Source of the DNA: Malacoraja senta
Taxonomy: Eukaryota
DNA: 64,000 nt
Reading direction: 5' to 3'
NCBI GenBank assembly: GCA_038087875.1
Contig: CM075977.1
Coordinates: 227,726,001 to 227,790,000 of the forward strand
In this document: piece by piece, positions 1 to 64,000 of the stretch
Layout: each line of letters starts with the position of its first letter
Numbering within the stretch: position 1 is the first letter of the stretch
The notes under the pieces: generated by a model
Seen by the model: only the letters and a program-made list of their open reading frames with translations
Database searches by the model: none
What the model was told of the DNA's origin: nothing
Program-made: the position numbers and the translations under genes

Positions 1-972
1 TTTTTATATCAAAACATGTTCGATGTACCAACAATGTTCTGAGAAATTCATCCAGAAAATAAGGACGGTGGAAATGAAGTCTGGACAGTGAGCAGATACT
101 TGCCAAGTAAAATCAGTTTTGATAACATCATTGTTCATTAAAAATAACTTTATGCCAGGGTTAGTTCAAAGCACTTTTTAAAATTATATTTCTCAAGAAA
201 TATATTATGAAAATAACTTTTCAAAAAAATTCACAATACCCTTTCATGCACATTGAAACACGTGATCAAAAGAGAGCAGAATAAATGTAATGACTAACAT
301 GCCTAAAAAAAGTTTTATTCCGGTTGACAATTTCCCCTTTTATCTCTACAAACTTGCGAATCGTTCATCTTCAAATAGCAACATTCCTTGCCTGGTGCTT
401 GCTTTCCAGTATCCTGCCAAGAGTTCAAGGTGGAAACGAAATCATGAGTATTGGCTGAGGAAAACTCACACCTGATCTGTCCTCCCCAGGCATCCACTGA
501 AGAATTTTCAGCAAGGTTCTCAACTTAAAAAATAGTAAGAGGTGGGCAGGCCCAAACTTACTGAACACTCTGGCCATTGGTATTATTGCACTGGTATAGC
601 TCATTCATATAGACCTTCCTAGCTTACATCGATCATATACAATTATTACTTGTACAATTATTACTTTACTGGATTAGAAGAAATCGATTTTGAAAATAAT
701 CAAAACAGTACAACAGGATGTACTTTTCTTTTTTTATACTTCAAAACAATAATGTGATGAGATTTCAATGTTGATTATCCAATTCTCACCTTTACATAGA
801 ATTGAAAACTTCATGTACATGAGGCAAATCTTGAAAGCAATTTGAATAATGTCTCAAGCCTTACAAAATGTCTCCAGTACATCTTGTAGGTAGAGTTTTT
901 AAAAACTTCATCACAGTGTAACTTGCAAACACATTAATATTAAGATACTTGAAACTTGGACATCAAGGCTAA

Positions 973-1329
973 AGGGCCTGTCCCACTGTACGAGGTCATT
1001 CAAGAGTTCTCCCGAGTTTTCCCCTGATTCGAACTCGGAGAATGCCCGTAGCGGGTCCGTTGGAGTTCGTGGATGTCTCGTAGCGGCTCGTACGAGTAAA
1101 AAGTTTTTTAAAATTTCATCACGAATATTTTTTTACTCGTGGACATTTTTCACAATGTTGAAAAAACATCACGAGTTTACCGGATTTCCCGAGTACCTAC
1201 CGTTACTCGTACGAGCCGCTATGAGACATCCACGGACTCCTACGGACCCGCTACGGACATTCTCCGAGTTTGAATCAGGGGAAAACTCGGGAGAACTCTT
1301 GAATTACCTCGTACAGTGGGACAGGCCCT
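973..1329. mobile_element. PIF/Harbinger-type MITE
   Basis: Termini AGGGCCTGTCCCAC...GTGGGACAGGCCCT, ~125-bp imperfect TIRs, TAA TSD on both sides (970-972, 1330-1332), no coding capacity. Confidence 0.85.
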
Positions 1330-3289
1330 TAAGGATTCAAAAGTCAATATATTTATCCAAATTAAACATCGCTTACAAAAAGAAATATTGCAAATTCATC
1401 TTACAGCACTACAGCTCAGTTAAAGAAACTACTCATTAGGTTAAAATGACAGTCATCAGGATACAAACTTAACATATCATAGCTTTGTTTTGTCACATAG
1501 CAAGTGGCCAGATAATAACAGCCTTAAAACACACTAGTGATTAACCTGTAGTTGTCTAATTAAATATTGGTACTAGCTCAGAGTAATAAAAATGAATCTA
1601 ATCATTAATGGCAACCCTGCCATTCAGAAAGAAAATCACTGTTAGATATATAAATTAAATATGTTCTTGTTTCTATCCTTCTGATTAAGAGTATGTTTCC
1701 TGTTCAGAATTATATGAGCTGCCATATAACATTTTGTGCAAGTTCCATTATTTGTCATATATATTCATCAACTGCATCACTGTATCAATAGTTCCAGCCA
1801 TGAATGTCACACATTAGTAAGTCATTCACAGAAATGCCTATTGAGTTATTGCCGTTCAGAAAATCAGCGAATCTCGGGATTGTGGAAAGTTTCCCTTAAG
1901 AATGTTTAAAAATAGTAAATTATTGAAGAATAAGGAATCACACAATGATTAAAAACTTGATGGGCAGTTATGTGCAGGACAGCAGAACTTGTAAATATTC
2001 ATGCACCGCTTTATTCCAACTTAAAGAACTTCATTATTTTTCCAATGTAATTTTTGCCACAAAACACCATCCAGCTACAATACCTTATTCTTACATCCAT
2101 CAATACAAAATTAGTACCATGCAACAGGCAAAACAAAGGGGAAAAAACATTACAATAGACTTTGAAAGATCCATTACGGAGGGAAAACTTAACCTTGTTA
2201 TCCATAAAACAAAAATAGGATTAGTCCTTGTTGCACAAGATTAAATTTAATTTTCAACTGCAGTTGTGCTTTTGACAGCTTGACCTCTCAGCAGACACAC
2301 TACACAAGACGAAACAATATGGTTATATTTTTACTCTTTTTGTTTCATTAAAAAAAACTAATTAGATAGTAAAAAAAACTCCGAAGGGACAGATTGGTGA
2401 TTCGATTCTCACTATTTACATAATATGTATTTCAAAAGATTCCAGTGTGGTTTTTTAGAATGGTAAGATATTAGAAATCTTTCCCTTCAAACACATACAA
2501 TGCAAAAGCTTAGCATTCTGCACAACAGAGCCTGGCTCCGGCGAACAATACCCTATACAAATTACAAATGAGATGTAGCAGTCAGTTTTTAGAGAAGCTG
2601 CATAACAAGTTATTGGCCAGTCAAAACCACAGCCAGCTCAAAGCTTAATGATCTGTAAATTAACATACTTTCCAACCATACACTGTTACACTCCATGGGA
2701 GCATTTTCACCGAGACGTCTGTCAGTAAATTCCAATCAATAACAAAAGCTGATCAGCTAGTTACCCTTCCCTGTAGCCACCAAGACTTGTGCAAGACCCT
2801 TTCAGCCAGTACAAAAAATAGAATCATCAGACATCCTTTTCCTAATCTTTACATGTTCTTCACTGGGGACACGAAGAGCAGCCAGAAATCCCCTAGACAT
2901 TTAGATCGCCAAAGAATCAACTAGTATGAGTGCATTCTAAGAGGCACTGCCTCTAACACAGTGTGTATTTGATGAACAGTATCTACCCAGCATGCATTTC
3001 GCAAGTACACTGACAAGTTATCATATCACAACTAAAACCTAATTTGTGTTATGAAATATTTATCAGTGCGGCAGTTCTTAGCAGTCATCACAGCCAGAAA
3101 ACAAATATCAATGCATCTCGCACAAGATATTAAATGCCCATTTTGCACAACTAGAAATGTGGTTTTGTTTTTCAGGTAGCAGCCTGAAGAATATGTCATA
3201 TTTATTTTAAGAAGGATGCAGTGGAATTTGGCTCATTAGATACTTTTAATGAGACATAGAAATTTGATGAGAATGTAGGTGTGAAAAAT

Positions 3290-3362
3290 ATACATCTTCT
3301 AGATGCGCTGGGACGCATCCTCAGTGATGTGATCTGGGGTCATCGGGTGTTTCGGGTCTGCG
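3290..3362 (-). mobile_element. possible very short 3' end of a Hero-like non-LTR retrotransposon
   Basis: Minus strand gacccgaaacacccgatgaccccagatcacatcactgaggatgcgtcc resembles recalled fish Hero 3' ends; it truncates the ERV integrase. From memory only. Confidence 0.35.
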
Positions 3363-4550
3363 GGGACATGGTCATTCCATGGCTTCCATAAAGGTCGACC
3401 ATATATGATTTGCGCAGACGTTACTCGTGCCATACCAGAAAGTGTAGTGCGTATCTGAAAAAGAGCTACAGGAAGCAGTTTTAACCATGTTGAGCCAGTC
3501 TATGCCACTAATTTTTTCTAATTTGGTTTTCTTTTTTTAAATATTTTATTTATTAGATGTACATTACAGTGATATAAGCCAAAAATAACATAATACATTT
3601 CCTGTACCACTTCTTGTTTTAAACTTTATAAAGAAGAATAGAGAGAGTTAGATAAGATAGTAAGTGCGTGAAAGAGTGATCAGGAGAAACCCGTAGAAAC
3701 GTAAAACACAAGAAAGAGTTAAAAAGAAAACCAAAGGAAAAGAAAGAGAAAAATGGAAAACAGAAGATATAAGAAAGTAAAATAAGATAAAAGGGATGTA
3801 CCTACTTCGTATCTTTATACACCCCTCACCAGGTCCTGAAACCATTTATTTTCAAAGTTATGTTGCACCCTATGCTTGTAATAAGTCGATAAATGGAGAC
3901 CAAATACTTTGGAAATGGTCTGATTTGCCTGCTAGGAGGAATCTCATGTCTTCTAGGTGTAACATTTCGGACATATTTGAAATCCACATTTTTATCGTTG
4001 GTGTGGGAGCGTTTTTTTTCAAAGTCTGATTTGCCCATTCCACCAATCCGGTGGCCTGAGGTCGATACGCACAATGGAGCTGTTGACGTATCTGTAATTT
4101 CTTTGTTTACAGCAGCAATAAAATAAGGACCATTATCTGAACTTAAACGCGCAGGAACACCGAATCGCGGTATGATTTCGCGTAACAATATTTTTACAAT
4201 GGTAGAGTCCTTATTGTCAGTGGTCGGCCATGCTTCAATCCATTTACTGAAAACATCAATTTACTGAAAACGACAATTACAAGAACATACTTATAACACT
4301 GGACATCTTTTCAACTCAATGTAGTCCATTTGCAAGGTCTCAAAGGGGCCTGCTGGTAAAGGGGTCTTAACTGGTTCTCAGGACAAGCCCTTACCTGGAT
4401 TATGCTGCTGGCAAATCAGACATCACTGGCTGATACGCTGGGACAAGTCCAGAAGTTTCGGATGCCACCAGGTTTCTAGAAGCATATTACTTATGGCCTT
4501 GGCCCCACAATGAGTGTACACATTCAATAACCCACAACGCAAGCTTGTCA
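3363..4550 (-). pseudogene. pol: endogenous retrovirus integrase relic (class I, gamma/epsilon-like pol)
   Basis: Minus-strand translation across frameshifts: THCG...CLICQQHNPGK (HHCC), PFETLQMDYIEL, VFSKWIEAWPT, LLREIIPRFGVPARLSSDNGPYF, LHCAYRPQATGLVEWANQTLK, [L1 insert], KTKLEK...WLKLLPVALFQIRTT...QIIYGRP. Runs into the gap at 4551. Confidence 0.9.
3530..4012 (-). mobile_element. L1 3' fragment inserted in the ERV integrase
   Basis: Encodes APTPTIKMWISNMSEMLHLEDMRFLLAGKSDHFQSIWSPFIDLLQA*, homologous to the ORF2 C-terminus at 11030-11533; pyrimidine-rich 3' UTR, AATAAA and A-tail. Confidence 0.88.
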
Positions 4551-4750
4551 NNNNNNNNNNNNNNNNNNNNNNNNNNNNNNNNNNNNNNNNNNNNNNNNNN
4601 NNNNNNNNNNNNNNNNNNNNNNNNNNNNNNNNNNNNNNNNNNNNNNNNNNNNNNNNNNNNNNNNNNNNNNNNNNNNNNNNNNNNNNNNNNNNNNNNNNNN
4701 NNNNNNNNNNNNNNNNNNNNNNNNNNNNNNNNNNNNNNNNNNNNNNNNNN
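4551..4750. other. assembly gap (others at 18414-18673, 18748-18940, 23924-24181, 36634-36833)
   Basis: Runs of N. Confidence 1.
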
Positions 4751-4769
4751 TAGGAATGGAAAATCAAGG

Positions 4770-4980
4770 CTACACCCTTAGCTAATGGAACGTCCATTCA
4801 GTAGTCTGGTACCAGTCGGATAGACACTCTTCCTGAATCTGGTGGTATATACTTTAAAGGTTTTGTTTCTTCTGCTTGACGGGAGAGGGAAGACGAGGGA
4901 ATGACGAGGGTGCAAAAGGTTCTTGACTGTTGGCTGCTTTCCATCGGCAGCATGAAGTGCAGATGGAGTCAATGGGAGAG
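4770..4980 (-). mobile_element. Rex-Babar-type LINE 3' fragment
   Basis: LPSSRRNKTFKVYTTRFRKSVYPTGTRLLNG matches the clade's C-terminal RRY...RFRNSFFPxAIRLLN motif. Confidence 0.75.
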
Positions 4981-4982
4981 GG

Positions 4983-5457
4983 ATAGACTCAAGATGTGCT
5001 TAAAACCTGCTTGAAAAAAAACGGCGACCTCTGTTCATGACCATTCAAAGTGAAGAAGCAACATTTGGGATGATATTGAGAACCTTGAGGCCATGTTTCA
5101 AGAAAAAAAGGATCTTTGTGCAAGTGGCAGAAGGAGTGTAGCACCTCACAAACTACCCACTCATCGGGCACTTCCCATTCCATCTGTGGATGCATATTGG
5201 CTTCATGAGCCACCTCCGCACTCACAAAAGCAGGCAAATCATCTTCAGCTCCAAGATTAGACAGTGATATTTAGTTCAAAATCGAAAATGTGATGTTTAT
5301 GTTACGGAATTCATTGTTTTAGCTGCAGTCTGCAGATATTCCATATTTGGATATCTTGCTCTCATGAAATGTTTCAGAAGGAATTCACAACTGGAATGCT
5401 AGGTTTTAATTATTAAGAGAATTAAACTGGAAATCTTGATATTCAAATGAGGGGATA
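4983..5457 (+). repeat. copy 1 of local duplication (RTE 3' end plus flank)
   Basis: Colinear, highly similar to 6747-7227; contains RTE-like HIGFMSHLRTH terminus. Confidence 0.85.
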
Positions 5458-6023
5458 TTGTGGATGCAGCTCAGTCCACCATGGTGGTTTGTATGATGAA
5501 CTGAGCTGCATCCACAACGTAATTTATTGAGGACTTGGGTAGAGCAGTTGCTGGAAGAACGTAGTGGGTTATGCACCATCTGTGTTGAGAAATGGACGGG
5601 GCGAGGTTTCTGGTTGGGATTCTTTATTAAACATATGACAATGTTCCCTACTACCAATAAAAACTGTAGAAACAACACTGTTTGAAATAAAAAGGACTGG
5701 AGGGTTACCAATACTGCACTTACCCATAAATCAGATAACATTTTACTTTACAGGATTTGAAAAGCAAGTAACAACATTTTATAACTGAATGTCAAATATT
5801 GTAATACATTTAAAGGCACCAAGAGATGCTTGAGACTGTCCATATCAACTATTTATATAATAAGCAGAGAGCACTTCATTACTTCCAGGGTCAAGTTACT
5901 TTCACCTGACTATGAATATGGTGAAGTTCTATCGCCAACACCTTCCAATTTTTCATAATTCAAGGAATTCTCTGCCTTTAATTCTCATAAATCAAAGTGC
6001 ACAACTTCCCATTTTTCTACATT

Positions 6024-6517
6024 CCCGGCGAGCAGCGCAGCCCGGAGTGTTCCAAGCGAGCGGGGCCAAGCCCTCCAGTAGACTCAGCTCGCCCACCGCA
6101 GACAGGACCCGGAGAGAACGAGTAGGGACCCGTGAGCAACCGCCAAGAGCGAGGTGGGCCGTCGGAAGCTCTCGGCGAGCGTTGTGGAGCCATTCAAGAG
6201 AGGACCCAGTGGTGGGCAGCCGAGGGTGGGCCTGCGTGAGTGCCGGCGGTCGGACGGACCCACGGTGGGTGCCAAAGGTCGATTGAGGACGTGCCGCCAA
6301 GAGAACACAGAGGGACACGGCGTGGGGATGGGGATGGGGGGGCTGCCGCCAAGAACAAAGAGGGACCCAACGTGGACAGGCCGCCAAGAACTTTGAAGGA
6401 CTATATAGAATGTAGGCGCCCTAAACGAGGCCACTCTTTGCATACTTTATGTATGGTGTGCAAAACAAAGAATTTCACTGACATGCACACGTGATATTAA
6501 AGTATCATTCATTCATT
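6024..6517 (+). mobile_element. GC-rich non-autonomous retroposon with Rex-Babar/L2-type tail
   Basis: CpG-rich body, tail caaaacaaagaatttcactg...gtgatattaaagtatcattcattcatt shared in style with other Rex-type tails here (e.g. 31690-31765). Confidence 0.6.
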
Positions 6518-6534
6518 TTCCATATACCATATAC

Positions 6535-6685
6535 TCACCCATTCACTTATCCTGCATTATATCCCCTTGAAACCTTTTTGCACCTCTCACGTCACCGATT
6601 ACCCGTACAGTAAACCATGTTAGGTACCTCATCCAAATCATTGTGAACAGCTGTGGCTCCCAGCACCAAACCCAGAGCCATTCCT
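6535..6685 (-). mobile_element. degenerate CR1 RT fragment
   Basis: Minus strand gtgctgggagccacagctgttcacaatgatttggatgagg resembles CR1 VLGPQLF..NDLDE region. Confidence 0.55.
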
Positions 6686-6746
6686 CTATTCTCAGCCTTC
6701 CACGTCAATCGAGTCTCTCCAGAATAGTGTACCAGAAAAAAGAGGA

Positions 6747-7227
6747 ATAGACTCCAGATGTGCTTAAAACCTGCTTGAAAAAAACGGCGACCTCTGTCCA
6801 TGACCGTTCAAAGTGAAGAAGCAACATTTGGGATGATATTGAGAACCTTGAGGCCATGTTTCAGGAAAAAAGGATCTTTGTGCAAGTGGCAGAAGGAATG
6901 TAGCACCTCACAAACTACCCACCTCATCGGGCACTTCCCATTCCATCTGTGGATGCATATTGGCTTCATGAGCCACCTCAGAACTCACAAAAGCATGCAA
7001 ATCATCCTCAGCTCCAAGATTAGACTGATATTTAGTTCAAAGGCGACAATGTGATGTTTATTTTACGGATTCATTGTTTTAGCTGCAGCTAACATATGTT
7101 CCATATTTTGGATATCTTACTCTCATGAAAAGCTGCAGAAGGAATTCACAACTGCAATACTAGGCTTTAATTATAATTATAAAGAGAATTAAACTGGAAA
7201 TCTTGACATTCAGATGAGGGTAATATT
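6747..7227 (+). repeat. copy 2 of local duplication (RTE 3' end plus flank)
   Basis: Matches 4983-5457 with scattered substitutions and indels. Confidence 0.85.
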
Positions 7228-9479
7228 AAATTGGATACTGGGTAGATGGTAAATTGAAACAAAAACATTGGTCCAGCAGGCCAATTCTGAATTTGAAAAG
7301 ATCTGTTTCAAATTCAGAGCTTCTAGACTGGGGTGGTTGCAAAATTTTAACCACAACTTTTTAAAAGAAAATGTAAATGGTGCACGAGTAGGAGAATAAG
7401 ATGACAAAGTTTGCTCTCTCAGAAAATAAGTACAAGCACAATGGGACAAATTACTTTTTTTTGTGCAAAATCAGCTACCATATCTAACTTTTTAAATAAC
7501 TTATTTTTCTCTAATGACAACTAGAGTGTGTTGAAATTACATAATTATATTGTAATTCTCCAACTTTTAGACAAATAATTCATCTTGTGGGAAATAAGCT
7601 ATAATATAATTATACTGACATCCCTGAATTAACTCATTCAGCAGTCAAATAATTGAAACAGGTCTTGATCATTCATAAACAAATGAAACAGATAAATTCA
7701 CAGAAAAAGATGCAAAAATGTTACTCATTTTATAGCCAAAAAGATAATCATTCCCCTAAACTGTATTTATATAATGAGATTTATGCTTGAGAATATTTTG
7801 CACATCAATATCCCAATGAGATATCATCACAGTAAAACCATATGAATGTTACCGAGTAGAATTTAGAAAAGCCTATCCAATAAATACAAAACTTTCAAAG
7901 GCAATATTTTATTGCAGTTAGATAGAATGCACATCCAATCAGCTGTTCTTGTGTTCGTCTAATGTTTTATTACAGTCTTAAATACAATTGAGAACTTGCT
8001 GTATTTAAAAAATGGTAACCTTTTAATACATTAAAAGTCAACTGACTGATGTGCATTTGATTAGGTTCCACATACTTCAATATACTTCTGAGATTTGGCA
8101 GGACCATACAAAAAGAAAAGGAAAGAATCAAGAAACTTTATATAAGTTGTATAAAGTTCCAAATAAAAAGTGTAAATTCATGTCAAATTCTTTCCAAATA
8201 AACTACAACTCGATTTATCCCTTTAATATTTTGCTAAAAGAAACTCAGTAGCTGACGTTTTGTGCAGATAAATATTTCATCTTGAAATCAATTAAGAGAT
8301 TAAGAACAAATAAGGTATTCGTCTAATTAATGTCATTGTGTAAAGGTTCCAAACCCTATAGCACAATCCTGGGAGCTCAAGTTAATAAATACCAACTACT
8401 CAAGCTTCAGTTATGTTTTAAGTATCAGCTGAAATTCACAACTGTTACCACCATGCAGATTCCTGTTGGCAATCTATTTTCTTCAGCGCTTTAAGTGGCC
8501 CCAGCTGCTCACTGACTGCCATTTGTTAGCTTCAGACTCACGTGCAATTAGTCTTTGGTCCAATTCCAAAACAGTGAATCAACGCTCCAAATCAAACTGA
8601 TTTATGGTTTGTAAGCTACAAGATAGAACACTGAAAGGTTTTTATCACATTTTACAGCATGTAAGAGAAAGGAAATGTGGAAGTTAGAGAGGCTAAGGGG
8701 AGACATAAACAATTGTCCTTAACAATTAGGATTAAGGAGAATCACAAGGCATTTTATATGTTTATTAGAAGCAGAAGAGTAGTTAGGACAAGAATAAATC
8801 TACTCAGGTACAAAGGAGGGAATTTATTTGTGAAGCCAGAGAAAGTGAGTGTGGGTCTTAATGAATACTTTGCATCAGTGTTCACCAAGGAGGAAGGCAT
8901 GGTTGATGGTAAGATTAGGGAAAGTTTGTTAATATTCTAGGGTATGTTGATATTAAGGAGCACGAGGTGTTGGGTATCTTGAAAAACACTGAGGCAGTTA
9001 AGTCCCCAAGGATTGATGGGATCTATTTTAGAATCCTGAGGAAAATAAGGGTGGAGATTTTGTTGGGATCTTGACAGAGATCTTTGACTCCTTTGCAATA
9101 GGCAAAGTGCCAGTAGACTGGAGAATTGCCATTGTAATTATTTTGCTCAGGAAGGGCAACAGGGACAAGCCAGGAGAGTATAAACCAGTGAAGGAAATGA
9201 TTAGAGAAAATTGTTAAGGACAGGGATTACTTGCATTTGGAAAAACCATTGACTTATTGTAGAAAATCAGCATAGGTTGTGTAGGGGGGAAGTCCCATCT
9301 TGCAAATGTAATTATTTATTTAAAGAAGTGACCAAGATTCTTTGCAGTGGATGTGATCTATGTCGGCTGGTCCAGAAAATTGGGTCATATGGGATACATC
9401 TAAATTGGTAAATTGGATCAAAAATTGGCTTGGTCATAGAAGGCAATGGGTAGCCTCTTTCAACAGGAAGTCTATACTC

Positions 9480-11533
9480 GATACTCATCTAACAATATGA
9501 GACGTCTACTCAACATAATGCACTCACACAAATCTGAAGATCAAGAATTATCAATTATTTCGCTGGATGCTGAAAAAGCATTTGATCAAGTAGAATGGAA
9601 TTATATGGATAAAGTATTACAAAAATTCCAACTGGGGGAGAATTTTATTCTATGGATCAAGTTACTATATAACAAACCTACAGCTAGAATACTAACTAAT
9701 AACATATTATCCTCGAAATTCCAACTATCAAGGGGAAATAGACAAGGATGCTCATTATCACCACAGCTGTTTGCTCTCATTATTGAACCGCTAGCAGAAA
9801 AAATTAGAATACACCCTGATATCCATGGATATAATACTAAAGACTCATATAATAAAATATCTTTATACGCGGATGATATATTACTGTACATTACAAAACC
9901 TCAAATCACTATACCAAATATATTAAATTTAATTGAAGACTTTGGATCTTTTTCTGGATATAGAATAAATTGGAATAAAAGTGAAATTATGTCAATAAAA
10001 CCGAAAGATTCAACACATCTTTTAAAATTCCCTTTTAAAATATCTACAGAAAAATTTAAATACTTGGGAGTCGAATTTACCAGAACATATCAAGGTATGT
10101 TTGGGGCAAATTTTGACCCCCTACTTAATAAATTAAACACACTAATTAAATTCTGGAAAACGCTCCCGATGGCTTTAATAGGCCGAATAAACGCAATAAA
10201 AATGATCTTTCTACCACAAATTTTATACCTATTTCAATCGATTCCTATATACTTACCAAAGAAGTTTAAAAAAAAACTCGACTCAGATATCACTAATTTT
10301 ATATGGGACTATAAATCACATAGAATACAAAAAACTCATCTGAATAAACCTAAAGTATTAGGGGGTTTAGCACTACCTAACTTTATGTATTATTATTGGT
10401 CAGTAAATATAAAAATATGATTCAACTGATGGATAACTCCGCCCAGCAAGTGGACTGGATTGTAATGGAGAAAGAGGATTGCTCCTCAGGAAACATTGGA
10501 GCGATCCTCCTTTCTCCAATGAAATTGAATAACATAAATTATAATAAGAACCCAATTATTCATAGTACAATCCGAATTTGGAAACAAATAAAACAAAATT
10601 TAAAATTAAGAAATTTATCACTTTTATTACCTATAGTTAATAACCCTTCGTTTAATCCCTCTATTATAGATAAAGCTTTTACACATTGGGATAGACTAGG
10701 AATTAAAACGCTTGGTGACTTGTATGAAACTGGAAAATTACTTTCATTTCAACAATTACAAATAAAATTTAAACTCGGAAATAATCAATATTTTAAATAT
10801 TTTCAAATATGCGACTATTTGAAAATATATACAAAAGATCATTATAATAACCCAGTAGATATATTCGATGAGGCAATGCAGATAAAAGCTGAATCAGCAA
10901 ACTTAATATCATATTTGTATAATATTATCTTAAATGTAGAAATACCATCTACGGAGGGTATCAGAAGAGACTGGGAACAAGTTAGCTATTAAAATTTCAA
11001 AGGAAAGTTGGAATGAACACTTATTAAACGTGCACAAATGTTCGATTAATGTAAGACACACTTTAATACAATTTAAAATTTTACATAGATTATATTATTC
11101 GAAAACTAAAATTCATAAAATTTTCCCAAATGTATCGTCTATTTGTGATAAATGTCAATCCCAAGAAGCTACTATAGCGCACTCATTCGTTTTCTGTACA
11201 AAAATTCAAAAATTTTGGAATGAAATTTTTGAAATCTTTACAAAGTTATTTAAAATAAGACTGATACCCAAAGCAGAATGGATTATCTTCGGAATAACGG
11301 AAGATGGCCCAGAACTAAATGTGTTTCAAAAGAAACTAATGGACTATGGGTTAATAACTGGAAAAAAGCTAATTCTAAAATTTTGGAAGAAGGCTCCAAT
11401 ACCAACTATAAATATGTGGACTTCAAATATGTTCGAAACATTACACCTAGAAGAGATAAGACTCCTCCTAGCAGGTAAACCAGATCACTTCCACCTGACG
11501 TGGTCTGCATTTATAGAATTATTACAAATATAG
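9480..11533 (+). pseudogene. L1 ORF2 reverse transcriptase and C-terminal zinc-knuckle region, two frameshifts
   Basis: SLDAEKAFDQVEW, RQGCSLSPQLF, SLYADD, FKYLGV, GGLALPN, CDKC...H...C across ORFs 9446-10420, 10396-10992, 11030-11533. Confidence 0.93.
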
Positions 11534-11918
11534 GGTGCAAAAGTACTTAAAAAAAAAATTGAGGTCAGGTAAGGGGGGATGCTAGTTGAAGAGTTGGTAT
11601 GTCCCATTTACGTAATGCTCATAAAAATATTTGTTTCTCTCTTTTTCCTTTTTCTTTCTCTTTCTTTTCTAGGGTCTATTTCTTAACTCTTTTTCTTTTG
11701 TTTTTTAATTTTGCTCTTATAGGGTCTTCGTCCTTTTTTGTTGTCACATTTTCTACACTTTCACTTTTTCCTTCACTTTCTTCTTTCTTTCAATCTTTTC
11801 TTTTTCTAGTGTAAAAAATAAATGGAGTACATTAATTGTAAGAAGACATAAGTGACGAGTACTAAATGTATGTGGTTGTAATGTAATGTACTTCTAATAA
11901 ATAAAAATTAAAAAAAAA
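9480..11918 (+). mobile_element. 5'-truncated L1 with 15-bp TSD
   Basis: TSD AGGAAGTCTATACTC at 9465-9479 and 11919-11933; AATAAA plus A-tail; T-rich 3' UTR. Confidence 0.95.
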
Positions 11919-12036
11919 AGGAAGTCTATACTCAGTAGTGTTCTACTGGGACCACTGTTGTTTGTAATTAATGATCAAGATGAAAATGTAGGTGGCTTGA
12001 TTTATAAGTTTGCAGATGAAACAAAAATTGGTGGAG

Positions 12037-12512
12037 AGGAGACGGGAGAGATGAGAGGAGGGGAGAGGGGGAGGGGAAAGGAGAGTAGGGGGCAGAGGAG
12101 AGGGGGCAGAGGAAAGGGGAGGGGGAGAGAGGAAAGGAGAGTAGGGGGCAGTGGAGAGGAGGTGGGGGGAGGGGAAAGGAGAGTACGGGGCAGAGGAGAG
12201 GGGACAGAGGAGAGGGGGCAGAGGAAAGGGGAGGGGGAGAGGGGAAAGGAGAGGAGGGAGAGGGGAAAGGAGAATAGGGGGCAGAGGAGAGGGAAGGAGA
12301 GGTGCAGAGGGAGGAGAGGGGGGGGGAAAGGAGAGTAGGGGGCAGGGGAGAGGGGGAGGGGGCAGAGGAGAGGGGGGGCAGAGGAGAGGGGAGAGGGGGC
12401 AGAGGAAAGGGGAGGGGGGGGGGGAAAGGAGAGTAGGGGGCAGAGGAGAGGAGGTGAGGAGAGGTGCAGAGAGAGGAGAGGGGAGGAAGGGAAAGGAGGG
12501 GAGAGAAAAGAG
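12037..12512 (+). repeat. polypurine low-complexity tandem repeat
   Basis: Almost pure G/A with recurring aaaggagagtagggggcagaggagagggg units. Confidence 0.95.
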
Positions 12513-12519
12513 GACTATG

Positions 12520-12700
12520 ATTGCAGTTGAAAGTGGGCATTGCCTGGATAGCGGAGATCCTTGATGATAGATAGAGTCTTCTTGAGGCAACGCCTCATGT
12601 AAATACTTTTATAATACTTGAATATAAATCATTTTGATGGTGGAGAGGACTGTGCCTGTGATGAACTGGGCTGAGCCCACTATTCTCTGCAGCCTCTTGC
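12520..12700 (-). mobile_element. Rex-Babar-type LINE remnant
   Basis: Degenerate match to the RCLKKA..IIKDP.HPG region of the copy at 48557-49021. Confidence 0.6.
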
Positions 12701-14492
12701 CTATGTGTTCATTTTGCATAAATGTCTCTCATTTGCATAAATGCCTCATGGTTGAGCACTTGCAGGCCAGATAAAATGATGCAGCAGATCTGCACGTTAC
12801 CCACTTTTAGTATACCCACTTGTTGATATTCTCAAAAACACTTCCAAAGGGAATCCAAAAATGATGTATATAGAGTACACTCAATGAACATATATAACAT
12901 CAAACTCAATGTAACTTTCTTTCTTTACATCAGCCTTGCAATCTTCACTTATTATAATAACAACATGATAGAAAATCTGTGGCTCTCTTCATGGATTGTG
13001 CTCAACATTTTAGGATGTGAGCACATACAAACCATTTACATTTTGCATCTGATCATACTGCATCGAAAATTGGAGTCCAAATATATCACCGCAACTCATC
13101 TGGTCATGTGTAAAGTCAGAACAGAAGCATAAATATAATCCAATTAATTTTATTAATTCTGCAGATCTAAACTTGTACCCCGAGCAAAGAATCTCATATT
13201 TGTTAAAATATGGACAGCTTGAATATATTAATCATTCTATAAATGCTTAGAGTGCCGATTTATATGAGTCTTTTTACAATACTGGAGAGATTTTGAGGAA
13301 CAAGATTATTATTCAGGTTTTTACACCATTACACTGTTCTTAACAAAAATCTACCCATCATGTGAAACCTTATAAATAACAGATATAAAGTAGATCAAGA
13401 CCGAAAGTAAAAAACTTTTTTCATAACAGACAAATTTTCATCGTTTTACCACCATTTTGGACACCAAAAATGCCACATTTAGTCATGAATATTTAATTCA
13501 TAAATAAACTTCATATGGCCCCTCATACATATACGCTTTGATAATGATCTAGGGAAATTTCTTCATCAATATCAGGAGAAAAATACAGTAACATGTCTGG
13601 TATTCCGCCTCGCAATGATCCCGTAACGGTCGTTTAACTTGGTGTCCATTGTCACAAGACCGTTATCGGGGTCGGTACCTCCGTCAGTTAAACCACGGAG
13701 GCTCCAAACCTCTAATGCTTTTCAAAAACCCAACGAGGTATCCTATGGTAGTAGTGATTTTTGGCCGAGTTAATTATTTTTTCTTTTTTTCCAATTTAAT
13801 ATATCAAAAACTTTGTGGTGTCACAAACGCAACGACTGTTTACGATATATTTTCTGACTTTTTAAAATCAATAAAAAAAGTTTTTCGGACATAAATTGGT
13901 CATCAAAATTAAGAAACTGAGCCAATCTTCAATTTCGCAACACTGTCTCTTGTTTACCTTTCGTACGGACCAAGTCGCATTGCGGTGTCCATTCAGATGG
14001 ATACAGTATTCTACTACATGATCAGGTGAATGAAGTGGAAATGGTGTTTGCAATTTTATTGTTCCATGTGGTATTCATAAACATAGAAAGGAATAAGAAA
14101 TACATGCACTTACTGTGCCAACCTGGTCACTGGTGGACACCACGCGACAACCGTTACACAAAATGTATTTGTGTGTTCTGATGCCATTTTCGGAAACTTG
14201 CCATCAATATTCTATCTTTTCTTATATTTTTTGTTGATACTATGTTAGTCATGAACCCAATAAAGAGCTTGTCAACTTTTTTGAAGTAATTTGAAATTTT
14301 ACCCCTTTTGTCACATTATTGTGTTCAGTATTGTAAAAAGACACATATGTTTTAGATGGAATACGACTGAGATGGAAAACCAAGTGCAGGTCGTATTTTA
14401 CTGCTTTTGTACCTTCATACAATTTAACTACAGCTTAAAATATCAATTTTAGCACAATTATTTACGCTCAGATTATTTACACTAATATATTG

Positions 14493-14993
14493 TCTGGGCT
14501 CAACTTGCAAAAATAAACTTGCATGGGGCAGTAGAGGTCGTTCTGACAACTATTTATTTTGAGTTTTTAATGTTGAAGAACTGTTCTTGGGTATCTCAAT
14601 GGTGTAATTAGGCAAAATAACTAAAGGGCCTGTCCCACTTTCACGACCTAATTCACGACCTTTTTTACTTGTGGACATTTTTCATCATGTTAAAAAAACA
14701 CCCCGACCTACTTGATGCCACGAGTACCTACGACTAGCATCACGACCTGCTACGACCTACCTACGACCTCCTACGACCTCATGACGACCATGCTGCGAGT
14801 ATGAGTCAAGGGCAAACTCGGCAGAGGTCGTGAATTAGGTCGTGAAAGTGGGACAGGCCCTTTAGTTTTTTTGCCTAATTACACCATTGAGATACCCAAG
14901 AACAGTTCTTCAACCTTAAAAACTCAAAATAAATAGTTGTCAGAACGACCTCTACTGCACCATGCAAGTTTATTTTTGCAAGTTGAGCCCAGA
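14493..14993. repeat. ~500-bp palindrome: ~130-bp inverted flanks continuous with MITE TIRs
   Basis: 14493-14624 is the reverse complement of 14862-14993 with about 3 mismatches. Confidence 0.95.
14625..14861. mobile_element. PIF/Harbinger-type MITE (second subfamily)
   Basis: Same AGGGCCTGTCCCACT termini; internal ACGACC repeats. Confidence 0.85.
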
Positions 14994-15865
14994 ACTTAGT
15001 TTAGGGCTATTCAGAGGAACAAACGCATTTCAAATAAACAGACACTCAGCAATATTTAACATTTCTAAATAACATGTGGTGGTAATTCTGCTGGATGTTA
15101 TTTTCAAGTGACAGAAATAGCAGGTTAACCAGTGTACTAGATTGACATGAGATTCCAATCCAGCTTTGACAACAAGCAATATAATTCTTACAAAAACAAA
15201 ATTAATCAAAGACAATTTAAAAACATCAACATGGAGTAGACCCACTGGACGCATGGCATAATTAATGACACTAGATTTTTTGACTGGCTTTATAAAAAAA
15301 CTTCTTGGAATCACAGACGTTTAAGATTTTCTGACACCCTGTGAATGTTGTAACAATAAAACATCAAACAGATAGGATTTTATGACACTGATAATAGCCT
15401 GCGATGGAATTAGCAACATCATCATAAGAATTTGAAACTGAACATTAAGTTTTCTGCCACTGATGAGTTTGTGACAAAATGGAAATAATATCCACTAATT
15501 TGCATCTGTCACTCATCTGCAGTCTCTTCTTGTGGTATTTGCTATGCAGTGTGGGATTAGATTTGTAATGCTGCTCCTGATAGATTCACAGCAGATGTGG
15601 AAGACAGAACAACAACTCAGCAGCAATGATTAAGGAAAAGTAGACTTATACGCCTTGAAGCTCAATAAGCAGGAGTGGAACATTGAGGATAGTCAATAAA
15701 AGGAAAAGGCCATTCATCAATATTTCACAGTGGTGCTTTTAACTGAGGTTGAAAATGTTTAGGCTGAGGGAAGTGTGGTGCTTAAGGAGTAATATCAACC
15801 ATCTGGAGTGGGGAAGTGCTGGCAAACCCTTAACCCGCTATCCCCTCCCACCCAACAAAAATTAT

Positions 15866-15957
15866 TAAGAAGGGTCTCGACCCGAAACGTCACCCATTCC
15901 TTCTCTCCAGAGATGCTATCTGTCCTGCCGAGTTACCCCAGCATTTTGTGTCTATCT
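15866..15957 (+). mobile_element. short Penelope pseudo-LTR module with damaged hammerhead core
   Basis: ttaagaagggtctcgacccgaaacgtcacccattccttctctccagagatgct, same module as 60638-60725. Confidence 0.8.
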
Positions 15958-16139
15958 AAGAGTTATTATACATTGTTTTCAAAGTTCTCATGTTTGATCA
16001 GCTATTCTAGAAAGTTTTGCTCAAAGATTGTGATTACATTTGATATCGGCAATCCCTTACTATCTTCCTTCACATTTTCTCAGCATCTCCAATAATATGA
16101 TACCTCTATGGTGTTGACACCTGATTAATATCTCTAGTA

Positions 16140-16687
16140 TTTGCTTTAATCCCATCACAGTATCAGAATAGTTACACCACAGGAGGCAGCCATTTGGTCC
16201 ATACCATCTCCATGTAAAGCAGCCCAGCTCATTCCATTCTTACCCTCTTCTTACAGCCCTGCAAAGGCTTTCCTTTCAAATAGTTATCTTCTTCCTTTTG
16301 AATATCTCCACTACGACCCATGATAATGTATGCCAGACACTGCCTGTACGTAAAAAAACCCATGTGTATCACTTTTGATTTTTTTTGCGAATCATCTTGA
16401 TTTAATGTAACTCAGTTCTTGACCTCTCTGCCAATGGAACGGATTTTCTTTATTTATTCAATCTCAACCATTCTTTATTTTAAATAATTCTATCAGATTT
16501 CCTTGCAACCTTCTCCATTCCAGGCACAACAACCCCAGCTTCTCTATTTGTCCACATAACTATTCTCTATCATCCCAAGAAATATTTTGAAAAATCACTT
16601 CTGTATCTTCTAATATGCATTGTCCAGAATTGGACACAATCTAAACAATCTAAATTTTAAATAAAGGTTCATTACGATTTCCTGCCA
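16140..16687 (-). mobile_element. old CR1 remnant split by the Helitron (continues ~27727-27930 and ~28430-29070)
   Basis: Degenerate antisense CR1 3' sequence resumes colinearly after the Helitron CTAG. Confidence 0.6.
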
Positions 16688-16894
16688 TCTATCTATATTA
16701 CTAAAAGTAAGATCGTGACTGCTTTTGGCTCGCTGTGCTTTGAGAGAATGCCGCCACCTACGGCTGTCATTTTTGGCCACCTCGCTCAGAACCCCCCTCT
16801 GGACTGGACCGGAGGATCTTTCCCATCGATGAAAAATCAGAGAGATATTAATGTTTAAAAAAAATTACCATTCTGTCTGCTGCCCCCGCTGGCG

Positions 16895-17024
16895 GCAGGG
16901 GGGAGGGACTATAAAACCCGGAAGTGTCGTGCCTCACTCAGTCTCTGCCAGACGGAGGAAGCGAGAGGGTCAAGGCTCTCTGACCTGCGAATAACACTGA
17001 ACGCACGTCTACTCCACGGTGAGT
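16895..17024 (+). promoter_or_regulatory. Helitron-borne Pol II core promoter plus first exon and splice donor (putative)
   Basis: G-rich box, TATAAAA at 16910, CCGGAAGT ETS site, Inr TCAGTC with A at 16940 (30 nt from TATA), ACG|GTGAGT donor at 17019. Confidence 0.65.
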
Positions 17025-17039
17025 CCCCAGGATGTGGTT

Positions 17040-18050
17040 TTCAGCAAACTAATGTGTTTTGTTGGCTTGCTAAGTGTTTTTTGCCCAATTGGCTTTTTTA
17101 AGTGCTTTCAGCAAACGAGTGTGTTTTGTTGGCTTGCTAAGTGTTTTTTTGCCCAATTGGCTTTTTAAAGTGCTTTCAGCAAACAAATGTGTTTTGTTGG
17201 CTTGCTAAGTGTTTTTGCCCAATTGGCTTTTTAAAGTGCTTTCAGCAAACGAGTGTGTTTTGTTGGCTTGATAAGTGTTTTTTGCCCAATTGGCTTTTTA
17301 CAGTGCTTTCAGCAAACGAATGTGTTTTGTTGGCTTGCTAAGTGTTTTTTGCCCAATTGGCTTTTTACAGTGCTTTCAGCAAACGAATGTGTTATGTTGG
17401 CTTACTAAGTGTTTTTTGCCCAATTGGCTTGGCTTTTTAAAGGGCTTGCTTGCAACAGTTTTCGGATAGATAACGTGTGTTTTGTTGGCTTGCTAAGTGT
17501 TTTTTGTCCAAGGCTTTTTACAGTGCTTTCAGCAAACGAATGTCTTTTTTTGGCTTGCTAAATGTTTTTTGCCCAATTGGCATTTTACAGTGCTTTCAGC
17601 AAACAAATGTGTTTTGTTGGCTTGCTAAGTGTTTTTTGCCCAATTGGCTTGGCTTTTAAAGGGCTTGCTTGCAACAGTTTTCGGATGGCTAAAGTGTGTT
17701 TTGTTGGCTTGCTAAGTGTTTTTTGCCCAATTGGCTTTTTAAAGTGCTTTCAGCAAACAAGTGTTTTGTTGGCTTGCTACGTGTTTTTTGCCCAATTGGC
17801 TTTTTTAAAGTGCTTTCAGCAAACGACTGTGTTTTGTTGGCTTGCAAAATGTTTTTTGCCCAATTGGCTTTTTACAGTGCTTTCAGCAAACGAATGTGTT
17901 TTGTTCGCTTACTAAGTCTTTTTTGCCCAATTGGCTTATTACAGTGCTTTCAGCAAATGAATGTGTTTTGTTAGCTTGCTACGTGTTTTTTGACCAACTG
18001 GCTTGGCTTTTAAAGGGCTTGCTTGCAATAGTTTTTGGATGGATAAAGTG
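17040..18050 (+). repeat. ~66-67-bp minisatellite, about 14 units, with a recurring longer variant
   Basis: Unit tcagcaaacgaatgtgttttgttggcttgctaagtgttttttgcccaattggctttttaaagtgctt; variant with aaagggcttgcttgcaacagttttcggat appears three times. Confidence 0.95.
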
Positions 18051-18134
18051 AATAAACATTTTATTAGATCAGAACTGTGTTTAATTTCAAAATTGGCGCT
18101 AATTCTGTGATTTTCGCTTAGTTGCAAGATAGCG

Positions 18135-18280
18135 CCGATGTCGTCATTTCCGGTTAGCGGCATGCTGGCGCAGTGCGTCATTTCCGGTTCGTGGCAAGCA
18201 GCGAGAGGGTGACGTCAAGATGGCGCAGAGTGCAGGCGCCTTTGAATAATTCAAGAGAGCTGACTGTCTATGGTGAGTGT
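18135..18280 (+). promoter_or_regulatory. CpG-rich housekeeping-type motif cluster
   Basis: Two CGTCATTTCCGG (ETS-CRE composite), TGACGTCA at 18210, CAAGATGGCG (YY1) at 18216, ATG|GTGAGT donor at 18273. Confidence 0.5.
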
Positions 18281-18673
18281 GTTTGTTGGATGTTATTTAA
18301 AGCACGTTTTTGCTTCAGCACCAGCAGCCTCTACAGGAGGCTTTAAAGATTTGTTTTACACACTGTATATTCAACATGTTCTGAAGTTACTTGGCATTTT
18401 AGTATTGGGTGAGNNNNNNNNNNNNNNNNNNNNNNNNNNNNNNNNNNNNNNNNNNNNNNNNNNNNNNNNNNNNNNNNNNNNNNNNNNNNNNNNNNNNNNN
18501 NNNNNNNNNNNNNNNNNNNNNNNNNNNNNNNNNNNNNNNNNNNNNNNNNNNNNNNNNNNNNNNNNNNNNNNNNNNNNNNNNNNNNNNNNNNNNNNNNNNN
18601 NNNNNNNNNNNNNNNNNNNNNNNNNNNNNNNNNNNNNNNNNNNNNNNNNNNNNNNNNNNNNNNNNNNNNNNNN

Positions 18674-19006
18674 TGTGTGAATGAGTCTGTGTGTGTGTCT
18701 GTGTGTGAGAATGTGTGTGTGTGTGTGTGTGAATGAGTCTGTGTGTGNNNNNNNNNNNNNNNNNNNNNNNNNNNNNNNNNNNNNNNNNNNNNNNNNNNNN
18801 NNNNNNNNNNNNNNNNNNNNNNNNNNNNNNNNNNNNNNNNNNNNNNNNNNNNNNNNNNNNNNNNNNNNNNNNNNNNNNNNNNNNNNNNNNNNNNNNNNNN
18901 NNNNNNNNNNNNNNNNNNNNNNNNNNNNNNNNNNNNNNNNATGAGTCTGTGTGTGTGTGTGTGAATAAGTCTGTGTGTGTGTGTGTGAATGTGTTGTGTG
19001 TGTGTG
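18674..19006 (+). repeat. (TG)n-rich microsatellite (also 24182-24240)
   Basis: tgtgtgaatgagtctgtgtg units flanking gaps and the DIRS element. Confidence 0.95.
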
Positions 19007-19510
19007 AATAGTAAGATTAAATGAGAACTTACCAGTTTGAAGTTTGATCTTTATTTTATGAGGAGTAACGTTGAGGGATTACGTGAAGAAGACCCCGTCC
19101 AGCCACACATGCGTCAATCTTTCAAAGCAGCGGAGTGACAATCACAGACGATAATTACTGAAGTATGATAGTAAGATGCATAAAGACTTAGAACTACCAG
19201 CTTGATCCTTTTATGAGGGTGGGAGCGGAGGGCACGTAATCCCTCAACGTTACTCCTCATAAAATAAAGATCAAACTTCAAACTGGTAAGTTCTCGTTTA
19301 ATCTTACTATTTTACTTCGGAGTCACGTGAGTGACTACGTGAAGATTTCAAAGCTCTGTGATTTCACACCGTGGATTAAAATCCAGGTGCTCACTGCACT
19401 GATTGACTCTATTTGAGTAAGCACAATCAACAATGCATAACCACAACATTAAATGTAATCAGTTAATGGTTCTATTAATTTTAACAAAAGTAACAAATTA
19501 GGCCCATTTA

Positions 19511-20507
19511 TTATAATGGGGGATTTAATACTGAATCCAGCACGGCATCACTAAACACCCCGAGATCTTTAATCTCCTTATGGTAATACTTGTGAAACAT
19601 CTGTTCACTTGCCCATCCTGCGGCCGCGAGGATAAGGTCTATTGGCACATCTGAATCCCTGGCCGCCGTTGTTGATGCCGCCCTGGTGGAATGAGATCTA
19701 AATTTATCAGTATCAATACCTGAATAAATCAACACCTGTTTCAACCATCTTGAAATTGTCTGTGTTGACACTTTCTTATGAGGCTTTTTATGACTAATAA
19801 AAAATGCCAATTCTGTGCCTCTTAAGATTCTTGTTGTTTCTATGTAACATTTTACATATGTTACTACACATAGCCGTGGATCTGTAGGATATGTTAAAAA
19901 ACTCCAACTTACATCCCGTGAACCCAGGTCTACTTTGCTTCAGTAAATCATAGACATAGAATGTAACGGCATTCGCCCCTACCTTCATTCTGTCAATTCT
20001 TAGTTTCTGTAATGTTTGAACTCTCTGAGCTGAAACTAATGCCATGAGCATAACCAATTTCATGGTGATTTTTGGCTAATGACAGAGTTTCAATAGGATT
20101 CCAATCCTCAGCAGCATCAGTACATCTTTTACATTCCAGATTTCTGTATACCTAGGTCTAGGAGGATTGGAGTTGAAAATTCCTTTCATAAACCTACAGA
20201 CCCAAGGATGTGATCCTATTGGATTTTGTTCTGATTCACTGCTTAAATATGCAGAGAGTTCACTTCATGCAGTATTGATTGCACTATAACTTAATTTTAA
20301 TTTGTAGTATAGAGTTTAAAGAAACTCTATTACATCTGAAATTTCTGCTGTGTTATATGCAATATTCTTTCCTGAACAAAACACCTCCCATTTCTTTATA
20401 TAGGAAATGTACTGCTTCTGGGTACTATTCCTCCAGGCTGCTGTCATAACATCCACCGTACGATCTGATAATCCTTTTCCAAGATATGGCCTTCTTAGAA
20501 TCTGCAA
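19511..20507 (-). pseudogene. DIRS tyrosine recombinase (frameshifted)
   Basis: AWRNSTQKQYISYIKKW, LMALVSAQRVQTL, FRSHSTRAAS, ILAAAGWASEQMFHKYY: R-HxxR-W-Y catalytic signature. Confidence 0.9.
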
Positions 20508-20546
20508 ATCAACAAACCAATACGATCATGTAAAGGATGTGGTTCA

Positions 20547-21041
20547 TCAGTTACAGGGTGTACAAGCAGTTTTATCTGCTTTGGAATAATCATAAGGGGG
20601 TTTTTGATCATTTTTTAACACCAGTGGGTACCATAGCTGTGTAGGCCAATCTGGTACTACCAAAATCCCTGAGGCTGAGTCTTGTTTAATTTTCTGTATG
20701 CTTCTGTTGATTAAACAAAATGATGGAAATGCATACAGAAACATACCACCCCAATGTAGCGAGAAAGCATCCACCGCTACTGCACCAGGATCAGGTTCCC
20801 ATGACACATATTTAGGCAATTGGTGGTTTAGTCTTGATGCAAACAAATCAATCTCTGGCATTCCAAATTGTGTTACAATTTGTGTAAATATTTCCTGATT
20901 TAACATCCATTCTGTATTATCATTAAATTTACGTGATATTTTGCCTGCAATTAAGTTAAATTTTCCTGGTAAATATATTGCTGACAGCCAAATGGTTCCT
21001 GGCAATACACCAGGTCCAAATTTCATTTGCCAATCTATCAC
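20547..21041 (-). pseudogene. DIRS RNase H end and DNA adenine methyltransferase-like domain
   Basis: YLPGKFNLIA, PEIDLFASRLNHQLPKY, AVDAFSLHW, YAFPSF, ILVVPDWPTQLWYP. Confidence 0.85.
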
Positions 21042-22482
21042 ATGATTCTGATTTTGATACCACCCATGTGATTTAGGTATGCTACAGCTGTAGTATTGTC
21101 AACCTGTACCTGAACATGCACATTTCCCATATTAGTGCAAATAAGCTTTAAGGCCATGAAATGCTCCTAACAGCTCTAGGTAATTTATTCCTTAATTTTC
21201 AAGCAAAGGTACTTCATCGACATTCCACCTACCTCCACAGCTGGAAATCATGTTAGTTGCGCCCATCCAAGAGCACTTACATCAGTCTGTAGAATGACGG
21301 AAGGTGTTTCTACCAGAACTTTTCTGGAAGCATTAGAGACAGTGTTAATCCACCATTCTATTTCTGTAATGTATCCAATTGTTAATTTCATGGCCTGTCA
21401 AAATGCCCTGTATTCATTTTTAATGCTTGTACCTTAGCCTTCTGTAAACATTGATAATGCAATGGTCCAAACCTGACAGCTGGAAACCCAGCAATTAATT
21501 TGCCCAGCAAGCTTGCCACTTCTCTAATTGAAGGCTTGTCCTCATTTATGAGTTTAGTGCAATCTTCAATTAACTGTAGCCTTATCTTTTGGCAAGGTGA
21601 TTACCATGTGTTCAGAGTTAATTGTGAACCCTGGCTAATCAATTATTCTTGCTTGGTAACAATTTTGATTTTTGTAGGTGAATAATGAAACCCATTTTTT
21701 CAAAATGTATTTGACTCTAGATACTTACAATATTGCAGTAGCCAAAGTGTCCCGCACAATCAGAATATCCTCTAAATAAACCATTAATACATGGCCCTCA
21801 GCTCTTAGCAGAGCTAAATTGGTTTGAATAATTTTAGTGAATAATCTTGGTGCTGATGTCAGGCCATTGGGCAATGCTTTAAATTGCCATAACTGACATC
21901 CATCTAAATTTCAAATATCTTTGATCAATACCATGCATTTCACAGAATAATATGCATTTTGCAGATCTGTGCTTGCCATGTAGCAATTCTTTGTGACCAG
22001 CTGAATGGCATTTAGTAAATGTTTCCATTTTGGAATGTTTCTATTGTACATAAAGGTTTAACATTTTTCAGATCCGAAAGGATTCTACATCCACCATCCT
22101 TTTTTTTTTTTTTTTTTTTCTCTTCTGGGAAATATTTGACACAAACTGATGGTGTTGTTCTACTGACTTTTCTATAACCTCCTTTTCCGCATAAAATTTT
22201 CAATTCTCCCTTGATCAACTTATTCTGTTCCTTTGAGAAAATCCGTGACCAGTTTGAATTATGCTGAATTGGAGGATCCAAACGTGGAGTGAACTCAATT
22301 TTGAATCCTACAATGCTACATAGAATAAATGAATAATTTGTTATTGATTGCCATTCTTTTAGGAAGAATCGTAACCTTCCCTCTATTTGTGAGTGTGAAA
22401 CATTTGTTGTGTTTCTTACCAGACCAAGCCCCCCTACCTCGGGGTTTGCCACCGGCAATTGTTGTCCCCTTCTAGTAGACAC
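21042..22482 (-). pseudogene. DIRS reverse transcriptase/RNase H (degenerate)
   Basis: GRLRFFLKEWQSIT, KKDGGCRILSDLK, LPNGLTSAPRLFTK, VYLEDIL (YLDD altered), multiple frameshifts. Confidence 0.85.
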
Positions 22483-22630
22483 ATTGTAACCTCCACGTAT
22501 CCTTGGTGCAGCACGTCAACGTGTATACGAGAATGATAGGGTTGTTCCTTCTCCTGCACCAGCATTTCGCCTGTAGGGATACTGCCTTCGCACCGCTCTG
22601 CTCAGCATAGGTAATCCTTTAGCTTCTTTG

Positions 22631-23759
22631 CTAGATTTTCTCCATATTTGGTGTTATTGTATTTTTACGAATACAATTTATTTCAAAGTGCGCACTACAC
22701 ATGAGTGCTAAGGCATTTTGTTGTGAATTCGATATAAAATCTTCATCCAATACCTCCATAGTTAATTCCTTGGGCTGATGGGAGAGTAGATAATTTATAG
22801 TCATAGCTATTTCCTCTCTCAAAGGTTCCCCTGTTACTGTGGGAACAGCAAACATTTGTGCCAGCCTTGGAACATTTTAGCTCTGATAATGGACTCTGGT
22901 CCTGATATAAATCATCATTTGAATCTAGATATTCATCTTTATGTTGGGTAATTTCTGGCTCCCCTGTTCCAGGTAAGTCTCTGCCAGATTCCCCCTGCGC
23001 GGGCTCTCTTGTAGGCCCACGGATAGGCAGCCCTGTTTCAGGTGCTGCTGGTGCTGGCTCAACTCTAGGCCAACGCTTCATAATGTTTTCTTTTGAAATT
23101 GTCGGTGCTGGCACATATGTACGGTTGTACTGTCTTTGCTCAGACATTTGTGGTACTGGCTCTCAGTAGGCCAGCACATATATTGCCTTTTTACGGGCAT
23201 TCCTGGCACTGGCTCTCCTGTAGGCCAGCACATATATTGCCTTTTTGCGGGCATTTCTGGCACTGGCTCTCCTGTAGGCCAACCACTGTAATAGCTTTTC
23301 ACAGGTATTTCCGATGGCTCTCCTGTAGGCCACCCTTGTGCCTGTCCCATCCAAGGCACACTCTGTGCTATCCTTTATTGGCCAACACCGACCTAAATCC
23401 TCCTGTGGGAGTTCTTCGTAAATCATTTTTCCCCTCAGGAGCTCTAAGCTAGCGACCCTTGCAGCCATAATATTTTCTGCTTCAGGAGGGTATACCTCTG
23501 GGTCTAACTCATCCGAGTCTACAGGTCGGGCCGACTTTTGTCCAGCCTTGCGCCCCGCCGCCGGCGGTTTAACAGCACATTCGACCGCAACGGGAGTTAA
23601 ATGGCTTCGATGCCACTGACTCCTCTGCCTGACGCCCGCTACCCTTAGAATCTGGGGTTTTACCTGCGGTGCGTCCCTGTCCTCTCCTTCCCCTACGTTC
23701 TTTTCCCATTGTAACTTGTGTGGACCTCTACCAACACGTCTGAGCGGGAAGAAAAGCAC
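22631..23759 (-). pseudogene. DIRS ORF1/gag-like region with 54-bp coding repeat
   Basis: Overlapping broken ORFs upstream of RT; 18-aa repeat WPTGEPVPxMPxKRQYMC at ~23150-23335. Confidence 0.65.
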
Positions 23760-24802
23760 CCTGTAAGTGAAAATGAAACCACTTACCTTCCGACTTTTAC
23801 TTTAACTTTGCTTTTTACTCACCGGCTGGAGGAGCTCCTGCTCCTCCACACACGGTCATGAACGCTATGCGTCTGATCGATATGACGCGTGTGCGGCTGG
23901 ACGGGGTCTTCTTCACGTAGTCANNNNNNNNNNNNNNNNNNNNNNNNNNNNNNNNNNNNNNNNNNNNNNNNNNNNNNNNNNNNNNNNNNNNNNNNNNNNN
24001 NNNNNNNNNNNNNNNNNNNNNNNNNNNNNNNNNNNNNNNNNNNNNNNNNNNNNNNNNNNNNNNNNNNNNNNNNNNNNNNNNNNNNNNNNNNNNNNNNNNN
24101 NNNNNNNNNNNNNNNNNNNNNNNNNNNNNNNNNNNNNNNNNNNNNNNNNNNNNNNNNNNNNNNNNNNNNNNNNNNNNNNNNCGTGCGTGAGAGAGAGAGT
24201 CTGTGTGTGAGTGTCTGTGTGAGGTGGAGGGTGTGTGTGATCAACAAATAACAAATAGTACAAATAATATAGTATTTTGTAGTTCAGAGCTTATTTGTTA
24301 TGTTTAATAGCCTGATGGCTGTCAGGAAGAAGCTGTTCCTCAATGTGGATGTTACAGTTTTCAGTTTACAAAAGTCGGACGTGACTCCAGAAGTCGGGCA
24401 TCAGTCAGTCCGTCCACAAGCCGTGAGTCAGTCAGTCAGTCCAAAGGCCATGAGTTAATCCCAAGGCAGGAGTGAGTCCAGAGGCCATGAGTAAGTCACT
24501 CACCGCCCCCCCCCCCACTGACATCCCCCACCTCAAGACACTGCCCTCCTCCTGGCTATAGGATGCGCCCCCTCCTGCCCCCTACTGAAGCCGCCCACAT
24601 CCCCCGCTGGAGGACACCCCCCCTTTCTCATCAGCTCACGAGAGCCCCCGCCTGAAGCTGTCCCCCTCCCTTGGCTGCACGACCTTTGCCACCCTCCACC
24701 CTACCCTGACAGCCCCCGCCTCAAAAAAATGTTTTGCACAAATTCTTCAGTGTTCATTAACAACTGAAATTGTCTTTGGGCTGCTTTTTCGACATCATGT
24801 CA

Positions 24803-26571
24803 GGAAAAGTTAGAGGTCAAGGTGATGTGGCTATTGCTGTAGCATCCTCTGGGAAAGCAGCTACATTAATGCCTGGTGGAAGAACTGCACATTCTCGATT
24901 CAAGATACCCATCCAAGTGGCCGAGGATACATTCTGCAACATCGAGAAGAACTCTAAAGGGCCTGTCCCACCAGCATGCGATTGCATGCGGCGAGCGCGA
25001 CCAAACGTGGTGGCTTGAGGCGTACGGCCTCGCGGGGCCGGTTCCACTTCCAACCGCGGAGCCGTCTGGAGTTGTGCGGAGCTTGTCCCGACATCATACT
25101 CACCAATCAGCTGGGCAGGAGGCGGGCCGACTGAATTTGGACGTCGCACGGCGTCGGGCGGTTACGTCATCACGCAACGGCACGCCGGCGGTGATGTCAT
25201 CGCGCAACGCCACGCGCTAGGCATACGCCGTCAAGATGTTGCGTTCGGCGTCAAGACGCTGAGTACGGCGTCAAGGCGGTGCGTGCGGCGTTGAGGCGGT
25301 GCGTGCGACCTCCATGTGGCTGCGGGCCGGCAGGCCGTTGCTGCGTGGAATTTTTGAACACTGTCAGTTTTTCGGGACCAGCTCCGCACAACTCCATGCG
25401 GCTCCGGCGATCGAAGTGGGCCCAGCCCCGCGAGGCCGCACGGCTAGCGCGACCACGTTAGGTCGCGCTAGCCGCATGCAGTCGCATGCTCGTGGGACAG
25501 GCCCTTTAGACGGCACATTTCATGAGGCAAGTGAAAGTCATTGTTTGGGATGAATGTCCAATGATTAGGCGAGGAAGCTTTGAAGCGATGGACAGAACTC
25601 TTCAAGATGTCTGCAGCAACACTAAGCCTTTTGGCGGCATTCTTATAGTTTGTTGTGGCAATTTTCGACAACCACTTGCTGTGGTGAAAAGGGGAAATGA
25701 TGCTGATGTTGAAAATGCCTGCATCAAGAAATCCTACTTGTGGAGACTTTTCACCAAGTTTCAAGTGCACACAAATATGCGATTGACAGAGGGAGAAGGC
25801 AACTATTCGCAATTTTTGTTGAAAGTTGGAGAAGACAAGATTTTAAAGATTGAAGACAATGAAATTGAAATCCCACAAGACATGCTTCTATCAGCAGAAA
25901 CACTGGAGGATTGTATTGATTTGATCTATCCCACATTTGACAATCCTGCAGAATTATTCTCCACCAATTGTATCTTGGTTCCTCACAACGATACCATGAG
26001 AAGCATCAATTCTACATGCATCAGACGCTTCCCTGGAATCGTTAAGGAGTACTTTTCTTTCAATGCTGTCACTGACGGAACTCATGATACTCACTTCCCA
26101 ACAGAATTCCTCGATTCACTCGAGCTCTCTGGATTACCACCACACAAATTGGAGTTGAAAAAAGGATCTCCAATCATATTAATGAGAAACTTGGAGCCGC
26201 CAAAGCTATGCAATGGAACGAGGATGATTGTGGAAGAAATACACAATAATCTGATCGTTGCAAGAATCAACATGGGAGCCTTCAAAGATGACATTGTTCT
26301 CATTCCTAGGATAGCACTCATTTTGACAGAAGGTGAAGACATTCCCCTTCAGCGGACCCAATTCCCCATTCAATCAAGTTTTGCTATGACGATCCATAAA
26401 GCACAAGGACAAACAATGCAGAAGGTGTTGATCTACCTCGACAAACCGGTATTTCAGCATGGACAACTATATGTGGCTCTTAGCCGAGGAAAGATGAAGG
26501 GAAATGTCAACGTTTTCCTGAAGGATGGAACATCGACCAAGAATGTTGTCATTAAAAGCGTGCTTCGTTGA
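24803..26571 (+). pseudogene. Helitron PIF1-like helicase C-terminal part, interrupted by a MITE
   Basis: AVASSGKAATLMPGGRTAHSRFKIP [MITE] VIVWDECPM, PFGG...GNFRQ, TNMRL, LCNGTRM, FAMTIHKAQGQT, HGQLYVALSR; removing the MITE and one 3-bp TSD copy restores frame (EKNSKTAHFMRQ). Confidence 0.93.
24958..25505. mobile_element. PIF/Harbinger-type MITE (GC-rich subfamily)
   Basis: AGGGCCTGTCCCAC...GTGGGACAGGCCCT termini; flanks TAA and TTA; related to 43955-44344. Confidence 0.88.
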
Positions 26572-27933
26572 ATGATGACTTCTGAGATAAATTCTCAGAT
26601 TTTCTTTCTTAAAATTTGACTGCTGAATCTCTCTATATTAAAATTGTCTCTTTTTATCAACAGGAAATAGTCATCAAGAGGCAGTGAGCAACAGAACACA
26701 ACAAGAGACACAACAAGAAAGAACTTAATAATTCTCATCTTTAACATTTAAATTGTTCTTATATTTTAAGAATCATTCACATTTTAAATTTTAATAAATC
26801 TTTTTTGCACTTTTGATGCCTGTGTGTTCTTCATCACAATGTGAACCTAATGGGCAGAAATGGCTGCTCTGTGGGAGAGCCACTAAGAGTGCATGGGGGG
26901 AGGTTGTGGGGAGATGCACTGAATGCGTGGGGAGAAGGGGAATGGCAAGGAGCAGAGTGGGGGGGTGAAGGGAGCAGGGGTGACTGAGTGAGCTGCCAGT
27001 GTACCAGGCGTGAGTGACTGCACTGCCAGCCCACGAGCCATGAGTAAGTGAACTGCCAGCCCACCAGCCGTAAGTGACTGAACTGCCAGCCCATTAATCC
27101 ATTCAGTCCACCCTCTCCCCCTTCTCTCTCACAGTCTGTCATCTGTTTTGGGCAGACAAGAGGATTTTTCCCATCAATGAAAAATAAAAGAGTTATTAGT
27201 GTTTAAAAAATGTTGAGATTCTCTTTCCTGTCAATCACGCCTGAAGGCCACGTCCCTTCTGGTGGGAGGGGGGGAGGGGACTATAAAACCCGGAAGTGTG
27301 GGCATGCCTCAGTCTCTGCAAGATGGGGAGGGAGAGGTCACGACTCACTGTCTTTAGTGGCCTTGCACCTGCTTCAAATGGTATGAAACTGCACTTGAAT
27401 TTGGTGCCCTTGCACCCTGCTTGAAATGGAATTTCAAGGAATAGCCGTGAGTCAACTGCGAGCCCACCAGCCGTGAGTGAGTGAGCGAGCTGCCAGCCCA
27501 ACAGCCTTGAGTGACTGAGCCGCCAGCCCAAGAATCCATCCGGCCCATACTAGCCCTCTGGAAACCAGTCCCTTCAGCGCACAACACCCATACTAGCGCT
27601 CCAGAAAGGCCCCCCCCCCCCTCACTGGCAACCAATATTGGAATTGAGGTGTAGAGGTGGAATATTGGGTTGGGGGACCAGCCCTCCCGTGTGATGCTGG
27701 GACCCAACGGGTCCCACTTAGTCTAGTTCTAAACTAAACCCAGAATCCCACATACTGCTTTAACAATATCCTGCCTGTTTCAACTAACTGTGGATAATAC
27801 ACCTCCACTTCTCTGGTCTGGTACCCGTTAATTCTTCTCTCTTGTTTATATTGTCTCTTTTCATTGTTCCTATCAAAATGTAATACCTCACACATTTCTC
27901 AGAAATTAAATGTCATCTGTGATGTGCCACTTT

Positions 27934-28430
27934 ATGAATGAATGAATGAATGAATGAATGAATGAATGAATGAGTTTATTGGCCAAGTATGTCCACATAC
28001 AAGGAATTTGCCTTGGTGCTCCGCTCGCAAGTAATAATACGACACAGTAAACAATTAAGAATAAACCATTGGCTATATTTAAGAGGGAGTTAGATGTGGC
28101 CCTTGTGGCTAAAGGGATCAGGGGGTATGGAGAGAAGGCAGGTATAGGATACTGAGTTGGATGATCAGCCATGATCATATTGAATGGCGGTGCAGGCTCG
28201 AAGGGTCGAATGGCCTACTCCTGCACCTATTTTCTATGTTTCTATAAAACATTAAAACATTAAGAATAAAACATTATAGTTTAAACATTTGAATGAAATA
28301 AAATACCAGAGTAAAAGGAGGCTACAGACTTTTGGTTATTGAGTAGAGCTACTGCTCATGAAAAAAAGCAGTTTTTATGTCTGGCTATGGCAGCTTTGAC
28401 AGTCCGGAGTCGCCTTCCAGAGGGAAGTGT
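27934..28430 (-). mobile_element. Rex-Babar 3' tail with (ATTC)n, carrying a plus-strand CR1 3' end at ~28068-28225
   Basis: (TGAA)n then typical tail; insert ends gaatggcctactcctgcacctattttctatgtttctat. Confidence 0.75.
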
Positions 28431-29079
28431 CTATTGTATATTACCATCCTTCTCACAATTCACAAAGCCTCTAACTTTTGTGTCATCTGCGAATAAATTA
28501 ATATGCTTCAGCCCCTTTTACTCCATGGCCTTCAATCTTGATTTTGCTGTTATATCAAATTCATTTCATAAACACATATATATATCATCCACATTTCCCT
28601 CATGAACCCTTGTGTCATTTCTTTAAAGTATTCTTATCAAGCTGGTTGCCATGATTTCCATGTTGACTTTCTCTGATCATTCACATTTATTCAAGTGACT
28701 AGTAATTCTGACCTGATTATTATTTCTAAAAAAAAAGCTGATCGCTGAGGTCAAAGAGGTTAAATTAACAGTTACTATTGGTTTAGTCTTGAATTTTTTT
28801 TAAACAAGGTTACGTCATTTGCGATTTTTCTCTTGATCTTGAGCAACGCCTGGAATCAAAAAGTGATTAGAAGAGTATGACCAGGGCCTCTGCAAATTCC
28901 TCCGCTACTCTCCTAAATCCAGAACATCTGGACTGGATCCACTATAAATGCAGTAACTTTCCTCTATTAGCCCATTTAGAATCTCAAGTACATCTTTGTG
29001 TCAGAGACTCCAGCAGCATACTTGCTTTACTGAGCAACCCAATATCCATTCATTCTGGACCGTGCTTTATCATCTTTAA

Positions 29080-29795
29080 AAGGTTTAGGTTTATTATTGT
29101 CACATGTACTGAGGGACAATGAAAATCTTTGTTTTTGCAAGCTATCCAATCAGATCAGAAAATAATATACAGAAATACAATCTCTAAACTAAATATACAA
29201 TCAAGTTAAACTCAAGTCCAATAGGTAGAACCAAAGGGAAGATATAGGGTGCAAAATATAGTTCCCAGCATCATAGTGCATCTGTTCTAGAGACAAAATC
29301 CAATATCTGCAATGGGATAGAGGTGAATTGGGCAATACACCATCTTATGGAAGGGCCATTCAGAAACCTGATAACAGATAAGATGTTGTTCCCGAGTCTG
29401 GTGACGCGCGCCTTCAAGCTTCTGTACCTTTTGCCCGATGGGAGCAAGGAGGAAGAATGACCAGGGTGGGACAAGTCTTTGATTATGTTGGCTGCTTTTC
29501 GAGGCGGCGTGAAGTATAAATCGAGTTAATGGTGGGGGGGTCTGTTCTGTGTGATGGACTGGGCTACATCTAGTACTCTCTGCAATTTCTTACATAGACA
29601 TAGATATAGAAAATAAGTGCAGGAGGAGGCCATTCGGCCCTTCGAGTCAGCACCGCCATTCATTGTGATCATGGCTGATCGTCCCAAATCAATAACCTGT
29701 GCCTGCCTTCTCCCTTGCAGTGGTGGCCTGAGCTATTCCTAAACCATGGTGTGATGCAACCCAACAGTATGCTTTCTATGGTGCATCTACAGAAA
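29080..29795 (-). mobile_element. Rex-Babar 3' fragment with nested CR1 tail (~29593-29715)
   Basis: HPGHSSSLLPSGKRYRSLKARVTRL...VIRFLNG. Confidence 0.8.
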
Positions 29796-30119
29796 TGTAG
29801 CTAGTCCTTGCAGTATCCAGTTTTACCCCAACTAGATTATCAGTCTTCTCTTCCTTTTATAAGGCTCCAGTAGTATCATCCTCCTTGGTGAAGAGTTAGA
29901 CTTGTTTAGCACCTCAGTCAAGACTTCTGCCTCGACAAATAATTATTGTTTTTTTGGTCTCTGATCAGTTTCACCTCTCTTTTCATAACCCTTTTCCTGT
30001 TCATTTGCTAACATGATATTTTCAGATTCTCTTTTGTTTGTTGCCCATTTTTTTTCACTTTCTCTCTTTTTTTTTAAACTTTCTCTCTGAACTTTTTGTA
30101 ATTAGCCTGATTCCCAGTC

Positions 30120-30745
30120 CAGTGTTTAATTGTCAAATGTACTGTCAACAGAACAATGAAATTCTTACTTGTAGATTAGAGTTTAGTTGGAGTTTGTCGT
30201 GTTCAATTGTTAGTTAGTTGTGGGGGAAAACCTGCTCCTGAACCTGGACGTTACACTTTTCAAGCTCATATACCTTCTTCTCAATGGCAGGAGTGCAATG
30301 AGAGAGTGGCCAGGGTGGTGTGTCCCTGATGATGCTCAAGGGTTCAAAGGTATTTTATTGTCATGTGTACCAATTAAGGTACAATGAAACTCGATTTGAG
30401 GCAGCACCATCTCTAGATCCCTTCGATGGTGAGGAGGTCAGAACCCGTGATGGACTGGGCAGTTGTTGAAATCTTCTTTGATCTTGGGCATTCGAGTTGC
30501 TGTCGCAGGCCATGATGCAACCAGTCAATATACTCGCTACCATACACCTGCAGAAGTTCCAGAGAATATTCATCGACATATCAAGTTTCCTCAATCTTCT
30601 ACGGAAGTAGAGGCTTTGATCGGCTTTCTTTATGATTGCATCAATGTGCTGGGTCCAGGAAGATCTTCAGGGATATGCATGGCCAGGAATTTGATGGCTT
30701 CGACTTTCCACCATGGACCCGTCGATGAAGACAGGTTTGTGGATC
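30120..30745 (-). mobile_element. Rex-Babar 3' fragment
   Basis: RKLDMSMNILWNFCRCMVASILTGCIMA. Confidence 0.8.
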
Positions 30746-31847
30746 ATGTCTAACAATACTGTCATAGACTGATGGTGAGGATGTGGTCTTGATAGTTTGT
30801 ACTTTGTGTTGGATCACACACTACTTGCTGCCGAGGGGAAATTTCTTCTCCTATCCGTTACTTCAAAATCCGGCATAATCATGGCCTGACATTACCAAGA
30901 ACATCGAAAAAATGGGAACAGAATAAGCCATCACGTCCTTCACGTCGAGCCTGCCCTGCCATTTAATAAGATCATGGGTGATCACTGGCCTCAACTCCTC
31001 TCCTGTGTTATTCTTGTGCTGCTTCAAAATCTACGTAATTTTAATGCACTGTTATATTATTCCTTTGCTGCAGTTTTACCCCTTCTCGGGAAAAGTGAGG
31101 GAACACCATCAGTGATGCTGCAGGTAGCATTGCGGCCGCTCAGCTCTAGATGTGCCAGCGGGAATTTGAAGACGTCAAAGAAATAAGTAAATATATGGAA
31201 AGTTAGCTAATAGCTAAGCAATTGGTAGTATCGAAGCAAACTATGTTTGGGAGATATATACAGGATTGCATAAAAAGATGCCTCACAGAATGCCAGCAGC
31301 AATAACTCCGGAGACTAACCATTGTAGAACCCAGAGAGGAAGTTGCCACATCAAATCACATCCGGGTACACCAGAGTAGGTGATATCTGAATCCAAGTTG
31401 TGGGTTTTGGGAAGTGTTTGAAACTAAGTATAGGGGCTCCCCAGGATTTGGAAGACCTGATTTACGGAAATCTGACTTTATGCAAATAGTGTCATAAAGT
31501 CATACAACATGGAGACAGGCCTTCGGCCCAACTTGCCCATCCCTACCAAGATGCCCCATCTACGCTAGTCCCACCTGACACATTTGACCGAAATCCCACA
31601 TCGTTCGGTGAACTTCTATAACTTTGTGGGCACCAGACACGTGGTGATACTTGTGTGCCGCCTAGGTGAGGTCTGCTGTACAATTTCACTGGGTTGTATG
31701 CAAAACAAAGCATCTCACTGTACCTAGGTACATGTGACAATAAAGTATAATTGAATCATTGAAATGAACCTTTCCTATTCATGCACCTGTCCAAATGTAT
31801 TTTAAATGTTGTTATTGTATTATAGTATAATACTATAGACGTAATAT

Positions 31848-31975
31848 GTAGGAAGGAACTGCAGGTGCTGGTTTACACCGAAGATAGACGCAAAAGGCTG
31901 GAGTAACTCCGAGGGATAGGCAGCATCTCTGGAGAGAAGGAACGGGTGACATTTCAGGTTGAGACCCTTCTTCAG
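31848..31975 (-). mobile_element. short Penelope module with hammerhead core
   Basis: Minus strand starts ctgaagaagggtctcaacctgaaatgtcacc. Confidence 0.8.
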
Positions 31976-32296
31976 TTTAGTATAATGTTATATAATAGTG
32001 CAACAAAAAGCTTTTCAGTACGGTACCTCAGTAAATGAGACAATAAACAAACTATATAGGTGGTTGCCACAGCTACCTCCTCTGGCAGCTCATACCTACC
32101 ATCCTCTGAAAACCCACCATGCTCTGTGTGAACCATTCCATTAATTTTTAAAGAATTTTTCAAGGTGGTAACAATAATGTTATGTGGTGTTCATTAACAA
32201 ATATAGTATTTATTCTATTAATTTAATTACGGGTAGCACTCAGGTGAATATTCGATAAAATGAAAATACAGGAAATGTATGCAGAGTAATATGATA

Positions 32297-33395
32297 ATTT
32301 AGTTTAGTTTATTGTCACGTGTACAGAGGTACAGTGAAACGCTTTTGTTGCATGTTAACTGGTCAGTGGAAAGACTATACATGATTACAATCAAGCCATC
32401 CACTGTGTACAGATACACGATAAAGGGATAACATTTAGTAAGACAAAATCTCAGTAAAGTCCGATTACACATAGTCCGAAGGACTCCAATGAGATGGATA
32501 GTAGCTCAGGACCGCTCTCTAGTCGTTGACAGAATGGTTCAGTTGCCTGATAACAATTGGGAAGACACTGTCCCTGAATCTGTACCACTTGCTTGATGGA
32601 AGAGGGGAGAAGAGGGATTGACTGGGGTGAGACTCACCCTAGATTATGCCAGTGGCCTTGCAGGGTGAGGTGTAAATGGAGCCAAAGGAAGGGAGGTTGG
32701 TTTGTGTGGTGGTCTGGGCTATACCCACAATTCTCTGCAATTTTTTGCGGTCTTGGATGGAGCTGTTCCCAGCTGTGACGCATCCCGATAAAATGCTCTC
32801 TACGGCGCATCTGTAGAAGTTGGTGAGAGTTGTTGGGGACATGCCGAACTTCCAATATTTTCTAAGGAAGTACAGGCATTGGTGTGCTTTCTTGGCTATT
32901 GCTTCAATATGGTTAGTCCAGGACAAGTTGCTGCTGATATTTACTCCTAGGAACTTGAAGCTTTCAACCATCTCTATTTCAGCACCATCAAAATACAACG
33001 GGTATGTGTTTGCTTCACTTCCTGAATTTGAATACTATGATACCCGGTCGCGAGCTTCTCAATCTCCTTCCTGTACGCAGTCTCATCATGATTCGATACC
33101 CGGCCCACAACGCTGCGAATTTGTAAATCAAATTGAATTTGCACATGGCTGCACCGTTGTGGGTGTATGAGGAATAAAGAAAGCGGCTGAAAACGCAACC
33201 TTGCGGAGCACCAGTGTTGAGGATTATTGTAGCTCATGATTCGCCCCTATCCTCACTGATTGTGGTCTGTGGGTCAGGCAGAGGAGGATCCAGTTGCAAA
33301 GTGTTGACTCTAAGTTCCACGAGTTTGGTGATGAGCTTGGATGGGATAACGGCATTAAAAGCAGATCTATGAATAGAAGTCTGCCGTAGTAGTGT
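32297..33395 (-). mobile_element. Rex-Babar LINE 3' fragment
   Basis: VESFKFLGVNISSNLSWTNHI...LYFLRK...NFYRCAVESILSGCVT; (CTAAA)-type tail. Confidence 0.88.
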
Positions 33396-35756
33396 CTCTT
33401 ATGATATGGGTAGGTATAGAAAGCAGATGTTTCTGACCTACCGAAAAATTGCCTGACGGATAGTACTGTACTCAGGAATGGAACTCTGGTGTAACCTGGG
33501 AGCTGCCTGGAGTGAGTTTTGGGACTTTTTGTAATAAAGTAATGTCTTTGAATTATTTAAGGATAATAGCAATTAATACAGAAATATAGGTGTTGGGCAA
33601 ATTCATTGTCTGGCATATTTTATCGTGTGGTGCATCAAATTTTGTAACACTATTAATTTTGCTTCTTGTCTCATGACTACATGTAATGATAAACATGTCG
33701 ATACTAATATGGAGTGCTTATTAATAATATCACCAGTACTAATGTGTTATTTAATCAAATATTTTAATAACTGCATAGCTGTATTTTCCATAGTACCTAT
33801 AACTGCCACAGCAACAGAAAACTCGAATTTATACTGTCAATCTTTATTCATATTAGTTGACATTTAACAACCATCAACAATTCACTACAATCATTGGACA
33901 TTGGCACTGAATGCTTACAAGTAAATTTCACAAGCTAGGCTTTTGCACATGTAGACATAAGTATAAAGAACAGTCAATATTAAACTGGCACTGTCCAAGT
34001 ATAGCAATCATTAACTGTAATTCATTTCCTATTTTTCCAGAAGAGGTGTAATCTTCTTGTGGAATCAGAATTGCACAAAACAGAAGACTGTTGAAACCTA
34101 AGCACCTGTACTGGTGTTCTGAAATAATCATCTGTTTAGACCTATTTTAGACCTAATTACATGCCCTTTCCCTACATTATAAAATGTTTCTCTTTCAAAT
34201 ATTTATCCACTTGCCTCTTACAAGTAATCACTGATTCAGGTTTCAGCATGATTTCTGGTGCGACATTCCATTTCCTAACCAAGCCTTCCTGCAACTGAAT
34301 CCCAATTTATATTTTAAATTCATGACATTAGATTGCCAATTTTGCAACCAACAGAATTTTTTTCTCTCCAAACCACATCAAAACAGCAGAATTTGAGCAG
34401 AGGTATATGATAGCCGTTTATTCTTGTGAAAAGATAATAATTTATTTTGAGGTACAACAAAGATACAGGTGGCGTTCATGTTGCTCCTGAGCCTTTTCTT
34501 ACCTCATCACAACATACTTTGCATATTTTCTGTACTCATCCTTATCTGGTGAATGAGCCATACTGCTTGATTTGCTGCATTCTTCCTATGTATTAACTAC
34601 ACCACAAATTTATGTAATCTGAAAATTAAGAAACCGTACTTCTGATTTCCCCAGTCTAGGTTGTTAATATAAAATTATGAAATGTTCCCAGCCCGTCAAG
34701 GAACATTTTGTGGATCTAATTAGCTATTCCTATCCTCACATTGTTTTAGATAGTTTTTATCCACAATCATAACTGTCCTATGACACTACAGGCTCTGACC
34801 TTCGTTGCAAGTAAGTGTGGAATTATTTGAAAATCCAAATAACATTACATTATTCTCCCTGTTTATTTTTTGTAATAATTCAATGTTCAGTTTACTGTTC
34901 TATGTACAAATCTTTGCTTCTAATTCCGCAATGCACCATGGTAGCTAAACCACAACCTTATATTGAAATCACCACATTGCTAATCTGCTAATTCTGGGCA
35001 ATGGAGAAGGAAATATCAAAAGAAGAAACTTCAGATATGAGTGCATTATTGTTTTTTTTTTAAAGAGGTTCTGAAATTTAGTGCAGATACTCTTAAACAT
35101 GGAAGGTGCAAGTTACAATCATGACCTTTTAATTTTCTTTTGCCTACCTCTTTCTTCCTGGAATGTGTGCTCTCCTAGTCTGATTCTCTTGTACATCTTT
35201 GTACTGATTTGTACATCACATTTCTCAATGTAATTAAATACATTTATTCTAACCTCCCTACTTTTTCATTTCTATTAATGCTCTTCTGTGAATGATAAAA
35301 AAAATCACAATGTTCCTCCGGCAGTCCTTCATCCTCCAAACAATTTTATTTTATTTTTACAACTGTTCCTATGCTTCTTGTGCATTCCTTTCATTGTTTG
35401 CACTTCATTGCACAATGATACTTCTTTCAGAAGTACAAATATCAATTAAAATGATTGGGATTCCCTTTAAAGTAATTATGGCTGGATTTAGTCAAGCGTT
35501 CACCTTGGATGGGATGCTCACTGTTTTAACTCAACTAGAATGTATTGGATTAGAAAATAATGACCATTTGTAGCTAAATAAAAAAAACTGAGGAGGATAT
35601 TTGAAAGAAAAAATGTATAAATTTGCCAAGAACAATAGGGCAGATGTTGGGAACCAGCATCCAACATTGTCAGAGTCCGTTTCTACTTGTAGCAAAAGGA
35701 CTAGTAACAGTAGAAGTAAAGGTAGTCGCATATAAAATGAAGCAGTAAAACAACAA

Positions 35757-35982
35757 AGATAGACACAAAATGCTGGAGTAACTCAGCAAGACAGGCAGCA
35801 TATCTGAAGAGAAAGAATGGGTGATGTTTCAGGTCGAGACCCTTCTTCAGTCTGAAGTAGGGTCTTGACCCGAAAAGTCACCCACACCTTCTCTACAGAG
35901 ATGCTGCATGTCCCGCTGAGTTACTCCAGCCTTTTGTGTCTGTCTTCGGTTTAAACCAGCATTTGCAGTTCCTTCCTACACA
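35757..35982. mobile_element. head-to-head fold-back pair of Penelope hammerhead modules
   Basis: ~95-bp inverted arms meeting at cttcag-t-ctgaag (axis 35851). Confidence 0.88.
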
Positions 35983-36019
35983 GAAAAACAGCGATGTGGA
36001 ATACTGAAATGGCAGGATG

Positions 36020-36633
36020 CAACTTTTTCTTTTGCTACCTTCACCAAAGACTAAAAACACACCAAAAATAGCAGATGATTAGCAGACAAATGAGACGGAA
36101 GAACTTAAAACAAACTCTAGCACTGAGAAAAAGCTTCTAATAAGACTAAATACAGGTAAAGTTTCTGAGTGCCATGACCTGTATCCTAGCTATCTAAAAG
36201 TGATCATTGCAGGTGAAATTATTAACTGTGGTCTTAAAATATCTCCTGGTTCCAGAAACAATAAAGAAAATGAGAAGCAGCTAATGTTGGGAAACAAAAT
36301 AGGGGACTACAGGGCAGTTACCACAAACAACAAAACATTGGAATCCTTTAGTAAGAAAGTAACAATGGAGCGCATATTAAAGTATAACATGAGTGACAGT
36401 CAACATGATTTGTGAAAGGGAAATGCTCTTTAAAAATACCAAGTTTTGAGGTTTCAATTTGCTAGTTAAAGGGAAGTCTGTGAATGTAGAGATTTTAGAT
36501 TTCTAAGAGGTATTTGATAGGGTGCCAAATATATTGACTGCCTAAGACTCATGGTGCAATATATTTGCTTGTACAGTGGATTGGTTAACAGAAACAAAAC
36601 AGGGAATAGATATACAATTTCAGGTCAGCAAGC
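36020..36633 (+). mobile_element. degenerate CR1 fragment
   Basis: Traces of GDYRxV, SQHxFVKG, LDFxxxFDRVP. Confidence 0.55.
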
Positions 36634-36833
36634 NNNNNNNNNNNNNNNNNNNNNNNNNNNNNNNNNNNNNNNNNNNNNNNNNNNNNNNNNNNNNNNNNNN
36701 NNNNNNNNNNNNNNNNNNNNNNNNNNNNNNNNNNNNNNNNNNNNNNNNNNNNNNNNNNNNNNNNNNNNNNNNNNNNNNNNNNNNNNNNNNNNNNNNNNNN
36801 NNNNNNNNNNNNNNNNNNNNNNNNNNNNNNNNN

Positions 36834-36957
36834 GAAGGGTCTCGACCCGAAATGTTGCCTTTTTCCTTCGCTCCATAGATGCTGCCTCACCCGCTGAGTT
36901 TCTCCAGCATTTTTGTCTACCTTCGATTTTCCAGCATCTGCAGTTCCTTCTTAAACA
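36834..36957 (+). mobile_element. Penelope module (5' side in gap)
   Basis: gaagggtctcgacccgaaatgttgcc...catctgcagttccttcttaaac. Confidence 0.8.
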
Positions 36958-37044
36958 AGTAACACTGACTGCCCTCATTTTTCAAGACACTTCCATTAAC
37001 TACCCCCAAGACACTTCCATAGACACTTCCATTTGATTCCCTAA

Positions 37045-37350
37045 GTTCCCCCGGTCTTTGTCTTTCTCCACGGTAAAAATAGTGGAGAAATGCTCATTGT
37101 GGCTCTACACAGAGAAGACCGCTTTGTATCCTGATGGCCCCTACGCTCACTCTGGTTAGACTTTTTCCCCTTAATGTACTTATAAAGTCTCTTTGGATTA
37201 TCCTTTATATTATCTGCCAGAGCTACTTCCTGCCCCTTTTTAGTCCTGATTTCCTTCTTTAGCGTGCTCTTCAATTCCCAAAACTCCTCCTTGATCCCAG
37301 TTGCCTATACTTGTACCATGCCTCCTTTATTCTTGACCAGAGCTTCAATT
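37045..37350 (-). mobile_element. CR1 fragment
   Basis: LKKEIRTKKGQEVALADNIKDNPKRLYKYIKGK. Confidence 0.8.
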
Positions 37351-38014
37351 TCATGGAACAAATTTTACATTCTTTACAGTGGTTTAAAACTAAAATTATT
37401 CTTGTTCTTGTCAACCACTGACTTGCTAATTAGAATAATAACATTTTCCATTTCAGTACTGTGCCTTGACAGTTATATTTGACGAAAAATAATAGAAAGG
37501 CATATTGTTGTCGTAATAATTTATGGGGTGCATTATTTTCAGAACTACCTCAAATAATTATAAAACTGCACTACATATTAGTTTATTTGGCTCCTTCAGA
37601 TTTTTGATTACTTTTCCCGATAAGAACTTTAATTTCTAGACACACTGAATAACCACATCAAATTACATTGCAAAGAATCTAATCTTTATTTTTCAGGTTT
37701 CAGATGTTATAAAAAATGGATGCCTCCATGCTGTAGTCATTGAGGCATCTTATTGCTGGTGATCATTAGCAGCAATATAACTAGCCATAGGCATGCCATT
37801 CCTATCTCATTGATCACTATACCTCTGTGACTACCACAAATCACTTCTTAAGAAGAAAAATAAAGTCAGTAATCCCTACTAGAAAGAACATTATCAATCA
37901 GCAATTCTAATTGTTGAACATTATCATTTTGATTTTTAATCTTTCTCTTTCAAATTTAAAGTTTGTATGTGATAGTTCAAATTGTACGCATCGTCTCTGA
38001 ATTGTACAGATCTT

Positions 38015-38145
38015 CGTCTGAAGAAGAGCCCGAATCGAAATGTCACCTATCCATATTCTCCCGAGATGCTGCCTGACCCGCTGAGTTATTCCAGCACTTG
38101 TGTCTTTTTTGGTAAACCAGTATCTTCAGTTCCTTGTATCTACAC
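38015..38145 (+). mobile_element. short Penelope module with degenerate hammerhead
   Basis: gtctgaagaagagcccgaatcgaaatgtcacc; similar modules at 39035-39125 (minus), 40823-40990 (fold-back), 46277-46382, 57841-57915. Confidence 0.75.
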
Positions 38146-39229
38146 ATCATTTCTTGATTGAAGAAATTATGTCAAATAAAAAAATAAGTTGTTATTACCT
38201 TCTTAAGTGTGAAGAGGTAGCAAAGGAATATCCCTCACACCCTAAATTTAATGAAGGCTAATGTCTTCAAGAGTTCAGTGAAACATGGGCATTAAAGTCG
38301 CATATTTCTATCCTGGTTAAGCAAACCTCGATTAAAAATTGGTCTTGGTGTATTATTGTTGCCTGTACCGAGCTACAGTGAAAAGCTTTATTTGCATGCT
38401 ATACAGTCATATCATACTATACATGAGTACAATCAAGTCATACACTAGTACAAAAGGTAATGCAAAGAGAAAAATACCAGTGCAGAACATAAGCGTTACA
38501 GCAATATAGATACACACCAGCTTATGGGAGAACCGTTCAGTAGTTTGTCAGTAAATTACTTTGATCTTGCATCCAAAAGTGTGAATACTTCCAAAGACAA
38601 AGGTAAATAAAGCTAAAGGAAAAGAACTGCGAGCAAGAATGTGGTTGTCATTGTTATCTAGATGTTCTAGCGACAAGTGTTGGGCCAGGGACTACCATTA
38701 CACCTTTTGTAATGGTAGGCAAGCTGCAGTGATTCAAGAATGTCTGACAGGATGGAGTAATGTGCAGACATTTATTTTCAAATCTCTCCATTGCTTTGTC
38801 TCTTTCCACCCCCAATCTCCTTGAGCACCATACGAGTGTGATTTCTATGCACTTTCAATTTTGGGTCTCCTGCACATTACTGTTGTTTCTTGCTTCCAGC
38901 TGCCAAGGTCGACATTCTAGAATTCCCCGCCCTAAACCTGATGTCCAGCAATATTTTCAAATGAGGCCATAGAGCCACTTGCTCAGTAATTTTCCAATTT
39001 GTTTTGGGAAGGTTTAAGCACTAAATAAATACAAGGTAGACAAAAATGCTGGAGAAACTCAATGGGTGAGGCAGCATCTATGGAGCGAAGGAAATAGGCA
39101 AGTTTCGGGTCCAGACTCTTCTTCATACAAGATGTTTTTTTGAATGGAGTTTCTGATTTAGGTCATTTGTTTCCAATTTATGAGTTCTCATACAGTAGTG
39201 AACCTTAGACGACTTACTTACATCAAGAA

Positions 39230-39850
39230 CGGAAACTGAATAATTTTCATTTCCACTGTCTTTGTTGCATCCTGGGAGTTTCTTGTCAGGACAAAATCAC
39301 CAATGAATCCATCTCTCCATGACCAGCAAGCCTAGCATCCCTGCAATTCTCAAGCAGAAAAGTCTCTGCTGGTTTGGACATGTACACAGGATGGAAAATT
39401 GACGCATCCCCAAAGATGTGCTATACGGGTAGGTCACCAATGCACAGAGGCCAAGAGGAAGATCAAAGCTTCGCTACATGGATCTGATTAAAAAATATAT
39501 TAAAAGACAAATTCTAACATTGGCACTGACAACTTGGAAGTGGCTGCAGATGACCAGTGGAGGTGGAGAAAGGATCTCCGGGTGGGTATGAACTACCTCG
39601 ACAGCATTTGGTTCAAGACCCTGGAGACCAAGCGCCAACGCAACAAAATGATTAATGGGAACAAAAACACACTCCCCAATCCATCGGCCAGAGACAACTT
39701 CACCTGTGGAAGGGTCTTCCAGCAAAAATCGGCCTAGTCAGCCCACTGCAGGAAATGCAACCATAGATGATACATTCCCTTCTCCCAACAGGACAACATC
39801 AAAGCCGCACCAGCATCTCTCACAGATGGGTGGATGCCAACTATACTATA
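39230..39850 (+). mobile_element. RTE-clade LINE 3' fragment
   Basis: ILGVSCQDKITN, WFGHVHRME.xRIPKDVLYG, AADDQWRWR, FTCGRVF. Confidence 0.8.
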
Positions 39851-40412
39851 CTAATTCTTATTTTAAAAACACAGAAATTGAGACAAGGTATTCTTGAAAA
39901 TGTTCAAAAAGCAGTTAAAATAGCAAACAAACTGAAGCAAAATTGTTATTGAAATCAAATTACATGTTTTTTTCAAATACCTTTAGAACAACACAATTGT
40001 TCTAAAGCAGCATCTACGTAACATGAAATGCTTTCTACAAGTTTGGAACAGTTTTTCACCAAAATTTCAACCCCATTCCCATTACAAATTACAAGGGATA
40101 CCTTAAAATTCAATTAAGGGAATTCCTTAAAATTCAAACCTTTGAGCGTATATAATTTCCAGAATCTGGATATTATTTACAGAGGAACATGATTTGTTCA
40201 CTTAAGATGTTCAATAATTCGTCACTAAAAGAAATACAAGAGCAAACATATCAATCCATCCAGATGATATTTCTCAATAGAATGCCCTTCATATGTGGAA
40301 TTAGTTGCCAGCATAGATCTCCACAAACCACAGAATAGTGATTGCTGAACCGGCTCGCACTTTCCTCACCTTTAGAGCCCCGGCTTCCGACACCACTGCC
40401 AACAACGCAAGG

Positions 40413-40787
40413 TGCATGAGCGAGCCCTTATTCGCCCATCGCATGGTCCATTGACGCGGCTGTTGTTGCAGCTCAAGTTATAGCCCCTGGGCACAACGCT
40501 TTCTTCAGGCTTTTCGGCCATTGCATTGTCTGCACCCCGCTCGGCTGTCACTCTATCCACTCTGCCTCTCCACCAACAACTCCTCCACCGCTGCCTTCAC
40601 CTTCTGTTCCTCTGGAGCTGCTGACTTACTCCGCCTTGGAAGTGGCAGTAGGTGAGAGGGGAGGGAGCCCCACAGTGACCAGTGGCAGTGGCCTGAAGAA
40701 TACGCTATCGCCAGAGGCTATGAGGTGAGCCGCACCAACAGCCGTGTCACCGGACCGTGTGTGGGCGAAGAAAGATTCGCTGGTGCA
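40413..40787. repeat. diverged GC-rich inverted repeat (~110-bp arms)
   Basis: 40413-40523 aligns to the reverse complement of 40680-40787 at roughly 70-75% by eye. Confidence 0.75.
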
Positions 40788-42297
40788 GACAAGCACTATC
40801 GACACCTAGTTTTAAGGTGAAATTGACACAAAGTGCTGGAGTAACCCAGCAGACTGAAACAGTCTGATGAAGGATACTGATGTCACCTATCAATGTTCTC
40901 CAGAGATGCTGCCTGACCCGCTGAGTTACTCCAGCACTTTGAGTTCTTTTGTGTATTAACCACCATCTGCAGTTCTTTATTTCAACTACATACAATGATA
41001 ATACCATACTTGGTTATGAGGCAATTGGCAATAACAGAAACCACCCCCCCCCCCCACCCCTCCATAGTCCATTGTAATGAGGGTTTACTGTACTGTGGAT
41101 CCAACCAGAAATGTTCAGCTAATGTATGGTGGGGATTACAGTTTACTTGTACAGTGATTCAGAATAAGCAGCATTTTATTCTATAAGAGAATGATTTCTG
41201 AAAGCAATTATTTATTGTGATTTTTGTTAATTCTATGAATTTGTACCTTTAGAAAGGGTCTAAATATTTGCCTGATAAATCTTCTGAATTATTAGATTGA
41301 TAATTATAGGTAAGCTAATTTTTTATGCGCAAAATCCTAAATCCTTTGGCCCATAGAGGAAGAAGTCACAATGCAACTTGAACGGCAAAAGTAGTGTACC
41401 CCATAGTGTACACTGAGAGGGAAGTACATTTTCCTTGTTTCCTTCCTATCTAAAATTTGTTCTAACCAGGAAAGCCAGTTTGCTTAATTTCCCAGGGTTC
41501 CACTATAAATTGTACATCAGAGATCCATTCTTGCACATCCACTTCCTGGAGGTGCTGCCATGCACTCTTACTCTTGTCTCAACTTTGCAACATATTGCTG
41601 TTTTGTATTTGTTATTATATTTGTTGTTGTAATTATCATTACTATATTTTGATTACTCTAGCAATTGCATGCCAACATGCAATTCAATTGCACCCTGGGT
41701 GATGTTTCTGATATTTCCCCTTTTTTAAAGATTATACTGAAGTGAAAGTGTATTTTAAGTTATATCAAATTTAGCCATTATTTCATATTTAATTTCCATT
41801 AACAAATTGAGAATGAAGTTGATTTAAATGACATCCTAACTGCATTGGTAAGAAATTAGATACTTAATTAGTAAGTTCTGAATCAGTTGTAGATGGGAAT
41901 GGGTAAAGAGACTGGAGGGTGGGACTTATGAAAGATGAGCTTTGAGGCACCATAATGGGTGGAGGGGGAAGCACTGGAAAAAGATTTGCATTGTGATGAA
42001 AGAAAAGTACACAATGACAGCAAAATTAATGGTCTCAATCTGGAAAAAAAAGGTCCAGGGGCTCTTTGCTCTGTTGCAAGTGATATGGCTGAGAAATTAG
42101 TTCAAAATTATATTTGTAGTAAAGAGAAGCCAAGGATCATCTGTTAGTGCAAGAGTACTATATGTTGTAGGATAATTCTGAAACAAAGATGTTTCATAAT
42201 ATTAAGATATGAAACATAAGTAAAGAACATTTATTTAGAGCTTTTTACCTGGGAATGGCCAAACCATAGGGATCTGTAATTTAATCTTATATCCTTC

Positions 42298-42584
42298 GGG
42301 GTCAGGTCAGGGGGGAGTCCTCCCCGCCATGGGTACCATGTAATCCATGCTACCTGCTCCATGGTCGGATAGTTGGCAACTAAACCGTCTTCCCCCCACC
42401 TGGTTTGCCAGGTGAGGAGGGGGCTGTGGACCCCAGCAGGACCAAAAACAAGACCTGTCAAAGAGCGGATGAGCTCCTAGCGAGCCAACGGCCATCCACA
42501 CTTCAGTAGAAGTTGCGATCACTGTCGTACAAAGCATTGTAAGGCACCGTGCCCGTTGATGTTTTCAACGATGATGATGATGAT
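42298..42584 (+). mobile_element. structured non-autonomous retroposon with (GAT)n tail, probably RTE-mobilised
   Basis: GC-rich hairpins (cacctgg-tttg-ccaggtg; gctc-ctagc-gagc), tail gatgatgatgatga. Confidence 0.5.
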
Positions 42585-42741
42585 TTACAAAGGCAACTCT
42601 CAACTTTTGAAATAATTCAACATAAGTATCCAAATTGAAAGTTATGACGTTTTATTGGGTAGCTGGCATTGCTTTTTATTGTTAAGTTTGTATAAGAGCA
42701 CTCTAGATCAATGTCAATAATCACTCATATGAACAGGTATA

Positions 42742-43206
42742 CAGTGCATTCAGAAAGTATTCAGACCCCTTATTCTAAAATGGATTAAATTCTTTTTTTT
42801 AATCATCAATCTACACACAATACCCCATAATAAAAAAGTGAAAACGGGTGTTTAGAAATTTTTGCAAAGTAACTAAAATGAAATAACTGAAATATCACAT
42901 TTACATAAATATTCAGACCCTTTACTCAGTACTTTGTTGCAGCGATTACAGCCTTATGTCTTCTTGGGTATGACGCTACAAGCTTGGCACACCTGTATTT
43001 GGGTAATTTCTCCCATTCTTCTCTGCAGATCCTCTCAAGCTCTGTCAGGGTTGGATGGGGAGCGTCGATGCACCTGTTTTCGCTTTTTTATTATGGGGTA
43101 TTATGTGTAGATTGATGAGTAAAAAAATGAATCCATTTTAGAATAAGGCTGTAATGTAACAAAATGTGGAAAAGTGAAGGGGTCTGAATACTTTCTGAAT
43201 GCACTG
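42742..43206. mobile_element. non-autonomous Tc1 element
   Basis: TA|CAGTGCATTCAGAAAGTATTCAGACCCCT...GGGGTCTGAATACTTTCTGAATGCACTG|TA. Confidence 0.92.
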
Positions 43207-43240
43207 TAAATAGCAAGTCTGGGAAATCTAGTAGATATAT

Positions 43241-43652
43241 CACGGTGGCGCAGCGATAGATTTGCTCCCTTACAGCGAATGCAGTGCCGGAGACCTGGGT
43301 TCGATCCCGATTGCGGGTGCTGTCTGTGTACAGAGTTTGTACATTCTCCCCGTGACCTGCGTGGGTTTTCTCCGATATCTTCGGTTTCCTCCCACACTCA
43401 AAAGACAGGTCTGAAGAAGGATTTCGGCCCGAAACGTTGCCTATTTCCTTCGCTCCATAGATGCTGCCGCACCCGCTCAGTTTCTCCAGCACTTTTGCTT
43501 ACCTACAGGTTTGTAGGTTAATTGGCTTGGTAAAATGTAAAAAAAATTGTCCCTAGTGGGTGTAGGATAGTGCTAATATGCAGGGATCGCTGGTCGGCGC
43601 GAACCCGGTGGGCCAAAGGGCCTGTTTCCACGCTGCATCTCTAAACTAAAAA
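43241..43652 (+). mobile_element. tRNA-derived V-SINE (HE1-like) with inserted Penelope hammerhead module (~43409-43504)
   Basis: A box TGGCGCAGCG, B box GGTTCGATCCC, central gtttgtacattctccccgtg domain, CR1-type tail gggcctgtttcc...ctaaactaaa. Related fragments at ~53790-54010 (minus), ~54200-54320, ~57715-57825. Confidence 0.85.
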
Positions 43653-43954
43653 AAATGTAATTGCTTAACTGATTGAATAAAGAAATAAGGAAAAAGATGC
43701 TGAACTATGGGGATACATCAGCCAATGGAATTAAAATTTAGATTTGTCAAATAAAAATCTGATACTGATATCCTGAATCCAGATAAATGACTCTCATACT
43801 GCAAACATCTATGACTTCCAAATTTACATTCCCTCTCTATCAGATAAAGCTAATAGATAATATTAACTTCACTCTGGCAATAATGAATCCATCACACTAA
43901 TTTCTTCCAAAATTATTTTACAAGTTTGCAGGTTGATCTTCATTGAATTAAAAG

Positions 43955-44344
43955 TACGCAAGCGCTACCAAATCGGAAGCAGGGGCCGCGCGGAGGTCGA
44001 GTGACGTCAAGACAGTGCGTACGGTGGCGAGGCGGTGCGCACGGTCGTTGAGGGCGGTGCGCACGGCCTCGAGACGGCTGCGTCCGGCGTCGAGGCAGTG
44101 CGCACGGCTGTCGATGCGGCGCGCACGGCCTCAATGCGGCTGCGGGGCAGCAGGCTGTTGCCGCACGGAATTTTTGAACAGTGTCAGTTTTTCGGAGCCC
44201 CGCGTGATGTCGGGACCAGCTCCGCACAACTCCATACGGCTCCGGCGATCTAAATGGGACCGGCCCCGCGACCTCCCGCACGGCCCCCGCTTGCGGTTAG
44301 GTCGCGCTTGCCGCATGGAGTCGCATGTCCGTGGGACAGGCCCT
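43955..44344. mobile_element. truncated Harbinger-type MITE
   Basis: Right half homologous to 25200-25505, ends GTGGGACAGGCCCT|TAA. Confidence 0.85.
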
Positions 44345-44535
44345 TAAGTTTAAATAACTCCCAGCATTTGCCTCTACTAACTTGACCAAAAGTCAATTGC
44401 GGATGACATCCAATGCCCAAAATGGAAGTTCATAAAAATTTGTTAAGTACGGCTAAGGTTATTTGAACTTGACCATTTGCTGTCTTGAAATTAACATTCT
44501 GCATTTAACATACTGGCAAAACAGAGACTATACTC

Positions 44536-45613
44536 TGTTGCTGGACTCCACATGGAGATTCTGACTCTGTGATCTTTAGTAGCAAGACCTCGTGTTGCAG
44601 TGACAACCCCACTGATTTGCATGAAAATTCCCAGCTCTGTAGATTAAAAAGGAATATGTAAATTAAGTTCAATATTTTATTGCTTCTAATTATTTATTAG
44701 TGTTTTTAATGTGCTTTAGTTGCATTTTTAACAATGTCGTTGTTAAAAGTATCAAAAGCAGTCTCAATAGTTTTCTCAAATCATGAACTATTGTATACAT
44801 TTGTCATTAGCATATTTGCTGGGAGGTAAAGCTCTGTACCAAGTATTGACTCCTAACAAAGACGGTTGGGTCAAATGGAGAAAAAAATATTAAATTCAAT
44901 GAACCTAACATCCCCTAAATCCCACAAACCTGATATTCAGATCATCCTAGAATTTTTAAAAGGGTGTCTGCAGAAATGGAGTATACCTTGATCTTGATTT
45001 TCCAGATCTGTTGATTTGTAAGAAATGTAAAAAATAAAACCCCCAAAAAGGAGGGATGGGGCAAATAGGCCTGACAGTGGTTGGGAAATGCTAGATTCCA
45101 TTATTAGGAATGTGCATACAAAGTGCTTGGAAAAATCATAATATGCATTGGCAATGCAATGACCAGAAGAACATAATAAATAGGTGAGAATAAGTTCAAA
45201 AGGTTTCAAAGGTCTTTTATTGCCACATGTACCAATTAAGGTACAGTGATATGCTAATTACCATACAGCCATACGGAAAAGAAAAGCAACGAGACACACA
45301 AATACATAAAAGTTAACAAAAACATCCACCACAGCAGATTCCCCACATTCCTCACTGTGGTGGGAGGCAAAAAAATCCAAACTTCTTCCTCTTTATTTTT
45401 CCCGTGGTCAGTAAACCTTTAAGTCTACTTTGTCATTCAAGATCACAGCTGATTCTGTGCACCAAGACCATTTTGTTATTCTATCCGCGTGGCATCTGAT
45501 TCTCTTAATGCAAAAATCCATCAATTTTAGCCGTCCAACAACTGATCGCTGCAACACGAAGTCTGACTACTAAAGATCACAGAGTCAGAATCTCCATTTG
45601 GAGTCCAGCAACA
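44536..45613. repeat. ~68-bp inverted repeat pair about 0.95 kb apart
   Basis: 44536-44603 vs reverse complement 45546-45613, about 5 mismatches. Confidence 0.85.
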
Positions 45614-45636
45614 CTCAGCATGTCCTGGACTTGCCA

Positions 45637-45672
<36 letters not shown>

Positions 45673-47075
45673 TCTTTTATAATATCTTGTAAATCCAGAA
45701 TTTTCTGACCTTTGGAGCCGACTGCCACAGTTAACTTAATCCACGGCCCTGGGGTAGAGAAATGAAAAGTCTTATGCATATTCATTTAAATAAATTTTTC
45801 ATTGTTGTCCTAAATGGCAAACTATTCTCAGAATTTGTGCTTTGGTTCTAGATAATGGCTAGAGAAAGGAACCTTCTGGTGTTTACCCTGTCAATTCTTA
45901 TCAGAAACGTGAATGTCTTGAAAAATGAGAGCTGATCTCATGTATATAGGCCCATTGTACTCTGGCTCTCCACATGTCACTCACTGCTACTCATATATGC
46001 TGCAACAGCTCCAAGCATAGCATATGTTGAGAATGGAGACCAAAACTCCAAATGATGCCACCCAAAACGCAGCATTCACAGAAAGGCTTCTTTGCTATCG
46101 TGTTTCAATAACTTTGCCATTAAATCAACATATAATTCACCTTATTAATTGCTTGCTCCAACTACAGGTTTACTTACTGTGTTATTAGTCAGCACAAAGA
46201 TCTCTCTGTGCACCAACATTTAACAATCAAAGACCACCTTTTTTATTCTTCCTATTAAAGTACATAATGTTTGCTTGTCACCCATTTCTTCTCTCCAGAG
46301 ATGCTGCCTATCCCACTGAGTTACTCTAGCATTTTGTATCTATCTTTGGTTTAAACCAGCATCTGCAGTTCCTTCTTACACAGTCATCATCAGCAGATGC
46401 TGTCAGTAATTAGGGTGTAGTTTAAATGCATGTAAATAGAAGATTTTGCCTACACACACACACAATTGTAATGCCAGAGTGCAAAAATGGGAAATTTGCT
46501 AATCATGGGGATTCAGTGAAAAGGAATAAATTAGTTCTATTTTTATTTATTTGTTTTGTGGGATGATGCGAGAATAGCTTTTACTTCTAGAACAGGCCTT
46601 TGTAAAGTAGGTAAGATATTTTTTAAAGTATTTCTGGTGAAAGTGCTCTTTTAAAAAGCTAATGGCAAGTGAATTCCAGCATTTAGACCCACTGATAAAT
46701 AAATGGCAACATACAAGTGCCCTCCATAATGTTTGGGACAAAGACCCATCATTTATTTATTTGCCTCTGTACTCCACAATTTGAGATTTCTAATTTTTTT
46801 TAAATCACATGTGGTTAAAGTGCACATTGTCAGATTTTATTAAAGGGTGTTTTTATACATTTTGGTTTTACCAAGTAGAAATTACGGCTGTGTTTATACA
46901 TAGTCCCCCCATTTCAGGGCACCATAATGTTTGGGACACATGGCTTCACAGGCGTTTGTAATTGCTCAGGTATGTTTAATTGCCTCCTTAATGCAGGTAT
47001 AAGAGAGCTCTCAGCACCTAGTCTTTCCTCCAGTCTTTCCACCACCTTTGGAAACTTTTATTGCTGTTTATCAAC

Positions 47076-48113
47076 ATGAGGACCAAAGTTGTGCCAATGA
47101 AAGTCAAAGAAGCCATTATGAGACTGGGAAACAAGAATAAAACTGTTAGAGACATCGGCCAAACCTTAGGCTTACCAAAATCAACTGTTTGGAACATCAT
47201 TAATAAGAAAGAGAGCACTGGAGAGCTTAGTAATCGCAAAGGAACTGGCAGGCCAAGGAAGATGTCCACAGCTGATGACAGAAGAATTCTCTCTATAAAA
47301 AAGAAAGATCCCCAAACACCTGTCCGAGAGATCAGAAACACTCTTCAAGAGTCAGGTGTGGATTTGTCAATGACCACTGTCCGCAGAAGACTTCATGAAC
47401 AGAAATACAGAGGCTACACTGCAAGATGCAAACCACTGGTTACCCGCATAAATAGGATGGCCAGGTTACAGTTTGCCAAGAAGTACTTAAAAGAGCAACC
47501 ATAGTTCTGGAAAAAGGTCTTGTGGACAGATGAGACGAAGATTAACATATAGCAGAGTGATGGCAAGAGCAAAGTATGGAGGAGAGAAGGAACTGCCCAA
47601 GATCAAAAGCATACCACCTCATCTGTGAAACACGGTGGTGGGGGTGTTATGGCCTGGGCATGTATGGCTGCTGAAGGTACTGGCTCATTTATCTTCATTG
47701 ATGATACAACTGCTGATGGTAGTAGCATAATGAATTCTGAAGTGTATAGACACATCATATCTGATCAAGTTCAAACAAATGCCTCAAAATTCATTGGCCG
47801 GCGGTTCATTCTGCAGCAAGACAATGATCCCAAACATACTGCTAAAGCAAAGAAGGAGTTTTTCAAAGCTAAAAAATGGTCAAATCCTGAGTGGCCAAGT
47901 CAATCACTCAATCTGAATACAATTGAGCATGCCTTTTATATGCTGAAGAGAAAACTGAAGGAGACTAAACCCCAAAACAAGCATAAGCTAAAGATGGCTG
48001 CAATACAGGCCTGGCAGAACATCACCAGAGAGGACACCCAGCAACTGGTGATGCCCATGAATCGCAGACTTCAAGCAGTCATTGCATGCAAAGGATATGC
48101 AACAAAATACTAA
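47076..48113 (+). pseudogene. Tc1 DD34E transposase with two in-frame TAG stops
   Basis: HTH region, GRPRK, WTDETK, KHGGGGVMAW, QQDNDPKH-34aa-E, WPSQS; stops near 47502 and 47550. Confidence 0.95.
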
Positions 48114-48321
48114 ACATAACTACTTTCATTTACATGACATTGTAAACATTATGGTGCCCTGAAATGGGGGGACTATGTATAAACACTGCTATAATTTCTA
48201 CATGGTGAAACCAAAATGTATAAAAATGGCCTTTATTAAAATCTGACAATGTGCACTTTAACCACGTTATTTTTTCTATTACAAATCTCAAATTGTGGAG
48301 TACAGAGACAAATAAATAAAT

Positions 48322-49645
48322 CATCAAGTTTGCCGACGACACCCCTGTTGTGGGACGAATCACTGATGGGGACGAGTCAGAATATATAAGTGAGATCAAC
48401 CGATTGACCAAATGATGCCAGCACAATAACCTGGCTCTCAACACCAGCAAAACCAAGGAACTGATTGTGGACTTTGGAAGGGGTAGGATAGGGACCCACA
48501 ATCCCATTTATATCAACGGGACGATGGTGGAAAGGGTCAAGAACTAATTCCTGGGCGTGCACATTTCCGAAGATCTTTCTTGGTCCCAGCACACTGATGC
48601 AATTATAGAGAAAGCACATCAGCGCCTCTACTTCCTGAGAAGACTACGGAGAGTCGGCATGTCAAAGAGGACTCTCTCAAACTTCTACAGGTGCACAGTA
48701 GGGAGCATGCTGACTGGTTGCATCGTGGCTTGGTTCGGCAACTTGAGCGTCCAGGAGCGGAAAAGGATGCAGAAAGTACTGACCACTGCCCAGTCCATCA
48801 TTGGCTCTGATCTCCCCACCATCGAAGGGATCTATCGAAGTCGCTGCCTCAAAAAGGCAGCCAACATCATCAAGGACCCACACCATCTTGGCCACAAACT
48901 CATCTCTCCACTACCATCGAGCAGAAGGTACAGGAGCCTGAAATCTGTTACATCCAGGTTCAGGAACAGCTTCTTCCCCACAGCCATCAGGCTATTAAAC
49001 TCGCCAACAAACAGACTCTGAACTGTGTTAAAGAAGGAACTGCAGATGCTGGAAAATCGAAGGTACACAAAAATGCTGGAGAAACTCAGCGGGTGCAGCA
49101 GCATCTATGGAGCGAAGGAAATAGGTAACGTTTCGGGCCGAAACCCTTCTTCAGACTGATAGGGGGTGGGGAGAAGAGAGGAAAAAAGGAAAAGGCGGAG
49201 GAGGAGCCCGAGGGCTGGGGGAGGGGAGGAGACAACCAGATGGCTGATGAAGGGGAGGGGACAGCCAGGGCTAGCAGAATTGGGAGAATTCAACGTTCAG
49301 GCCACCAGGATGTAGACTGCCCAAGCGGAATATGAGGTGCATTTCCTCCAATTTACGGTGTTGCTCGCTGTGGCCATGGAGGAGACCCAGGAGAGAGAGG
49401 TCAGATACGGAATGGGAGGGGGAGTTGAAGTGCTGAGCCACCGGGAGTTCAGGTTGGTTATTGCGGACCGACGGTTATTACAGACTCTGAACTGTAACAG
49501 CCTATTGCACTTTATCTGCTTATTTATGTGTATATTGAACTGAACTGGTCTGTATTTTTGCTTACAATATTCTGTTGTGCTGCAGCAAGCAAGAATTTCA
49601 TTGTCCTATCTGGGACACATGACAATAAACTCTCTTGACTTGACT
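48322..49645 (+). mobile_element. Rex-Babar 3' fragment inserted in the Tc1 TIR
   Basis: KFADDT...QRLYFLRRL...FRNSFFPTAIRLLN; tail aataaactctcttgacttgact. Confidence 0.92.
49027..49479 (-). mobile_element. Penelope 3' fragment with 16-bp TSD
   Basis: TSD ACAGACTCTGAACTGT at 49011-49026 and 49480-49495; hammerhead core ctgaagaagggtttcggcccgaaacgtt on minus. Confidence 0.9.
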
Positions 49646-51653
49646 TGTCCCAAACATTATGGAGGGCACTGTATTTGGCAATACAAATATGTAACTTGGA
49701 GGGAGAACCTGTAGGTGGCAGTGTTTCCATGTATCTGCTGCTCTTGTCCTTTGTGGCAGAGGTCACATCAGTGACAAACTGTAGTGCATCTTCTAAGTGC
49801 TGGTAGTGAAATAATATTTATGGTCGTGGTGATGTGCCTATCAAACAGCAAATGAGAATAAAAAACATTGCTGTAAGTTTGAAATAAATACAGAAAATGC
49901 TGGATACATATACCAAGCGGATCAGCATCTGTTGACAAGAAATGTTGTCTGCTTCTCTTTCCACATGATGCTGCCTGAGTATTTATTTGGGTATTTATTG
50001 TTATGCAATTAGGCAGGGTGCTTTGCCTTGGCTGCTCATTGGGATTTTAGAGTATTTTTGGAGCTGCACTTATCCAGATAGGTGGAAAATATTGCATCGC
50101 CTTCCTGACATGCATCACGGATGGGGCAGAAGGGCGTGGGAAGCCAGAAGATGATTCACTTGCAGTACGATACCAATCCTTTGACCTGCTCTTGTAGCAC
50201 AATATTTATTATGTTGAGCAGAGTTTATGGTCAACAGTGTCCCCAGAATGTTGATGGTGGGAGTCTTGGAGATAATAGTGTCAACATATGCAGAGGTTAG
50301 AAAGCACAGAAAATACCCTTCGACCAAACTAATCTATGCTGACCAAGATGCCCCATCTAAGCTGTACCATTTGCCTTTGTTTGGCCCATATCCCTTTAAA
50401 CCTTTTCTACCCATTTACCTGTCCAATTGACACTTCTTTGAGATGGTCATTGTTTCGCACATTTATGGTGTAATACCTATTTTTACTTATTAGCCACTGC
50501 CCGAAATCATTATTGTTGTGAAGAGAAATGATTATGGAATCACAATGAACATCCCCTTAGTACTTTATGATGCTAGTGAAGCAGCTGAACAATTGGGTGT
50601 AGGAGACTGCCCCGCGGAGCTCATGCCAGAAAATTATTTACTAAGATCACTGACCTGCAACAACCACAAACATCTTCATTTTTACAGGAAATCATTCCTA
50701 TTTATTTTTACCTTGATTGCACCGACTTGTTTTACCAAGACCATGATGCCACGATGTCAGCCTGAAGGCTGCTCATCTATATTCCCAAGCCGCTGAGTTA
50801 CTCCAGTACTTTGTCTTTTTTTGTAAACCAGCATCTGTAATTCCTTGTGTCTACATGATGCCATACGTGGTCAAATACTACCTTGATAACACAGGCAATC
50901 ACTCTCACCACACCTCTAGAATTCACAACTTGTTGTGACCAAGATTATAACTTCTGGAACCAAACGATCCTAGCTAAACCCAAACTGGGAATCACCGAGT
51001 TACTGATAAGCAAGAGTCATATGATGGTACAGCAAATGCCACCATAATTTTGCTGATAATTGAGAGTAAAACAATTAGATTTGCCATAGTTTATTAGCTG
51101 AATTGGATTTGCCTTGCCTTTTGTATTAAGAGCATACTTGGGAATCTTTCTACATTCTCAATTGGATGTCAGCATTATAACTGTAACTGTACTGAAACAA
51201 TTTTGCAGAAGGACAGAAAATTCAGGAGACAAATTAGTACTAAACATAGAACAGTACAGCACAGGCCCTTTGGCCCATGATGTCCATGTCAAATATGATG
51301 GCAAATTAAACTAATCCCTTCTGCCTGCAAGTGATTGCTATCCCTCCATCCCCTGTTCAATCTGCCAGAATGTTGTCTTTATCTAGCACTTTCAGCTGTT
51401 CCTGATATCAATAGCACAAATCAAATTGGCTGAAAGCTGGGGTGCTGATGGCAAAAATAATGTATAGTCGTAATGCAAGTAGTGCAGCTATCTCCCAGTT
51501 TCACTGATTCTATCCTGACAATCAAATCCTGTATGTGTGGATTTTGCACATTTTCTTTGTGACCATCTGAGCTTTGCTAGATGCATCAGTTTCTTTCCAC
51601 TTCCATTTCTGATTGTTAGGCAAATTCGTTACTCTAATTTGCCATTGTGTATA

Positions 51654-52030
51654 CAGCGCTCTCGCTTAACTTTTTTTTCCTGTTGCCAGCCGGGCAACCT
51701 AGGCAGCTTTTTAGGTTGCCAAATGACAGTTTAGGTGGTCATTTAAGACGGCTTGCATGACACGTGCGATAATGTGCTCGGACGAAGTGCGTAGTTACCA
51801 GTCAGAATTATGGTCAATGAAGCATTCACATATTATTTCTGCTTCAAATAAAGTCACAAACTAAACATATTCACCAATCAAGACATGATATATACCACAA
51901 TGACATGCAGCAAAATTACAATACAGCATCTCATCTCCTTTTACACGATGCAAAGAATGCAATTTCTATTATTTCTTTCCACTTCCAAACAAAATTCTGG
52001 TTGGATTATTCAGCGTATGATCAACCTCAG
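51654..52030 (+). mobile_element. left part of a non-autonomous hAT-like element
   Basis: Starts CAGCGCTCTCGCTTAAC with subterminal GGCAAC/GTTGCC repeats; matching right-end style at 58487-58573. Confidence 0.55.
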
Positions 52031-52272
52031 TGAGACCAAGTGCAGGCTTGGCGATCGCTTCGCACAACACCTACACTCAGTTCGCAATAACCAACCTGAT
52101 CTCCCGGTGGCTCAGCACTTCAACTCCTCCTCCCATTCCGAATCCGACCTTTCTGTCCTGGGCCTCCTCCATGGCCAGAGTGAGGCCCACTGCAAATTGG
52201 AGGAACAGCACCTCATATTTTGCTTGGGTAGTTTACACCCCCAGCGGTATGAACATTGACTTCTCCAATTTC

Positions 52273-52866
52273 TAACTAAAGACTACCAAAGACTAAAGAA
52301 GGTCCATCTGTCTCCTCAGATTCTGGTGAACTTCTATCGCTGCACCATCGAGACCATCCTTACCAACTGTATCACAGTATGGTATGGCAATTGCTCTGTC
52401 TCCGACCGGAAAGCACTGCAGAGGGTGGTGAAAATTGCCCAACGCCTCACCGGTTCCTCACTCCCCTCCATTGAGTCTGTCCAAAGCAAGCGTTGTCTGC
52501 GAAGGGCGCTCAGCATCGCCAAGGACTGCTCTCACCCCAACCACAGACTGTTTACCCTCCTACCATCTGGGAGGCGCTACAGGTCTCTCCGTTGCCGGAC
52601 CAGCAGGTCCAGGAACAGCTTCTTCCCTGCGGCTGTTACACTACTCAACACTGTACCTCAGTGACTGCCAATCACCACCCCCCCTCCCCGGACACTCCTC
52701 CCACCAGGAAAAAATACTGTGACTGTATGCACGTAAATAGATTTATTTATTGCTCATATTTAAGTCGCTCTTCTAGGGAGATGCTAACTGCATTTCGTTG
52801 TCTCTGTACTGTACACTGCACACTGACAATAAAGTTGAATCTGAATCTGAATCTGAATCTGAATCT
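52273..52866 (+). mobile_element. Rex-Babar 3' fragment with (TGAATC)n tail
   Basis: NFYRCTIETILTNCITVWYGNC...RNSFFPAAVTLLN. Confidence 0.92.
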
Positions 52867-52972
52867 TCAGGTAGTCCTTGCTTTCTCCCTCCTTCACCTC
52901 CCATTCCCAGCTCTCCCACAGCCTACTGTTTCCGCCTCTTCCTTTATTTTTACTGACCCCCCCGACATCAGT

Positions 52973-53000
52973 CTGAAGAAGGGTCACGACCCGAAACGTC
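52973..53000 (+). ncRNA. minimal type I hammerhead ribozyme motif
   Basis: CUGAAGA-A-GGGUC-AC-GACCC-GAA-ACGU-C; helix I pairing is weak. Confidence 0.6.
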
Positions 53001-54502
53001 ACCTATTCCTTCGCTCCATAGATGCTGCCTCACCCGCTGATTTTCTCCAGCTTAGTCTACCAACGGGATCCCACCACTGGCCACATCTTCCCATCTGCTC
53101 CCCTGTCGGCTTTCCACAGAGACCGCTCCTTCCGTAACTCCCTGGTCATTTCGTCCCTTCCCACACAAACCACACCCTCTCCTGGCACTTTCCCTTGCAA
53201 CCGCAGGAAATGCTACACTTGTCGCTTTACCTCCCCCCTTGACTCCATTCAAGGACTCAAGCCGTCTTTCCAGGTGCGGCAGAGGTTCACGTGCACCTCC
53301 TCCAACCTCATCTATTGCATCCGCTGCTCTAGGTGTCAGCTGCTCTACATCGGTGAGACCAAGCATAGGCTTGGCGATCGCTTTGCCCAATACTTCCGCT
53401 CGGTTCGCAATAACTAACCTGATCTCCTGGTTGCTCAGCACTTCAACTCTCCCTCCCATTCCGAATCAGACTTTTCTGTCCTGGGCCTCCACCATGGCCA
53501 GAGTGAGGCCTACCGTAAATTGTAGGAGCAGCACCTCATATTTTGCTTGGGCAGTTTACACCCCAGCGGTATGAAAATTGACCTACAATTTCAGGTAGTC
53601 CCTGCTTTCTCCTCCGCTTCCCAGCTCTCCCTCAGCCCACTGTCTCCGCCTCTTCCTTTCTTCTTCCCACCCCCTGCACCCTCACATCAGTTTGAAGAAG
53701 GGTCTCGACCCAAAACGTCGCCTATTTCCTTCGCTCCATAGATGCTGCCTCACCCACTGAGTTTCTCCAGCATTTTTGTCTCCCCATTCACACAAGTTAT
53801 GTTATCCCACTTTCCACACCCACTCCCTACACATTAGGGGCAATTTTACAGAGACAAGTTAACCTACAAAGCCAATGCATCTTTGGGATGTGGGAGGAAA
53901 CCTACATGCTTGCAGGGAGAATGTGCAAATTCAACACAGACAGTGCCCGAGGACAGGATCGAACACAGATCCCTGGTGTGTGAAGCAGCAAGTCCACCAG
54001 TTGTGCCACTATATTTTATTTTCCAACACACAAAAAATTATACGTTGATAACTTTGGTTACTAAAAAAAAGAAACTATCCATTTTCAGTCTTAAATCTCT
54101 AAGTGATGCTATGTCCCCGTTTACAGCTACTGTAGGTTTTAAATCAGTTCAAAACTATGGGGCAGTACATTGGCCATAAAGTTGCTGCCTAAAATTGCCA
54201 GAGACCCGGAATTTATCCGGAATATGGGTGCTGTCTGTATGGAGTTTGCTCCTTTTCCCTTTGATCGCATGGGTTTTCTCCGGGTGCTCTTATTTCCTTC
54301 CACATTCCAAAGGTGTGCAGGAACCTTTTTCAGACCCAACCCAAAACGTAATATTTTCCTTTTGTCCAGAGATTCTGTCTGACCTATTGAGTTACTCCAG
54401 CTTTTTGTGTCTATCTTCAGCTTGAACCAGCATCTGCAGTTCTTTCCTAGAACTTTATTAATCCAAGGAGGGGAATTGTGTGTGTGTGTGTATAGTTATA
54501 TA

Positions 54503-55856
54503 TCTATATTACTAAAGATCTTGACCGCTTTCGGCTCGCTGTACTGTGATTTCCGAGAGAACGCCGCCACCTACGGCCGTCATTTTTGGCCACCTCGCTC
54601 AGAGCCCCCCTCCGCCTTCTGGGACCAGAGGATTTTTCCCATCGATGAACAATCAGAGAGATATTCATGTTTTTTAATTTTTTGCCATTCTCTCTGCTGC
54701 CCCTGCTGGAGGGAGGGGGAGGGACTATAAAACCAGGAAGTGGTGTGCCTCACTCAGTCTCTGCAAGATGGAGGAAGCGAGAGGTTCACGTCTCTCTGAG
54801 CTCTGAATAACACTGAACACGTCTACTCAACTGTGAGTGCCCTTAATGTGGTTTGAAAATGAAAATATGGTTGGTTTGAAGTAAAAAGGCACTGCCTGCA
54901 AATGGTTTTTGGGGGGTTTGGGTTGAAGTGAAAAGGCACTGCCTGCAAATGGTTGTTTGTCTAAACTTGACAACTTCCTGTTTGCACTATATTGATTTTA
55001 GATAAAACGCTACCACTTACTGCTGTGATTTTTGGCCATCTTACTCGGTTCCCCTCTGCTCATCAGGTGCAGAGGATTCTTCCCATCAATGAAAAACAAA
55101 AGTGTTATTAGTGTTTAAAAATGTTTGAGAATCTCTCTCCTGTCAATCACGCCATGAAGGCCACACCTTTTCCGGTGGGAGGGGGAGGGATTATAAAACC
55201 CGGAAGTGTGGGTGTGGCTCAGTCTCTGCATGATGGGAGAGGGAGAGGTCACGACTCTGTCTGAGCTGTGAATCAACTGAACACACTGAATGTCTACTGA
55301 ACTGTGAGTGTGGTGTTTTGTGTGGTTTTATGGTGGTTTTTATGGTGGTTTCACCCTGCTTGAAATAGTAGGAAACTGAACCTGAATTTGGTGGCCTTGC
55401 ACCCTGCTTGAAGTGTTATGAAACTGCACTTGAATTTTGTGGCGTTGCACCCTGCTCGAAGAGGTAAGAAACTGCACTTGAATTTGGTGGCCTTGCACCC
55501 TGCTTGAAATGGTAGGAAAATGGATTTGAATTTGGTGGCCTTGCACTCTGCTTGAAATGGAATTTCAAGGACTAGCCGCGGGTCAACTGCCAGCCCACCA
55601 GCCGTGAGTGAGCTGCCAGCACATCAGCCATGACTGAGCTGCCACCCCAAGAATCCATTGTCCCAAACAATGTCCATACTAGCCCTCTGGAGACCAGTAG
55701 TCCCTGCAGCCAACAACACCCATGCCAGTGCTCCAGAAAGCCCCCCCCCCCCCCCACTGGCCACCAATATTGGAATTGGTGGAGAGGTGGAATATTGCGT
55801 CGGGGGACCAGCCCTCCCGTGTGAACATGGGACCCAACGAGCCCCACTTAGTCTAG
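54503..55856 (+). mobile_element. non-autonomous Helitron, copy 1
   Basis: A|TCTATATTACTAAA start, subterminal hairpin, CTAG end. Confidence 0.92.
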
Positions 55857-56231
55857 TCTATTACTAAAAGTCTGATCTTGACCGCTTTTGGCTCACTGTG
55901 CTGTGATTTCCGAGAGAACGCCGCCACCTACGGCCGTGATTTTTGGCCACCTCGCTCAGAGCCCCCCTCCGCCTTACTGGACCAGAGGATTTTTCTCATC
56001 GATGAAAAAGCAGAGAGATATTAATGTTTTTAAAATGTTTGTCATTCTCTCTGCTGCCTCTGCTGGAGGGAGGGGGGGACTATAAAACCGGGAAGTGGTA
56101 TGCCTCACAGTCTCTGCAAGATGGAGGAAGCCAGAGGGTCAATTCTCTCTGAGCTCTGAATAACATTGAACACATGTCTACTCAACTGGGAGTGCCCTTA
56201 ATGTGGTTTGAAAATGAAAATTTGGTTGATT

Positions 56232-56506
56232 TGAAGTAAAAAGGCACTGCCTGCAAATGGTTGTTTGGGGTTTTGGGTTGAAGTGAAAAGGCACTGCCTG
56301 CAAATGGTTGTTTGGGGGGGTTTGGGTTGAAGTGAAAAGGCACTGCCTGCAAATGGTTGTTTGGGGGGTTTGGGTTGAAGTGAAAAGGTACTGCCTGCAA
56401 ATGGTTGTTTAGGGGGTTTGGGTTGAAGTGAAAGGGCACTGCCTGCAAATGGTTGTTTGGGGGGTTTGGGTTGAAGTGAAAAGGCACTGCCTGCAAATGG
56501 TTGTTT
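56232..56506 (+). repeat. 48-bp minisatellite A (about 6 units; about 2 in copy 1)
   Basis: tgaagtgaaaaggcactgcctgcaaatggttgtttggggggtttgggt. Confidence 0.95.
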
Positions 56507-56899
56507 GTCTAAACTTGACAACTTCCTGTTTGCACTATATTGATTTTGGATAAAACGCTACCACTTACGGCTGTGATTTTTGGCCATCTTACTCAGTCCC
56601 CCTCCGCTCATCAGGTGCAGAGGATTCTTCCCATCAATGGAAAACAAAAGTGTTATTAGTGTTTAAAAAATGTTGAGAATCTCTCTCCTGTCAATCACGC
56701 CATGAAGGCCACACCTTTTCCGGTGGGAGGCGGAGGGATTATAAAACCCGGAAGTGTGGGTGTGGCTCGGTCTCTGCATGATGGGGGAGGGAGAGGTCAC
56801 GACTCTGTCTGAGCTGTGAATCAACTGAACACACTGAATGTCTACTGAACTGTGAGTGTGGTGTTTTGTGTGGTTTTATGGTGGATTTTATGGTGGTTT

Positions 56900-57298
56900 C
56901 ACCCTGCTTGAAATAGTATGAAACTGCATTTGAATGTGGTGTCATTGCACCCTGCATGAAATGGTATGAAACTGCATTTGAATGTGGTGTCGTTGCACCC
57001 TGCATGAAATGGTTTGAAACTGAATTTGAATTTGGTGGCCTTGCACCCTGCTAGAAGTGGTTGGAAACTGCACTTGAATTCGGTGGCCTTGTACACTGCT
57101 TGAAGTGGTAGGAAACTGAACCTGAATTTGGTGGCCTTGCACCCTGCTTGAAGTGGTATGAAACTGCACTTGAATTTTGTGGCCTTGCACCCTGCTCGAA
57201 GAGGTAAGAAACTGCACGAATTTGGTGGCCTTGCACCCTGCTTGAAATGGTAGGAAAATGGATTTGAATTTGGTGGCCTTGCACTCTGCTTGAAATGG
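56900..57298 (+). repeat. 48-bp minisatellite B (about 8 units; about 4 at 55352-55560)
   Basis: caccctgcttgaaatggtatgaaactgcacttgaatttggtggccttg. Confidence 0.95.
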
Positions 57299-58089
57299 AA
57301 TTTCAAGGAATAGCCGTGAGTCAACTTCCAGCCCACCAGCCGCGAGTGAACTGCCAGCATATCAGGCTTGAGGGACTGAGCTGCCACCCCAAGAATCCAT
57401 TTGGCCCACAATGTCCAGTAGTCCCTGCAGCCAACAACACACATACCAGCGCTCCAGAAAGCCCCCCCCCCCCCCACTGGCCACCAATATTGGAATTGGT
57501 GGAGAGGTGGAATATTGCGTCGAGGGACCAGCCCTCCCGTGTGAACATAGGACGCAACGGGTCCCACAGTCTAGTTCATATATAAATATACACTGTTTTG
57601 TTTTCTCGTTGATAACATTGTTTACAGAGTACTATGTTTACATTCTGTTGTGCTGCTGCATGTAAGGATTTCATTGGGACATGAGAGAATAAAACAATCT
57701 TGACTCTTGACTTACGTCGCTAATGTGTGGGATAGAACTAGTGTACGGGTGATCGGTGATCAGCGTGGACTCGGTGGGCCGAAGGGCCTGTTTCCATGCT
57801 GTATCTTTAAATTAAACTAAAACACTAAAACCAGAGGAATTCTAAAGAGTCTCTACCCGAAACGTCACCCAAATTCTTCTATCCAGAGATGCTGGCTGCT
57901 CCATGGAGTTCCGCCATACAATTAAAGCATGGAATAGTCTTCATCCTACTATAGGTACCCAACCAGAAGCAATTAAATTTAAGGTAGCTCTTTTTTCCCC
58001 CAAGAACCCTTTCTTGTTTAAGTCCAAGTATATATATATATATACAATAAATAAACAGATAAAATGCAATAGGCTGTTATTTTGCATCC

Positions 58090-58573
58090 AATTCGAATAT
58101 TTTTGGAGGACCAGGAAACCAAGCAGCAAGAGTCACTCCAGGGAGTTACTCCAGCTCCAGCGAGTGAGTCTGCGTTGGTTTTCAGCGGTCGCGGCGAGTG
58201 GACGGCAATGGCAGCCAGATCTCCCACCATGCAAAGGGAGGGAGAAAGTGGCCGACGCCGACCAGTTGCAGTGGCAGTGCGCATGTGCAGGGAGGCACAT
58301 GCGCACAACCACAGCCAATGATGTGCTGGCCAAAGATCCTCGCTATAGGATCTTTGGTGCTGGCCGTGGTTGTGCGCATGTGTAAGGCGGATGAGGAGCG
58401 GGCGGAGACCCGAGACACGGAGAGTGACAGAGAGAGAGAGAGAACGATAGAGAGGGGGCCCACTCAGAATTAAACGAGAGGCCCTGGGTGCTTGCCAAGC
58501 CGGGCAAAATGGCACGGCTTTTAGGTCTGTGGGTTGCCATTGGCAACCGGGCAACCGCTAATTTCGAGCCCTG
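58090..58573 (+). mobile_element. right part of hAT-like non-autonomous element(s)
   Basis: Ends GCTAATTTCGAGCCCTG with GGCAAC subterminal repeats; second GGCCCTG-type end near 58486. Confidence 0.55.
58331..58356. mobile_element. 26-bp TIR-only element with 8-bp TSD
   Basis: GTGCTGGC|CAAAGATCCT-CGCTAT-AGGATCTTTG|GTGCTGGC. Confidence 0.75.
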
Positions 58574-58581
58574 TGTATATA

Positions 58582-58990
58582 CAGTGCCCTCCATAATTTT
58601 TGGGGCACAAGCTAAAGATGTCTGTAATACAGGCCTGGCAGAGCATCACCAGAGAAGACACCCAGCAACTGGTGATGTCCATGAATCGCAGATTTCAAGC
58701 AGTCATTGCATGCAAAGTTATGCAACAAAATACTAAACATTACTATTTTCATTTACATGACATTGCTGTGTCCCAAACATTATGGTGCCCTGAAATGGGA
58801 GGACTATGTATAAACACTGCTGTAATTTCTACATGGTGAAACCAAAATGTATAAAAATGGCCTTTATTAAACTCTGACAATGTGCACTTTAACCACATGT
58901 GATTTTTTCTATTACAAATCTCAAATTGTGGAGTACAGAGGGAAATAAATAAATGATGGGTCTTTGTCCCAAACTTTATGGAGGGCACTG
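58582..58990 (+). mobile_element. internally deleted Tc1 of the same family as 46714-49671
   Basis: TA TSDs; ~25 bp of left TIR fused to HKLKM...AVIACK and a full right TIR. Confidence 0.92.
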
Positions 58991-59599
58991 TAGGTGCAGA
59001 GGGAAATGGTTGTTCATGGGCATCTGAAATAGCAAAAGGTTATAGAGAAGTAGGGGAATGGGATTGATGGTATTGCTTTGAGAATCTGCATCATTCTGAT
59101 GGGCTGAATGAGAAGACAACACGATGAGCCAAGCAAAAGAAACTGAAATGAGGCAGCTTGGATTAAAAATGAGTTCAGTGGGCAACAAAGAGTAACAGTC
59201 AAGTGTAATTTTGGTAAAAACAGGGCAATAAGGTTCTGGATGTACAGTTCCATTGATTTGGATTTGGGAGTCACAAATAAAAAAGTTTGTCAATGATACC
59301 AGAACTGGCTATGTAATTGATAGCGAGGTAGAAAGTTCTAGACTGCTGCAAGAGTGAGAACATTGAGGGAATTTTGCAAGCTAATTACCAATGCACCTGT
59401 TTTCTCTCCACATTCACCTCTTTTAAAATCCTCAGGTGCAGAATATCCGCTGCAAGAGATTAGTCTTGTTTTGGCCACCCAGATTTCTCCTACTTTCCCT
59501 TTAGTTGTGTTAATTTCAGTTCCTCGCTGTCATTAGACACTCATTTCACATCTACCTTTGAAAGATGCACCTCCTGCAACAAAGATTTACTAAATAATT

Positions 59600-60725
59600 A
59601 CAAACCCACTGACTCCCACAATTATCTCGACTACACTTCTTCCCACACTGCTTTCTGCAAAGACTCTATCCCCAACTCCCAATTCCTCCGTCTACGCCCA
59701 AGATGAGGTGTTCCATACTAGAATATCCGAGATGTCCTCATTCTTTAGGGAATGGGGGTTCCCCTCTCCCATCATAGATGAGGCCCTCACTCATGTCTCC
59801 TCGGTACCCCGCAGCTCCACCCTTGCTCCCCCTCCCTCTAGTCGCAACAAAGTCCCCCTCGTCCTTACCTTCCACCCCATCAGCCGTTGCATACAACACA
59901 TAACCCTCCGAAATTTCTGCTACCTCCAACGGGATCCCACCACGAGCCACATTTTCCCATCTCCATCCCTTTCCGCCTTCCGCAGAGACCGTTCCCTCCG
60001 CACCTCCCTGGTTAACTCATCCCTTTCCACCCAAACCAACCCCTCCCCAGGTACCTTCCCCTGCAACTACACCTGTCGCTATATCTCCTCCCTCGATCCT
60101 GTCCAAGGACCCCAACGGTCCTTTCAGGTTAGCCAGAGGTTCACTTGCACCTCCTCCAACCTCATCTACTGTATCCGTTGTTCAAGATGTGGACTCTTAT
60201 ACATCAGCGAGACCAAACGCAGACTGGACGATCGTTTTGCAGAACACCTTCGCTCGGCCCGCATGAACCAACCTGATCTCCTGGTTGCCGGACATTTTAA
60301 TTCTCCTTCGCATTCCTGCACAGACCTTTCTGTCCTCGGTTTCCTCCATTGTCAGAGTGAAGCTAAACGCAAATTGGTGCAACAGCATCTCATATTTCGC
60401 TTGGGAAGCTTACAGCCCAGTGGTATATTGATTTCTCTCAATTCAGGTAGCCCTGGCATTCCCTCTCTCTCTATCCCTCCCCCACCCAAGTCACACTAGC
60501 TTCTCATTTTCACCCTACAATCAGCTTACAATGGCCGGTTTCCTTTATCATCGTTACTTTTTTGCATCTTTCATTCATTGTTCCTTATTTCTCCACATAT
60601 TTGTCTATATCTCTCGTTTCCCTTATCCCTAACCAGTCTGAAGAAGGGTCTCGACCCGAAACGTCACCCATTCCTTCTCTCCAAAGATGCTGCCTGTCCC
60701 ACTGAGTTACTCCAGCTTTGTGCCT
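59600..60725 (+). mobile_element. 5'-truncated Penelope element with 15-bp TSD
   Basis: TSD atttacTaaataatt (59585-59599) / atttacGaaataatt (60726-60740); ORF 59708-60499 with RT thumb end and GIY-YIG (NLIYCIRCSRCGLLYISET). Confidence 0.92.
60638..60665 (+). ncRNA. minimal type I hammerhead ribozyme motif
   Basis: CUGAAGA-A-GGGUC-UC-GACCC-GAA-ACGU-C. Confidence 0.62.
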
Positions 60726-61182
60726 ATTTACGAAATAATTGTTTTGTTATTTATTCCTCTTATAATTTCTCCCATCATTGGCCCCATGAGTCACACTTTA
60801 TTGTCACTGCTTTTTTTTATTAGCACAATATGGAGATTAAAACATTTCTTGCTTTCCTTGCTACTTTACAGTCACAAATTCATTTCAACTATTAATGTCC
60901 ACTTTCATAATTTAACATTTATTTCTGTGGTAAAAAATTGCTGCTTCCCAAATTTCTCCCAATCCTCCAGTTTGCAACTCTTTTTGGAAACTTCAGCCGT
61001 TGTTAAAAAAAAAACACTGTACCCTGCTTAACTGTTTGCCTGGCCACTAATTCATCATTTTTCATGCTAGGACATCAATGGAATGTACATTATTAGTGAA
61101 AATTTTGAAATAGTCATTTAAAAACATGCCATTTTAATCAAGTTTCCCAATTTTAGCCAACGTGTGTGTGCGCGTGCGTGCG

Positions 61183-61447
61183 TGATCCCACCACCATTCA
61201 CATCTTCCCTTTCCACCTTCCACAGCTCGTTCACACTGCAACTCCTTAGTTCGCTCATGCCTTCCCACCCAAACCATCGCCTCCACAGATATTATCCCCT
61301 ACAACCACAGGTGATGTGACACCTGTGCCTATACTTCCTCACTCACATCCATCCAGGGACCTCAGCAATCCTTCCAGGTGAGACAGAGGTTCTTGTGCAC
61401 CTTTTCTAGCCTAATGGTATGAACAATGAATTCTCCAATTATAGGTC
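61183..61447 (+). mobile_element. degenerate Penelope fragment
   Basis: Homologous to 53065-53300. Confidence 0.75.
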
Positions 61448-61621
61448 AAAAAACCTACACCCCCCCCCCCCCCTTATATCACACCTTTTGTCTTTTTTTC
61501 TATCCAACAAAGCAGTGTGGGAAATATCAGGTCATTTTCAGATCTACAAGTATTACAGGAAACATTGCAAAATGTTCCAATCTTTACAATATACATTGAT
61601 GACTTAGATAAGACACACAGT

Positions 61622-61749
61622 CTTCTTCTTGCGTATGGCATGCACAGCCTAAAGTTGTAGGACAACTTGCTCTATTTGATTGTGCACATCAGGTTGATTG
61701 TATTCGTGGAAACAGGGCGGACCACGTGAAGGTTGCAATCTCCCACCCC
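61622..61749 (-). mobile_element. 128-bp non-autonomous retroposon (Ingi/Vingi-like tail) with 11-bp TSD
   Basis: TSD agaCacacagt (61611-61621) / agaAacacagt (61750-61760); 3' end ccatacgcaagaagaag. Confidence 0.85.
61696..61749 (-). ncRNA. minimal HDV-like (CPEB3-type) self-cleaving ribozyme fold
   Basis: GGGGUGG(P1) GA GAUUGCA(P2) ACC(P3) UUCACGU(L3) GGU CCGCCCU(P1') GU UUCCA C GAA UACAAUC(P2'). Confidence 0.8.
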
Positions 61750-62149
61750 AGAAACACAGTGTGATGCATCCACATTTGAAGACAAATAAATTCAGATGAG
61801 AAAAATATGCAAGAAGTGGCAAAGACGTATCACTGACATAAGTATGCAAACATAGTGAGAAATCTGAAACTTTTCTTTGGAAGGAAAAGAAATGCAGATT
61901 TAAATAAAGAATGAGAACAATAAGTGTTGATAAGACCTGATCAAAAAATAATTAGGAATCCAAAAAGTACACCAGTCTTAATTCCAGAGGCTGGTTACAA
62001 AAGTAAGGATATTTTATGCAATTCAAAGAGTTTGACAAATTCAGTGTCTTTAAAGAGGAATAGAACAATGCGTATTGCCATAAAGCTTCACTATCTTGAT
62101 TCCTGGAATTGGTAGGTGTTCTTATGACTGATTTCAGATAACATTATTT

Positions 62150-62500
62150 ACCTTCTTTGAAATTAAGACCGGGGAATGATTTTATTCAAATATCTGAAAT
62201 GTTATGAAGAATTAACAGGAAGCAGTTTTCTTTGGGTGGAGAAAGATTTCAAGCTGAGCAGAAGCCTTGTGATTTTGGACTGCTGTCCCCAGGGCCAGAA
62301 TATCCAATCTGTTTTTTGATAGCACCTTGCTATCCTTGCACCATCTGTCCATCTTACTAGCAAAACCTTGACCATGTTCGTCTCATTGGTGTACAGCATG
62401 AGGGGCCAGGTTGCCTACTCTCCCTCCAGGTTTCCAAGGAGAAAAATGAATTACTGTTGTTGTTGGCCATCTCCAGGTACCATTTGACAGGCCTCTTTAA
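62150..62500 (-). mobile_element. highly degenerate L1/Tx1 remnant
   Basis: Traces WYLEMANNNSNSFFSLE and MLYTNETNMVKV resemble Tx1 ORF2 segments. Confidence 0.4.
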
Positions 62501-64000
62501 CTGGTTCCCTGTGCAAGAAGGGTTCAGATTATCTACATACCACTAATACTGTGAATGCAAACACGTTCCAACTGAAATATAGATGAATACCGGTCATTTA
62601 AACAGTAACTGCCATTTGTAGATCAGATGATGCAACTCATTTAATATATTCTAAGCTGAGAACAAATTATGTTCAAATCCGACTCCAATTATGTACTTTG
62701 TAAATTCTAGTAAACAGTGTTATCAAGTTTTGTGACAAACCCACTAATATTTTCTATTTAGCTCTACCCTCTGTATTCATTTTGGAATGAAGTATTTATA
62801 AAAGGAAACAAAGAATGGATATTGCAGAAGTACAAAATTCTGGACTACAACTGAGGCAATCTGTTGATTTCAACCAATTTATTTATTTTTTGTTTTATTA
62901 ATATAAACAATCACATGGAAGCTCTATCTTGCCTTATGTGCCATTTGTACAAAGGCTGTAAGTATCCAAGTAAAAAAATATAATAGGCTTTTATCTTAGC
63001 TTATATTTCATCTCCTTAGTTGTTGAATGCTAAGGCGGGCCATTGAAATGCTCCAATGCACTTAAGGCTAGGAGTAGAATTTAAAGCAAAACACTTTACT
63101 ATGAACTTCCTGGCTTTCACGACTCATAATCCGATCGTAAAATATCGTAAAAATCCATTGAGAAAACTGCTTTGAAGTTTTTTGTTTGGAAAGTCCCGAG
63201 ATTCTGAATGGAAACAGGAATAATCAAGGTGAGAATACTTCATAATTCATTAATACTAAGTGCATTTTACTTCATAGTTTCCACTGAAGTTATCAACAGT
63301 CATGAAAAAAAAACGAAATTTGAAGACAAAGAACAATCGTGAAAATGACATTGGCAGTTACTAGGATTTAGTAAGCCAGAGCACAATTGCCTGTGAAACT
63401 TTACCTATTGTTTTTCCCTCATTCTGCAAAGATAGTCTGCAAAATGTTCAATCATTTGAATTACTATTAGACATTGAAAGATACTTTGAAGTAGAAGATA
63501 CATTGGATTAGTTATTCACTTATGGATCCATTTTGGGAACAGGCAAGAGGATTACTGTTATTCAAAATTAGGTTTCTTGGATGCATTGTTGGCTTCACAT
63601 TTGGTATTACTGATGCAGAATTTTCTGCTTTTCTTAGCAGTGCAGCCATCTTTTTTTTTTAATACAAGTGAAATGTATTGTATGTTCCAGAGTCTCTATG
63701 CCCCAGTTACATAAATTTCCAATGAAATTCTTCTTTAAAAAATTCCAAGATTGATTGATTAAATGCCAAACTAACTAGGATACATTCTGTAAAGCATTTC
63801 CCAGGTATCCAAACTGCTTTGAAATACTCAAAACAGGATTTAATTGAATAGGAAAATGGAGATAAATACAGTATTTAATTAGAAGTGAATTAATGCATCA
63901 CCTGAAATTATGTTGTCACACCAATCAAGAAGATCACTGCATATTGATTGATCCTAGTTGCGCTGATGATGGTAAACCATCCTTGGACTAATAACAGAGA

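What the first reader, a model, noticed from the sequence alone, without database searches (positions are those of the whole stretch)
16895..17024. Helitrons carry a complete promoter-first exon-splice donor cassette
Seen: G-box, TATAAAA, (C)CGGAAGT, Inr TCAGTC 29-30 nt after TATA, then a GTGAGT donor ~80 nt later. TATA copies at 16910, 27282, 54726, 55192, 56081, 56740; intact donors at 17019, 54833, 55304, 56852. Each short Helitron has two diverged modules that both keep the motifs. Established: this spacing is canonical for Pol II core promoters. Inference: a mobile promoter with unpaired donors that could splice into downstream host exons; conservation between old duplicates implies selection.
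Basis: partly seen in the sequence, partly recalled or inferred. Interest (0 to 1): 0.7.

Follow-up and report, generated by a model that had tools for sequence, protein, structure and literature searches.

The report
Skate Helitrons carrying a gene-start module
A family of rolling-circle transposons (Helitrons) in a skate-like fish carries a stretch built like the start of a gene (promoter, short non-coding first exon, splice donor), a kind of cargo already well described in bat Helitrons, and whether any copy here is active could not be tested.

Summary
The block GGACTATAAAACCCGGAAGT occurs six times, all on the + strand, at the stated places. TATAAAA is intact in 6/6 copies. The Inr TCAGTC lies 29-30 nt after it in 4/6. 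GTGAGT follows 77-83 nt later in 4/6. The "G-box" is a G-rich run, not CACGTG.

The carriers are canonical Helitrons: 5' TC, a hairpin followed by 3' CTAG, and A|T flanks. There are two head-to-tail short elements, one 5' part and one 3' part lying behind a decayed PIF1 helicase remnant. Each short element holds two paralogous modules that are about 69% alike. The motif columns are 54/55 identical against 186/271 elsewhere (p about 4e-7), so the motifs are clearly better kept than their neighbours.

The best reading is a gene-start module acquired once by an ancestral element and kept under constraint while the family diversified. It more likely came from a host gene, as NUBPL did in bat HelibatN3, than from the element's own promoter.

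Activity is untested. The scan had already flagged this cassette on other DNA (s1-203287, s1-184396, s1-213412).

Verdict: a new member of a known kind, of moderate interest.

The parts
16692..16707 (+). Helitron 5' terminus TCTATATTACTAAAAG. The flanking base 16691 is A.
16708..16893 (+). Upstream part of the module, homologous in all M1 and M2 copies. It includes the conserved box GGAGGATCTTTCCCATCGATGAAAAA at 16811-16836.
16894..16909 (+). It is not CACGTG.
16910..16916 (+). TATAAAA
16917..16926 (+). ETS-type site CCCGGAAGTG abutting the TATA box
16938..16944 (+). Inr-like TCAGTCT. Its A at 16940 lies 30 nt after the first T of TATA.
16940..17018 (+). Predicted non-coding first exon of 79 nt. 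Other copies carry a 12-13-codon upstream ORF that ends at a conserved TGA. This copy has lost its ATG.
17019..17024 (+). 5' splice-site consensus GTGAGT (context ACG|GTGAGTC)
17040..18040 (+). 67-bp minisatellite that starts about 25 nt after the donor. The other copies have different 48-bp arrays at the same point.
24770..26571 (+). 5'-truncated PIF1-like helicase (C-terminal half of a Helitron Rep/Hel), split by a 558-bp inverted-repeat insert at 24953-25510. An M2-type cassette and the Helitron 3' end lie downstream of it.
27159..27726 (+). M2-type module, 5'-truncated, with TATA at 27282 and the donor deleted. It is followed by the Helitron 3' region, the hairpin GGGACCCAACGGGTCCC (27699-27715) and the terminal CTAG (27723-27726). 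The flanking base is T.
54503..55856 (+). Short Helitron A. Module M1: 5' terminus, TATA 54726, Inr A 54756, donor 54833, 48-bp array. Module M2: degenerate head TCTAAACTTGAC at 54960, TATA 55192, Inr A 55221, donor 55304, 48-bp array, 3' region, CTAG 55853-55856.
55857..57574 (+). Short Helitron B, abutting A head-to-tail (CTAG|TCTATTAC). In M1 (TATA 56081) the Inr and donor are both mutated. In M2 (TATA 56740) the Inr is mutated and the donor at 56852 is intact. CTAG lies at 57571-57574.

Best explanation
The stretch is the core of a gene-start module carried inside a family of mostly non-autonomous Helitrons of a skate-like cartilaginous fish.

The module runs from just inside the Helitron 5' terminus. 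It contains:
- about 200 nt of upstream sequence with several conserved boxes;
- a G-rich run, TATAAAA and an abutting ETS site;
- an Inr 29-30 nt after TATA, then a YY1-like GCAAGATGG around +10;
- a 77-83-nt non-coding exon with a small upstream ORF;
- a GTGAGT donor and about 25 nt of 'intron', after which minisatellites begin.

One ancestral element already carried this module. It later gave two sublineages (M1, M2), which became joined in the two-module short elements. While those source lineages diverged to about 69% identity, the promoter and donor motifs stayed almost unchanged. The module was therefore functionally constrained in the elements that were still multiplying.

I consider it most likely that the module was picked up once from the 5' end of a host gene (promoter, 5' UTR exon, donor, start of intron 1). 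This is how bat HelibatN3 acquired NUBPL, and other Helitrons of this genome are reported to have taken first exons in the same way. It would then have been kept because promoter-bearing Helitrons multiply better.

Inserted copies are portable promoter and exon-trap units in principle. The copies in this window are old passengers, several already damaged, and no activity is shown.

Shown: the anatomy, the copy structure, the Helitron identity and the excess motif conservation. Inferred: the host origin, promoter and donor function, and the selective reason.
For: Helitron identity:
- 5' TC termini preceded by A.
- 3' hairpin followed by CTAG and a T.
- A PIF1-type helicase remnant on the same strand just upstream of one 3' end.
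- The same family occurs in an unrelated public contig at 87% DNA identity (L004).

Module anatomy and spacing. The composite motif is absent elsewhere in the window, with 0.15 expected.

Single origin of M1 and M2: homology runs from just behind the 5' terminus to about 25 nt past the donor, with the same boundaries in both.

Constraint: motif columns are 54/55 identical between the M1 and M2 consensus against 186/271 other ungapped columns, Fisher p = 4e-7.

Host-capture origin:
- In the only copy linked to a helicase, the cassette lies downstream of the helicase stop, not upstream.
- A related Helitron (L003, 67% amino-acid identity, similar hairpin) has no such cassette in its 3' region.
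- A second, unrelated promoter/exon/donor block follows in the same element.
- Earlier notes of this scan report captures of first exon plus donor from HTRA2, ALG13 and SAC3D1, and cargo swapping, in this genome's Helitrons (these are leads I did not check).
- In bats, 5' ends of genes are the commonest Helitron cargo and such elements reach the highest copy numbers (PMC4224331). The NUBPL cassette drives exon-trapping transcripts (PMC4778049).
Against: - No parent gene was found. The exon is non-coding, so protein searches cannot name it, and I had no access to the rest of the genome.
- The module starts right behind the 5' terminus in both sublineages, which also fits an element's own promoter.
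- Selection for promoter motifs in non-autonomous elements has no proven mechanism.
- The conservation test rests on only five copies from two lineages in one window. My wider motif blocks (G-rich run, YY1-like) were drawn after seeing the alignment.
- There is no expression evidence.
Confidence: 0.5

Rival explanations
1. The module is the Helitron's own promoter. In autonomous elements it would drive the Rep/Hel transcript, with a non-coding first exon and a 5' UTR intron. Non-autonomous elements would inherit it because they are deletion derivatives that keep both ends.
For: - The module begins immediately behind the 5' terminus in M1. In M2 it follows a degenerate head, TCTAAACTTGAC.
- Selective conservation of TATA, ETS, Inr and donor between diverged sublineages is what selection on a transposase promoter would give.
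- All four Helitron insertions in the window carry it.
- The element that starts at 16692 has no 3' end before 27726. It could therefore be one long element containing the helicase remnant.
Against: - The helicase remnant has the cassette after its stop codon, not before it.
- No Rep domain or helicase N-terminus lies between 18.4 and 24.8 kb. That space is filled by a minus-strand tyrosine-recombinase retroelement, other repeats and N runs.
- The related element L003 lacks the cassette in its 3' region.
- Other subfamilies are reported with different cargo behind the same ends (s1-177980, unchecked).
Confidence: 0.3
2. The resemblance to a promoter, exon and donor is fortuitous. The conserved islands would serve transposition (binding sites or structures for Rep/Hel) or reflect chance, and the module was never transcribed from its own start.
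For: - No RNA evidence was obtained.
- A single run of 17 identical columns is not by itself significant at 70% identity (my estimate).
- Only two lineages are compared.
Against: - Five independent motifs of known function lie in the canonical order and spacing. The a-priori motif columns are 27/27 identical against a 71% background.
- The composite is expected about 0.15 times per 128 kb searched.
- Known Helitron cis-requirements lie at the termini and the 3' hairpin, not 220-330 nt inside (PMC4778049).
Confidence: 0.12
3. Copies in this window are active now as alternative promoters or first exons of a host gene lying downstream on the + strand.
For: - All copies point the same way.
- Three copies keep TATA, Inr and donor intact.
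- Bat HelibatN3 copies do this at a few loci.
Against: - No host exon was identified in the window. The long ORFs I scanned against Pfam matched only transposable-element domains.
- CpG depletion in most copies suggests methylated, silent DNA.
- Same orientation of three or four insertions is not significant.
- There are no RNA data.
Confidence: 0.08

Closest known systems
HelibatN3 of vespertilionid bats (Helitron carrying the NUBPL promoter, 5' UTR, first exon and splice donor; Pritham and Feschotte 2007; Thomas et al. 2014, PMC4224331; Grabundzija et al. 2016, PMC4778049)
   Same: - It is a short non-autonomous Helitron with canonical ends whose inner part is a promoter, a short first exon, a splice donor and the start of an intron.
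- It is amplified to many copies.
- It has the predicted ability to start transcripts and splice into downstream exons.
   Different: - The host is a cartilaginous fish.
- The exon here is non-coding, whereas NUBPL contributes six codons.
- No parent gene is identified.
- The module is duplicated inside each element as two diverged copies.
- Activity is untested here, whereas the NUBPL cassette was shown to trap exons experimentally.
Other promoter and 5'-end captures by Helibat families (15 genes, 4,690 copies; Thomas et al. 2014)
   Same: - There is a bias towards gene 5' ends.
- Several captured gene starts can sit in one element (a second, unrelated cassette lies at 18100-18284).
- There are signs of purifying selection on some cargo.
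   Different: In bats the parent genes were identified by cross-species homology. Here the origin is only inferred.
Own promoters of transposons that read out into host genes (for example LINE-1 5' UTR or LTR promoters giving chimeric transcripts)
   Same: They are mobile Pol II promoters. A YY1-like site lies just downstream of the start, as in the LINE-1 5' UTR (from my own knowledge).
   Different: Those promoters serve the element's own coding transcript. Here the carrier is mostly non-coding, and the link to Rep/Hel expression is unproven.

Membership tests
Canonical Helitron (rolling-circle transposon) | 5' end begins with TC, 3' end is CTRR | tested here: met
   TCTATATTAC... at 16692 and 54503, TCTATTAC... 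at 55857. CTAG at 27723-27726, 55853-55856 and 57571-57574.
Canonical Helitron (rolling-circle transposon) | Short GC-rich hairpin about 10-12 nt before the 3' end | tested here: met
   GGGACCC-AAC-GGGTCCC at 27699-27715, with slightly mutated copies at 55829 and 57549. It lies 7 nt before CTAG.
Canonical Helitron (rolling-circle transposon) | Insertion between host A and T without target-site duplication | tested here: inconclusive
   The flanks are A (16691, 54502) and T (27727, 57575), with no duplication seen. No empty site could be found in the window to prove the insertion.
Canonical Helitron (rolling-circle transposon) | Autonomous members encode Rep endonuclease fused to a PIF1-type helicase | tested here: inconclusive
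   A PIF1-like helicase remnant (PF05970 at 9.7e-27 and 9.1e-16, PF21530 at 2.4e-15) lies at 24770-26571 just upstream of a family 3' end. No Rep domain is present in the readable sequence.
Helitron with captured host gene 5' end (HelibatN3 type) | Cargo homologous to a single-copy host gene's promoter and first exon outside Helitrons | not testable with these tools
   The exon is non-coding. No genome-wide DNA search of this species was available. Word searches with ORFs over the module found nothing, and the metagenome pattern scan gave only chance hits.
Helitron with captured host gene 5' end (HelibatN3 type) | Cargo lies between family termini and is amplified with them | tested here: met
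   Six module copies in four Helitron insertions in 64 kb.
Helitron with captured host gene 5' end (HelibatN3 type) | Promoter starts transcripts and the donor splices to downstream acceptors | not tested
TATA/Inr Pol II core promoter | TATA box with its first T about 30-31 nt upstream of an Inr A(+1) | tested here: met
   The distance is 29-30 nt in four copies.
TATA/Inr Pol II core promoter | Mapped transcription start at the Inr | not tested
   No RNA data could be reached.

The most novel reading that the evidence does not exclude
The module is not idle cargo. It is kept by selection in the multiplying Helitron lineages because transcription from it matters in cis for the element's success. 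Either a promoter plus a nearby 5' splice site that recruits U1 helps mobilisation, or it is the Rep/Hel promoter with a 5' UTR intron. Skates would then carry a self-propagating promoter and exon trap, built in duplicate, that seeds new first exons across the genome.
Probability: 0.25. Interest if true: 0.65.

Novelty: new member of a known kind. Interest (0 to 1): 0.38.

Why it matters
If the module is or was active, thousands of portable promoter and donor units would have been spread through a cartilaginous-fish genome. That would parallel the bat Helitron burst, the only well-studied vertebrate case, in a lineage separated by more than 400 million years. It would suggest that carrying a gene start is a general route to success for Helitrons.

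The near-perfect retention of TATA, ETS, Inr and donor between two 69%-identical modules gives a concrete handle on a question left open in bats: why promoter-bearing Helitrons reach the highest copy numbers.

For annotation, these copies are a predictable source of false first exons and of possible chimeric transcripts.

Tried and rejected
- **Reads.** After that I sent no further letters of 54400-57700 to collection searches and worked on them only locally.
- **Rfam.** Rfam at the gathering threshold on the whole window gave no match, so the module is not a known RNA gene. A U6-type Pol III promoter was considered and rejected, because nothing like a PSE lies at -55 (sequence).
- **More family copies.** I tried word searches with ORFs that span the module and found nothing. 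A metagenome scan for the 21-mer gave two loci. L001 is a bacterial gene and L002 an unrelated eukaryote-like contig, so both are chance matches.
- **An intact autonomous relative.** The best helicase hits are short contigs. L004 belongs to the same family but ends 84 nt after the stop codon. L003 is a distant relative without the cassette. P0001's contig had no DNA available.
- **Empty site.** A BLAST of the flanks within the window, to decide whether 16692 and 27726 bound one element, found nothing.
- **Independent captures for M1 and M2.** Rejected, because both share the same boundaries and the sequence next to the terminus.
- **N runs.** The N runs (18414-18673, 18748-18940, 23924-24181 and others) were left as they are.

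Full report
**What is there**

The window is repeat-rich vertebrate DNA. Earlier notes of this scan place the genome in a skate-like cartilaginous fish. At 16895-17024 the sequence reads, in order:
- a G-rich run;
- TATAAAA (16910-16916);
- CCCGGAAGTG (16917-16926);
- TCAGTCT with its A at 16940, 30 nt after the first T of TATA;
- a 79-nt stretch without a usable reading frame;
- GTGAGT at 17019.

The 20-mer over TATA and ETS recurs with at most 1 mismatch at 27278, 54722, 55188, 56077 and 56736. All copies are on the + strand, and none is expected by chance. TATA is intact in 6/6 copies. The Inr is intact in 4/6: it was lost through a 2-nt deletion in the 56081 copy and through an A-to-G change in the 56740 copy. 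The donor is intact in 4/6: the 56081 copy has GGGAGT, and the 27282 copy lost it by deletion. The "G-box" is a G-rich box, not CACGTG. TATA, Inr and donor in this arrangement occur nowhere else in the window on either strand. A Markov model gives 0.15 per 64 kb, and none with an ETS site.

**The carriers are Helitrons**

- 5' ends: TCTATATTACTAAAAG at 16692 and a near-identical end at 54503, both preceded by A. A third, TCTATTACTAAAAG, starts at 55857.
- 3' ends: the hairpin GGGACCC-AAC-GGGTCCC, 7 nt, then CTAG followed by T, at 27726, 55856 and 57574.
- Elements A (54503-55856) and B (55857-57574) abut head to tail (CTAG|TC). This matches the "stacked Helitron" pattern noted elsewhere in this genome (s1-193225).
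- A PIF1-like helicase remnant lies at 24770-26571 on the same strand (PF05970, E = 9.7e-27 and 9.1e-16). It is split by an inverted-repeat insert at 24953-25510, and it sits just upstream of the 3' end at 27726.
- A public 1-kb contig (L004) is 87% identical in DNA to 25718-26655, so the family also exists in other public sequence data.
- The element that starts at 16692 has no canonical 3' end in the readable sequence before 27726. In between lie N runs, a minus-strand tyrosine-recombinase retroelement and other repeats. I cannot tell whether 16692 and 27726 bound one long element. I left the N runs untouched.

**Module structure**

Each short element has two modules.
- M1 consists of the 5' terminus, about 200 nt of upstream sequence, the promoter-like core, the exon, the donor, about 25 nt, and then a 48-bp minisatellite.
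- M2 starts with a damaged head (TCTAAACTTGAC against TCTATATTACTAAAGATCTTGAC). It is homologous to M1 over the same span, has its own diverged 48-bp array, and then runs into the family's 3' region.
- The 16692 copy is M1-type but is followed by a 67-bp array.
- The 27159 copy is M2-type, 5'-truncated, with an internal deletion.

Because M1 and M2 share their boundaries and the sequence next to the terminus, they descend from one ancestral element that already carried the module. They are not two separate captures.

**Are the motifs better kept than their neighbours?**

M1 and M2 consensus sequences are about 69% identical by BLAST. In the alignment, the columns of the G-rich run, TATA, ETS, Inr, the YY1-like GCAAGATGG and the donor are 54/55 identical, against 186/271 other ungapped columns (Fisher p = 4e-7). 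Further islands lie upstream (AGAGGATT.TTCCCATC.ATGAAAAA, 24/26; GATTTTTGGCCA) and in the exon. A 12-13-codon upstream ORF that ends at the same TGA is present in both modules.

There are caveats:
- only five copies from two lineages are compared;
- some block limits were set after I had seen the alignment;
- a single 17-nt identical run would not be significant alone.

Even so, the refuting condition "motifs no more conserved than neighbours" is not met. This conservation concerns the lineages of source elements. The inserted copies themselves decay, as shown by the mutated Inr and donor copies and by CpG loss in most copies (o/e 0.36-0.73, against 0.46 for the window).

**Where the module came from**

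Two readings remain.

(a) Capture of a host gene's 5' end. Points in favour:
- In the only copy linked to a helicase, the cassette lies after the stop codon.
- A related Helitron (L003, 67% amino-acid identity, similar hairpin) has an AT-rich 3' region without the cassette.
- A second, unrelated block of the same kind follows at 18100-18284.
- Other Helitrons of this genome are reported to carry first exons and donors of HTRA2, ALG13 and SAC3D1, and to swap cargo (unchecked leads).
- In bats, gene 5' ends are the preferred cargo, and elements carrying them amplify most (PMC4224331).

(b) The family's own Rep/Hel promoter with a 5' UTR intron. Points in favour:
- The module sits right behind the 5' terminus.
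- The motif-specific constraint is then easy to explain.

I put (a) at about 0.5 and (b) at about 0.3. The remainder goes to chance resemblance or a role in transposition.

**Does it work?**

The only information is an earlier, unchecked note of this scan on the same kind of duplicated cassette in another window (s1-203287). It saw read-through transcription but no starts or splicing at the predicted sites in one RNA data set. I found no host exon downstream in the window. The long ORFs I scanned against Pfam matched only transposable-element domains.

**Comparison with what is known**

The anatomy and the proposed mode of action match bat HelibatN3. That element carries the NUBPL promoter, a few codons and a splice donor. 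It traps exons when mobilised, and it supplies start sites for a few bat transcripts (PMC4778049; PMC4224331). Full-text searches found no paper that describes Helitrons of skates or other cartilaginous fishes. The scan itself had flagged this cassette before, on other DNA (s1-203287, s1-184396, s1-213412).

**Verdict**

- This is a new member of a known kind, of moderate interest.

Noticed in passing
window 18100-18284 (+): This is a second, unrelated gene-start block about 60 nt after the 67-bp array. It has two CATTTCCGG ETS sites, TGACGTCA, AAGATGGCG, a short exon ending ...CTATG|GTGAGTG, and CpG o/e of 1.3 over 160 nt. It is either further captured cargo of the Helitron that starts at 16692, or a real host promoter lying just downstream of a Helitron that lacks a visible 3' end. 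The latter is the arrangement from which end-bypass capture would start. An N run begins at 18414.
   Followed up: partly
window 17008-18084; 54864-54958 and 56219-56506; 55320-55560 and 56870-57300: Three different minisatellites (67-bp, 48-bp and another 48-bp unit) start at the same point, about 25 nt after the donor, in the three module variants. The two 48-bp units look distantly related to each other. Copy number differs between the neighbouring elements A and B (2 against 6 units).
   Followed up: partly
window 24770-26571 (+), insert 24953-25510: A Helitron PIF1-type helicase remnant lacks its N-terminal part (Walker A region and Rep). It is interrupted by a CpG-rich element of about 560 bp with 139-nt inverted ends (86% complementary). 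A similar CpG-rich stretch lies at 43900-44300.
   Followed up: partly
window 19500-23800 (-): A retroelement on the minus strand carries a tyrosine-recombinase (Phage_integrase, E = 8.7e-09) C-terminus, so it looks DIRS-like. It lies between the Helitron 5' part and the helicase remnant.
   Followed up: partly
window 55853-55860: Two Helitrons are joined exactly head to tail (CTAG|TCTATTAC). The second head lacks 2 nt (TA) compared with the other 5' ends. This fits insertion of a newcomer at the A|T in front of a resident element, or a tandem product of rolling-circle copying.
   Followed up: no
window, many places (e.g. 15860-15947, 35848-35935, 52969-53056, 60634-60721): An abundant short repeat of about 90-110 nt (core GGGTCTCGACCCGAAACGTCACC...GAGATGCTGCCTG...CTGAGTTACTCCAGC) occurs on both strands, often as close inverted pairs. 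It is probably the tail of a SINE/LINE family.
   Followed up: no
L004 1-944 and L003 4372-5902: Public metagenome-labelled contigs hold this Helitron family (L004, 87% DNA identity) and a relative with a very similar 3' hairpin, GTGACCCAACGGGTCAC...CTAG (L003). The organisms are unknown. Host DNA in those samples is likely.
   Followed up: partly
window 46800-48300 (+): A Tc1/mariner-type transposase occurs in two ORF pieces (HTH_Tnp_Tc3_2 at 3.6e-20, DDE_3 at 5.2e-06). A reverse-transcriptase ORF lies at 9446-10420.
   Followed up: no
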